A stretch of DNA of 63,999 bases, counting the filler, from Jimgerdemannia flammicorona (taxonomy: Eukaryota), in the NCBI GenBank assembly GCA_003990765.1. It is 3 parts of 3 records of this genome, joined end to end, with 100 filler letters (N's around TTAATTAATTAA, not from the genome) between each part and the next. Parts side by side here need not be neighbours in the genome. Positions count along the whole stretch, not along the records: positions 1 to 21,355 come from RBNJ01001470.1; 2 more parts are not named here. One strand, 5' to 3'. A program made the position numbers and the translations under genes. The notes under the pieces are model-generated. The model ran no database searches, was not told the DNA's origin, and saw only the letters and a program-made list of their open reading frames with translations. The first letter of the stretch is position 1, and every line of letters begins with the position of its first letter. This document shows positions 1 through 63,999 of the stretch, piece after piece.

Positions 1-38
1 AAAAAACTACTTAATATATATATATATATATATATATT

Positions 39-730
39 TATTATAAAATGAGTAGATAATAGAGGAAGAGTTTAGAGTGAGATGTGATACTATTACAGTA
101 GATATGAAGGTCAGTGGTAAGAAGTCAAGTAGTAGAAAATAGTAAGCTTATATAAATTTTCATGACAGAACAAGAAAGCAGAATAAAGTGTTTTCCAAAG
201 TAAGATATAATAGATCTACAACTCACCTATAGTACTACAGTATATAGTGGTCTTTATTCAAAATTGAGAACAAAGTTTGGGTAAACAAAGACATAGATCT
301 AACCCTGAAATTCCAGAATTGGAATAGTATATAAGTATCCAGACCTTGCCCCAATCCAAAACAAATGTCTGAATTGGACTTTGTCAATCTATATATATAA
401 CAGACTATTAAAAAACCCAATATAGAAACAATTGAGAAAAAGGTATCAGTCATGTGATCTAGTGTTACACAATCAGTAAACAATGCTAAAAATGGATCTA
501 GACTAATGATGAATATATATCAATATATGATTATCACTTATAGGTTTAAAACTCTAAAAATTATCAATACTTGAAGATACAGACATCAGGTCTAGAGTCT
601 TATGACCAAAGTAGAGTAGAGCCTCAGCACTGGAGCAAATGAAGTGAGTAGAGGTAGACAGGCATCATAGAGTATAGATATACAGGTGTTAGGCCTAGAG
701 CCTTATGCCAGAGGTTGTCTAGTAAATTTT
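39..730 (-). repeat. PLE 3' pseudo-LTR (~690 bp)
   Basis: 39-565 aligns directly with 3941-4471; 41-730 aligns in reverse complement with 4462-5152. Ends against (AT)12 at 14-37. Confidence 0.85.
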
Positions 731-739
731 TGCATTTTT

Positions 740-3700
740 AAACATCACATGGCACATATGAGCAGTGCAGTCTTCAAGAAGGACTTAGAGTAAAGCTGGT
801 ATTTAAGACAGTATTAAGAACAGTAAAACCATTCTTTTGGATAATAATTGGTCATCATATAGTTACAGAGAAACCAAAATGAAGCAAAGCAGTACATAGA
901 GTCTTATCAGGCTATTAATGTAGCCATCAGGCCATATTGTATTGAATGACAAGCAATGGGAGAGGAAAAGCAGAGTAGGGAATAGAGAGGTGGGAAATAA
1001 GGAGAGGGGTGAGAAGTGAAGTTTAAATCTCAAGCCAATCAACCAAACTCAATTGAGTGGTTACAACATCAACAGAATATTCTTTCCTGTAAACCAGAAA
1101 CTCAGTCAGAGACTGATACTCATTAAGCCAATTATAGCGAGATGAGCAGAGTAGCAATAGGCAGTGAGCCTCATTTATAATATATAGATAGAGTGTCTTC
1201 CTAGAATGATTACTCAACCAGTCAACAAACTGAGTACTATGTAGGAACTTAGCAAAACAGCTCATGTGGAATAGTACAACTCAGATTTCCAGGTCTAAGT
1301 AATGGTATGGTCTGGCAGACAAGACTTCCTATTCAATATGATAATGTGGGAGATATATGATATCAAAAATCATAGCCAAGTCTATGATTATGGATGTAAA
1401 GACAATCAAGTCATCAATATACTAGTGGAACTTTAGCCCAGCTATAATGGCTTGACTTAGTGGATGGTTAGGTAATTGCAAGGTATATAACTCATGAGCA
1501 AAGTCAATGAGATTGATGAGATCTGGGGCACAATTTGTCCTCATAGCAATACTAAATACAGAGCAGAAGGAATTGATGGTGGATGTGAACATCATATGAG
1601 TCATAACTATGTAGATAAGACTGAGAATGACATCAAGCAACAAAGAGCCAGAGGAGAAAGCCACAGTCAACAGAAAAGTGAAATAATCAATACACTCATC
1701 TAGTGTGATTCTGGTATAGAATGCAGCAAAATCTCCAGTAGTGATATAGGAACAATCTGATATATTTAGGTAATCTGATCAAACTAATTGTAAAAGTTTG
1801 AGTATATTACATAGAGATGAATAGCATGAATAACCCACATTAAGGCACAGATAGGCCAACTACAGGCAGAGAAAGTAAAATAGAAAATATAAAATCTTGA
1901 TTGTGAGAGAGTTAAAAGCACTAATAATAGGGCATCATGCTACTCATACCTCTTTGTATATCTTGGACAGTGTGTGAAATATGGGTAACTTGCAATCGTT
2001 GGGCTCTATGAAGTGTTCCCAAATTGGTATATAATTCTTATCACTGATACAGAACTTGAGTAGACCAAGAAGGTCTAATCTCACTGATTCCTTAATATCA
2101 TTAATCATAGAGAAATCATTTATATATACAGGATCATAAAGGAGAGACTAAAGATTATTGAGATATAGAGTATGTAGAATTACAGCAAACCTCAGATTTT
2201 TGTTAGTAAGACAGATAGTAAAGTCATCATAAGTATAGATATCTTTGAGAAGGTATCAGAACTTCTTCAGTACAAGTACACTAGACACATTCATCATGGA
2301 TTGGACAGCTTGATTTAGAGTAGTACTCATATAAAGCATAATTTATATATATTTTTATATAGTATAGCAGTCACCATTTTGATGGTACCCAAGCAGAGAT
2401 CTTCAGAATATTGTTGAGATTATCCTTAGAGGTCCAGAAGGTGGTAAGGTCAAGATGCTGTTGAAATAACAATAATGAAATTGGATCAATAGTACTGTTC
2501 ATTGATGCCAACCTAGGGAGAACAAACTTAGGGCCAAAATTCAGCATATATATGAGCTCAGGAGTAAGCCAAGGTGGAGATATATTCATAATAAAGCTCT
2601 CCTCAGTAAACATCTGAAACGGAGAGATGAAAAACTAACTTAAGCAGAAACTGGAAAAAGAAGACACAAAGGCAAAATTCTGAATTGGTGTCAAGGCCAC
2701 TACCCTATGTGGAATAGGGACATTGAGTCCAAACCACACTGCCAAGAAGTCATATAAGACTTCTGGGCTGGGGACCTCTAGTTTTTTTAAGCTAGAGGAC
2801 AGATATTACTGGTATTGTACCAGATTATATGACATTTGGCAGTAGTACACTTGTTGTATTATAGTACAAATGCCCTAGCAGTGTTCTTAGATAAGTGGCT
2901 CAAAGTCAATGAGCAGCTGGTTTCAGAAGAAGTAGAAGAAATAGATGGAGAAGGCAAGACCTTACATGCTCACTTGACCTCTTTTACAGAACTCTCTGAT
3001 ATGGTGGGGAATAGAGGGCAAGGACCTCAGTGGGTCTTTGTAGGCATACCAAAGCATCCAGAACAGCTATGGCAGTTTGGTATAGTAGAGATCAAAGTTA
3101 TACTCACTTCCTTAGCCTTTCCTACAGCATCTGTAGGCACAGTGGTAGAGGGTTGGAGAGTGGGGACACTCTTTTTCAGTCAGATGAAACTGACAGCAGC
3201 AGAAGCAAATGTATATTTAGTATCCAAAGTAATGATCTTGGGGTACTTCTCAAGCTCCTCAGCAATAGCTTTGTGGGCAGTAGCAGAAATTCCATCTTGC
3301 AGAGATGAGGATGTAGGAACAGTCAGGCAGACTGTAACAGCAGTGGCTTTGGTAGTAGTGGTGGCAATATGGTAAGATTGACATATAATAATATCATAAT
3401 CTCAGAGGAGGAACAAAGTAACTTTTGCTCATTTAGAGGTAGATATAATGTAAAAATTCTTACACAATCCTTGAGTAATATCTGCAGGAAGCCTAAAGAA
3501 ATCTAGAGTATCAGATGAGACACTCATGGTTTTGTCAATTTTAGCATACTAATCCTTAGCATGCTGGATAGTAGTGATGTTATTATTCATAGCAGTCTCA
3601 ACTGCAACCATGGCATGGTGCTTAGCTTCTACTGAAGCAATAGTAAGGGTGATACCATGCTGATCCTCAGATAGGAGAGTGATTATAGCAGCTATCTTCT

Positions 3701-3923
3701 TAGAAGGAGTAAACTTTCAGTCAGTAACCTGGGCTCATAGAAAGTTGATATGGTGTTCCTTTGCAGCAGTAATCTCAAGGGCAGAAAGTACTCCAGTACA
3801 AGTAGCACAGAAGAAAGCAGAGACCTCAGCAGATGTAATAGTAACATAGGTAGCCAGGTTGTCAACCTCTGCCAAATTGGCAAAGGAAGTAGTGGAGACA
3901 ATAGTATTACCATCTATATTCAT
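740..3923 (-). pseudogene. PLE coding region: N-terminal helical region plus reverse transcriptase, disrupted by many stops
   Basis: ORF fragments 3735-3923, 2371-2613, 1422-1670 and 1023-1265 plus manual translation. Stops are mostly TGA/TAG/TAA derivable by C>T or G>A changes. Confidence 0.8.
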
Positions 3924-3940
3924 ATTATCTGTTATGTTAT

Positions 3941-4471
3941 ATATTATAAAATGAGTAGGTAATAGAGGAAGAGTTTAGAGTAAGATATAATACTATTATG
4001 GTGGATATGAAGGTTGGCAGTAAGGGGTCAAGCAGTAGAAAATGATAAACTTATATGAATTTTCATAATAGAATAAGGAAGTAGAATAAAGTATTTTCTG
4101 AAGCAAGGTGCAATAGATCTGCAATCCACCTATAGTACCACAGTATATAGTAGTCTTTATTCAAAATTGAGAACAAAGTTTGGGTAAACAAAGACACAGA
4201 TCTAATTATAGAATTCTGGAATTAGAACAGTACATAAGTATCCAGACCTTGCTCTGATTCAAAGCAAATATCCAAATCAGGCTTCATTGATCTATATATA
4301 TAATAGACCATTAAAAATCCCAATATAGAAACAATTAGGAAAAAGGTACCAGTCACATGATCTAGTGTTACACAATTAATAAACAATGCTAAAAACAGAT
4401 CTAGACTAATGATGAATATATGTCAATATGTAATTGTCACTTATAGGTTTAAAAATATAAAAAATTATTAG
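3941..4471 (-). repeat. PLE 5' pseudo-LTR (truncated, ~530 bp)
   Basis: Direct copy of 39-565; differences in the aligned stretch are transitions. Confidence 0.85.
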
Positions 4472-6610
4472 ATAATCTCTAGTATGAGACTCTAGGCCTA
4501 ATGCCTGTATATCTATGCTCTGTGACACCTGTCTATCTCTGCTTGCTTCACTCACTCTGGTGCTGAGGCTTGACTCTACTTCAGTTGCAAGGCTCTAGGC
4601 CTAATGTTTGTACCTTTGGATGCTAACAATTTTTAGGTTTTTATATAAATCTATAAGTAATAATCACATATTGACATATATTCATCATTAGTCTAGATCT
4701 GTTTTTAGTATTGTTTACTGATTGTGTAATACTAGATTACATGACTGGTATCTTTTTTCTGATCATTTCTATATTGGGTTTTTTAATGGCCTGTCACATG
4801 TATAGATCAACAAAGCCTGATTCAGATATTTGTTTTGGATTGGGGCAAGGTCTTGGATACTTATACACTGTTTCAATTCTGGAATTCTGGGGTTAGATTC
4901 ATGTCTTTGTTTATCTAAACTTTGTTCTCAATTTTGAATAAAGACCACCATATACTATAGTACTATAGGCAGATTACAGATCTATTATACCTTACTTTGG
5001 AAAACACTTTATTCTACTTTCTTGTTCCATCATGAAAATTCACATAAGCTTACTATTTTCTACTGCTTGACCCCTTATCACTAACCTTCATATCTGTCAT
5101 AATAGTATTATATCTCACTCTAAACTCTTCCTCTATTATCTACTTATTTTATAATATACAACAAGACAGATAATATAAATATAGATGGTGATGCTGCTGT
5201 CCCCACTGCTTCCTTTGTCAATTTGGTAGAGTTCAATAATCTGGCTATCTATATTGCTACTATGTCTGCTGAGGTCCTTGCTTTCTTCTATACTACTTGC
5301 ACCAGAGTGCTTTCTGCCCTTGAGGTTGCCACTGCTATGCCAACTTTCTATGAGCCCAGATTACTGACTGAAAGTTTACTCCTTCTAAGAAGATAGCTAC
5401 TACAATCACTCTTCTACCTGAGGATCAGTATGGTGCCACTCTTACTACTACTTCAGCAGAAGCTAAGTGCCATGCCATGGCCATAGTTGAGGCTGCTATA
5501 AATAATAACATTGCTATCACCCAGTATATTAAGAACTAGCATACTAAAATTGATAAGATCATGAGTATCTTATCTGATGTCCTAGATTTCTTTGGGCTTC
5601 CTGCAGATATCACTCAAGGATTATGTAAGAATATTTACACCATATTTACCTCTGAATAAGCAAAAGTTACTTTGTTTCTCCTCTAAGATTATAATGTTAT
5701 TATATGTCAATCATACTGTCTTGCTGCTGCCACTATTGCCAAAGCCACTGCTATTGCAGTCTGTCTGACTATCTCTGTGTCCTTATCCCTGCAAGATAGG
5801 ATTTCTGCTATTATCCACAAAGCCATTGCTGAGGAGCTTGAGAAGTGCTCCAAGGTCATTACTTTGGGTGCTAAATGTACATTTGCTTCCACTGCTGCTG
5901 GTTCTGCCTACCTGAAAAAAGAGTGTCCCCACTCTCCAACCCTCTACTATCATGCCTGCAGGTGCCACAGGAAAGGCTAAGAAAGTGAGTGCAACTTTGG
6001 TCTCTACTATACTGAACTGCTGTAGCTGTTCTGGATGTCTTGGTATGCCTACAAAGGCCCACTGAGGTCCTTGTCCCCTATCCTCTACTATGTCAGAGAG
6101 TTCTATAAAAGAGGTCAAGTGAGCATATAAGGCCTCACCTTTTCCATTCATTTCTTCTACTTCTTCTGGGACCAGCCACTTATCAACTTCAAGCCACTTG
6201 TCTAAGAGCACCACTAGAGCATTTGTGACACAATGCAATAAGTATACTACCACCAAACATCATATCATCTAGCACAATGCTGATGATATCTGTCCTCTAG
6301 CTTCAAAAAACTAGAGGTCTCCAGCCTGGAAGTCTTATATGACTTTCTGGCAGCATGGTTTGGCCCTGATGTCTCCATTCTATATAGAATAGCAGTCTTG
6401 ACACTAATTCAGGATTTTGCCTTTGTATCTTCTCTTCCTAGTTCTTGCTTAAGTTAGTTTTTCATCTCTCAGTTTTGGATGTTTACCAAGAAGAGTTTTA
6501 TTATAGATATATCTCCACCTTAGCTTATCTCTGAGCTTACATATATGCTGAATTTTGGCCCTAAGTTTGTTCTCTCCAGGTTGGCATCAATGAACAGTAC
6601 TATTGACCCA
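4462..6610 (+). mobile_element. Inverted partial PLE copy (full pLTR plus 5' part of ORF), head-to-head with the first copy
   Basis: 4623-6610 is the reverse complement of ~2482-4471; ORF track pairs 2836-3375(+)/5783-6256(-) and 235-483(-)/4711-4896(+). Ends just after the LNFGPKFV motif, where LINE sequence begins. Confidence 0.85.
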
Positions 6611-6611
6611 G

Positions 6612-6892
6612 ATCTCTCTCCACTATATTTCATGTTACACACATTTTACAAACACACTTTCGAATCATTTATTGGAGAAAGATATTAAGAAGATGTCAAG
6701 CAGCAAGCAAGCCAACACATGTACTAGGTCGGGTGGACCTGGGGCTTTCGACTGGTAGCATGTTGGGAGGGGGCATGGGCTGGGGATGGGGTCTTTCAGT
6801 GGCTCGAGGGACTGGGCAGCTCGGGTAGTGGAGGCAGCACTGGTGGGGGAGCTGGAGGGCAGCAGGGGAGGAGCTTTGCAGACATACTGAGG
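6612..6892 (+). mobile_element. 5' fragment (5'UTR plus ORF1 start) of subfamily-A LINE
   Basis: Aligns with 37036-37316 (atctctctccacta...atgtcaagcagcaagcaag...ggagctttgcagacatactgagg). Confidence 0.8.
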
Positions 6893-6979
6893 ACTCGACT
6901 CTTTCACCAGTAATATTCAGGTGACACAAGACTCAGACAACACTTTTTACTATATTTTTAGTATCCAGTGACTATCAAC

Positions 6980-8895
6980 ATGGATGGCAATGATCGAACT
7001 GGTGAGTATACTAGTCAGGGGGGTGACAGCACCTTTGGCTGACAGTAGGTGGGGAGGAGGAGAGATGGTTTGAGAATGCTGGGGGCCTCGAGAGCTAGCC
7101 AAGGCCCTGGTGGTGGAGGGAGGGGCAGGCTAAAGTAGAGAGAAGGGGAGAGGTCGACCTTCACTGATAAGGTCAGAATGAGAAAGATGGCCCCAGGCCT
7201 TGATGGTTGGCTGGGCCTGAGGATGGTGTCAACGGCTGCTGCTGGGGGACAGGGAGGTGTACCCAGGGGAGTCTCAGGTGGCAGGAGAGGAGCGGGAGTA
7301 GGGGCTGGAGATGTGACTGTTGATGGGGCTGTGACTGGGGGTCTGGCAAAAAATCCAGATGTGATGGTGATTGGCAATTCAGGACTGGGAGTGGGCACGA
7401 GGCCCGGGGACCTGGCAGATGGGGTGATGGGCATGGTGTCGGCCCCATTACTCAAGAAGTTGAGGTCAGAATTCGCAGTCACAATGTGCTTCAGGGGCTT
7501 GGCAGTGATGGCAAGGATGATTTTAGGGCTGGTGGTACAGAAGGCTAAGGGAGCAGTGTCAGTGAAGTTTTTGAGGGGAAAGGAAGGGGTTGAGGTGGAG
7601 TTTGAGGAGGAAGACACCTTATTGGCAGCCATGGAGAAGGGGGTGATGATTGGCGGGGTTGTGGTCCCTATGGCCTAGTGCATGTGCTGGGACCCCAGAG
7701 TGGTACAGTTGATGGTGTTGGACCTCCCTACTGTGTCAAAGAAAAGGACCAGAGAGTTGGTTGTGGAGGCGATCAAGGAGTATGGCAAGATTGTAGATGT
7801 TGGATTCAAGGTCTGAGAGGGCATAGAGCTTAGAACTGGCAATGTCAATGTCAGGGTGAGGCTGGCTGGGAAGGAGAATATAGGGAAGTTGAGAGACTGG
7901 CCAGCAACACTGAGGTGGAGATTGGTAGAGTGTAAGGTCACAAGGGTGAAGGGGACTCAAGAGGAGAAGAAGGACCTATTGGAGGCTCTGGAGGACCTGG
8001 AAGGGGCAGTTGCAAGGAGGAGATTGGTCTGGAAGAAGTTTGAGGCCAGGATGGTGGTGGGGGAGATAGATGGGAAGAGGGTCCAGATGGAGAAGGGGGC
8101 CTGGGAGAAGATGCAGGAGAGGAGGATCCAGAAGGAGCTGTTAGCGAAGTTGGGTGGGGGTAGGGCTGGTGGAAGCTCAGGGGAGGGAGTTGCAGGGTTG
8201 CAGGAGAGCACCTGGGCTGAGAGAAAGAGATGGCCCAGGGCAGGGCTCAGATTGGAGTAGGGGAGGGGAGAGAGGGCAATTTGGAGGCAGATGCCAAAAT
8301 GGGTGAGGGTGTGCACCCTCAGTATAGTGTTCCGGATGGGGCAGAGGGGGAGGAGGAGCTGATGGATGTGCCGGATGAGGAGTGGGATGAGTCAGTGAGG
8401 AGGAGCATGCTGGTGGACCCCAAGGTGGATGGGAGACAAATCACTCAGGGGGCAGCAGAGGTGGTAGATGAGGAGAAGTGGATGTGAAAGACCCTGGAAG
8501 GGGTAGTGGCTGAAGAGCTGGGGGGTGAGGACTTCAGGGTGATGGAGGAGAAGTATTGGGAGGAGATCCTATAGAGGGAGGAGGTGCCGAGGAAGATGAG
8601 GAATGAGATCCTGGCTATCCTCCTGGAGTCAGTTGAATATCAAGTTGATGATCAGCGAGAGGGAGAGCTTAGGAGAATTGTGAGTGACAGGGCACTTTTC
8701 TTGTGGAATTCAAGGAAGGGACTAGAGAAGTGGTGTGCAGTCTGCTTGGACTACTGGGTGGATATGGAGGAAGTGGACAGGGTGGAATGTCAGGAAATCT
8801 TGGGGGCACTGGATGCTCAGAATAATGCAGAGGGTGACTTAGAAGCTGAGTGGCGCTTGAATCTGGCAGGGGATGAGATGAGCATAGAATTATAG
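6980..8895 (+). pseudogene. LINE ORF1 (RRM-like core), interrupted
   Basis: Fragments 7178-7678, 7856-8260, 8230-8487 and 8584-8895 are homologous to intact ORF1 at 37116-39149. Confidence 0.8.
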
Positions 8896-8926
8896 GTTGG
8901 GGTCTCTATTGCAACATCTCTTCAAT

Positions 8927-11900
8927 ATGAACAGTACAACTAGGATATTCTCATTGAACATTAATGGGTTACGGGGGGTAGCTAGGAGGAAGTATATATT
9001 TGATTGGCTTAAGGGACTGGATGTGGACCTCTTCTTGTTGCAGGATGTTCATTATGAGGCAGATGTGGACTTACAGGATTGAACTAAGGAATGGGGGAGT
9101 GCAGTAGTTTGGAGGGGGAAAGTGTGTATTCTTATTTGGAAAGGGATGGGGGACATTGGGGACATTGGACATTGGGGGTCTCGGGTGGTGTAGAGAGTGT
9201 GGAAGAGGCCTAGATAGGGCTCACTGATGGTTGGGTCCTATTACTGCCCAGCTGAGAGAGGGGAGAGGGTGGAATGGATTTGCAGATTGAAAGAGGCTGG
9301 TGTATTGGGAGAAGTTGGGTTAGACTGTATGGGGGGTGACTTCAACATGGTATGGGATAAGGAGTTGGACAGAACTGATGGAGGGAGAGGCATACAGGGT
9401 GAAAGCAGTGGATTGGGTGACTGGTTGGAGACAGAGAGATTGTGTTCTCTAGTGGACTCAGGAAGACACTTTTGGGCTGATCAGTGGGTGTACACCCACT
9501 AGGCAGCAGGACTGGACTCCAGGATTGACTGGGTTCTAACAGCAGAGTGTTGGGGAGCAGATGTCTGGTCAGTGGTCTGATCACTGGGGGCTGCTTGGAG
9601 GGGAGAGGTTTGGGGGAAATGAGGATGGGCCTGGATATTGGCAGCTAAATTCTTCCTTGTTGGAGGATAGGGTGTTGTGGGAGGGATGGAAAACAGAGGT
9701 GGTTGGAAATATCAGCAGGTGGCAGGAACAAGGCCTGGGGATTGGGGACCACTAGAGAAGGCTGAAGGTGAAGGCTCAGAGGTATTAGAGGGAAGCAGAG
9801 AGAGGAAGGAATGCCCAGCGAAGGTGGTGGGTGCTGTGGGCCTCGCGGCATCTGGCAGCACTCATGGAGAGGTGAGCAGAGGTGCTGGAGGATGGGGCCA
9901 TGACTGATTGGCATATTGCGAGAATCTGGCAGGAGGTAGAGGAGCTCAAAGGGGTGCTATAGAGAGAGGAGGAGGAGTAGTTGCAGAGAATGGTGGTCCA
10001 CCTGCAGTGGCAGGGGCTTGAGGAGGGGGAGAGGTCTACCAGGTTCTTGTCATGGTTGTTACAAGCATGACGAATGAGGCAGTGGTGGGAGGGAGTTTTG
10101 GATGAGAATGGCGAGCTGGTGGTAGAGACTCCGGCAATTCTGGGCCTATTGCGAACCCAGTGGGGGAATCTTTAGAGTGAGGAGGAAGGGAGATTAGATG
10201 CTCTAGACATTGAAAGGCAGCTGGGGGATTGGCACCTGGACTCTGTGATGGGACTTGGGGTATTGGGGGACCCAGTGAGTAGCAAGGAAATTTGCAGGGT
10301 AGTGGCCTCAATAAGTAAGGAGACAGCCCTGGAAGAGGATGGGCTTCTCTGGGATTTTTGGCAGAAGATGACCGGGGTGGGTGAGGTGCTAGAGGAAATG
10401 ACTGCTATGTGTGATGGAGTTCTTCAGTCTGGTGCCTGGATTGGGGGACAGTGCTTAGGGCTAGTCTCCTTGCTCTATAAGAACAAGGGTAGGTGAGAGG
10501 ATTGGAAGAACTGGCGGCCAATTATGCTTCTCGACATGGACCGCAAACTGGTGATGAAAATCTTGGTGATGAGGTTGCAAGGAATCACTCAGCAGGTGCT
10601 TGGTATGGAGCAACATGGGTTTGTCAGTGGTCAGTTGATTCAAGATGGGACAGCCTGGGTTCATGGAGTGATTGAAGGTGCCTGAGCAATAGGGGTGGAT
10701 GGCAGATTGGTGTTTCTGGACCAAGAGAAGGCTTATGATAGAGTGTGGAGAATATGGCTGGAGGGAGTACTGAAGCAGATTGGTATCCCCCCAGGGTTCT
10801 GAGGATCATTAATCAGCCTCTTGGAGGACAGTCAGGCAGCATTAGTCATCAATGACCACAGGGAAGTGACCTTTCCCCTGGGATGTGGGGTACCACAAGG
10901 GGACTCCTTGTCACCCATATTGTATGCCCTTTCCCTGGAGCTACTACTGGACAGGATTCAGCATAAGATTGGAGGTTTGGATATTTTAGGGGTAGACTGG
11001 AAGGTAGGGGCCTTTGCTGATGATATGGTGGTCGGGCTGAACTCCTTGGGGGATGTGAGAGAGTTACAGAGGACTGTGGAATTGTATGAGCGGGGTTCTG
11101 GTGCTAAACTAAACTGGCACAAATGCAAGATACTGGTGCTGGATGCTGGAATTGTTGGTGGCGATGTTATTGGGACAGTGGTACTGGCTGGTGAACCAGT
11201 ATGCTACTTGGGGATCTACTTTTTGGTGTTCAGATCTCTTCTTTCCCAGGCATGGTGGGACTGTAAACTTCTGGAGTGGGGTAATATTTTGCTGTGATGG
11301 AGAGGCTGGCATATGTCCCTTACCAGAAGGGTGATGGTGTTAAATGTGTACTGGATGCCAAAGCTGTGGTATGTTGGATATCATTTGGACTTCCCAATCT
11401 GGGTGGTCAAGGGGTTATTGAAGATGGCAAGGTCATGGATCTGGGGAGGGCAGTGAAGCCAGGTTGGTTGGGAGGTGCTCACACTGCCCTTGGAAAGAGG
11501 TGGGCTGGGCCTAGTAGACTTTACTAAGTAGCTTCTATGTCTGAGAGCCTGGTGGCTGTGAAGGGCAAGCAAGCTCAGGGGTCAGGAGTGGGTACCACTC
11601 ATGCAGAGGTTGTGGGAGGTTCAGTACTCCCCATGTGGTGGCTCCAGTGACCTGCTTGTGATGGTGGCCATGGAAGAGAGCAGGAGGATGCGGTTTATGG
11701 ACTTTTGGTGGGGGGTAGTGGATAGTGCTAAGAAAATTGGACTTCGGTGATGAGGTGATGAAGCCAAGGAGGTTTGGGGACTGCAGATGTGGCAGTGGGA
11801 CAGGCTTCTATTGGGTGGGGTTCTGGTGGAGAACTTTCAGCTTGGCAAGGGTCTGGAGTATCTATGAGGCCTAGGTGGAGACCTGTAGCCAGAAGCCTGG

Positions 11901-12565
11901 CAGAGGGTTGGAATTGGAGAGAAGTGGGATTGGAATGGACTCTGGCTTTGGAGCAAATGGGTGTGGCAGTGGCTGCCCCCCAAGTTCTGAGTAGTGTGGT
12001 GGTAGGTCCTATGGCAGAATGTGATATTGAACTATCAGTCTGGACACTTGGTGGATGGTGGGGTATTTGAGTGCAAGGATTGTTTCAATGTTGGTCAGGA
12101 GGGAGGAGTGGTACAAATATCTGAACATTGGCTTAGTGAATGTGAGGTTTTGGGGGAGTTTTGGAGATGTATTATAGATAGGATAGGGCTGGGTGCCGTG
12201 GAGGGAGAGGGAGGGGGGAGATGGGGAGAGCTTCACTGGCAACTAGTGGGTGGGGTTGGGGACGAATGGCTGACCCTTGATTGGGCTTTGGCTATGTGGG
12301 TTGGGTTGACTGGGCATTGGTTCATGTCTTTGAGAAAGGGTGTCAGGTTGGGGTTGGTGACAAGATGGCCTGGTGGGAATGGTTGCTGTTGGACATTTTG
12401 AATAGCTGGTGGTGAGGTTGGGGGATGGGTGGGAGGTACCGCAGGGGTCTAGTGCAGTATATCTCTCAGAAGAGTGATGGGAGGGTTCAGGTAGTGGGTA
12501 ATTGGGTAGTGCTTGGGCAGGGAGAGGTTGAGGGGGAGGGGTTGGGCCCCCGGGGCATTGGTTGA
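8927..12565 (+). pseudogene. LINE ORF2 (APE endonuclease, RT, C-terminal Cys motif), interrupted
   Basis: SLNINGLR..FLLQDVH, GGDFN, SDHW, QGDSLSPILY, FADD and CKDC..EH..SEC motifs. Confidence 0.9.
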
Positions 12566-12629
12566 GGGTGGGGGTGACATTGTATTGTTAACACTATAGA
12601 CTTTAGTAATAAAGGGCAGTCCAAGAGAC

Positions 12630-12695
<66 letters not shown>

Positions 12696-12923
12696 TGGAA
12701 GAAAAAAATCCTTCAACTTCAGAGCAGAGTTGCAGTTTGTTATGTACCTAGTGTTTCAGAGAAATTTAGTCTCAGGAGATCTTTTTAACTTTATGAATAA
12801 TGTCCAAACTGAAGCATTTTGATTCATCATCAAATCTTTAATGTGAACGGAAACCGTCATTCGAAGCAATCAAAGAGATAACTTGTATTGGATAAAATAA
12901 ATAAATAAAGATATTTGGCTTGA

Positions 12924-14858
12924 TTACAATTCAGAACCAACAAGACCCGCAACGCCTCCATGTCTTGGCACAATTTTGACCTTATACTGCAACGGGATAC
13001 ATGTTGCTCCATTCCCAACCTTGTACTTGACAATCTCAACAGGCACGCGCTCTCCCCGAGCGTCAGTTGCGAACTCGACACGGAAGCAAGCCAGAAACCT
13101 AACAATGCCGATGAATAGGACGCGTTCGGCCACGTTCATGCCAACACAGACGCGGCGGCCAGTCGAGAAGGCGAGGTGGGGCCGCTCGCTGAACTCTGGG
13201 GTGGACTTGTTGGTGGTGAGCACGTAGTCCATGTGACGTTCCGGGGAGAAAACCTCAGGGTTCGGGTAGCGTTTGGGGTCATGGTGGATGGCGTGAATAT
13301 TGATGACTATGGTAGTGCCCTTCGGAATGGTGTAGCCACGATAGGTGTCGTCCTTGGAGGTTGCGTGGGGAATGGAGACGGGGGCGGCGGCGCGGTAGCG
13401 GAGAATTTCCAAGATGATACATTGTACGTACTGGAGTCGTTCCTCTGATTTGTGAAAGGATTGAAGATGTTTCTGTTAATCGAAGGGAAATGACGGAAGT
13501 AGCTGCAAGAGTGGAGGTAATCTATAAAAATTTCGTACCATCACTCTCATTCGGAAGTCTGTTGTGACCAACGACGTGTTCAATTTCTGCAAAGGCTTTC
13601 TCTTGCACTTCAGGATAATGGGCAAGAACTGCACACAACCACCGCATTGTAATCGACATTGCCTCACTCCCTATGGTTTGAGTATCGTAATCAATTTACA
13701 GTGCATACAACCCATACATGCCAGCCAAAGAACAACCCAATAACTCACCCGCAAAGCTCAAGACAGATCCGATATGCGTCAACTGTAAGTCCGACAGATG
13801 TTCACTTCCTCGCGACGTCATGATCTGGCCCATCACGGATTCAATCGTCGTCCCCTCCTGCAACCGCTTCTTTAGCCCAAAAACCTGCTCGCCCCAGAAC
13901 CGTTCCAGATTGTCCCTGACTTGAATAGCACGCCGCAACGTCTCCCTCCGTAGGATTTTGAGCACAGGGAGAAACTCTGCAAGTTGCTCGGAAGGGGTGA
14001 TAAGCATAAGGACGTCATGCCCAACTTGGTTGCATTTTTTGATGCGCTCGTCGTTGGGCTCAATGTCGACGCCGTAAATGATAGCGAATATTGTGGAGAC
14101 TGTATAAAAATCGAAAATTTCGGCGGGATTGACGGCGCTGTCGGGCGAGGACCTAGAGGCCTCGTAGAGGCTTTTAAGCATGGCGTTTGTCCGGACGTTA
14201 ATGGTGCGTTGGTAGTTGTTGATCTTCGTCTTAGTCAAGGCGGAATGGGCTGCATCACACAGATTGAGAATAAGGCAATGGTAAGTTGCAAAGTAAATCA
14301 AGTAAATTTGGGAGAAAGTTTGTCAAAACTTACCAATACGGCGGATTTCCTTCCACTCTTCGCCGTAGGTCATGAAGGGAATCTGAGCGCCTTGATCTGA
14401 GCATGTGAAAGCTGTTAGGTTCTGCAAACGACAAAAGGCGAATCATTTCAACCCAACTTAATCATCAGCAGTTCGCACCCTGGACACATACCTCCTCTGG
14501 CCAACGCAATCGACACATCCGATAAACTCCTGGAGGAGTATATAGTTCCGCGCTCCACGATGAGATCTTTTACCACCTCGATGGAATTGAGCACGATCCA
14601 CCGCTGCACACCCATCTTGAGGGTGAAAATGGGCCCAAGCTCTTTGCTCATCTCCGTGAACACGATCTCGGGAGGGTTGCCACTCAACTGGTGGATATTA
14701 CCGATGATGGGCAGGCCCGGCGGGCTGGGAGGAAGGGCCGCATCGATCTTGGCACGCCGCGAGGCCTCAGCGAGGCGGCGTATGGCGAGAACAGCGAGGA
14801 TGCCAGATGCGACGAGGAGGTAGGTTTTTGAAGGGGAGGAGGGTTGGATTGTCAACAT
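12924..14858 (-). CDS. Cytochrome P450, ~527 aa, 5 exons: 14858-14492, 14396-14334, 14249-13749, 13670-13539, 13444-12924
   Basis: N-terminal TM anchor, PPSPPGLPIIGN hinge, C-helix WKEIRR, I-helix FAGSEAMS, EILR (ExxR), PERH, and heme motif FSTGRRVCVG. All introns are GT-AG; the joined length of 1584 nt is in frame. The exon 2 acceptor could alternatively be 6 nt downstream. Confidence 0.93.
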
Positions 14859-15844
14859 GATGGATCAATTTAACCAGGAAAGAAAGCGAAAGCGAAAGCA
14901 GGATAAGGTCTAAGACTGATGGTGATTTTTGAAGTAAAACGGATACCCTCCATATGGATAAAATGTGGCTGGAAAGATTCCCAAAAACCAGGAGGCCAAA
15001 TTAAACCATACCACGAGTATCGCGAAGTGAGAAATAGTGAGGGTGCTAATAAACTAATAAAGCTAACAAAGAGCGAGCCTACATCCTTGTTCGCCTCGTG
15101 GAAATTGCTTCATTAGCGAAAGCACATATTTGCTTGCATTTGTGCATGTCGTACAGTGGAGGAGGGATTGTAGAAGAGAAACAGCTTGAGACCCACCTAC
15201 CATCGCGAAACTTGCGTGTGCCCACTAGACATTAACAACAAAACCCTACTGAGAACCAATATCGAGATGCAAAGAATGAAGAGCTTAAGTTTACCTCGTG
15301 GCAGGGTCAGGCGGATGCATTATACTAAGGGATTCCAAGAGAACGGATAGCTTGAGTCGGGCATCGATAGACAGTATTTGGCTACCGCCAAATCAATGCC
15401 AACTGGTTTCCCTGGGGCCCTAAGGTCAGCTCCATCAAGCAAAGCCCGGAGGAAGATCCAAGGAGTCACCATGTTGTGAAGATCGGTGTTGATTATATTC
15501 AAAAATGATAAGGAGCGAGATGTGCTATTTTTGGAGCTTCACATTAAGGACTGGTTTCAGATTATGTCATGTTGGCGGTTCGCACGTGACACGGTACAAT
15601 CCCGAACCTCTCTGCCAGACCGACACCAAAACCACGATTTATACCACATGCACCGGACAAAGGAGAAGCGCAATAGTAGAAGGAAACATTGTTCATGATA
15701 CCGTCGAGCGCTTACTGTTACAGATTCCACGTCACCCTTGAACAACCTTATAGTTCTCAGCCCTCCATCATCTTTTACCAACTCCTTCCCTTCTCTCCCT
15801 CGCTATGCTACGCTACCCTCATCCCACCCTCTTTCCTGTCCTTA

Positions 15845-17914
15845 TCACTTCTCCTCCACCTCTGCCTCTGTGGTTTTGAACGGCGTGACAAGCATCTTGG
15901 AGAATTCCGTGATGTCTTCCACGCCGCGCACTTCTTTGACCAGCAGCGGCATGCGGATGATGTGAAAATCTTCGTACAGGTCATAAATTTGGTCCAGGTA
16001 CTTCTGCTGCATTTTATGGCGCACCGAACAGTGTTCGCAGTTGGAGCCTGCGGATCCGAGCGTCAGTCAGATGACGGGGATGTGGTTAATGGCGGTTCTT
16101 GGGTGGGGATCAATTATAAAAGATGGGGTGCCACAATAGGAAGACTAGCCATGCGAAATGAACGTGACAAAAAACGGACACAAAAAGGATATATCCCAGC
16201 TACTTCCCAAGAAAACCCCATCTACCGATTCCATCATTAACAATCGAATATAGAAATCCACCCACCTGGCTTGGGGAACAGCAGCTGGTTAACGACGATG
16301 TTGTGCGTGTCAATGTTGTACGCCGTCAGCTCCTGGATCATGCGCTCCGTCTCGTACAGAGACAGGAATTCGGAGATGCACACACAAATGAACGTCGTCG
16401 TGTTCTGGTTTGGTAGAATACATGAAAGAATATGAGCGCACATTTTTCTGCTGGCCTCTATAACACAGAAATATCCATAAATCTGGTTGCCTGGTAATTA
16501 CGTGACACCGAAGCAAAATACCTCGCAAAGTAGACAGGCGAACATAGAAAGCGATACTTACAGGATCCTTGAACTGGTTGTTCACTTCGGTGATGATGCT
16601 TCGCATGTCCTCGAGCTTTGTGAACATGTCGTCTTGGTTGCCGTTCAGGCCCATCATGCCCGACATCTGGATTTCAGTTAAAGGACGAGGAAGGAAGGTA
16701 TTGGGGTTAAAGAGGACAATATCACTATAATTTGATGTTTCCCATTACCCCAATCGAGCCTGCCTATTTTACTCCGACATGCCACCAAACCATAACAAAT
16801 TTTCATCGCTCTCGCCGAATTTCTGCACACAAAAACCATGCAACGCAACACCCGTCGTGTGAAAAATTTCTAGACCCGGCTCCGCGCGCGCGCACGAACC
16901 TGCTGGAACATGGGGCCGAACCTCCCGCTGAGTTGGCTGATCTTGGCGAGAGCCTTCTCGAGTACGCTCGGGAAGGAGAGGAAGCGGAGCGTGTGGCCTG
17001 TCGGCGCGGTGTCAAAAATGATGACCGAATACTCCATCGTTTTCACCTGCCTATGGAGGATGAAGAAAGATACAGTTGGGTCAATGCGATGGGACTGTGA
17101 TGGAATCCCACGCTTGCCTGCCAAGGCAACCCACGAACAGTTCTACGCACGATCTCGAGAACGTGGGAGAATTAATGTGACGTGGCCACGTACTTCATGA
17201 CCTCTGCAAATCCCATGGCCTCGTCCACACCGGGGATGGCAAACGCTAGGTCCTGGAACATGGAGCCCATTGCGTTGCCCTGGTCAGCTGTTGTGAGAGA
17301 TTAGGCTTGGGTAATAAATAAGCCGATTCGGCTATGATCAAAATGCATGCAAGCGAATAAACATGCAGGCTATTCTAAACCGTAGTGTTTTGTCCGGGAA
17401 TACATACATTGCTCGATCATCTCTTGTATGCTCGATGTCGGATCAATTTCCTAGGAAAGAGAGAGGAGGGGGCGGTGAGAATATGATATTCAGTACTATG
17501 GCTATCCAAATGGCGGAGCAACCCAGTGTTTTTCGTCGCGTATTCGTTTTTTATGTCTCTAACCTATATTTTTTCGCTATCACAATTATCCACACGTCGA
17601 TGCCAAAAATATTTGTCACATTAGATATGACCTACCATCGCATACAGATTAGGGAAACCGTTGACGAGGGTGGCCTCCTTACTGAATTTCTGGCCGAAGG
17701 CATCCGACAAGTTGTGGGCCGGGTCGGTGGAGATGAGGAGGACGGAGTCGCGAACCTTTGCCATCTGGGTGGCAAGAGAGCAGGAGGTGGTTGTCTTGCC
17801 GACGCCGCCTTTGCCACCGACGAAGATCCAGTGCAGTGACTTCTGGTCGAGCACGTTCTGAAGGGTGGGGTCGAGGGGCTGGAGATCGTCGTCGTCGTCA
17901 AAGGTGTCGGACAT
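15845..17914 (-). CDS. GET3: GET3/ASNA1 (ArsA-family) ATPase for tail-anchored protein targeting, ~337 aa, 7 exons: 17914-17636, 17450-17408, 17287-17194, 17050-16900, 16666-16562, 16404-16266, 16047-15845
   Basis: [15 protein letters not shown]-loop, [43 protein letters not shown] and CEHC zinc clasp. GT-AG introns; 1014 nt in frame. Confidence 0.96.
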
Positions 17915-18537
17915 GGTGTTGTTCTTGTTGGGTGGGAGTGTTGAGAAGGTTGAGGAAGGTCTAGTACACTACACGTGTTCTACTGACGTCACCTCAATAA
18001 AGGGGCACACCGACAACCTCAGCCACCCATACCCTACACAATTTTACACCTAGTATTGGTTAGACCCAACCGGATCGAGCAGAACGAGCCCGGACGGTCG
18101 AGACCCCAAGGCTGTATCACTCCGCCAGTTCCAGGGACATGCTTTCTCCGGAAATCTGCCAGCAGCAGAAGTATTTCGACGTTGTTCCAATGGATATCAC
18201 AACTCTGTGCTAAGACGCTATATACAGCACCTGAGATGGCAAAGTCACGGATTAACAAACAGCTTCACTAAGTGACTGGTCCAAAGTGAATGCCATCCTG
18301 GGTATGTACGTTGAAGTCTAAAGTGTTGTTCTTCAATTAAGTAGTGGGGATACAGAACGTTACTATTATATTGAGCTTGATAGCTAATGATTTTTGGCTA
18401 TTGAATAAATGTCAATAATAGGGTTCTCGTCTTTGATGACATCACTCCCAATCAGACGTCACCAAGTTTTGGCACACCCCTCGTGCAAAAGCCAAAAAGC
18501 CAACCCCACATCCTTCACCCCTCAACTCTCATCCAAA
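17915..18537. promoter_or_regulatory. Putative bidirectional promoter between GET3 and YIF1
   Basis: 623 bp between divergent ATGs. CACGTG (17972-17977) and TGACGTCA (17984-17991) lie near GET3; TGACATCA (18436-18443) and GACGTCA (18455-18461) lie near YIF1. Confidence 0.55.
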
Positions 18538-20079
18538 ATGTACCAACAACCATATAACTCGCAGGACTATTACGATCAATCCCAGTACGTCCCCTATGGC
18601 ACCCAGGGGTCCGGCCTACAGCAGCGCCACCAGGCCCATTCCCCACCCCCCTTGCAGCATCCAATCCCCACCCACCCGATCCCCTCGTTCTGCGACGCGC
18701 CGTCGCCTCAGCCGCCGGCCCAACAGCACCAGCACCAACAGCAGGCGAGAGGCCAGCCCATGGGGTCGCCGCAGCAGGGTATGCCAGATTTCTACCAGAA
18801 CTTTGGGTTCAACGACCCGGCGGCGCAGATGGGAATGCAATTCGCGGGAAGCGCTATGAAGAAGGGGAGCGAGTACGTCGAGCAAAATGTGAGTTGGGGG
18901 GAATGAGGATGAGAAGTATGATGAAATGGCGGAGTCCATGGGCAGATTTTTATGGACAAAGGGAGAGGAGAGGGTACTGTGTGGTGGACGCCCGGCACAA
19001 GGACGTGCTCATGACAGCCGTGACGGAGGTTGTCTGACGGTAGCAACCGATGTGTATGTACCATGGAACCGTAGAGGTACTGCTCCAAACCAACGATACT
19101 ATTTCGCCGCCAAGCGATATCCAGCATATCAGTCAATTCGTCTGTGAATCTGATACATCACGGTACGTCCGTCTAACTCCCCCTTCATATCCTACCCACC
19201 TCGCGTGCAGATCAACCGCTGGGTGAATATCCCGGCCCTCAAGCACTACTTCAAGGTCAACAACCTCTACGTGGTCAACAAGATTCGGCTACTCCTGTTC
19301 CCATGGCGGCATAAGGTAGGATATTGGTGGCAAGCGTGAGTGAAGGCGCGGTGTTTTCATAGTCTTGGTGGGTGGCAGGTTGGAGGTCACGGACGTCCGA
19401 CCTCGCGAACGACGTCAGAGGACGCGTGCGCACGAGAACTGATTCGATGCTCTCCACTTCATACTTACATTCCTCTTCACATCACCGAACATAGCCTTGG
19501 ACCCGCATGGTGAAGCGGTCCGAGAACGGACAGATGGAAGGGTTCCGGCCACCGAGGGAGGACATCAACTCGCCGGATCTGTATATTCCTGGTGTGTATT
19601 ATCTCGGCTTTTTTTTTTTTTTTTTTTTTTTCTCTGTTGCCGTGGGTTTTACTGGTGAGGTTAGGGCGTTGGCGTATACGGAGTAGGAAAACGGGTACGC
19701 TTATACGGGCGGGAAGTTGTAGGGCTAGCTATAGAGGGAGACGGAAATGGCTGTTTGCGATCCCCCTTCCCTCCCTTCCTTTCCCTCTCCTTTCATTTTT
19801 TTATTTTATTAAATTTATTTTTTTATTCCTGGGATTTTCGTATTATTTGTACGCTCAAAGGAGATGGTTTTTCTAATGCTCAGCTATCTTATTTTATCCA
19901 CCTTGCCGGCGGCCACTATCTATATTGGAAAATGATTCCACAGTCATGGCGTTCGTAACGTATGTGCTGTTGGTTGGCTTGGTGACCGGACGGGAGTCTA
20001 AGTAATGACATCCATCTACTCCACTGCTAACACGCCATACCACTCTCCGATGCACCAATCTCACTTCCTTCCTCTTTTT

Positions 20080-20125
<46 letters not shown>

Positions 20126-20646
20126 CCTCTTGCAGATTTCACCCTGAGGTCCTGGGCTTGACGGCATCGACGGCGTTGGGTGTGGTAACGTTTGAGCTTA
20201 TTTTCATCCGACTCGGATGTTATCTCCTGAACATCACGTCCGAGGCGGCGGTGCTCGACCTGGTCGCGTACGCCGGTTACAAGTTCGTCGGCATCGTCGT
20301 GGCCGAGCTTGCCGAGCTAAGCATGGCGCCGCCCTGGCTCGTGTGGGGCGCATTTATATACGCCGCGCTGAGCATCGGGTTCTTCTTGGTGAGTTTTTAG
20401 TGTTAGATTCTTCTTACTCGTGGGTAGCGCGATGTATGCACACATACACACCCAAAACCTGCCCTATAACATTGCAAGCGTTAACATTAAACGCACTCAA
20501 TCCAACAGCTGCGCTCCCTTCGCTACGTGGTCCTGCCTGACGCGGGCACCTCCACGGTAGCGAACCCACAGCGCAAACGACGAATGTGGTTCTTGCTTAT
20601 GATTGCGGGGATGCAGTTGGTGTTCATGTTCTTCTTGGTGAGATAG
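18538..20646 (+). CDS. YIF1: YIF1 (Yip1-family ER-Golgi trafficking membrane protein), ~333 aa, 6 exons: 18538-18888, 19211-19315, 19495-19591, 19944-20001, 20136-20388, 20509-20646
   Basis: [71 protein letters not shown] and FFLLRSLRYVVLP. GT-AG introns; 1002 nt in frame. Confidence 0.95.
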
Positions 20647-21355
20647 AGGAGTTGGGTGCGGTGAGTTGAGAATAAGGGTTAGAGATGAAGGAAACAGGTA
20701 GGCAAGGTGAGCGGTATCGATATGTGCAGGGTGATAAAAATATATTGTTATCTCTCTCCGGTCTATGCGACCCTTCTTGATTTCCATTGCTTTGTATTTC
20801 CGGCCGTATGTATGTCGTCATGGGCAATTGAGTTTTGTGAACGCTTTCCTTGTCTTCTATGGTTTCGAAAGAAGGTGTCGCGTGTGTGGGTGCCGCGTTG
20901 TACCTCGTGTGTATATCATTATCACTATCTCCATTTTCTATTATGCGATGAATACATAGTTCAATTGTGCACAAGGAGATGATGAAACGTCGCATAGAAA
21001 CTAAGGACCCTTACGATTTTTGGTTATATAGGATTCATTTGGTTCTACAGCGCCAAACGTATTGGCGGTTTTTCTCCTTTTCGGATTGGCAGAGGGTCTA
21101 TTAAAACGAAATTTGAGAAGAGAGGTTGCATGTGAAGGCGTTTGCTGGGGTGCCTCTTTCGAGCTTCGCGTGTACCGCATGGGTCGTGATCAATGGGTGA
21201 TCGCCCGGAAATTTGGATAGATCAGACGGACCGAATTTGTCTGGCAGGGCCATATGGTGATTGATGGTACCCTTTTTCGGCGGCGTTGGCATATAATGGA
21301 AGCGGAGATAGATTGATGGTATATGAAATAGAAAGGGTGAGACAGAAAGCAAGGG

Positions 21356-21455
21356 NNNNNNNNNNNNNNNNNNNNNNNNNNNNNNNNNNNNNNNNNNNNT
21401 TAATTAATTAANNNNNNNNNNNNNNNNNNNNNNNNNNNNNNNNNNNNNNNNNNNN
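21356..21455. other. Artificial contig-joining linker
   Basis: N44-TTAATTAATTAA-N44, which has stops in all six frames; identical to 42808-42907. Confidence 0.97.
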
Positions 21456-21559
21456 AAAAAAAAAAAAAAAAAAGCCAAAGTTACCTAAGCTAAGGATGAT
21501 AGATATTAAGAATAATAAGACTGATAATAATGATGATAAAAGGTCAATTAAGATCAAGT

Positions 21560-22670
21560 AAAAATACTCCAATGTTCACTGAGAAACTTATTCTAATTTA
21601 GAGAGTTATTGAGATATACTAAAGATATCTTATATAAGGACTATATAAGCTATATTAAGATATATAAATATATATTTATTATAACCTCCAGTGAGCTAAA
21701 TATATATAATAAAGTGATAATATCTCCTGATAATAAAAAATTGAAGAAAGTTATAAATAAAGAGTATAATTTACTTATTGAGAATAATATATAAGATCTA
21801 TTACTTCTTCTGAATAATTGATAAGCTATAGAATCATATCGAGTTTATAAAATTAAGTATAAGAATGATAGAAGTATAGAATAATATAAAGCTTACTTTA
21901 TTGCTAAGAGTTATTTATAAGATTATAGTATTGACTATAATGTGATATTTTATCAGTATTCAAGCTTGCTTCATTGAGAATACTTTTTATAATCAGTGTT
22001 ATATACAATCTGGAAATCTATCAGATAGATATAAAGATGACTTTTCTTAATAATGATATAGATATAGAGCTATATATTTACCAGCTACAAGAATATAAGT
22101 AGAACAATGATCTCATATATAAACTATATAAAGAATTATATAGTATTAAATAAGCAGCTCATTTGTAGAATAGAAAAATTAATAAATATCTCCTTAATAA
22201 TAACTATATATATATACTATAAAGTAGATAACTATAATATATATATTCAACACTATACTAATAGAGTGATATTTATAATAAAAAACAAACTTAATAGAGT
22301 TAAAGAAGCCTTATATAAGGAATTCAAGATGATATATATAGATAATATATCCTTTCTTTTAGAAATATTTATTATATATAATAGAAGTATATATATCATA
22401 TATCTTTCACAGTTAACTTATATCTATATTATTCTTGAACAATTCAATATAAGTAAATATAAGCTAGTAAACACCTTTATAGAAACTTTGATAAAGTAAA
22501 GAAAGTCTGATACTATATTAGAGAAAAACTATACTAATATTCTCTATCAATAAGTAGTTGATTCTCTTAGATATCTTATGTTAGAAATAAGACTCAATAA
22601 TTCATATATTGTAAATAAGGTGGTACAGTACTCATTATGCTATAATAATTTATATTGAAGTACTATTATC
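21560..22670 (+). mobile_element. Ty1/Copia reverse transcriptase relic, extremely AT-shifted
   Basis: Decayed motifs: EYNLLIENNI* (~EY.SL..N.TW), VYKIKYKND..YKAYFIAKSY (~YKARLVAKGY), LEIYQIDIKMTFLN (~IHQMDVKTAFLN) and YQ*VVDSLRYLMLEIR (~YQQAVGSLMYLM..TRPD). Confidence 0.8.
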
Positions 22671-22699
22671 AGTTTTTGTCTTTTGTTGTTTTAGCAAAG

Positions 22700-24300
22700 A
22701 TATCATCTACTTCAATTGCAGTATTGATATTAATATTAATATCAATATTAGAAATTATATAATAAACTAATTTAGATAGAGAAGTATAATTTTTATTATA
22801 AACTATATAAAGTATGTTTTCAGCCTCTTAAATCCAAATATCTTTTTAACTATAGGATAAATAATATTCTAGTTTAATTCTGAGATTTAAAACTAGTTTT
22901 TATTCAAAAAAATAGATTTATAGTGATCAACTGATCAAGTAAATTTCAAATTTCAAAACTGTCTTTAGTATTAAGTAAATTTTGAAATAGATTTATCAAA
23001 AACTATCTATCATTGAATAGTATATCTTCAACTTGTCAATAGCTACCATTATTGTCTGATAAATAATGTCTGGTAGCTCTCTCATCTTTAGTATTTAAAT
23101 ATCTTTATCATCTTTTAACATATTTAGTAGAAAGTTATAAATTAGAATAGATATATAAATTATTATATATTTATACTTAGTTACAAGATCTATTATCTTT
23201 TGAAAGTTCTTTAGAATTTTCATAATATCTTTTAATATCTACTAAGTATTATTTTCAATAATATATTTTTGCAAATCTTTATCAGTTATAATTATTGAGG
23301 TTAAGAATTATTAATAAAAATTAATTCATTAATAAATAAATTATTATAATATAATATAATATAAAGTTTATCTCTGATAATTCTAAGGTCTATTTAATTA
23401 TAAAATATATTGAATTCTACTGAGTCTTAATATTCAAAATAAGTTCTTTTGAATTGCTAATTTTAAAAGCTTTATATTATGCTTTAAATCAATAAAGATA
23501 TTATAGTGATTACTGGATCTTAATAATTCTTATCTGGAGCTTTAAAGTTAGTTCTCTATTATCATCAGTCTTCATATAAACTAAGAAGGCCTAAGCAGCC
23601 AGATTAATAATATGAGCCAGATAGTAAATATATTATAAAGATTAGTATCAAACTCTGTTTTAATTGCTTAAAAAAATATATTATTATTAGATATATTATA
23701 GCTAATATCTAGAATAAAAGATTAATAATTCAAAATATAAATTTTTAAAAATTCTGATCTTTTTTAAAAATTCTGATCTTTTTTAAAAATTTTGATCTTT
23801 TTTAAAAATTCTGATCTTTTTTAAAAATTCTGATCTTTTTTAAAAATTCTATCCTTTTTTGAAAATTCTAACCTTTTTTCAAAAATCTCACTCTTTTTCA
23901 AAAATCCTAATAGCTTAACAAAATCAATTAATATACTAATTCTAATAGATTCAATATATATTAATTTCAAGAAATATATATATATTTAGAGATATCTATA
24001 TATCAATAGTAAAGGATATTTGACCTGATATATTCTATTTTTGAATATAATAAGATTAATTTAAATAGACATTTAACTTGAAAATATTTGAATTAATATT
24101 TAATATCAAAATATTAAATCTTACCTATAATATAATTTTGATAATATCATGCTTCTATTGAAAGACCAGTTTAATTTCATTTTATATAATTCTAGTAAAA
24201 GACATAATAATGTCCAGTTTCAAAAGATAAAAGAGATCTTTTAACTCTGAATTCTCAACTATAAAAGGCTGACTATTATAGATAATCTAGTAAACAAGCT
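22700..24300 (-). mobile_element. hAT-superfamily transposase relic
   Basis: Minus strand reads IYYLAHIINLAA*AFL (~23585-23632, =C.AH.INL) followed by NIKTQ*NSIYFIIK*TL (~23385-23436, =D..TRWNST..M..RAL). Boundaries approximate. Confidence 0.6.
23742..23905. repeat. 19-bp tandem repeat (TTTTTTAAAAATTCTGATC), about 8 units, decaying rightward
   Basis: Directly visible in the sequence. Confidence 0.9.
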
Positions 24301-24780
24301 TTTCTCAAAATAATAGCATAAAGTATTTTGGTTATTTTGAATATTATAAAGTAATAATAAATTAATAATAAAAAAAAAAATAAAAAATAAAATAAAGAAG
24401 TTAGATATATAATAAAACATACTTGTGAAAAAAAATATCTATCTCTTCTCCTCCTTGATGACTCTTATAATATTTGTTAAAATGTGTTTATAAATTTATT
24501 ATTAAACTACCAATAGTCTTATATAATATTTTATAGTAGTTATATTAAATTCAGATATCTCTATTTTTTATATACTCCTTTGTGAATCTCTTTTATATAT
24601 CAGAGCATTTTTTTTCTTTCTCAGACTATGATGAGATTATACTTGTCTTAGCTATACTTATATCTAACATTGAGGCTATTACCATAGTATTCTCTATAGA
24701 TAGTAATATTAAAAGTATATTGGACATACTTGATTACTTTGAGAGAGTATATATATTATTATATATTAAACTATATATAT

Positions 24781-25971
24781 TATAACAAGTAGCAGAATCA
24801 TCTTACCAAAATCATAAATTAGTTACATACTATATCTAGTACACTAAGTAACCAAAACTGCTTTACTGTACCAATCTATATAATTAGTCAGAAATACCAG
24901 AAATAGTATATTTATCTATACTAAGTAGATATACTATACTGAGTAGATATACTATACTGAGTAGATATACTGTATTATCTAGATATACCTACTAGAGATA
25001 GTAATCTATAATTAGCAATATAGTAACCAAATAGTAACCACAAGTATATAAAATACCCTAAAGACAAGAGTAATAAACCTCAGTCCAAAATTCAAAGCAA
25101 AAGACAAGTCTATCTATCACACTTCAAGAAGAACTCTATAGTTACTACTAGGAGATTGTGAGCTTACTTTCTACTCATCTACTTTCTGATATAAAGAATG
25201 AGTCTGTTTTTAGTTTACTTGTCAGATAAGCCTGAAGAATTGCTACCAAAGTTTGAGTGAAGAACTTCATTATCTTTTGAAGTAAAATCTGTTATTTCTA
25301 GAGAGCTCACTATTTTTACCACAAGTCAGTCTTCTGATATAACTTCACAGTGGAGCTAGTCTATGATATAAATCTATATAAATGAAGCCAGTCTTTGACA
25401 TAACTTGCCAAGAATTCACAATATCCAAATTATCTACATTACCCAAGTTATCCAAGTTACTGAATTATCTATGATGTCTAAGTTATCTATATCATCTGAG
25501 TTATTCAAGTTATCTAAGTTATTCAAATTATCCAAGTTATCTAAGTTATCTAATATTCTCAGAGAAACCTGCTAATTCAGGAGAATCTGCACTCAAATCA
25601 AATTATTTATCAAAACTATTGCTTATTAAGGAAACTGCCAAATTACCAGACTGCTTTATATAAGGAATCCTATCATACTAAACAGAGATCATCACACTAT
25701 ATAAGATTGTCATGCCAAGATTGTTATGTAGAAATTACATACTTTTGAAGATTATTATACTATATACAAATTGCTGCTCATACTCAAGAACCTATCTCAA
25801 TAAGGAAATTGATCATTGTATCTAGACTTGACTATTATACTACTAAACACCAAGGATCTCAGGAATTATAAGAATATTTTATTGCTTTTTAATAAAATAA
25901 CTGGGGGCTCAAGCCAAACTACATCAATCCCTAATCTTATAATTTGCCTCCATTGAGTTGGACACATTACA
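24781..25971 (+). repeat. 5' LTR of Gypsy 1 (~1.19 kb) with internal 18-bp and 9-bp tandem repeats
   Basis: Starts TATAAC (decayed TGTAAC) and ends TTACA. Matches 33552-34430; its 3' end matches the reverse complement of 63828-63999. Confidence 0.85.
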
Positions 25972-25973
25972 TT

Positions 25974-25990
25974 TGGGGGCTCAATTGAGA
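25974..25990 (+). other. Primer-binding site, tRNA-Pro-like (TGGGGGCTC...)
   Basis: Follows the LTR end after 2 nt; TGGGGGCTC is the typical tRNA-Pro PBS start. Confidence 0.7.
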
Positions 25991-28900
25991 AGATTTCAAA
26001 ATCAATATAACTTTTCAGCTTACAAGAACCTACAGTTAAACTGGATACATTTGATATAACACTAATCTGTGTTACTATAAAAGAATCAGTCATCACCAGT
26101 ATTTGGACAGAAAGAGAAGTAATTACTTCAAGACTTACCAACTATCTAGTATCAAAGAGATCTCAACCAGAAGTCAGTATAGTATAGAATCTCCAGCCAG
26201 TACTAACAGACTTATTACAGGACCAACCAGATCAACTAGATTATACAGACAGCCCTGTCAGAGTTTTTGACAAACTAGTTCAATAACTTGAAGACCTCAT
26301 TGAATAAGCCTGATTTCTCATAGGAGATCTACTAATTTTACCTATTGATCTTCTACCACCAGCTGCTACAGAACAGAAGGACTAAAAAATAGCTCTATTA
26401 AGAATATCCAGACCTATTTCATCTCACCCAAGATCTCCAACACTATTCTCAGGATATCCAAGTATTCCAAACTCCAGCAATAACTCAGAAAGTAAATCAG
26501 AATTAGAACTAGAATTAGAATCAGAATTGGAATTAAGATTAGCATCAGGATCAGAACCAGAACTAGAATTAGAAGACAGTGAAGATGAATGGTCACCCTA
26601 TTGCTAACCTTTGCAGGATACTCTGAAGAAGACCCAAGAGAATTCCTTGATAGAATAGAAGGAATTACAGCTCTAAAAAACCTTACTTCTGAAAGAAAAA
26701 TCACTATCAACAAGGCCCAACTTAGAGAACTAGCCAAAGGAATTTTTACCTAACAAAGAATGATCTAAACTCAGACTTTGGAGCAGTCATCAATACAGCA
26801 ACAACTTGACTAGCAGAGTATCAAGCCATGACTCACTGATTTATTGAAAAGTATGCAGAAAATGAGACTCACTACAAGGTTCAAGAATCTATCATAGAAA
26901 TGAAGATGAATCTTGAAATTACTTAGAAGAGAATGCATGTAACTGAGTTTAATACCACCAACTAAGACATCATAGATCTAATGATCTTCATAAATAGAAT
27001 TCTACTAAATATTACCCAGAATGTCTATATCTTAAGCATCAGAAGGTCCAAGGAATAAGTAGATACAGCCTAAGGATTTTTTGATATCAGATAAGGAACT
27101 ACCTGAAGTGACCATAATAAGAAGGATGACAAAGAAGATATTCTGATCAAAGCTCTACAAGAACTCCTCTAAGAACAGGAAAGATCTGAAAAAAGAAGGC
27201 CAGCCAAAGAAGGAAAGAAGAACAAAAGTAAAATTTAAGACCTCAGTTTCAAGTTGAACCAACTGATTAGATAGATTGAAAAACTCACTATATATGAAAA
27301 TTAGAGTTATCAATAAGACAATAGAGGATATCCACTACAGAGAAACCAAGGTTATCTACTCAGAGATAACAAGAGCTACCAATAAGAAGAAAGAAGATAC
27401 TCTGTCTGGGATAGAGCCCAAGTCTAATACTTTCACTCTAGATAATTTGGACACTATGCTACTGAATATAATAATAAAAGAAGTGACCAAAGGGATTCAG
27501 AACCACCAAACCAAAGGAATGATATCTAGTATAAGAAGACTGAGACCCACTCTGTCAAAGATTTCAAAGAAGAAAACAATAGTAAAGACTACAGTGATCT
27601 GGACTTGTATTTAGCCAAAGTTATCATCTGAAAGACAGTTTACTTAATAGAAAAGAGAAAGAGACCTATAGGAAGGCCATTCAGGAATACCAGTAGAAGA
27701 ATTTAAGAGGAAGATGAAGAACATAAAGAGGAGCAAGTAGAAACACCTCCCCAGTCTCTCTTACCTTTTGTTCCTAAAACAAATAAGCTACTTCTAGAGA
27801 ATAAAGAAATGGAGCAAAAAGAACAGGAACCTGCTGCCCTAAAATCTAAGAAAAAGTATACCCTGAAGACTATACTCAGAGATATCTATAATGAAGTCTG
27901 GCAAAAGATTCAAAAAGCCAAGATAGAAGTTTCTCTTCTGCAGTTTCTGCAACTGATACTAACTGGAGTCTGAAACAAATTACTAAGGATCACCAGGTCT
28001 AGTACTGGCCGAGTTCCAATTTCACAACAAGAACTAGCTCCCACTTCTATCCAAGCTATAGAGAGATATGTCAACACCTATCTATATAGAGATATTGGAG
28101 GATAAAAGATGAAAATCCTCATAGACATAGGAGCAACTATCTGTATTATTGCTAAATGATTCCTGGATATCCTCTAATGGCTCATTGATAGACTATCCTA
28201 CCTCAGCATCATAGTAGTAGATGGAGCCTGAACTCAACCTCTTGGAGAAGTACAAAACATCACTATCTCTCTTAGATATATCTAATTCTCTATCCCAAAA
28301 GCTATTATTACTAAAGTTGTCACCTATAATATAATTCTTAGCACTAACTGAATAAAGGAAATAAATACAGTTATTGATATTGATCAACAAGTACTCAAGT
28401 TTGACCACTGAGACAAGAAGTATAGAGTTAAGGTGACTAGCGATAAGTAATCAAAGAAGAAGAAAAATATCACTATTCAGAAGGAATATACCAGTAGTAA
28501 AGAATCTACTACAGAAGAGGAGGAAGAATTTGAAGATGAAAATGATCCCAGACTTAATCCCCAGATCAACCTAGTGGATGACAGGTCAGAAGACTATATG
28601 TGGACCAGAAACACTATCTCTATCACAATCAGAGCTATTGTAAGAGAGATCAAAGGATGCCCCACCTATCTCAAAAGATATAAGTGTCCTAAGCACTCCT
28701 CTAAGATAATTAGGACAAGGAAATTACCTGACACAGCTTGCTCTGAATGTAGAAAAAGGAAAAAGAAATGTAGATATGTTCCAGAGATATCTGCAGCTGA
28801 AGCTGCAGAAGTACAAGTAATCTGGAATCAAGAATTATTTGAGGAAGAAGAAACTTCTAAACAGGAGGTTCCTGAATAAGAAGTATCTGAAGAAGAAGAG

Positions 28901-29729
28901 ATTCCTGAACTCATTTCCTGAGATGATCCTTGCTAGACACCACCTGAAGATAATGATCTCTAGAATATTAAAGAAGGACCTAGTATAATCTCTATTATTC
29001 TTAAGTAAGAAATATACCAAGAAAGAGCCTTCCAGCTAGGAAGATATTCACATCAAATGGTCTTCCACTCTTCCTGAGACTACTGCTATCAGTGCCATCT
29101 ACTAGATCAATAAAAAAGATAGAGACCCTAAAGACTAGAACTTCCAACTACAGTTGTACAGTCAACTATCTTCTAAGAAGCCACTATAAGGTTGCAAAGT
29201 CAATTTAGAGGATAAGGCCTCTTCACTCAAATAGAAGTATATCTCTTGGCCACTCTTTCTCCAACTTATAACTAAGATAGATACTGATTCCTAAGATAAT
29301 AAGAGATTAATAACTGGGAACAGTATTTTCAAACAATGGGATATTGCAACTATGGAAGATACCCAGACTGCTAAAACTGCAGATATCAGAAGATTCACCT
29401 TGGTCAGGATGTTGTAATTCACATATTAAAGAGAGGAGATAACAGAAATTAGATCTGAAAAAGTCAAGCTAAGAAAAACCCTAAAGATCTATAATTTGGA
29501 AGAAGATATCCTAGCTCTCATCAGATATACAACTTACTAAGAATGGATAGAAGATATCACTAACTTCATGGAAGCCCTAGACTCTACAGGAAAAAGAAGA
29601 ATCAATTATTTCTAAAATCCCTCTACTAGAGCCAGATGGCTGCACCTCAATCTCAGAGTCTGGAGACTCTCTGCTAGTAGAGCTTTAGCCCAAGGATAGT
29701 CCAAACTCAGTAAAGATATTGCCCAGTAT

Positions 29730-30125
29730 GCTCTGCTACATCCCAAGATCAAACCCCTGACCAAAGCTCACCAAGAAGATATAGAGTATGATCTCTATAG
29801 TCTGAAGAATGAACTTATCAAATCTGGAAAAATACTGATGTTCAGAACTGGACTAGTTATGCAGCCATCTTAAGGAATTTACATCCAACTGACTTCAAGG
29901 TCTGGACTTGCCAGATAAGGAATAACTGTAGAAGGAGAAACTATAGACCTAAGATATATAGGCAAAATCAAGATCATCCTATATAACAGTAGCACAGAAT
30001 AGTACTGAATCATTAGAGGACAGAAGATTGCCCAAGCAGTCTTTATGAAAGTCAAAATCCCATAATTATAAGTCTCCAAACTGACTGAAGGAACAAGACA
30101 AGCCAAAGGATTTGGAAGCTCAGAT
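29730..30125 (+). pseudogene. dUTPase domain within Gypsy 1 pol
   Basis: EYDLYS (motif 1), SRSGLA (motif 2), EGETIDLRYIG (motif 3), KIAQ (motif 4), and frameshifted RQAKGFGSS (motif 5). Confidence 0.85.
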
Positions 30126-33001
30126 AAGAAGGAAGTACATCTCCTTCAGATCAACTATCTGAAGAAGAATGTCTCTCAGTAAGTATATTACCAACTAGTC
30201 AAACTGTATAAGAATCTCATCTTGGAGTCTAGAGAGCAAACTACCTTTGAAATCTTTGCACCACCTGACCCCAAAAATCTCTTCTTTAAACCTAATAAAG
30301 ATATCCTAAATCTGGATATAGAAAAATATATATTCTCTAATAAGATAAATTCAGTATACTCCCAAGCAACCAACTAGAGCTGGGAAAGTATTATGTTGTC
30401 AAAAGGAACTATCATAGAATATTTAGTTCTCTTCCTCAACTTAACCTATAGAGAAGTCTATAAGCTAAACCTATCAGAAAATGATAAAAGGTCTTAGAAG
30501 AAAGGAAAGATCTCTCTGCAATCTAAGAGACAGTAAAGTCTTCCACTAATATTGGAGAAGAATTAATACCTCAGCAATAGTAACAATTAGTAAAACTCCT
30601 CAATAAATATCAAGATATCTTCACTACTGATTATGGCAACCTGCCATACAACTCATTATACTACTACAGTATAAATATAAGAAATGTAACACTTATCTGG
30701 TAGAAACTCTATAGAATACCCCATTACCTAAAGACATTCAAAAAAGAATATATTCAAGAACTCTTAGACAATGGAGTCATCTGACCCTCAACCAGCTCTT
30801 GGACCAGCCCTATACTTATTATACCAAAGAAAGGAGGATAGAGACTCTGTATAGACTACAGAAAACTCAATTTAGTTACTATAAAGGATGCCTATTCTTT
30901 GCCCAGAATTGATGACCTTTTGGACCAGTTATACATAAGATATCAGATACTTCAGCAGTATAGACCTTTTTGCAAGATTTTATGAGATTTCTATAGACTC
31001 TAAAGATATTTAAAAAACAGTCTTTCTTGCTTTAGGAAAACTATTTAAGTATCTCTGAATGTTCTTTAGACTTTGTAATGTACCTCTCACCTTCTAGAGA
31101 ATAATAAACTCAGTCTATGACCTACTGATCTATTACTGCTTAATTATATATATAGATCCAAACATCTATTTAGCAAATTTCGAGGAATATCTATACTACC
31201 TAGAAGAATTCTTCAAGATCACCTGTAAGAATCACCTGAAACTCAATATTAAGAAATGTTACTTTGGGAAACAGAAACTTGAATTTCTTAAATTTATAGT
31301 TTCAAAAGAAAGAATCCATACAGATCCAAAAAAAAACCAAAAAGATCAACAATTGGCCAGTACTTAAGACTTTAAAGAAAACACTATTAATCCTGATGCT
31401 AGTATTCTATTATAGAAGATTTATCAAGAACTTTACTCAAATTGCTGCTCTAATCCAAATTCTTCTCAAAAAAGAAGTATCTTACAAATAGATAGAATTA
31501 CAAGAGAAAGCCTTCAAAGAACTTAAGCACTACATGACTATAGTACCAATCCTTATTTGGCCCAATCTATAGAAGCCATTCATCTTATATACAGATACCT
31601 CTAAAGATAGTCTGAGAGTAATTTTAGCCCAAGAAGGATCTGACATATGATAGCTTATACAAGCTGAGCTATCAATCAGCAGCAGATAAACTATGGTAGC
31701 ACCAAATTGGAATACCTTACAGTCAAATAGGCAGTCACTCTGTTTAAGTATTACCTCATCAAAAAAAAGATCACTCTAATAACTGATCATGCAGTTCTCA
31801 AATATATTCAACTGTAAGAAACTTACTAGAATCCTAGCCCACTGGATCCTTATCCTCCAGAATTACAAAATTACCATTATCTACAAAGCAGGGAAATCTC
31901 ACAAAAATATTGATATACTTTCTCACTAATCCCAATAAATCAGAAAAAGGGTGTACTAAGGAACTATACTCTAAAGGAAGCTTCTCAGACCTTCAAAGCA
32001 CAAGAAGATCTCATCTAAAAAGAATACCAGAAAGTCCATTAAGGATAGGTGAATATAGAAGAAAAGCTGCAAACAATACACCAATATTAGTCCAATCTCA
32101 GAATACAAGTCTGGGATATATGTACTTAAGAAATGTAATACTTATCAGAAGTACCAAAGAAGGAAGAACCATCAAGTATTACTACAACTAATCCTACTAC
32201 TAGACAATATCTTTCAGAGATAGAGAGTAGATGTAATCAGACCTCTACTAGTTATACTAAGAAGAAATAAGTATATCCTTATATTTGTAGAATACTTAAC
32301 CAAGTGGCCTGAAGCTTTCTCAATAGAAATCACAAATATCTTGACCATTGTAGGCCTTCTCTATGAACTTATACTTAGATATAGACTCTTAGAAGAACTC
32401 ATCTCTGACTGAGATATAGAATTCATCAATAACATAATCACAAGTTATATCTGAATTCATAAGATCTATCTCAAATAGACTACATTTTACTACCCTCAGA
32501 CCAATGGTATGACAGAATGAATAAACCAGACCATTAAGAAGAGACTTATCTAAGTCAATTCTATCAACTAGGACCTCTACTTATCTGAGATCCTATGGGA
32601 AATTTGGAACACCCCTGCTGTCTCAATTAAACAAAAGCTCTTTGAGATAAAGTTTGCTAAGAAAACCAGAACTACTGACTATGAGAACCTTGGAGACCTC
32701 CTCAAGAAGGCAAGACAGTTATATAATTAAGTATGAGTTCAGATTATCAAGACCCAAGAGAGATAAAAGAAGTACTATAACCAGAAGCAGAAGGATCAGA
32801 AGATTAAGATTGAAGATCAAGTACTAGTTTAGAGAAGTATAATTAAAACAAACTTTGTCACCAAACTGAAGCCTAAATGAAAAAGATCTTATCTTGTATA
32901 CAATATTAGAGAAACTAGTATTTATTTAAGAAATATAGATAGATTAATTCTGAGGACACCAGTACACATCAATTGTCTTAAGATATATCTCTCTCCTTAC
33001 T

Positions 33002-33510
33002 ATAAATCAGACAATTTACCAGTATCTCCAGACTCTTGTTCTGAGTTCATTTCAATCACTTCCAGTTCCCCTCCCACAATTCTGTCAAGTTAATAAAAAC
33101 TCCCTTCAATGAATCTAGACTCACTAAGAGAACCTCACCCTAGCCAGATGTTTACTGCAAGTCTATCAATTATAGGTCTACTATATAATTAGAGAACAGT
33201 TGTAGAACCTCTCAGCTACAGACCTAATCTACATCAGAAACTCCACTGGCCTGATCTAGAAAAACACCACTGTTGCAGACAGATTGTATAAAATCTACAA
33301 ATGAAATATCCCAGTACTGATATAGATACAATTCTTCCTAAATGATATATAAAACATGAGTTCCACTACCTACTAGAGTATCATCAACTATGTTGAAATT
33401 CTATTCCTAGAAGAAGAAGAACTCCTTGAATAGAGTAACTCTGATCTAAATAAAGATACTGATTCAGGTATTGATGCTGAGGATGCTTATATACATTGGA
33501 ATGATTACTA
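33002..33510 (+). pseudogene. Extra post-integrase ORF of Gypsy 1 (unknown helical protein)
   Basis: Translation YYIIREQL..TTVADRLYKIYK..IQFFLNDI aligns with the post-IN ORF of Gypsy 3 and 4. The start codon is inferred (ATA at 33002). Confidence 0.55.
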
Positions 33511-33551
33511 AAGAGTAGTCTAAGGATAGACTATTCTTTAGTGGAGACTGA

Positions 33552-34430
33552 TATAACAAGTAGCAGAATTGTCCCACTAAAATTATAAATTAGCCAGAGA
33601 TACCAGAAATAGTATGTTTACCTATACCAAGTGGGTACACTGGACTAAGTAGATATATTATACTGAGTGGATATACTATACTGTCCAGATACATCTGCTA
33701 TAGATAGCAATCTATAATTAGCAACATAGTAACCAGATAGCAACCACAACTATATAAAATACCCCAGAGATAAGAGTGAATAAACCTCAGTCTAAAATTC
33801 AAAGCAAAAGACAAGTCTGCCTACCATACTTTGAGAGAAACTCTATAGCTACTACTAAGAGATTGTAAGCTTACTTTCTACTCTAGTCCACATTTCAATA
33901 TAAAGAATGAGTCTGTTTTTGATTTACTTACCAGATAAGTCTAAAGAATTGCCACCAAAGTTCAAGTGAAGAACTTTACCATCTTTTGAAGTAAAATCTG
34001 CTATTTTCAGAGAGTCTACTATTCTTGCTACAAGCTGGTCTTCTGATGCAACTTTATAGTAGAGTCAGTCTATGATGTAACCTTATACAAATAAAGCTAG
34101 TCTTTGATATAACTTACTTAGAATCTATGACATCTGAGTTATCCATATCACTCAAGTTATCTGAGTTATTGAATTATTCACAACATCTAAGTTATCTATA
34201 TCATCTGAGTTATTCAAGTTATCTGAGTTGTTTGAATTATCTACGTTATCTAAGTTATTTAATATTCTTAGAGAAATCTACTAATTTAGGAGAATCTACA
34301 CCTAAATTAAGTTATCTATCAAAGCTACTGCTTATTAAGAAAACTGCCAAATTGCCAGACCTCTTCATATAAGAAATTCTACTATACTATACAGAGATTA
34401 TCACACTACACAAGATCGTCATACAGAAAT
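33552..34430 (+). repeat. 3' LTR of Gypsy 1, missing its last ~240 bp
   Basis: Aligns with 24781-25735; preceded by a decayed PPT (~33535-33551). Confidence 0.85.
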
Positions 34431-34763
34431 CCACTGTAATGGTGACCCCAGAATGATGACATCAGTATAGAAGACAGTCTTTTCTTACAAGCCACCAGAT
34501 TAGAGCACAAGAAGATCATATGGCATATGAGATGAGCAATGATGACCAACTGTGAGTCATTGTGACCACAGTATAGGTATCTTGAGGAATATAAAAGAAG
34601 GATCAAGAAGCCACAGTAGTAGTAATCAACAAGACCCACCAATCCCAAAATAGCTCAAAGACTCACTATAAACAAAATACCTGCTGCTTGCCAAACCTCA
34701 AGATCAAGAAACTACCAAGGCACCTCAGTCGAAGAAAGGATGTTCTAAGATATTAGAAGAGCC

Positions 34764-35210
34764 ATGAGGGCTCACTCAAGAAGGACTCTTAGTGTCAATC
34801 TGGGTACTGCAGATTCTTATCACTTTATCCTCTACTGCCATGAAATGGAAACAAGGATCACCATTACTACTGAATGCCTCCAAATGTGGCAGGAGTACAA
34901 AATAGAAAACCTCCTCTGCCAGGAGTTCCCACAGGCCAGCACTCAAGAGCTATAAGATGCCACTCACATAGATATATATGAAATAAGGACAGCTAAGAAG
35001 ATCCATCAGATCTTCAGGCATGCACCATAGTTGATCTCTAACTTGGAGTATGTTAGAGTCTCAGACTTCAGAGACCTGTCATCCTGCTGTATCAATGCAC
35101 TAGAAACCAGAGTGGCTACAGAAGCCCAGTCCACATCACTCTCAATAGTAATGAAGTAGAAGACTTCTAGCATCCCATCCTTCAGGACAACCCAGACCAA
35201 TTCCTGTAAG
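34764..35210 (+). pseudogene. Third, divergent member of the Gypsy extra-ORF family, in a TE fragment
   Basis: Reading through stops from ORF 34764 gives QEYKIENLL..IRTAKKIHQIFR..LISNLEYVRVSDFRDLS. Confidence 0.5.
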
Positions 35211-35560
35211 GATTGATCTCAGTATTCCAAGGCCCAAGTATCCAGATTAGATCTCCCCAAGACCCCACATTTGTTCCCTATTTTGTGAAAGAGAACCTCA
35301 TAGACTGGAGAGCTCCAGATCTCCTTATTTCTGCCACCACTACTGAATATGGTGACATCATCAGCAATGACATCATCCTACACAACATGCATGAAGTATG
35401 TGAAACACGTGATAATGATGATCAGACAGATGAGATATTCATGGACCTCATCTCTTTCGAAGACATTCTGATCTCTGATGAGGATGAAGCCTCTATAGTC
35501 TTGAACATTCTGCTCTAAGTCTTTTGGTTACACTGAGTTATACCAGTACTGGCATTCTAA

Positions 35561-37035
35561 TGTAACACTGAATTATACCAGTATCCTGAATCTGTATAAC
35601 CATCAGTACCAACCCTGGAACTTAGCAGTTTTTCCTGTCCTGGAATTTTATTTTAGTTATTGGAATTTATATTTAGCTTTATATCTTAGCAACCATTGAA
35701 TTATATTTTGTATAAATATCTCTCTTATTTCCTCTGAAATAAAGTTAGTTCCTCTCAGTACAATATATACACTTCCTTGCAAGTAATCTAAAAGATAACA
35801 AGACAGTTTAAAGATAAGAAATTTGAGGACTATAAGATCTTGGGAAGGCACTCCAATAAGAACTTGCTTATAACAAACTTGAGTTAGTCTAAGAGATATA
35901 CCTTGGAGAGAATCTGGTATATTTGAAGGACTCAGTGACTACTACATGACAACTTAGTGCCCATTGGCTGGTGATTCAAGATGAATCCCTCACTTTTAAG
36001 CTGAAAAATAAATAACCCCACAACAACTATCCTGATTACAAGAGTTACCCCTACAAGAATTCAAGACAAGATGGAAATGCATCCCCCCACATTCTATGGA
36101 TATATCACTGAAGAGTCAATTCTGACCTTCATTGAAGACTTTGAACAATTCATCACTGTACAAACCCTTAGTGTGGATGTACAATTAGCCCTTCTACCAG
36201 TCAGCCTCAGAGGACCTACCAGAGATAAGTTCAATATAGCTACTATTGCTGATAATAGTGTAGCCAAACTTGCCAACATGAAGGCCTTCCTCAGAACAAC
36301 ATACTATACTGAAGAGATCAAGCAAGCTTTTAAAAATCAACACAATACTATCTGCCAGGGACTTAGTGAAGATCCCAACTCATTCTATACCTGAATCTGC
36401 TACTAGATTATCCTGGATGGCTATGATGAAGCCCTCAAGGAATAAATAACAGATTCAACTTTTCAAAGGAGTTCACTCTGAAATTGTCCTAGCAATCTGG
36501 TCTACCCCAGCTGCACTGACTCTTGATCAGAAAGTGGTCTTTGTATAGAGATATTGGACTACCAGACACCCTGCCAAACACTCAATGGAGAAAATAACTA
36601 GCATCAAGATGGAGCCATCAAAACCAACTAGTATTATACCTGCCATAGTTGTAAACAGATAATCATCCCCACCTACCCCCAAGACAGCCAAAGCTGACCC
36701 AGTGGAGGAACTTGCCAAGCAGTTTGCCAAGATGACTGCACACCTTGGTAATATTGTTAGAGAAGTCTGAAGTGCCAACAGGAGATCAGTGCAGAGATTT
36801 GCAGCTGCTATAGAAGAATACAATATCACATGCTTCAGATGTGGAGAAGAAGGCCACTATGCAAAGAATTACATGACCAAAACAAGACACAAAGCTCAAC
36901 CAAGCAATGCTAGCAGAACTAGAGAACAAACCAATGCAGTAGTCATCGAGGAGATTGGTGATACTGATGATAAAGAATACTACAAGGAGCTTGAATTCTA
37001 CCCTACTACTGAAGGTACCAGAACCCGGTCCAAGC
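35561..37035 (+). mobile_element. Gypsy 2: 5' LTR (35561-35951), PBS/leader and gag, interrupted by a LINE
   Basis: TGTAAC...TGACA; PBS/leader nearly identical to Gypsy 3 and 4; gag MEMHPPTFYGY..FIEDFEQF homologous to MDMRPPVFHGY..FIDDFKQY; knuckle CFRCGEEGHYAKNY. Confidence 0.82.
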
Positions 37036-37115
37036 ATCTTTCTCCACTACAATTCACGTTACACACACTTTACAACACACTTTCAAGGCGTTTATTGAAG
37101 AAAGTTATTAAGGAA

Positions 37116-39149
37116 ATGTCAACCAGCAAGCAAGCTGACGTGTGTACTAGGTCAGGCGGACCTGGGGCCTTCAACTGGCAGTATGTCGGGAGAGGGTATG
37201 GACTGGAGATGGGGTCTTTCGGTGGCTCAGGTGGGCAGGACAGCTTGGGGAGTGGAAGTGGCACTGGTGGGAGGGCTGGAGGGCAGCAGAGAAGGAGCTT
37301 TGCGGATACGCTGAGGTCTGGGGGTTGGCCAACAGGATCCCGCAGTGGTCAGGCAGGAGGGAAGAGGAAGCAGAAGGACAGGGCTGCTATGGAAGCTGGG
37401 CCTTCACCAGGGGGAGGTGGTGGAAGTGGAGCAGCTGCTGGGGGTAGTGGCGGGACTGCTGATGGTGGCATGACGGTGAATCAGGAAAAAAAAAGAGATG
37501 TGATGGCTGATGGCCAGGGGGGGCAGGGGTTCCCGATGTGGAAGGGGGACCTGGCGGATGGTGTAACAGAGCTGGCAGTGGCCCTGTTACTCAAGAAGTT
37601 GATTTCAGAGTTCGTGGTCACCTTGTGCTTCCAGGGCTTGGCAGTGACAGCGAGGATGGTTCTGGGGCTAATTTCGAAGCAGGTGGCAGGGGCAGCCTCG
37701 GTGAAGTTCTTGAAGGGCTTGGAGGAGGTTGAGGTGGGTTTTGAGGAAGCGGGCCCACTGGATGAGGCCCTGAAGACTGGAGTCATGGTTGGAGAGGTGG
37801 TGGTACCCATGGTGCGGTGCTTGAGGTGGGACCCCAGGGTGGTGCAGCTTTTGGTAAGAGGGGTGCCCATGGTGACTAAGGAGGAGACTAGGAAGAGGGT
37901 GGAGGAGGTGATGGTAGAGTACGGTGATGTAGTGGACATAGGCTTTCAGGTGTGGGAGGGGACCACAATCAGGACAGGTGATGTCGATGTCAGGATTCGG
38001 CTGGCAGGCAAGGAGGCCACAGGGAAAATGAGTGACTGGCCTTCGGTGCTGATGTGGGGGGTGGTCATCTGCAAGGTGTCAAGGGTGAAAGAGAGTGAAG
38101 AGGAGGAGGAGGACTTGTTGGAGGCACTGGAGGAGTTAGGTGGTGCTGTGGAGAGGAGGGTGAAGGCCTGGAAACTATATGAGGAGTCGACACATCTGGA
38201 GGTTGTGGGCAGTAAGCATATCCGTATGGACAAGAAGCAGTGGGAGCGGGCCCAGGGACACATGAGGCAGAGGGAGCTGTTGGCCAGTATGACAGGAGGG
38301 GTAGAGAAGAAATCAGTTGGAACTGAGGAGTCTGGAGGCATTAAGGCCAGTGTCTGGGCTGGTAAAGGAGGAGAGGAGGTGGAGGCGAAGGAGGCAGAGG
38401 TGGGGAGGATACTGGACAAGGACCCATTTGCAGATGGTACCTTCGAAGTGTGGGAGCTGGAGTTAGATGCCACCCCCCCCCCACTTATCAGGAGGGGCCC
38501 AGTTGGGAAGAGAGGGATGATGGAGGATACAAGGATGCAGGGGGCCCAGCAGGTGCGCTTTGGGGTCCCTGATGTGGTGCAAGGGGGTCAGGTGGTGGCA
38601 GTTGGCGAGGAGGAGCTGGTGGATGTCCCTGAGGAGGAGTGGGATGAGGCTGCCAGTGTAGGAGCCGATACCACGATGTTGGATGCAGGGCGGCTGGGGA
38701 CTCCAGGAGGGAAGGAGGTGGGGAACTTGTTGTGGATGCGCAAGGTGATGGATAATCTTGCAGCAGAGGCATTGGGGGAAGTGGACCTGTGGGCGATGCC
38801 TGAGGAGCATTGGGCACGGATTCTGTGCAGTGATGGAATGGTGGAGGCGCTGAAGGTGGAGATTCTGACTATTTTCCTGGAGGAGGAGGGATATGAGGTT
38901 GACGAGGTGAGGAAGGCAGAGTTGGGGGTGGTCGCTGGTGAGCGGGCAACATACTGTTGGGCAGAGCATAATGGTCTAAGGCTCTGGCAGGAGGCCTGTC
39001 TGGAGTATCAGGAGGACTTTGAGGAGCATGAAGATGGGGCGATGGTAGAACTTCTAGGGGTATTGGCAGCGCGGGAAGCTGGGGAGAGGGAACTAGCTGC
39101 TGAACGTGACTTGGACTTGGTGCAGGAGGAGCCGAATGCGGACTTGTAG
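37116..39149 (+). CDS. LINE ORF1 protein (677 aa; Gly-rich N-terminus, RRM-like core, acidic C-terminus)
   Basis: Uninterrupted frame from ATG 37116 (MSTSKQ) within ORF 36789-39149; homologous to ORF1 fragments of the other two LINEs. Confidence 0.8.
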   Translation: MSTSKQADVCTRSGGPGAFNWQYVGRGYGLEMGSFGGSGGQDSLGSGSGTGGRAGGQQRRSFADTLRSGGWPTGSRSGQAGGKRKQKDRAAMEAGPSPGGGGGSGAAAGGSGGTADGGMTVNQEKKRDVMADGQGGQGFPMWKGDLADGVTELAVALLLKKLISEFVVTLCFQGLAVTARMVLGLISKQVAGAASVKFLKGLEEVEVGFEEAGPLDEALKTGVMVGEVVVPMVRCLRWDPRVVQLLVRGVPMVTKEETRKRVEEVMVEYGDVVDIGFQVWEGTTIRTGDVDVRIRLAGKEATGKMSDWPSVLMWGVVICKVSRVKESEEEEEDLLEALEELGGAVERRVKAWKLYEESTHLEVVGSKHIRMDKKQWERAQGHMRQRELLASMTGGVEKKSVGTEESGGIKASVWAGKGGEEVEAKEAEVGRILDKDPFADGTFEVWELELDATPPPLIRRGPVGKRGMMEDTRMQGAQQVRFGVPDVVQGGQVVAVGEEELVDVPEEEWDEAASVGADTTMLDAGRLGTPGGKEVGNLLWMRKVMDNLAAEALGEVDLWAMPEEHWARILCSDGMVEALKVEILTIFLEEEGYEVDEVRKAELGVVAGERATYCWAEHNGLRLWQEACLEYQEDFEEHEDGAMVELLGVLAAREAGERELAAERDLDLVQEEPNADL

Positions 39150-39180
39150 AGGATGGGACCATAATATATCAGTATTCTTT

Positions 39181-42100
39181 ATGAACAGTATAACCAACAT
39201 TTTCTCCTTGAATGTGAATGGGTTAAGGGGCTCTGGGCGGCGTAAGAACATTTTTACTTGGCTCAAGGGATTGGAGGCTGATCTCTTTTTACTACAGGAT
39301 GTTCGGTGTGAGGATGAGGACGATCGAGTAGAGTGGACTAGGGAATGGGGTGGGGCTACTACTTGGTTTGGAAAGGTGGCGATTCTGGTGAGGAGGGACA
39401 GAGGAGACTTGGGGGGTATCAGGAGCTGGGGCGATCGCTTGGTCTGGGGAGATTGGCATTGACCAGGGTGGGAATCAGTGAAGGTGGGCTCTTGCTACTG
39501 CCCTGCTGTTAGGGGTGAGAGGACTGCGTGGATTAGGGGGCTGCTGGAGGAGGGTATTCTCTTGGAGGAAGGGGTTGATGTTCTTGGTGGGGACTTCAAC
39601 ATGGTTTGGGATCAGTGTCTGGACAGAACTGATGGAGGGAGGAGTGCCGGGGGTAGAAGTGGAGGTCTGGATGCATGGGAGGAGGTGGAGACGTTGAGCT
39701 CCTTGGGGGATATGGGCAGAATGAGGTGGGGTGATGCCAGGGTCTACACACATTGGATGAATGGCTTGGGCACCAGGATTGACTGGATTCTGACGGCGGA
39801 GTGCTGGGGTTCAGATGTTTGGAAGGCATTGGAAGTGGAGTGGTGCCCATGGTCTGATCACTGGGGACTGTTGGGGCAGGGGCAGTTTGGGGGGAGTGGA
39901 GATGGACCCGGACATTGGTGTCTTAACTCCTCCCTGCTGGCTGAGAAGGGGTTGTGGGAATTGTGGGTGGAGGACATTCAGGTGAAAGTTTTGAGCTGGA
40001 GGTGTGAGGGTCTGCCTGTGGCTGTCCGCTGGGTGAGATTGAAAGAGGCTGTGAGGGTTTATTGGAGAGGGGCTGGTAGAGAGGCCAGGAGGCAGAGGAG
40101 GAGGCACACGAGGTATGCTTCCAGCAGGCTGAGGAGACTACTAATGGAGTGGGCAGATTTGCTCACTATTGTTGGGGTGGAGGATTGGAGAATAGAGAGG
40201 GCGAAATTGGAGATAGTGGAACTACAACAGGTGTTGAGGGAAGAGGAGGAGACACATATGCAGGGTATGGCTGCCAGGCTATGGTGGCAGGGACTTGAGG
40301 AGGGAGAGTGGCCTACTAGGTACCTATCAAGACTTCTCAAGGCTAGGAGGGTGCGACATCGGTGGGATGGGGTCCTTGATGATGATGGGGACATGGTACA
40401 TGGCACACAACAAATATTAGGGGTTCTGAAGGAGAGATGGCAGGGCTTGTGGAGTGAGGGAGAAGGGGGTGCTGATGAGGCAGAGATTGTGGATACACTG
40501 GAAGAGTGGGAGCCACCGCAAGTAGCTGGTCTGGGAGACTTGATCTTACCGGTGCGGGGTGAGGAGATCCAGAGTATTCTGGCAGCAACTAAACTTGGGA
40601 CAGCACCAGGGGAGGATGGATTGCTGTGGGACTTCTGGAAGAAGATGGTAAATGTCCTTGGAGTTTTGGATGAGATGGCTGCTCTCTGTGACCATGTCCT
40701 TCAGAGCGGTGAGTGGGTTGGAGTGCAGGATCTTGGGTTGGTGGACCTTTTGTACAAAGATAAGGGGAGGAGGGAAGACTGGAAGAACTGGAGGCTGATC
40801 ATGCTTCTGGATATGGACAGGAAGATGGTGACAAAGGTGATTGTCACAAGGCTGCAGAAAGTTGCCCAACAGGTGCTGGGAGAGGAGCAATGGGGCTTTG
40901 TTGGGGGCAGACTTATTAGAGATGGGACTGCATGGGTTCATGGTGTCATTGAAAGGGCCCAGGCCTGTGGACTGGATGGAAGATTAGTCTTTTTGGACCA
41001 GGAGAAGGCCTATGACCATGTATGGCGGGTGTGGCTGGGTAGGGTATTGGACCGAATTGGTGTGCCCACAAGATTTAGGACCTCTATGTTGAGTCTGCTG
41101 GAAAGCAGTCGGGCAGCTCTGATGTGTAATGATCACTGTGGGAGGGCATTTGCCTTGGGAAGAGGAGTTCCTCAGGGGGACCCTCTGTCCCCTATTCTCT
41201 ATGCCCTCTTGCTGGAGCCTTTGATGGATAGGATTCGCCGGAAGGTGGCAGGGCTCTCTATATATGGTATAGTGTGGAAGGTGGGGGCCTTTGCTGATGA
41301 TATGGTGGTTGGACTTGGGTCTGTGGCAGATGTAGAGACACTTCAGGAGACTGTGGAATAGTATGAGGCTCACTCAGGGGCGAAGCTCAACTGGCATAAG
41401 TGTGAGACAATGGTGCTAGGGAATGGGCTAGTGGGTGGGGATGTCATTGGAATAATTGTCCCTACTGGTGAGGTGGTGTGGTATCTGGGCATCTTCCTAT
41501 CTGTATATGGTTCTGTCCTGCCACGAGGGTGGTGGGAGAGCAGGGTGATTATTTGGGGGGAGGCCCTTAGAGGTTGGGGAGGCCACCATATCTCTCTAGC
41601 AGGGCGGGTGTTGATCCTGAATGTATATTGGTTCCCCAAGCTGTGGTATGTGGCATATCACCTCGACTTCCCTGTATGGGTAGTGAAGAAGCTGACGAAG
41701 GTGGCTAGGGATTAGATTTGGGTGGGGAGGAGGTCCCAGGTTAGTTGGGATACTCTTGCGAGACCAGTAGTCAGGAGAGGTCTTGGTCTGGTGGACTTCC
41801 CTAAGAGGCTGCACTGCTTGCGAGCTTGGTGGTTGAAGAGAGCAGTAGAACTACAGGGAGGAGGTTGGGTGCCTCTGCTACAGAAGGTATGGGAGATGCG
41901 AACATCCCCTCGAGGGTCCTCCAGAGATCTGCTCTCTTTGGTGAGATTGAATGGAATTCAGAGGCTGTGGTTCAAGGGCTTTTGGTGGGGAGTGGCTGAT
42001 GGAGTGCACCGAATTGGCCTGCACTGGCAAGGCAATGAGGGGGAGGTGGTGTGGGGGTCTAATATGTGGCATTGGGATAGACTGCTCCTGGGGGGTGCTC

Positions 42101-42807
42101 TACTGGCTATGTTTGATATTGGGGAGGGAGTGGAGTGTCAGCAGGGGCTTGGCCAGGATCTTTGGCTGAGTGGCTGGCAGGCAGCAGGAATCAGCAAGGA
42201 GTGGGATTGGGCAGGTATCTGGTCTTGGAGTGCTGAGGTGCGGAGGTGGCTTCCTCCCAAGTTCTGGGTGGTATGGTGGAGACTGTTGTGGAGGAATGTC
42301 ATGCTGAATTTTCACACGGGGCATTTGGTAGAGGGTGGACAATTCGACTGTAAGGAGTGTTATGATGTTGGGTGAGCTGAGGGTCATGTACAGACGCCAG
42401 AACATTGACTGAGAGAGTGTGAGGTTTTGGGGGAATTTTGGGCTGAAATAGGAGATAGACTGGGTGTAGGGAGGAGGCTGGGGGGGGAGGGGGGTCGCTG
42501 GGGGGACTTGAGATCTTGGCTTGTGGGTGGGGTGGGTGATAGTTGGCTTACTGTAAGATGGGTATTAGCAGTATGGGTGGGACTGGTGGGACATTGGCTT
42601 TTTGTGTTTGAGGAGGGGCAGCAGTTGAGGCTGTGAGAGAAGGTATTAAGATGGGAGAGGCTGTTGGGGGATCTGCTGACTGGATGGTGGGTGGGTTGGG
42701 GCCCTCAAGGGGGTCGACGTCGCAGTTTGGTGGTTAGGATCTGTGAGCAGAGTGGTGGGAGGGTGGCGATGGTGTTAGACAAAGTGGTCTTTCATCGGGA
42801 AGGGGTA
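39181..42807 (+). pseudogene. LINE ORF2 (APE-RT-zinc motif) with a few nonsense mutations and no frameshifts
   Basis: SLNVNGLR, GGDFN, RIDW, SDH, APGEDGL, LDQEKAYD, QGDPLSP, FADD, CKEC..EH..EC. ORFs 39106, 39478, 41410, 41722, 42427 and 42664 share a frame. Confidence 0.92.
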
Positions 42808-42907
42808 NNNNNNNNNNNNNNNNNNNNNNNNNNNNNNNNNNNNNNNNNNNNTTAATTAATTAANNNNNNNNNNNNNNNNNNNNNNNNNNNNNNNNNNNNN
42901 NNNNNNN
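42808..42907. other. Artificial contig-joining linker
   Basis: N44-TTAATTAATTAA-N44. Confidence 0.97.
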
Positions 42908-43246
42908 GGCTAAGGCTGACTCGTCATCTTTGAATAACTTGTACACTCTTTTTGCAATTGTGATCTGAGTGTAGGAGAGCTGACATTCTCTAATCCAGTC
43001 TTCTTTTCCCATCTTCAGTCTTGAATTCAGTAGCTGTCCCAACTTGAAGTATTCCTGGAACTCAGTTCGGTTCTAGTAGGCCTTGAAATGTGAGATTCGT
43101 AACAAGTGTGTTTGTACTATACTCTGGATGCTGTCAAAGGATTCTTCCATTATTGGTGGCTCGGTGGAACACCACTGTCTTTCAATGGCTTGCTGGGCCA
43201 TGCTAGTAATTCTGAGGGCAGCAGTATTACTTCATTGACTAGTCAT
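42908..43246 (-). pseudogene. Extra post-integrase ORF of Gypsy 3 (complete counterpart at 49627-~49140 in Gypsy 4)
   Basis: ATG at 43246: MTSQ*SNTAAL...QEYFKLGQLLNSRLKMGKEDWIRECQLSYTQITIAKRVYKLFKDDESALA. Confidence 0.6.
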
Positions 43247-45942
43247 GATACTTCTTGAGTCAGTTTCAGTGGATAGTAGTGGGGATGATTGTGCCTGAGA
43301 GTTTTCATAGCCAAAAGGTGGTTCCATTTATATCTTGCACAAGGTAAGGTTCTTCCCACTTGGGCTCCAGTTTTCATGACCATGAGACTTCTACCATGTT
43401 CTGATATACCAGGACTTTGTCTCCTATCTTGATAATCTCCAGGGGTTTGTGGGTTTTTTCTGCATTCTTCCATTGTAGTGCCTGTGCCTTCATTATGTAA
43501 TCCTCAGCCTTCTTCCTGATTTGGTGTAGTCTCCATATTTCTCCATCCACATGTTTCCATACAGTATCCCCATTGGACAATAGGGTTTCTTGAGAACTTT
43601 CTTCTCCAAACAGCATTTCTTGAGAGATAAAGTGGGTACTTTGTAATCTGATATCTTGGAGAGCAGATAATGTTATTGGCAGATAGTGATCTCAGTTTTC
43701 ATAGTTATCATAGATCTTGGCAATAACATTCTTGAGGGTCTTGTTGGTCCTTTCTGCTTATCCATTTCCTTATGGATAATAGGCTGTAGTCTGAATTTGC
43801 TGGATCTTGTACTTCTTATAGAGAACCTTGAAGAACTGGTTCACAAATTCTGTTCCTCTATCTGTAGTTACTTGCATTGGGGTCTTGAACCAGCAGATGA
43901 TTTCTTTGTTGAAGAAATTGGTGATTGACTGTGCATTGGCTTCCTTGAGGGGTCCTGCTTCTATCCACTTTGTAAAAAGGTCTATGATGACAATAATATA
44001 TCAGTTACCAGTTAGGGTCAAGGGTAGAGGGCCAATTACATCCATTGCTATATGGGCAAATGGTACTGGTTCTATATGTGCTGATTCTGGGGCTTGGTTT
44101 TGTTGGTCTTGTTTCTGTTTCTGGTATTTGTCACAGATTTTGACAAATTGTCTGATATCTTTTTTCATTCCTGGCCACCATATCGTTCTTCTTGCCTTGT
44201 CATATATATTCATTCCTCCTAGATGGCCAAGTTCATGTACTGATTTCATTGCTTGCTCCTTCTTGTATTCTGGTATGAATAGTAGTTTTCCTTTCTTCAG
44301 TGTTTGTCCATTAGTTTCGAATTGTTTCCATGTTCTGTTGATAATTGTTTGCATCCATTCTTCCAGATGTTGGGGTATCTTTCGCTATCCCAGGTATGTG
44401 ATGATTCTGTAGTAGAGCTTCTTATTCATAATTGATTTATTGGTTGGAGGTGTTTCAAGATGTCCATGAGAGAGCATCTGCATTGGAATATGTTCTTCCA
44501 GGGCAGTATACAATGGTTACATCATAGGCTTATAACTTCATTATCCATCTGATGTAGATTCCTTTGGGTTGTCCAGTTGTCAGTAGCCAGATGAGAGCTG
44601 AGTAGTCCATCTGAATAGTGAAGTGTCTTCCAGCCAGATAGTAGTAGAACTTTTCCACAGCCCAGATGACTGCAAGGCATTCCAACTTATAGGATTCATA
44701 TTCTTTTTCAGCTCCTTGGGTTCCTCTACTTAGGTATGCAATGACATACTCTTTTTTGTCTTCCTTTTGAGCTAGAACTGCTCTTAGTCCTTGTGCACTT
44801 GCATCTGTCTGAAGGATAAACTCTTGGGTCCAATTGGGTCATCTGAGGATGGGTGCCTGGGTCAGTCTGACCTTGAGTTCATCAAATACTTTTTGTTGTC
44901 TGCCAGTCCAGTTGAATTTAGTATCCTTCTTATTGAGTTCATAGATTGGACCCACAATATTAGAGAATCCTCTGATAAATCTGCAATAGTAGGAGGTAAG
45001 TCCCATGAAGACTTGGGCTTCTGTAACAGTGGTGGGCCTTGGGTATGCTGCTACTGCTTGTATCTTGAGGTGGTCCATGTGAATTCCATCTTAATTGATA
45101 ATATGGCCAAGGTAGGAGATCTCGATTTCTGCAAATTTGCATTTCTTGGGCTTGATATACAGGCCATGCTTTCTCAGTATTTCCATTATCTGCCATATGT
45201 GCTACAGGTGTTCCTCAGGTGTCTTGCTGTAGATGATTATGTTATCGACATAGACCATCATCCATCTTTCCATATCATAGTGGAAGATTTTGTTCATCAT
45301 TCACTGAAAGCTTGCTGGTGCATTACACATCTCGAACAGCATTCATAGGTAGATGTAGGTTCTATCTGGGGTGATGAAGGCTGACTTTTCACTTGCCATT
45401 TCTGTGAGTCTGATTTGATGGAATCCTGAGTATAAGTCCAAGGTGCTGTAGTACTGTACTTCGTCTCCCAGTGTTATAAGGATGTCACTGATGAGGGGCA
45501 GTGGTTGGCGATCCTTCTTGGTAACTGCATTGAGCTTTCTGTAGTCGATACAGAGTCTTGGGGCAAATTCTCCAGGTTTGCTTCCTTTTTTCAAGGCTAG
45601 TACAACTGGTGAAGACCAGGGGCTGCTGGCTTCTTTGATAATACCAGCTTCTTCCATCTGCTTGATTTCTTCTCTGAGCCATTCTCGGTAGGCTGGTGGG
45701 ATAGGTCTTGCCTTCTGGTAAATTGGTTTGGTGTCTCTGGTATCTACCTTATGATAGTAGTGTGGGGTCTTTCCCTTGATATTCTTGAAATCCATGGTGA
45801 GGACATCCTTGAATTCATGGAGTATTTTCTTGAGTTCCTCCTTGAGTGGAAATTCATTTCCAATGGTGTAACTGTGTTTATTTGTGATTTCCTCCTTCTT
45901 ATGCTCCAGTTCAGTGATCTTAGTACTAGTGAATACTCCTCT

Positions 45943-46353
45943 TCCTATGGATCTGAATCCTTTCTTTCCTCTTTTTGTTTTCTCCAAATTCTTGACTTCT
46001 TTGATTCTTGGTTGTAGGATTGGAAAGATCAATATCTGTGCCAATTGGTCCTTCTTCTTGACCAGGAATGGGATTGTAGGATTGTGATTCCTAGCAATGA
46101 GCAGAATTTCTCCAGTATAGTCAGAATCAATAACTCCTCCTTCAATTGTAATTTTGCTTCTGGCCAGGCTGCTTCTTGTCTTGAGGATCCCGACATGATC
46201 CTTTGGGATAGTCATCTCCAGTCCAGTTGCGAGTAGGGTGGTTGTTTGGGGTTCTAGTACAGCTTCTTCTACTGTGGTGATGTCCATTCCAGCTGCATTT
46301 TCTGACTTGTATTCTGGCAAGACTGCATCAGGGTGGGTCCTTCGGATCTTGAC
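45943..46353 (-). pseudogene. dUTPase domain in Gypsy 3 pol, in frame with RT
   Basis: AAGMDI, RSSLA, GGVIDSDYTG, QLAQ and RGKKGFRSIG motifs. Confidence 0.92.
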
Positions 46354-48974
46354 CTTAATTTCTTCTTTATCATCACTATCCTCCAGGAGGGCTGGTGGTT
46401 CATCATCTTTCTCCTCCTTCTCTTCTCTGACCTGTTTTTCGAGAGCTTTCTGTCTTCTTTCCTGGTGGATTTTTTTGATTCTGATGGTACACTGGTAGCA
46501 ATCATTAACATACTCCATACAGTACATCTTGATCCCATGAGAACAGACTCCTTATAGTATATAGCCTTCTGTGATCTTCTTACATAATTCTTCTTTATTC
46601 ATCTGTCCAACTTTCTTTTTCAAAGTAGTCACCATATAAGCTTCCTCTTGCTTGCTCTCTTCTTCCTCCATGTCAGGCAAGACTCCTTTGTTGATATTGA
46701 TGGGAATTTATATCATCTGTCCCTGGTAGGTGATTTGCATCTTCTGGGTATTGAGATTGATTACTGCCCTGGCTTTGTGAAGCCATTGATTGCCAATGAG
46801 GATGTCATAGTTGGTGGTATTAGTTACGATTACATCTACTGAGATGGTTGCTCCTCTAATCTTGATGGGGACTTCTCAGATTTTTCCCAGAGGGGTGGCT
46901 CTTGTGCCATCTGCTGTAACAAAAACCAACTTGGTTGCTTCTTCAACTTTCCAGCCTAGGCGGTCTGCTGCTTTCTTGCTGAGAAGACATCCTCCTGCTC
47001 CTGTATCGATGATGGCTTCAAAGACAGTATCTTCGATTTGGCATGTTGCATCGGCAGAGGTTTTGCGATTGTCTTCACTTTCTTCTCCTGAGTCCTCTTG
47101 AATGTTATTGGCCTCGGCTATCTTTCATCCTTGCTTCTTGGTTGTTTCAGCAAGTCCGAACCTCATTTGTTGTCTAAATGTTGAGATTTCTGCAAGCTGA
47201 CCAAAGGTTGTATTGACCTTTTGTTGGCTAAGGTCCTTGAAGATATCATATTTGAAAGTCTTGGTCTTGCAAAGTTTCTTTTCTTTTTCTCCTTTGCTGG
47301 CTGGGGTAGTTCCTTGGATAATATCTTGAACTGCTTGCTCCAGCTCCATATCTTAGTCTATCTCTTCGGCTTGGCTTTCGGTGACCGTTTCCATCTGCTT
47401 TTCTACTGGATTCTTCTTGGGTCTTCCTGGTGTTCTCTTGGAGGGTTCCTTGCGAACATCCTTCTTGGTAGTCTGAGCAGGATAGGCCTCCCATTCTTCT
47501 TCATCAGAATCTTCAATTTCCTTGAAAGTAATTGTATTGGCCTGCTCCTTGTTTCATGTAACATTGCTTGGTTGAGCCTTGTGCTTGGTTTTGCTCATAC
47601 ATTTATAAGAGTAGTGGCCTTCTTCTCTGCAGGTATAGCAGGTACCTTTCTTCTTGTCTGAGGTGGCAACAAACTTCTGAAATGGGTGGTGGTTTCTTCT
47701 TTGGATTTCTTTTACCACATCTTCCAGGTGGGTGGTCATTTCAGTAAACCTCTTGGCAAGTTCCTCCATAGGGTCACTGTTCTTTTGCTACTCTGTAGTT
47801 TTTGGCTGAGGTGTGTTTCAATTGATCATTATAGTAGGGATCACACTGGTTGTCTTGGGTATTTCGATTCTGACTCCTGTGACTCTTTCCATTATATGGT
47901 CTTGTGGGTGTCTGGCTGTGCATAGGTGACCTTCTGTGGCAGATCCAAGACTACTGGTGATGAACGGATGGCCATGGCTATCTCGGGGTGAACTCCTTTC
48001 ATAAAGGTTGCCTTGGCTACTTGATCTCGAATAGCAGTAATATAATCCATGAGAATTATCTAATATTGAATTCTGGTATAGAATGTGTTTGGATCCTCAC
48101 TCATTCCTTGGCATATTGTATTGAGCTGATCCTTCAGGGCTTGCTTGATCTTATCTGGATAATATGTATTTCGGAGCCAGGTCTTCTGTACTGTCAGTAT
48201 AGCATTGGCATCATTTCCTGCATGGGTTGTGGCTGTGAATGCTGCTCTGGGACCTTGTAGGCTGAAGAAATGAGGGCTACTTGCTGTGCTGCTATCAGGG
48301 TCCTTACGGTGGCATACTGCTTGAAATCATCAATAAAGATAATAATTGATTCATCTGAGGTATACCCATGGAATACTGGTGGTCTCATATCCATTTTGTC
48401 TGGGTATTGTGGCTCGGTTTGTGTAGTTGCTCAGATAGTGGCAGTTGTTTGTTGTTTAGCTTAAAAGTGAGGGATTCATCTTGAATCACCAGCCAATGGG
48501 CACCAAGTTGTAATATAGCAGATGCTTACTCTTGAAAGTATGTCAGATTTCTGTATCTTGAATACTTGATCTTCTCTGACTCCTCAGAGTCCTTGGGATG
48601 CAGGGGTGGATGAGTTCGAAGTGTATCTGCCCACAGGCTTACTGGTTCCTTTGCTATCTCTTTGCTTTTGAACTATTTTGATCTGAGGTTTGTTCACTCT
48701 AAGATACTGGGTTATTTATACAAGTTTTGCTAACTATAAGGTAGCTAAGTAATGGCTCGTTTCACAAGTGCTGAATCTTTTAACATCTGCTAAGATTTCA
48801 CTGATTGTGAAGATTCTAACATCTCCTAAATCTTTGCAAACATTAAAGTTTCTGCACTTTGCGAAATGTGGCTGCTATTTATGAGGCTAAGCTATATTGG
48901 GAATTGGATTCAGGTACCATAATCAAATGTCTAATTCCCCTGTTTCATATTACTAATTCAGATCAGCCATCACA

Positions 48975-51900
48975 ATCTGTAGAATTTCTATATCTGTAAA
49001 ATTTCTACATTTGTGAAATATGACTGCTATTTATATGGCTATGCTATATTGAAAATTGGGTTCAGATACCATGATCAAATATCTAATTTCCCAAATTCAT
49101 ATTACTAATTCAGATCAGCTGTCAAAACTTATTCCTAAATAGGTAATTCATCTCTGAAATATCCTATTCACTTGAACTCCCAAGCCTCTACAATCTATAT
49201 CTTCTTGTACTGTATGATCTGTATCATTACATTCCTCCAGTGATATCTTCTAACTTACGCAAAGTCTTCTAAAACTACTTCTTGAAGATGAGCTAAGACT
49301 GACCCATCCTCTAAATAACTTATGTACTCATTTAGCAATAGTTATCTGAATGTGGGAGAGCTGGCACTCTCTAATCCAATCTTCTTTTACCATCTCTGAC
49401 TATGAGTACAGTAGTTATCCTAACTCAAAGAATTTTTAAAGCTCTGTCCAATGCTGGTAGGCCTTGAAGTATGCAATTTATAACAGATGTATCTGTACTA
49501 TACTTTGGATGCTGTCAAAGGATTCCTCCATTATGGGCAGCTCAGTAGTACACCATTGTCTTTCTATGGCTCATTGTGCAGTACTAGTAATCTTGAGAGC
49601 TGTGATTATGCTTCATTGACTAGCCATGATACTTCTTGAGTTGGTTTCAATGAATAGTAGTAGGGATGATTGTGTCTGAGAGTTTTCATAGCCAAAAGGT
49701 AGTCCCTTTTATATCTTGCACAAGGTAAGGTCTTTCCCACTTAGGCTTCAGTTTTCATAACTATGAAGCTTCTACTATATTCTGATACACCAGGACCTTG
49801 TCTCCTATCTTGATAATCTCCAGGGGCTTGTGAATCTTTTCTGCATTATTCTTATGTAATCCTTGGCCTTCTTCCTGATTTGGTATAGTCTCTATATTTC
49901 TCTATCCATATATTTTCATATAGTATCCCTGTTGGATAGGGTTTCTTGAGAACTTTCTTCTCTGAACAGCATTTTCTGAGAGGTATAAGGGGTACTTTGT
50001 GATCAAATATCCCAGAGAGCAGATAATGCTATTGGCAGATAGTGATCCCAGTTTTTGTAGTTATTGCAGATCTTGGTAATAACATTTTTGAGGGACTTAT
50101 TGATCCTTTCTGCCTGTCCATTTTCTTGAGGATAGTATACTGTAGTCTGAATGTACTGGATCTTATACTTCTTGTAGAGAATCTCAAAGAACTGGTTGAC
50201 AAATTCTGTTCCTCTGTCTGTGATTACTTGTATTGGGGTCTTGAACCAGCAGATGATTTCTTTGTGAAAGAAATTAGAAATTGACTGTGCATTGGCTTTC
50301 TTGAGGGGTCCTGCCTCTATCTATTTTGTAAAAAGGTCTACAATGATGATGATGTATCAGTTGCCAGTTAAAGTCAAGGGTAGGGAGCCAATTATATCTA
50401 TTACAATGTGAGAAAATGGTACTAGTTCGTTGGTGGTTCATCATCCTCTTCCTCCTCCTCTTTCTGTGTCTGTTTTTTGAGAGTTTTCTGTCTTCTTTCC
50501 TGATAGATTTTTCTGATACCAATACTACATTGGTAGCAGTCATTGATATGCTCACTGCAATACATTTTGATTCTATGGAGGCAAACTCCTTGTGGTACAT
50601 ATCCTTCTGCAATCTTCTTGTACCAGTCCTCTTCATTGATCTTTCTGACTTTCTTCTTCTTTTTCTGAGTTGTCACCATGTAGGCTTCTTCCTCTTGCTC
50701 ACTTTCTTCTTCCTTTATCTCAGGCAGGACTTCTTTGTTGACATTGATGGGAATTTGTATCTTCTGACCTTGGTAGATGATCTGCATCTTCTGGGCATTC
50801 AGATTGATTATTGCCTTGACTTTGTGTAGCCACTGGTTGCCAATGAGGATGTCATAGTTGGTTGTATTGGTCACAATTACATCTACTGAGATGGTTGCCC
50901 CTCTGAACTTAATGGGAATATCTCAGATCTTTCCTAGAGGTGTGGCTCTTGTACCATTTGCTGTAATGAACACCAATTTGGTTGCTTCTTCAACTTCCCA
51001 ACCAAGGCAGTCTGCTGCTTTCTTGCTGAGGAGGCATTCTCCTGCTCCTGTATTAATAATGGCCTCAAAGACTCTATCTATTACATAGGCAGAGATCTTA
51101 TGGTTATCTTCACTTTCTTTCTCTGAATCCTCTTGAACATTGTTGGTCTTGGTTATGTATCTTCCATCCTTGTTCCTTGGTTGTTTTGGCAAGTCTGTAT
51201 CTCATTTGCTATCTAAATGTGGGTATTTCTGCCAGCTAGTCAAAGATTATATTGATCTTTTGTTGACTGAGGTCCTTGAAGATATTGTACTTGAAGGTCT
51301 TAGTTTTGCAATACTTCTTCTCCTTCTCTCCTTCACTGGCTAGAGTGGTTTCTCAGATGATATCTTGATCTATTACTTCAGCTTAACTTTCTGTAGCAGT
51401 TTTTATCTACTTTTCCACTAGGTTCTTCTTGGGTCTTCCTGGTTATCTCTTGTAGGGTTCTTTGCAGACATCCTTCTTGATGGTCTGCACAGGATAGGCC
51501 CCCCACTCCTTCATCAGACTCTCTAATTTCTATAAAGATGATGATGTTGGCTTGTTTCTTATTTTGAGTAGTATTGCTTGGCTGTGCCTTGTACTTGATT
51601 TCACTTATATATTCATATAGGTAGTGGCCCTCTTCTCCACAAGTATAGCAGGTACCTCTCTTCTTGTCTAAGATGGCAGCAAACTTCTGAATAGGGCAGC
51701 AGTCTCTTCCTCTGATTTTCTTTACCATATCTCTCAGATGGGCAGTCATTTCAGTGAACTGCTTAGTGAGTTCCTCCATAGGGTCACTATTCCTCTGTTA
51801 TTTAGTGGCTCTTATTTGAGGTGTGTTTTGATTGATCACTATGGTAGGGATCACACTAGTTGCCTTGGGTACTTCAATTCTAACTCCAGTGACTCTCTCC

Positions 51901-52997
51901 ATTATATGGTATTGTAAGTATCTGGCTATCCAGTATGGCTGGGAATAGGTGACCTTCTGTATCAGATCCAGGACTATTAGTAATGAGCAGATAGCCAGGG
52001 CTATCTCTGGATGAATTCCTTTTATAAAGGTTACTTTGGCTACTTGATCTCTGATGGCAGCAGCATAATCTGTAAGGATTATCTGATATCAGATTCTGAT
52101 GTAGAATGTGTTTGGATCCTCACTCATTCTTTGATATATTATGTTGAGCTGATCCTTCAGTGCCTGTTTGATCTCATCTCTATAGTATATGTCTTGGAGC
52201 CAGGTGCTAGCATAGCATTATCATTATTTCCTACATGGGTTGCAGCTGTAAATACTGCTCTTGCTGGTCCCCAGAGATCAAAGGATATGAGGGTTACTTG
52301 CTGCCTTACTATCAGGCCTCTTATAGCAGCATATTGCTTGAAATCATCAATAAAGATGATGATTGACTTATCTGAAGTATAATCATGGAATACTAGTGGT
52401 CTCATATCCAACTTGTCTAAATATCTTGGTTTGATTTAAATGGTTGTTCAGGTGGTGGTTATTTGCTATTTAGCTTGAAAGTGAGAGATTTATCTTAAAT
52501 CACTAGCCAATAGGCACCAAGTTGTAATATAGCAGATACTTAATCTTAGAAGTATGTCAGATTTCTGTATCTTGGAAACTTAATTCTCTTTGACTCTGCA
52601 GATTTCTCAAAATATAGGGTGGGTGAGTTTGAAGTGTATCTGCATACAGGCTTATGAGTTTCTTTGCATTTTCTTTACTTTTGAACTATTTCAATCTAAG
52701 GTTTATTCACTCTAAGATACTGGGTTATTTATACAGGTTTGCTAGCTATAAGGGGGCTAAGTTATGACTACATTTCCTATAAGTTATTTTCTATAAGTAT
52801 TGATCCTCTATATCTGTGAAATCTCTATAATTATGAAGATTCTACATCTATAGAATTTCTACATCTGTAGAATTTCTATATTTGATGAATATGACTACTA
52901 TTTATATGGCTATGCTAATTCAGGAATTGGGTTTAGGTACCATGATCAAATGTCTAATTCCCCTGATTCATGTTATTAATTCAGATCAGTCATCACA
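48975..52997 (-). mobile_element. Gypsy 4, same family as Gypsy 3, internally deleted (dUTPase-RT-RH lost); 5' LTR 52523-52997, partial 3' LTR 48975-49126
   Basis: Colinear with Gypsy 3 except at a junction near 50420-50432 joining the EDDEPP region to the integrase PVPF region. Confidence 0.88.
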
Positions 52998-53789
52998 ATA
53001 TATTGGTAAAATTGAGAATTATTCCAATATATGATTCTCCTTTCCTTTCTTACTCCAAGTTGTTTGAGAACTCTGCAAATATTTTGATATTGATTTTTAG
53101 CTACTAAATATATATTTATTTAATTTTAATATATATGTTATATATATATATATATAACCACTTATATATATTAATCTGAACTCTCAGACTCATCTTCATA
53201 ATTCCAATTATTTGAATTCTCTCCAGAATAGTGCCCAGTATCCATTTCTTGACTATGATAGAGAGTAGTAGTGGTGGGAGATACTATTGTAGCATACAGT
53301 GAGAGTCATTGGAATTGACTTGAGATTTCTGAACCTATAGATAATGAAGAATATTAGTAAAATTGAAAAAAACAAAAGAATTAAAAGTAGATAATGAGAT
53401 AGATATCATACTCAGATTGTTAAGTTGATATTATCTATGAATTACATCAATATTATCTTCTTTTATAATAATTCTTTTTTGCTTTTTCTGAATGTCATAC
53501 TTGACCCAAAACTAGAGGCTGACTCTATAAGTTGCTCATAACTCTTGTAGCTTCACTTGATCTGATTATCCTTCAAGTTGTCATTTGGGATTATATTTAT
53601 TGCTGGAGTGTATTGCTGGTGGCATGATTAGTTCTGAATTACAATATGCATAAATGGGTAAGTTTGAGAAATTATAAAAATAATAAAATACAATTTTGAA
53701 TAAATAGAAGTAATTTAAAATTTACCTAATATCACTAGACAATAGATAATAATTGTAATAATGATAAATCTAAATTACTGAACAATATA

Positions 53790-53990
53790 GATGACAGGTA
53801 ATAGTAAATCTGAGCTGCTGGGTGATGGCCAATAAATCTGAGCCACTGGCAATGATGAATCTGATAAGATGGCTAGATAATAAGTAATGATGAATCTGAG
53901 CTACTAGATGAATGACAATATATCTGAGCTGCTGGATGACTGACAATAAATCTGAGCTGCTGGATAATGGATAATGATGAACGTAAGCTA
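53790..53990. repeat. Degenerate ~27-30 bp tandem repeats with core AATCTGAGCTGCTGGA
   Basis: Several visible units; the reverse-complement core TCCAGCAGCTCAGATT recurs at 54820-55028 and 60774-60920. Confidence 0.7.
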
Positions 53991-54819
53991 CTGGACTCCA
54001 GGTCAATAGTCAATTTACTTTATATATTATGAGATTGGTCTAGCAATATTCTTGGCTCAATAGTCAATTCAGCACTCCTTCACTTTATTGTATGATTAGT
54101 CCAGTGATATTCTTGGCTCAATATTTCATTTAGCACTCCTTTACTTTGTGATGGGATCAGTATAGGGTCAATAGTTTTCAGCACTTGTTTGCTTTATAGA
54201 GTTAGAGAGTAAATATAAAGCTATAAAATAATGATAATAGGTTATGGCTCTTTTAATATAGGGTTAAGATGTATTATATGAATCATGCTAGCTATCTCAT
54301 CATTCTTACATCACATTTTCTATTACTCATATATTTCATAAGTATAAACTTATACATATCTCTCTTAATTTCTTATCTACTCTCACTTCTATCAGTGAAG
54401 TTCCTTCTTCCTTAAAGATGTCTCTGTTCTATCTTTTTATATAAATTCCTTTACTCCCAATATTACCCTCCCTCTGACTGCCTTTATCTACTATCTATTA
54501 CTCTTTTTTACTGTGTGAATTTCTCCTCTATCTTTCAAGATCTCCCTTTGTAATTTCTTTCTCTATCTCTCATCACCCATTATCTAGAGACTCAGATTTA
54601 GCATTACTCATTATAATGTGAATTTTTTGTGGGATTAAGGGAAGGCATTGTTGAAGGTAAGTGTGATATAATATTTAGATTCCTGGAAAATTATCACATA
54701 ATCATATCAATATAAGTAGTAAAATATATCAATCATCCTAGGTAAGCTCTCTAGTTTCAAGTATTATCATATCACATTACATATATATTATAGTTCAATT
54801 AACTTACTTTTATGTCCAG

Positions 54820-55028
54820 TGGTTCAGAATTATCATTGCCTATCATCCAGTAGCACCTGTTTCTCAGTAGCTTATACCTTATTATTATTTATTAGCTAGA
54901 ACTCAGATTCATTGTCTGCTATCCAGTATTATTTCCAGTCATCCAGTGGCTCAAATTTATCATCACTCATTGTTCAGTAGCTCAGATTTATTGCCCATTA
55001 TCCAGCAGCTCACCTCAGATTTATCATC
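54820..55028. repeat. Inverted-orientation copies of the same repeat, split by the LINE insertion (continues 60774-60920)
   Basis: CCAG(C/T)AGCTCAGATT(T/C)AT units on both sides of the LINE. Confidence 0.7.
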
Positions 55029-58000
55029 TTTTTTTTTTTATAGTCACTCTGACTTACATTTATTACCACTCAATCTATAAATAATACAACATATGTACCC
55101 ACAATCTCTCAGCCAATGCTTCTTGAATCCCTCTCTTTACTTGCCATCTCTCTCTGCTGAAGGACAACCCAGCCACCTACTATCTGAACCCTCCTATCAC
55201 TCTTCTTATAAATACAATTTACCAGATTCTGATGGCCCCCCCCACCTGGTCCCCACCCTCTCCACCAACCATTCAAAATGTCTAGTATTAACCATTCCTA
55301 ATATGCTACCTTAGCTCCAATTGCAACCTGCTGGCCCTCCTCAAAGATATGAAGCCAATGACTGGCCATTCCTACTCAAATTGCTAGGGCCTATCCTAAT
55401 ATCAACCATTCATCTCCCACCCCACCCACTAACCCTGCCTGAGGTTTTCCCATCTCTCTCCTTCTCCCCCCACCAGCGGCTGCAATTTCAGCCAGCTAGA
55501 AATACTGTGCCAAAACTCCTCCAAATCTTCACACTCTTCTAGTTGAGGTGTTTGAACACTCTCCCCTCCTGGCCAATGTCTATGCATTCCTCATACTTGA
55601 ACACACCATCTGCTACCAAGTGCCCCAACTAATAGTTCAGCATCACATTCTGTCTCAGGAACCTCCACCATACTACCCAGAACTTGGGGGGAAGCTAATA
55701 CATTACCTGCTTGCTCTAAGGCCAAATACCATTCCAATTCCACTCCTCACCAATCCCCACCCTCTGCCATGCTTCAGGCCACATGTCACCCCTGAGCCCC
55801 CTCATACATTTCATTCTATCACCAAGCTGAAAGTCCTCCACCAATGTACCTCCCAGTAGTATTTGGTCCCATCTCTACATTCATGGTCCCCAGTCCTCCT
55901 TTCTCTCATCACCTTTCCACTGAAGTCCAATTCTCCTTACACTATCCACCACTCCCCACCAAAAGCCTTTGTAATATATCCTCTTGCTCCCATCCATGGC
56001 CACTATCACAAGTAGGTCACCAGTCGCTTCACAAGGGGAGTAATGGACTTCCCAAACCCTCTGCATAAGTGGCACCCACTCCTGGCCTCTTAACTCACTT
56101 GCTCTCTTCAGCCACCATGCCCTCAGACAGTAGAGATACTTGGTAAAATCCACTAAGCCCAGTCTGCCTCTGTCAACAGGCAGGGTTATAAACTTCCAGC
56201 CTATCTGACTTTACTGCCCAGCCCAAATCCATGATCTTGCCATCTTCAGAAGACATCTGACCACTCATGCCAGGAAGTCCAGATGATACCCTACATACTA
56301 CAGCTTTGGTAGCCAATACACATTCAGCACTATCACCCTTTCTGCTAAGAATATATGCCAACCACCCCACCTCAAAAGAGTATTTCCCCATACTAGTAGT
56401 TGCTGTTCCCACTATGTACAGAGCAGAAGGGACCCATATACTAAAAAGTATATCTCCAAGTACCAGACTGGTTCTCCAGCCAGAACTACTGTTCAAATCA
56501 CATTGCCACCAACAATTCTGCCACCTAGCACCAGAGTCTCACACTTGTGCCAGTTGAGTCAAGTACCTGAGCCCCTCTTATACCATTCCACAGTTCTCCT
56601 TAATTCCTCCACATCTACCAATGAACTCAGTCCAACCACCATATCATCTGTAAGGCCCCAACCTTCCAGTTAATCTCCAAAATATCCAAACCCTCAATTT
56701 GATGCCAAATCCTGTTCCAAGGAGAGGGTATATAGGATGAGTGATAAAGGATCTCCTTGTGGCACTCCACAACCCAGCAGAAAAGTCACACCTCTGTGCC
56801 CATTTACTACTAATACTGCATGACTGTTCTCCAATAGACTGATTAATGACCTCCTGACTGCTGGGGGAACTCTTATATGTTTCAGCACTCCTTTCAGCCA
56901 GATCCTCCTCACCCTGTCATATGTTTTCTCCTGATCCAGAAACACTAACTGGCTATTAACTCCAGCTGCCTAAGCCCCTTCAATTACTCCATAAACCCAG
57001 ACAGTTCTATCTTGTATCAATCAACCCCCAACAAATCCCCTCTGCCCCACTCCTAGCACCTGCTGAGCTATTCACTGCAACCTAGTTACTAAAATCTTTG
57101 TCACTAGCTTATAGTTCATATCAAGGAGCATGATCAGTTACTAGTTCTTCCAATCTTCTCTTCTCCCCTTATCCTTATAGAGCAAGAAGACCAGCCCTAG
57201 GCACTGGCCCCCAATCTAAGTTCCAGACTAAAGGACCTTACCATACATCACTGTTATCTCCTCCAATACTACCTCAACCTCAACCATTTTCTTCTAAAAA
57301 TCTCAGAGAAGTCCATCCTCTCCTGGAGCTGTCCTCTTGCTTGTTGAAGCTAAGACCCTGCATACTTCCTCTCTCCACACCAGATCTCCCAGTATCTCCA
57401 GGCCAAGTACTGGGTCTGGATACCAATCCTCCAACTGCTGTTCAATATCCAGGGCATCCTCACTCCCTTCTTCTTCACTCCATAGATTCTCCTAACAATT
57501 CCTTAGCAATTTTAAAATCTTAGAGGTCCCTGCCACTATCTCCCCATCTATATCCAAAATGCCATCCTACCACTATCTGGTTCTCCAAGCTTGGAGCAAT
57601 CATGAAAGAAATCTAGTGGGCCTCTCCCCCTCCTCCAACCCCTGCCACCACAGCCTCACCACCATCCCCTTTAGCTGAACCTCTTCCTCCATCCATAGCA
57701 CCCCCTTCAGCTCATCTACTTCCTTTTATATCAGCAGAATTCACCAGTTGGCTGCCCTCCCATCCTCCAGCGATCCTGCCTATCTCTCCAGAAGTGCCTC
57801 TAATCTCTATAAAGCCCATTGCACTTGCCACTGCCACTGAGCACTCCTTTCTTTTCCTGCCTCCCTCCAGTACCTCTGAGCACTCGATTTCAGCTGCTGC
57901 CAGTAATTCCCAATTACCAATTTCTGCTCTTGCCACCTATCAATCTTTTCAATAATTTCCACCTTTCAGTCTATCCATAAGGAACTATCCTCCAATAAAG

Positions 58001-60771
58001 AAGAATTCAGTCACTAATGTCTGGGCCCATTCCAATTTCCCCCAAACCTCCCAATATCTATCAGACCCCAGTAATCTGACCATGAGCACCAAACCACCTC
58101 CAGTATGTCCAGGACATCCACTCTCCAACACTCTACTGTCAACATCCAGTTGATCCTGGAGCCCGGCCCCACAACCCAGTGGGTATAAATTTGGCAGTCC
58201 ACTCAGAGCTATTGCCCTGAGTCAACCAAGGAGCTCACCCTCTCAATCTCTATCCAATCATCCAACCTGTCATTTCTGCCTCTCATTCCTCTTCTACCAT
58301 CAGTCCTGTCTATCCCACTATTATGCACCATGTTGAAATCACCCCCCAGGCAGTCAATCCCTGCCTCACCTATAACACCAGTCTCTCTCAGGTCCCTAAT
58401 TCAATCTATACATTCCCCTCTCTTAGCTGGGCAATAACATGACCCAACAATCAAAGAGTTCTACCCAGGCCTCTTCCATACTCTCTATACTAACCTACTC
58501 CCCCAATGTTCAATATCTCCAATGTCCACCATCCCCTTTCGAACCAGAATGCCCACCTGCACAGTCCCCACAACTACCTCACTCCATTCACTAGTCCAAT
58601 CCTGTAAGTCCATATCTGCCTCATACCATATATCCTGCAGTAAGAAGAGATCTACATCCAGTCCCCTCAGCCAGCCAAAGATATTCCTTCTCTGTTCCAC
58701 TCCTCTCAACCCATTCATATTCAAAGAAAATATTCTAGTTGTACTGTTCATATTGAAAAATGTTTGATATTGAGAGCCCAGTCTAGAATTCCATATTCAT
58801 CTTATCATCAGCCAGATCCACATACCACTCTGCCTCCAACTCATCATTTGCTACAGCCTGAGCATCCAGTGCTTCCAAGTTTTCCTGACACTCTACCCTA
58901 TCCACAACCTCCATTTCTACCTAATAATCTGTTCATATCACTCTCCACTTCTCCAACCCCTTCCATGAGCCCCACAAGTATGCTGCCCAGTTATTTGCAA
59001 ACTCTTGAAGGGCCTCCTCCCTCTGATCATCCACTTTATATTTCTCTGACTCTAAGAGCACTGCCAGGATCTCATTCCTAATCTTTCTCAACACCTCCTC
59101 CCTATGAAAGATTTTCTCCCAATACCTATCACTTAGAACCCAGAAGTCCTCTCCCCCCAGCTCCTCAGCTGCCACCCCCTCTAGAGTCTTCTACAGCCAC
59201 TTCTCTTTATCCACCACCTCAGCAACACCCTGAGCAACCTCTTCAACCCCCACCACAGGGTCCATCAAAGTGCTCCTCCTCTCTGACTCATCCTACTCCT
59301 CTTTCAGTACATCTAATAGTTTCTCCTCCCACTCTGCCACACTTGGGACACCATACTGAGAGCATACTTCCTCTCCCATTTCTGTATCCTCCCCCATCCC
59401 TCTTTACTCAATCCACCCTGGGCTGCATCCTGAGCCACCTGGTGCTCTCCAGCCCAGGTGCTCTCTCTTAGTCCAGCATCACCTTCTTTCACCCCACTAT
59501 CTGCCACACTCCCTCCCAGCTTCTCCAACAACTCCTTCTGGATTTGCCTCTCCTGCACCTTCTCTCAGGCCACCTTATCCATCCTGATCCTCTTTCCATC
59601 CACAATCTCCACCAATGTCTTGGCTTCATACTCCTTCCAAGTCAGTCTCCTCCTCTCAACTGCTCCCACCAGATCCTCAAGAGCCTTCAGCAAGTCCTCC
59701 TCTTCTTCTGGCATCCCTTTCACCCACAAGACCTTGCACTCAACTGGTCCCCACTTAAGAATCACTGGCCCGTCTCTCATCTTCTCTATATTCTCCTTTT
59801 CTGCCAGCCTCACCCAGATGTCAACATCTCCTGTCCAGAGTTCAGTACTCTCCCAGACTCTGAACCTAATGTCTATAATCTCCCTATACTCCTTGACCAC
59901 CTCCACAATCAGCTCTCTGGCCCTCTCCCTCAACACTATAGGAAGATCCAATACTATTAACTGCACTATACAGGGGTCCCAGTACATATACCTGGCCATA
60001 GGAATCACCACTCCTCCCACTATTACTCCTTTCTCCATGGCCTTCAACATTGACTCCTCTTCCTCAAATCCAACCTCAACCCCTTCTTTCCTCTTCAAGA
60101 ACTTCACCGAAGCCACCCCCTTCACCTCCTGTACCACTAGCCCTAAGATTATTTTCACAGTCACCACCAAGCCTCAGAAGCACAATGTAATGGTGAATTC
60201 TGACCTTGACATTTTGAGTAATGGTGCTGACACCATGCCCATCATACCATCTGCTAGGTCTCTGGGCCTCATGCCCTCCCCCTGTCCTGATCTGCCACTA
60301 ACCATCACATTGGATTTTTTTCCAGATTGTAAGTCACAGCTCCATCAGTAGTCATATCTCTAGCTCCTACTTCCCCCCTTCCCCTACTGCCCAAACCTCC
60401 CAAGGGGGCCCCTCTCTGTCCCCCAACTGAAGCTATTGATGCCTTCCCCAGTCCCAATCAACTATCTAGACCAGTTACCATCTTCCCCATCTTGACCTTA
60501 TTAGCAAAGGTTGTCCTCCCCCCTCCTTGCTGCCTCAATCCACCTCTTCCTCCACCACCAACACTGCAGCCAGCCATAGAAGGCCCTGGTATTCCCAAAC
60601 TATCTCTCTGCCTCCTCTCTATATGCTATCAGTCAAAGGCGCTGTTGCTCCCCTGGCTAACATACTCATCAGTATGTTCATTACTGTCCATATTGCTAGT
60701 CTTCTTTCACTAAAAATGTTGCAAAAAGTGTTGTCTGAGTCTTGTGTCACCTGAATGTTACCAGTGAAAGG
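55029..60771 (-). mobile_element. Full-length L1/Tx1-type LINE, subfamily B, heavily mutated
   Basis: Poly(A) seen as T11 at 55029-55039; ORF2 58751-~55109 (MNSTTRIFSLNMNGLR, LDQEKTYD, QGDPLS); ORF1 60691-58783. Candidate 15-bp TSD ctcagatttatcatc (55014-55028) / ctcaaatttatcatc (60774-60788). Confidence 0.9.
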
Positions 60772-61899
60772 TGCTCAAATTTATCATCACCTATTGTCCA
60801 GCAGCTTAGTCCAGCAGCTCAGATTTATTACCTATTGTCCAGTAGCTCAGATTCAACAACTATTATCTAGGAGCTCATATTCATCATTACCCATCATTCA
60901 GTAGCTCAGATTCATTGTACAAATCTATTTGTATTTTTTACTACTTTCTATCTTAATATGATATACTCTAAAAAATCTACTCTCAAAGATTCTCTAAAAT
61001 GCTCTATTGTAATCAGAAGTGTGTAAGTCATGAAGAATTGACCCAGTACTTCAATACTATATATATATATAACACTGAATCTACCAGAGCCCTTTCAGCA
61101 ACTATAGATCAAAGCAATATACAGACTGATATAATAAATAGTATATCTTCAAATATCAATATCTCTTCAAAGTAAGCCAGTTAGCCTTGATCAAACTATA
61201 TCTGATATATCAACTGAAGGTAATAATGACTACCAGGATTCTGACCAAGAGATAGTAAGTAATAGTTGTAATGAAGATGAAGACAGTTATGAAGCAAGTA
61301 ACAGTCACAATGAAGATAAAGATAGTTATAAAGTAGAATGTAATAATCTCAGAGACGATACTTTGGAGCTTTTAGAAAATATCATGCAACTTTTGTTTAT
61401 ATTGAAATTTGGTGATATTCTCTCAGATTATCATAGAGGTCATATCTATGATAGCACAGATCAAGATTTATATATATTTGATATACAAATGAAATATTAT
61501 GAACAGTATTATAATCTATACTTATCTGAACCAGTAACAATGAGCTATGATTGACAAACTTCATCTTCTTCAAGACAAGAATATTTATTAGAGCTGCAGA
61601 TGAATTCTAGAGGCTATCAGAAGTGGATGGTTGAATAGTCTAAATATTAGAATAACTAATTTGATAACTTGGTACTTGATAGATATGATGAATGAAATAT
61701 CCTATATTTTAGTAAGTATATAGATTGATTTTAGAATTAATATAGTTGAGTTTATAGAGCTCTAACTTCAATAGTTTTTATTTGATTTAACTAATTTCTA
61801 TATATATATATTTTAGAAATTCTGGCAAACATCTATTCTGCTAGATAGATTAAAAAAAAAATGAATCATAGAGTAGAGAATATCATCTTTGATTTCTAA

Positions 61900-63827
61900 A
61901 ACTTATTGAGATTATTCAAAGTTGTTCTGCAATTCTCTTTTCAAAAATGAGATGCTTTATACTACTGAGAAGTAGTATTCACATTCTGGAAGATAGGTAT
62001 ATTCTGAAATATACTATAGTGACTGGGGGTGGAAACTCAGTTATATATATATATCTTTAATAATAATTTTCTCATTTCTTTATCTATTTATTTTTCTTCT
62101 GAAACTTGGCCAGCTGAAATAGTTAGTCTAAAATAACAAGTAAGCTGAATGAGTAGGAATGAGTGAGCTGAGTGAATGAGCAAGTATGATAAAAATTTTG
62201 ATTATCAATCTTACTATATAACAGATTGTACTCACATCATATTTGACATCTTAATTTCATATCTCTGATATCTAATCTTAAACTCTTTCTATACTATTTT
62301 TATAATTTTTACAATCTTTAATAATTTAAAATATTTATAAAATATATTATCAGAGAGAGTAATACTTATTTCTCTTCTTTTTGGTATTGATGAGATAAAT
62401 ATCAATATTCTAGGAAGAGCAATATGCCATCCTTTATATCTCAGTATTGGAAATCTTTCTAGAAAGTTTTATCAATATTATCAACAGCTTGGCTATATTC
62501 TTATTGGATATTTTTCTTCTCTCAAGCCCACTGGAAGAGAAGAACATACTGAATACTTTATATAAATCAAGAAGTTCTTATATTATAAGTATATGAAAAA
62601 TATTTGAATGTCTGGATGATATATCAAAAAGATGATATTAACTTAATTACTACTAATATAATTATTATTTTATCTATAATATTAAAACTATTCTCTTAAC
62701 TATAATTTTAGAGGATATTTATGGAAAAGCCCTGATGGCAAAGCTTGCTGGTGTTTTCCAGTTCTTATGGCCTTTTAGGTGGATTATCTGAAATCCTGCA
62801 AACTGACTCTTATATATCAGAGTCATACTTGTCCTTGATATCTAGTTACAAAACAACAATTTAGTAATCTGCAGACAAAATATAAAGACTGAACAGTAAA
62901 ATAAATGTTAAAGATTTATTAATATATAACATAATTACAAGAAGTTGATATATATATCTGGAGATACTTTTTGTTAAAAATATAGTTTAATATATATATC
63001 AAAGATATATTTATATATTATTTATTAAATATTGATTATTATGACAAATACTGATTAATATATTTATTTATATAGAATTTACTCTGGAATATTCCAAGAA
63101 GCAATATCTATTTGACAATTATATTAGACTTATTGCATCAGCTTAAAAAGAGTGTTTAGATATATTTAATACAATGATTTAAAGATCTGGTTTATTATAT
63201 TTATACTCCATGAGAGACAAATAGATATCTGAATGAACTGAATAAGTGAATTTCACTAGTTCTCAATTTACAGATCTCAAGATCTTTTCAAAGGGTATTT
63301 ATAATATGCAAAATATTACTGTAAGTAAATATACTCAAATTATGAAAGTAAATTATTTTATTTTATTTTATTTTCAATATTTACAGACTCTGTATATTTA
63401 TATTAATATTGTATCTTCTATAACTAATTCAGATCTTTCTACTATATTCCCAAGGATTTTTTGATAATAAGAATGTCTTAAAAGCCATTAAAGCCACTTA
63501 TACTTTTATAAACTAGTTTATATTAATCTCATTACTAATTTAACAAGAGGGATCTCTGATAGATACTGATAGACTTTTAGTTGAATTTGATAAGCTTAAG
63601 AATAGATTTCAGATCATTGATGGTTGGTCTGCAAATATTCTGAAAATATATATAATGCAGCATTATATAGAGAATATCTAAGAATTTGGAACTCCTGGTA
63701 ACTTTGATATAGAATCTACTGAATATCAACATATTGCAGATATATACCTACCCTATAAAGTAATCAACAAACATAATTCAGAATCTCAGATGCTAAAATA
63801 TATTTACTATCAATCAGTAATTTATAC
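61900..63827 (+). mobile_element. Plavaka-type (CMC/EnSpm-related) transposase relic with introns
   Basis: Decayed motifs: VYSEIYYSDWGW (~62000), HPLYLSIGNL..ILIGYF (~62430-62517), CFPVLMAF*VDY..CP (~62750-62836), DLLHQLKKSV (~63127) and EFGTPGNFDIESTEYQHI (~63682-63735). Confidence 0.75.
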
Positions 63828-63999
63828 TGTAACGTGCCGGCTCAATGGAGGCAAATTACAAGGTTGGGGGTTGATGTAGTTTGGCTTGAGCCCCCAGTTA
63901 CTTTGTTAAAAGCAACAAAATGTTCTTGGTGTTTAGCGGTATAATAGTCAAAGCTGGATATCTGCGAGCGATTTCCTTATTGGGACGGTTCTCTGGGTG
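63828..63999 (-). mobile_element. 3' end of a young LTR of the Gypsy 1 family, inserted into the Plavaka relic; continues beyond the window
   Basis: Reverse complement of ~25785-25971, starting TGTAAC and retaining CpGs lost in the older copy. Confidence 0.85.

Follow-up and report, generated by a model that had tools for sequence, protein, structure and literature searches.

Methylation-like C>T erosion of transposable elements at and beyond CpG in the Mucoromycota fungus Jimgerdemannia flammicorona

Transposable elements of Jimgerdemannia flammicorona, a root-associated, early-diverging fungus of the Mucoromycota, are eroded by C>T changes that fall most heavily on CpG and extend to CpA and CpC. 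The changes strike both strands alike, scale in a clock-like manner and leave CpG intact in genes, introns included; DNMT1-like and DIM-2-like genes are present in the genome. We consider it probable that the transposons are methylated by a DNMT1-type enzyme at CpG and by one or two DIM-2-type enzymes at CpA and CpC, and that gradual deamination erodes them.

The window analysed here is a 63,999-nt stretch composed of three contigs, with N-linkers at 21356–21455 and 42808–42907. The initial annotation had placed it in a non-Dikarya fungus, in agreement with the source organism; GET3 homology alone reaches the Mucoromycota level only.

Results

A palindromic Penelope-like element

The repeats at 48–4163 are pseudo-LTRs of a Penelope-like retroelement (PLE), whose insertion form is a ~9-kb head-to-head palindrome (Table 1). 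That these repeats were pseudo-LTRs had been proposed before, and their direct and inverted arrangement, together with a predicted PLE-type reverse transcriptase (RT), bears this out. Across 4,427 columns, the left arm shares 77% identity with that of a younger copy; its GC content is 0.356, and it has 0.7 CpG per kb. In the outer pseudo-LTR, 39–561 contains the first of the two copies compared in the initial annotation, while 562–743 is found again as the central loop; outer and inner pseudo-LTR columns have the same modal base at 457 of 465 positions.

The 679-aa ORF2 frame is stop-free in four of the eight young copies among those listed. PF00078 matched one of two scanned frames weakly (E 6e-6), PF26215 is present in look-alikes and in one homologue, and the frame reads as having PLE motifs. 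On the basis of PF00078 and the PF26215-bearing look-alikes, the frame is assigned as a putative PLE-type RT. Pfam scans of the 679-aa frame and of two arms translated in all six frames revealed no GIY-YIG endonuclease, and ORF1 matched no family. Rfam found no ribozyme and no hammerhead match in one partly decayed copy, a search that minimal variants could escape.

Copies of the family are scattered over many contigs as 9-kb palindromes that are nearly full-length and end in poly(A), and no target-site duplication was seen for them. An LTR retrotransposon, a DIRS element and an assembly artefact were ruled out, as the arms differ by ~4–17% and the frame appears to be a PLE-type RT. Since each palindromic insertion carries paired arms, arm pairs can serve as a mutation clock, which makes the family useful as a built-in one.

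Table 1. Features of the window (positions along the whole stretch)
Feature	Position	Strand	Remarks
Left arm of palindromic Penelope-like retroelement, heavily C>T-decayed	37..4463	- (sense on minus)	Layout common to other genomic copies
Outer pseudo-LTR	39..743	-	39–743 versus 5156–4447: 108 transitions, 3 transversions
Decayed ORF2, putative Penelope-like RT	770..2806 (approximate; projected from younger copies)	-	679-aa frame
Decayed alanine-rich ORF1	3000..3930 (approximate)	-	Open stretches in younger copies
Inner pseudo-LTR part	3942..4463	-	Contains the second repeat copy of the initial annotation, 3951–4163
Central loop of palindrome, ~165 nt	4464..4628	.	151–166 nt in 7/7 other measured elements
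Right arm of palindrome, ends early at 6610	4629..6610	+	82.6% to 2482–4471 inverted
LINE, AP endonuclease and RT, poly(A) tail	6901..12643	+	PF03372 E 3e-7, PF00078 E 8e-27
Gene island (control)	12860..20650	.	P450-like (minus), GET3 (minus, 15846–17914), putative YIF1-like (plus)

Transitions at and beyond CpG

Between 48–260 and 3951–4163 we counted 35 differences over 213 ungapped sites, all of them C/T or G/A as had been claimed (P ~1e-6 against a background transition share of ~0.67, derived from T>C and transversion rates). The second copy does start at 3951, but it runs to 4163 rather than ending at 4160. The reported lack of transversions and indels is likewise accurate within these 213 sites and fails beyond them: the whole direct repeat (35–564 versus 3938–4468) shows 75 transitions, 5 transversions and 1 gap, and the inverted arms (2482–4471 versus 6610–4623) 311 transitions and 19 transversions. 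The differences are a mixture of lost CpG and non-CpG sites, as described, with 18 of 35 in columns that show a CpG in at least one copy of the family and 17 elsewhere; the latter comprise eight CpA, three CpC and two CpT C>T changes, and four changes away from modal A. The scarcity of CpG noted for 1–6600 was also confirmed, with three CpG in 1–6610 (o/e 0.01) against an o/e of 0.7–1.2 per kb in 13001–21000.

On the scale of the family, 28 arm pairs contain 10,749 transitions and 512 transversions. When every column in which any copy has a CpG was removed (1,049 of 4,429), 3,679 transitions and 336 transversions were left, and the window's own arms retained 164 and 13, respectively. The per-arm hazards at CpG, CpA, CpC, CpT, T>C and transversions were 102:20:9.6:1.9:1:0.4 in the eight youngest elements and 104:20:10.7:3.0:1:0.5 in nine of middle age. 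In the 11 oldest, the ratios to T>C climb (CpG:CpA:CpC:CpT:T>C = 216:33:17:4.5:1), and the clock is therefore not perfectly constant. CpA load follows the transversion count (Spearman 0.87, n = 28). The CpA/CpG hazard is 0.15–0.20, so that CpG is struck ~5 times harder than CpA. The effect of the 5' neighbour, A > G,C > T, has the identical ranking for CpG and CpA, which suggests one chemistry behind both kinds of hit; in each of the three age groups, TCG ranks lowest among the CpG contexts (0.163, versus 0.353 for ACG).

The LINE of the window has a CpG o/e of 0.10. Among 30 LINE copies, CpA, CpC and CpT changed at 6.4%, 4.6% and 1.5%, compared with 0.8% for T>C, the same non-CpG order as in the Penelope-like family. 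The survival of the excess after CpG-column removal, the context rates, this shared order and the CpG kept in introns (see below) together indicate that the non-CpG excess is real, as the initial annotation had claimed.

Ordinary CpG decay, in which multiple hits mimic non-CpG change, draws on the dominance of the CpG class and on the 18 CpG-column sites of the window. However, it leaves unexplained the transitions that outlast CpG-column removal, as well as the CpC changes, which are underivable from CpG by transitions and yet occur at ~10 times the T>C rate. In addition, neither the CpA nor the CpC rate falls steadily as the nearest CpG becomes more remote, over distances of up to 20 nt, which also speaks against spill-over from adjacent CpG as the main cause. 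We therefore give an excess confined to CpG practically no credence.

Strand symmetry and independence of the hits

Private CpG hits numbered 2,896 on the plus and 2,776 on the minus strand, the 56 arms showing no heterogeneity (p 0.23), and loads are similar in both arms of each element (p 0.24). Neighbouring hits lie on the same strand in 768 of 1,503 pairs (0.511; null 0.498 +/- 0.013). Same-strand packets of at least three were rejected (P<=0.005), packets of two were borderline (P 0.05), and the dispersion was 1.03 in the 20 youngest arms. The excess of close pairs (1,503 versus 1,403 +/- 15) was not read as clustering, because the null permits both bases of one CpG to be hit and then discards such pairs; it is probably a product of that construction. 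The C>T changes in repeats are strand-symmetric, independent and time-proportional, as expected of decay linked to DNMT1 and DIM-2.

Editing or error during retrotransposition, whether cDNA is edited by a cytidine deaminase or the RT itself is biased, would suit the fact that both deeply tested families are retroelements. It is hard to reconcile with the equality of the strands, with changes that grow with age, and with a ubiquitin pseudo-copy (204 bp, in CpG-free DNA) that was struck too (37 C>T/G>A versus 9 reverse changes), while the gene itself retains CpG. Such an origin appears highly improbable.

Sparing of the gene island

The C:G>T:A excess is present in repeats and absent from single-copy DNA, where it is gauged by CpG retention and not by counted mutations. 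The genes of the island, in which GET3 is named by homology and the YIF1-like gene after the sequence reading of the initial annotation, are backed by spliced RNA contigs. Their introns keep 122 CpG in 2,723 bases (o/e 0.96) and the intergenic stretches have an o/e of 0.57–1.07, versus 0.01–0.19 in repeat blocks. Among 25 loci compared, no gene duplicates longer than 400 bp with at least 80% identity were found: the P450 paralogue is 67% identical, ubiquitin-family paralogues are 66–75% identical and the EF-Tu-domain loci did not align.

RNA contigs and genome showed only 26 differences in four runs. The gene-region differences of runs X2 and X3 were transitions in 16 of 16 cases, a small hint against a transition bias strictly confined to repeats. 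These 16 would be expected if transition-biased mutation acted genome-wide and were masked in genes by selection. Against such masking stand the CpG levels of introns and intergenic DNA, the Ts/Tv of 0.7–1.2 in eleven gene-paralogue alignments (partly saturated at 66–75% identity) and the polyubiquitin tandem, with 21 transitions and 12 transversions; we hold it to be barely tenable.

Methyltransferase and repair genes

All eight PF00145 candidates map to five methyltransferase genes, each with the motif VI ENV. One of these has 9bap/9baq, which we take to be Neurospora DIM-2, as its closest solved structures (E 4e-47), with DNMT1 behind (E 6e-31), and an exon of a second gene matches DNMT1 chains best (E 3e-4). 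Classed by best match, the set would comprise a DNMT1-like enzyme, one clear and one possible DIM-2-like enzyme, and two DNMT2-like enzymes. The QT/ET motif VI that defines RID/Masc1 (PMC6572847) was found in none of the five genes, which come from a fragmented assembly and a loose initial screen. The homologue search proposed in the initial annotation thus yielded DIM-2-like and DNMT1-like genes but none of the RID type. The genome also has a TDG-like fragment; four HhH-GPD matches are presumably of MutY, NTH1 and AlkA types by motif, none being MBD4. With the TDG-like fragment present, an explanation of the high CpG rate by lost T:G repair is unsupported.

RIP takes place between fertilisation and meiosis, and strikes both copies of duplicates longer than ~400 bp with 80% identity. 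Classical RID-dependent RIP, with premeiotic, homology-triggered bursts that prefer CpA, would account for C>T changes only, which fall in repeats but leave the CpG of the gene island alone, with CpA as the top non-CpG context, and would agree with the similar loads of the two arms. The five-fold higher rate at CpG contradicts the CpA preference, and the candidate genes have ENV instead of QT/ET. Moreover, the same-strand share of 51% differs from the ~92% single-strand clusters given for Neurospora (PMC7296669). Classical RIP is accordingly very unlikely here.

Discussion

Methylation followed by gradual deamination is the explanation that we favour. A DNMT1-type enzyme would methylate transposon CpG, while one or two DIM-2-type enzymes would methylate CpA and CpC, and CpT scarcely. 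The resulting 5mC would turn into T singly, on either strand and continuously after insertion, and targeting would operate via chromatin, not homologous pairing. The initial annotation had named two mechanisms. Dense non-CG methylation fits our results, but the term RIP-like applies only loosely to a process that is strand-symmetric and clock-like, strikes CpG ~5 times harder than CpA and has no RID-type enzyme found beside it.

A CpG loss of ~100 times the T>C rate exceeds passive 5mC decay in animals. Given this rate and the presence of a TDG-like repair gene, passive deamination may fall short. Another possibility would be an active, RID-independent repeat mutator, in which low-dose deamination of repeat-chromatin cytosines in each generation is the work of a DIM-2-like enzyme or a partner, either mitotically, as in Zymoseptoria, or premeiotically, as the DIM-2 branch of RIP. 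It would amount to a weak RIP-like defence and not to passive decay. The hazards of ~100 times T>C at CpG and ~20 times at CpA despite the TDG-like gene, and the DIM-2-like genes, one clear and the other possible, are consistent with such a mutator, for which PMC8016269 offers a Dim2-dependent mitotic precedent. However, strand-polarised clusters are absent, packets of two being borderline and larger ones rejected, and CpG, not CpA, is dominant, with the same 5' neighbour effect at both. We regard active mutation as unlikely. About as improbable is the proposal that Endogonales possess a RID-independent, DIM-2-driven active repeat mutator, and that the mutagenic arm of RIP predates Dikarya and RID. 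If true, classical RIP would have refined a DIM-2-driven mutator at a later stage, gating it by homology and tying it to meiosis.

Because TpA/ApT stays at ~1 across 1–6000 despite the decay, and divergence of the arms by transitions is ~20 times that by transversions, RIP indices and LTR-based dating are misleading in the Jimgerdemannia lineage.

Comparison with known systems

The element shares with known Penelope-like elements the apparent PLE-type RT, the pseudo-LTRs and the head-to-head inverted layout. Penelope with an endonuclease has inverted pseudo-LTRs, whereas the endonuclease-less Coprina and Athena are described as mainly telomeric and without a palindromic layout (PMC3846280, PMC8557442). 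Unlike the latter, the Jimgerdemannia family is dispersed and palindromic, although no endonuclease match was found in it.

The erosion resembles RIP of Neurospora crassa in that C:G>T:A changes are concentrated in repeats, CpA is the top non-CpG target and AT-rich relics remain. It differs by the absence of same-strand clusters, the dominance of CpG, the gradual build-up and the lack of a detected RID motif. Basidiomycete transposons are reported to show CpG/TpCpG hypermutation (PMC4352252) and Tuber melanosporum a CpG(+CpA) bias (PMC3318451). Both share with Jimgerdemannia a C>T bias in which CpG dominates and which is put down to methylation and deamination; in Jimgerdemannia, however, TCG is the least mutated, the CpA and CpC components are clear and no RID was found. 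A RIP-like claim outside Dikarya exists for Entomophthorales, where it draws on dinucleotide indices and is qualified by its authors (PMC10515909), but these fungi belong to another phylum, and our rates derive from alignments, not indices.

A kingdom-wide survey found repeat-linked mutation signatures almost exclusively in ascomycetes (PMC12543289), and we found no paper on such C>T repeat erosion in the literature on Endogonales. The present case is a Mucoromycota genome with strong non-CpG C>T erosion of repeats and DIM-2-like genes, in which no RID-type gene was found. Phycomyces blakesleeanus, of the same subphylum, has a near-identical enzyme set (DNMT1, DIM2 and two DNMT2), and its transposons are methylated at CG and CHH, according to the excerpts available of PMC11258239 and PMC7862722. 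There, methylation itself has been described, whereas Jimgerdemannia is known from the mutation footprint alone.

The closest parallel in context order is Zymoseptoria. With Dim2, cytosine methylation of its transposons amounts to 61% at CG, 22% at CA, 8% at CC and <0.01% at CT, and in Z. tritici, which has rid, >98% of Dim2-dependent C>T changes occur at CA and CG is spared (PMC8016269). CpG is struck ~5 times harder than CpA in Jimgerdemannia, where no RID-type gene was found. Both processes are confined to transposons, in genomes with a DIM-2-type enzyme (by sequence match in our case), and the order CG>CA>CC>>CT describes methylation there and mutation here. Jimgerdemannia may thus be a natural genome in which the contribution of DIM-2 is separable from that of RID, and its methylome is predicted to show CG:CA:CC:CT at ~100:20:10:1–2.

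Results

We read the repeat, on its sequence, as an endonuclease-less Penelope-like element. Its genomic copies are built alike: two arms of ~4.43 kb face each other head to head across a loop, which spans 151-166 nt in all 7 elements measured. Each arm is bounded on either side by a pseudo-LTR, and the poly(A) tails point outward. An inverted second arm was present in all nine stretches chosen without a known partner match, being partial or interrupted in two of them, and direct tandems occurred in two further stretches. Each arm carries an alanine-rich ORF1 and a 679-aa ORF2, which matches PF00078 weakly and whose look-alikes bear PF26215. The motifs of ORF2 are presumably of Penelope type, and the arm ORFs matched no endonuclease family. 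Among 12 flank pairs, of which contig ends truncate 3, no target-site duplication was seen. The ~9-kb palindrome, with its outward poly(A) tails and no endonuclease match or target-site duplication seen, would fit fold-back priming of the cDNA.

Features of the joined stretch and counts of differences between paired segments
Feature	Positions	Compared with	Transitions	Transversions	Remark
Contig G000:C1470	1-21355				Assembly size 231 Mb
Penelope-like family	37-6610				Also stretches L031-L046, L083-L094; inserts as ~9-kb head-to-head palindromes, ~160-nt loop
Pseudo-LTR segments, direct	48-260	3951-4163	35	0	Ungapped, 213 sites
Third copy, inverted	39-743	5156-4447	108	3
Long inverted match	2482-4471	6610-4623	311	19
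Right arm of element	ends at 6610				Followed by LINE
LINE	6901-12643
RNA contig of run X1	12860-16050				Spliced; P450-like gene, long 5' region (intron 15225-15294), GET3 3' end
T>C sites of RNA run X2	15791-15869, 15169, 17247				9 sites; T>C on plus, A>G on transcribed strand of GET3 and P450 gene
Artificial N-flanked linkers	21356-21455, 42808-42907				Join three separate contigs; distances across them biologically meaningless
Most AT-rich part	21456-25000				GC 0.20
Tandem arrays in AT-rich block	23704-23931, 25411-25562				19-nt and 9-nt units
Direct repeat pair	24877-25713	33584-34422	133	10	8.7 kb apart; probably LTRs of another element
Partial tandem duplications in 42909-53010	42909-44072	49292-50428			Ts/Tv lower, ~4
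	46393-48976	50431-52999			

The initial annotation had claimed that the pseudo-LTR copies 48-260 and 3951-4160 differ by transitions only, without transversions or indels, and that CpG is nearly absent from 1-6600 and abundant in the gene island. The first claim is borne out for the segments aligned in the table, but not over the whole direct repeat, which has 75 transitions, 5 transversions and 1 gap. The second stands: only 3 CpG remain in 1-6610 (o/e 0.01), while the gene island has the expected frequency. Its introns hold 122 CpG per 2,723 bases (o/e 0.96), and four intergenic stretches have o/e of 0.57-1.07. In the most AT-rich part CG, CA and CC are depleted and CT is enriched, as expected for the late stage of a C>T process.

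For the mutation spectrum, 82 arm pieces were projected onto one reference arm, and sites were classed by whichever base was most frequent in the 31 pieces richest in CpG, columns with support below 0.6 and ambiguous neighbours being excluded. The copies range from 77 CpG per kb at GC 0.53 down to 0 CpG at GC 0.36, the window copy being among the most decayed. Post-insertion changes were taken from 28 two-armed elements (26 inverted, 2 direct; unpaired pieces excluded), whose arm pairs differ by 10,749 transitions and 512 transversions in 103,295 sites. Removal of the 1,049 of 4,429 columns with CpG in any copy leaves 3,679 transitions and 336 transversions (164 and 13 between the window's own arms), in agreement with the earlier claim of C>T change beyond CpG.

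Per-arm hazards by context, relative to T>C
Elements	CpG	CpA	CpC	CpT	Transversions
8 youngest	102	20	9.6	1.9	0.4
9 middle	104	20	10.7	3.0	0.5
11 oldest (CpG nearly exhausted)	216	33	17	4.5	0.6

The CpA load correlates with both transversions and T>C (Spearman 0.87 for each, n=28 elements). In the youngest group the 5' neighbour modulates CpG (ACG 0.353, GCG 0.269, CCG 0.256, TCG 0.163) and, in parallel, CpA (0.088, 0.066, 0.057 and 0.032 after A, G, C and T). The context order is matched outside CpG columns by 30 copies of the LINE: CpA 864/13,444, CpC 760/16,629, CpT 193/12,889, T>C 278/35,563 and transversions 335/78,525. Transitions cannot turn a CpG into a CpC, and neither the CpA nor the CpC rate falls off steadily as CpG becomes more distant, up to 20 nt. 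Together with the excess outside CpG columns, and given the column classes used, these observations lead us to reject a multiple-hit CpG account.

Of the RIP clusters in Neurospora, ~92% are described as consisting of C>T changes alone or of G>A changes alone (PMC7296669), whereas in our 20 youngest arms neighbouring changes fell on the same strand in 768 of 1,503 cases (0.511; null 0.498 +/- 0.013). Private CpG changes were split 2,896 to 2,776 between the two strands, and this balance was homogeneous among 56 arms (chi2 62.2, df 55). For the 20 youngest arms, simulation rejected same-strand packets of at least 3 (P<=0.005), packets of 2 being borderline (P 0.05), and is insensitive to a process making one change per round.

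The nearest matches of GET3 exon 1 are proteins of Mucoromycota, and a methyltransferase exon from this genome shares 100% identity with two Jimgerdemannia flammicorona proteins and 56% with one from Endogone. These matches place the host outside Dikarya, as first supposed, which removes the objection that it might be an ascomycete known for RIP. All eight PF00145 candidates in the genome fall in five genes, named here by contig. C8187 matches the RFD, BAH and DUF7893 domains weakly, and among solved structures it comes closest to 9bap/9baq (E 4e-47), with DNMT1 scoring lower (6e-31); we take 9bap to be Neurospora DIM-2. C11271 (stretches L102/L103) resembles C8187 and is ambiguous in class, DIM-2-like or DNMT1-class. 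C3657 matches DNMT1 best, though weakly, C1744 is DNMT2-like, and C58 with C2181 presumably forms a second DNMT2, judged by its motifs. DNMT1-superfamily genes number three, against two reported in Phycomyces. Motif VI is ENV in all five genes; the QT or ET described for RID and Masc1 (PMC6572847) occurs in none of them in this fragmented assembly, and RID is likely absent from the genome.

Gene paralogues (11 alignments at 66-75% identity) have Ts/Tv of 0.7-1.2 and keep their CpG, and a polyubiquitin tandem (85.6% identity, 229 nt) has 21 transitions and 12 transversions. A ubiquitin copy in CpG-free DNA (L153:934-1137, contig G000:C16222) differs from the gene, whose own CpG are intact, by 37 C>T/G>A changes and 9 in reverse, falling at CpA 16/29, CpG 11/22, CpC 7/30 and CpT 3/26. 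This one-sided erosion suits chromatin targeting, but the 204-bp copy is shorter than the usual RIP length. The pseudo-copy adjoins a small CpG-rich island.

Between the gene island and the contigs of RNA runs X2 and X3 there are 11 and 5 differences, every one a transition. For run X1 the counts are 4 transitions and 2 transversions, and the distantly matching run X4 differs by 4 transversions. X2 and X3 give a weak hint against strict confinement to repeats, weak because 7 of the X2 differences lie in one cluster and at least 3 of those in coding sequence fall at third positions and are synonymous. The T>C sites of X2 (7 clustered; 4 read UAG>UGG on the transcript) may be strain SNPs (X2 has indels as well), may stem from a burst of clustered C>T changes in the lineage of the window, or may reflect A-to-I editing. 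The X1 contig represents either gene overlap or an assembly merger.

Discussion

The hypermutation signal is real. The pattern departs from classical RIP in three features (CpA as the preferred context, same-strand clusters and a RID-type methyltransferase), and it behaves like Dim2/DNMT1 methylation-linked decay. Of the two readings first offered, RIP-like mutation or dense non-CG methylation, the latter is the probable one: DNMT1-type and DIM-2-type enzymes would methylate cytosines of repeat chromatin in the CG, CA and CC contexts, and the methyl-cytosines would deaminate gradually, one at a time and continuously. The CpG rate in these repeats is higher than is usual for passive 5mC decay in animals, and this despite the presence of a TDG-like gene; for these reasons the main rival is a low-dose, enzyme-assisted mutator of repeats. 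We consider such a mutator unlikely; the one in Zymoseptoria spares CG, but the J. flammicorona repeats do not.

Among the papers listed in our searches none was on the pattern in Endogonales, although a published Endogonaceae genome paper may touch on it. A kingdom-wide survey places repeat-enriched signatures almost only in ascomycetes, its main text being without Endogonales, though its supplements may list J. flammicorona (PMC12543289), and a RIP-index signal is reported, with caveats, for Entomophthorales (PMC10515909). The TpCpG hypermutation described in basidiomycetes (PMC4352252) is not the pattern seen here. The head-to-head layout is known from endonuclease-bearing Penelope, where it is attributed to self-priming (PMC3846280), whereas the J. 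flammicorona family shares the layout with no endonuclease matched; endonuclease-less clades are mainly telomeric by description (PMC8557442). Phycomyces, a relative, is reported to have DIM2, DNMT1 and two DNMT2, with transposable elements methylated at CG and CHH (PMC11258239, PMC7862722), and a 2026 review also lists its DIM-2 (PMC13297926); methylation is thus known there, while J. flammicorona offers the mutation footprint alone. In Dim2-proficient Zymoseptoria, methylation of transposable elements is given as 61% at CG, 22% at CA, 8% at CC and <0.01% at CT (PMC8016269), an order that parallels the mutation rates in J. flammicorona.
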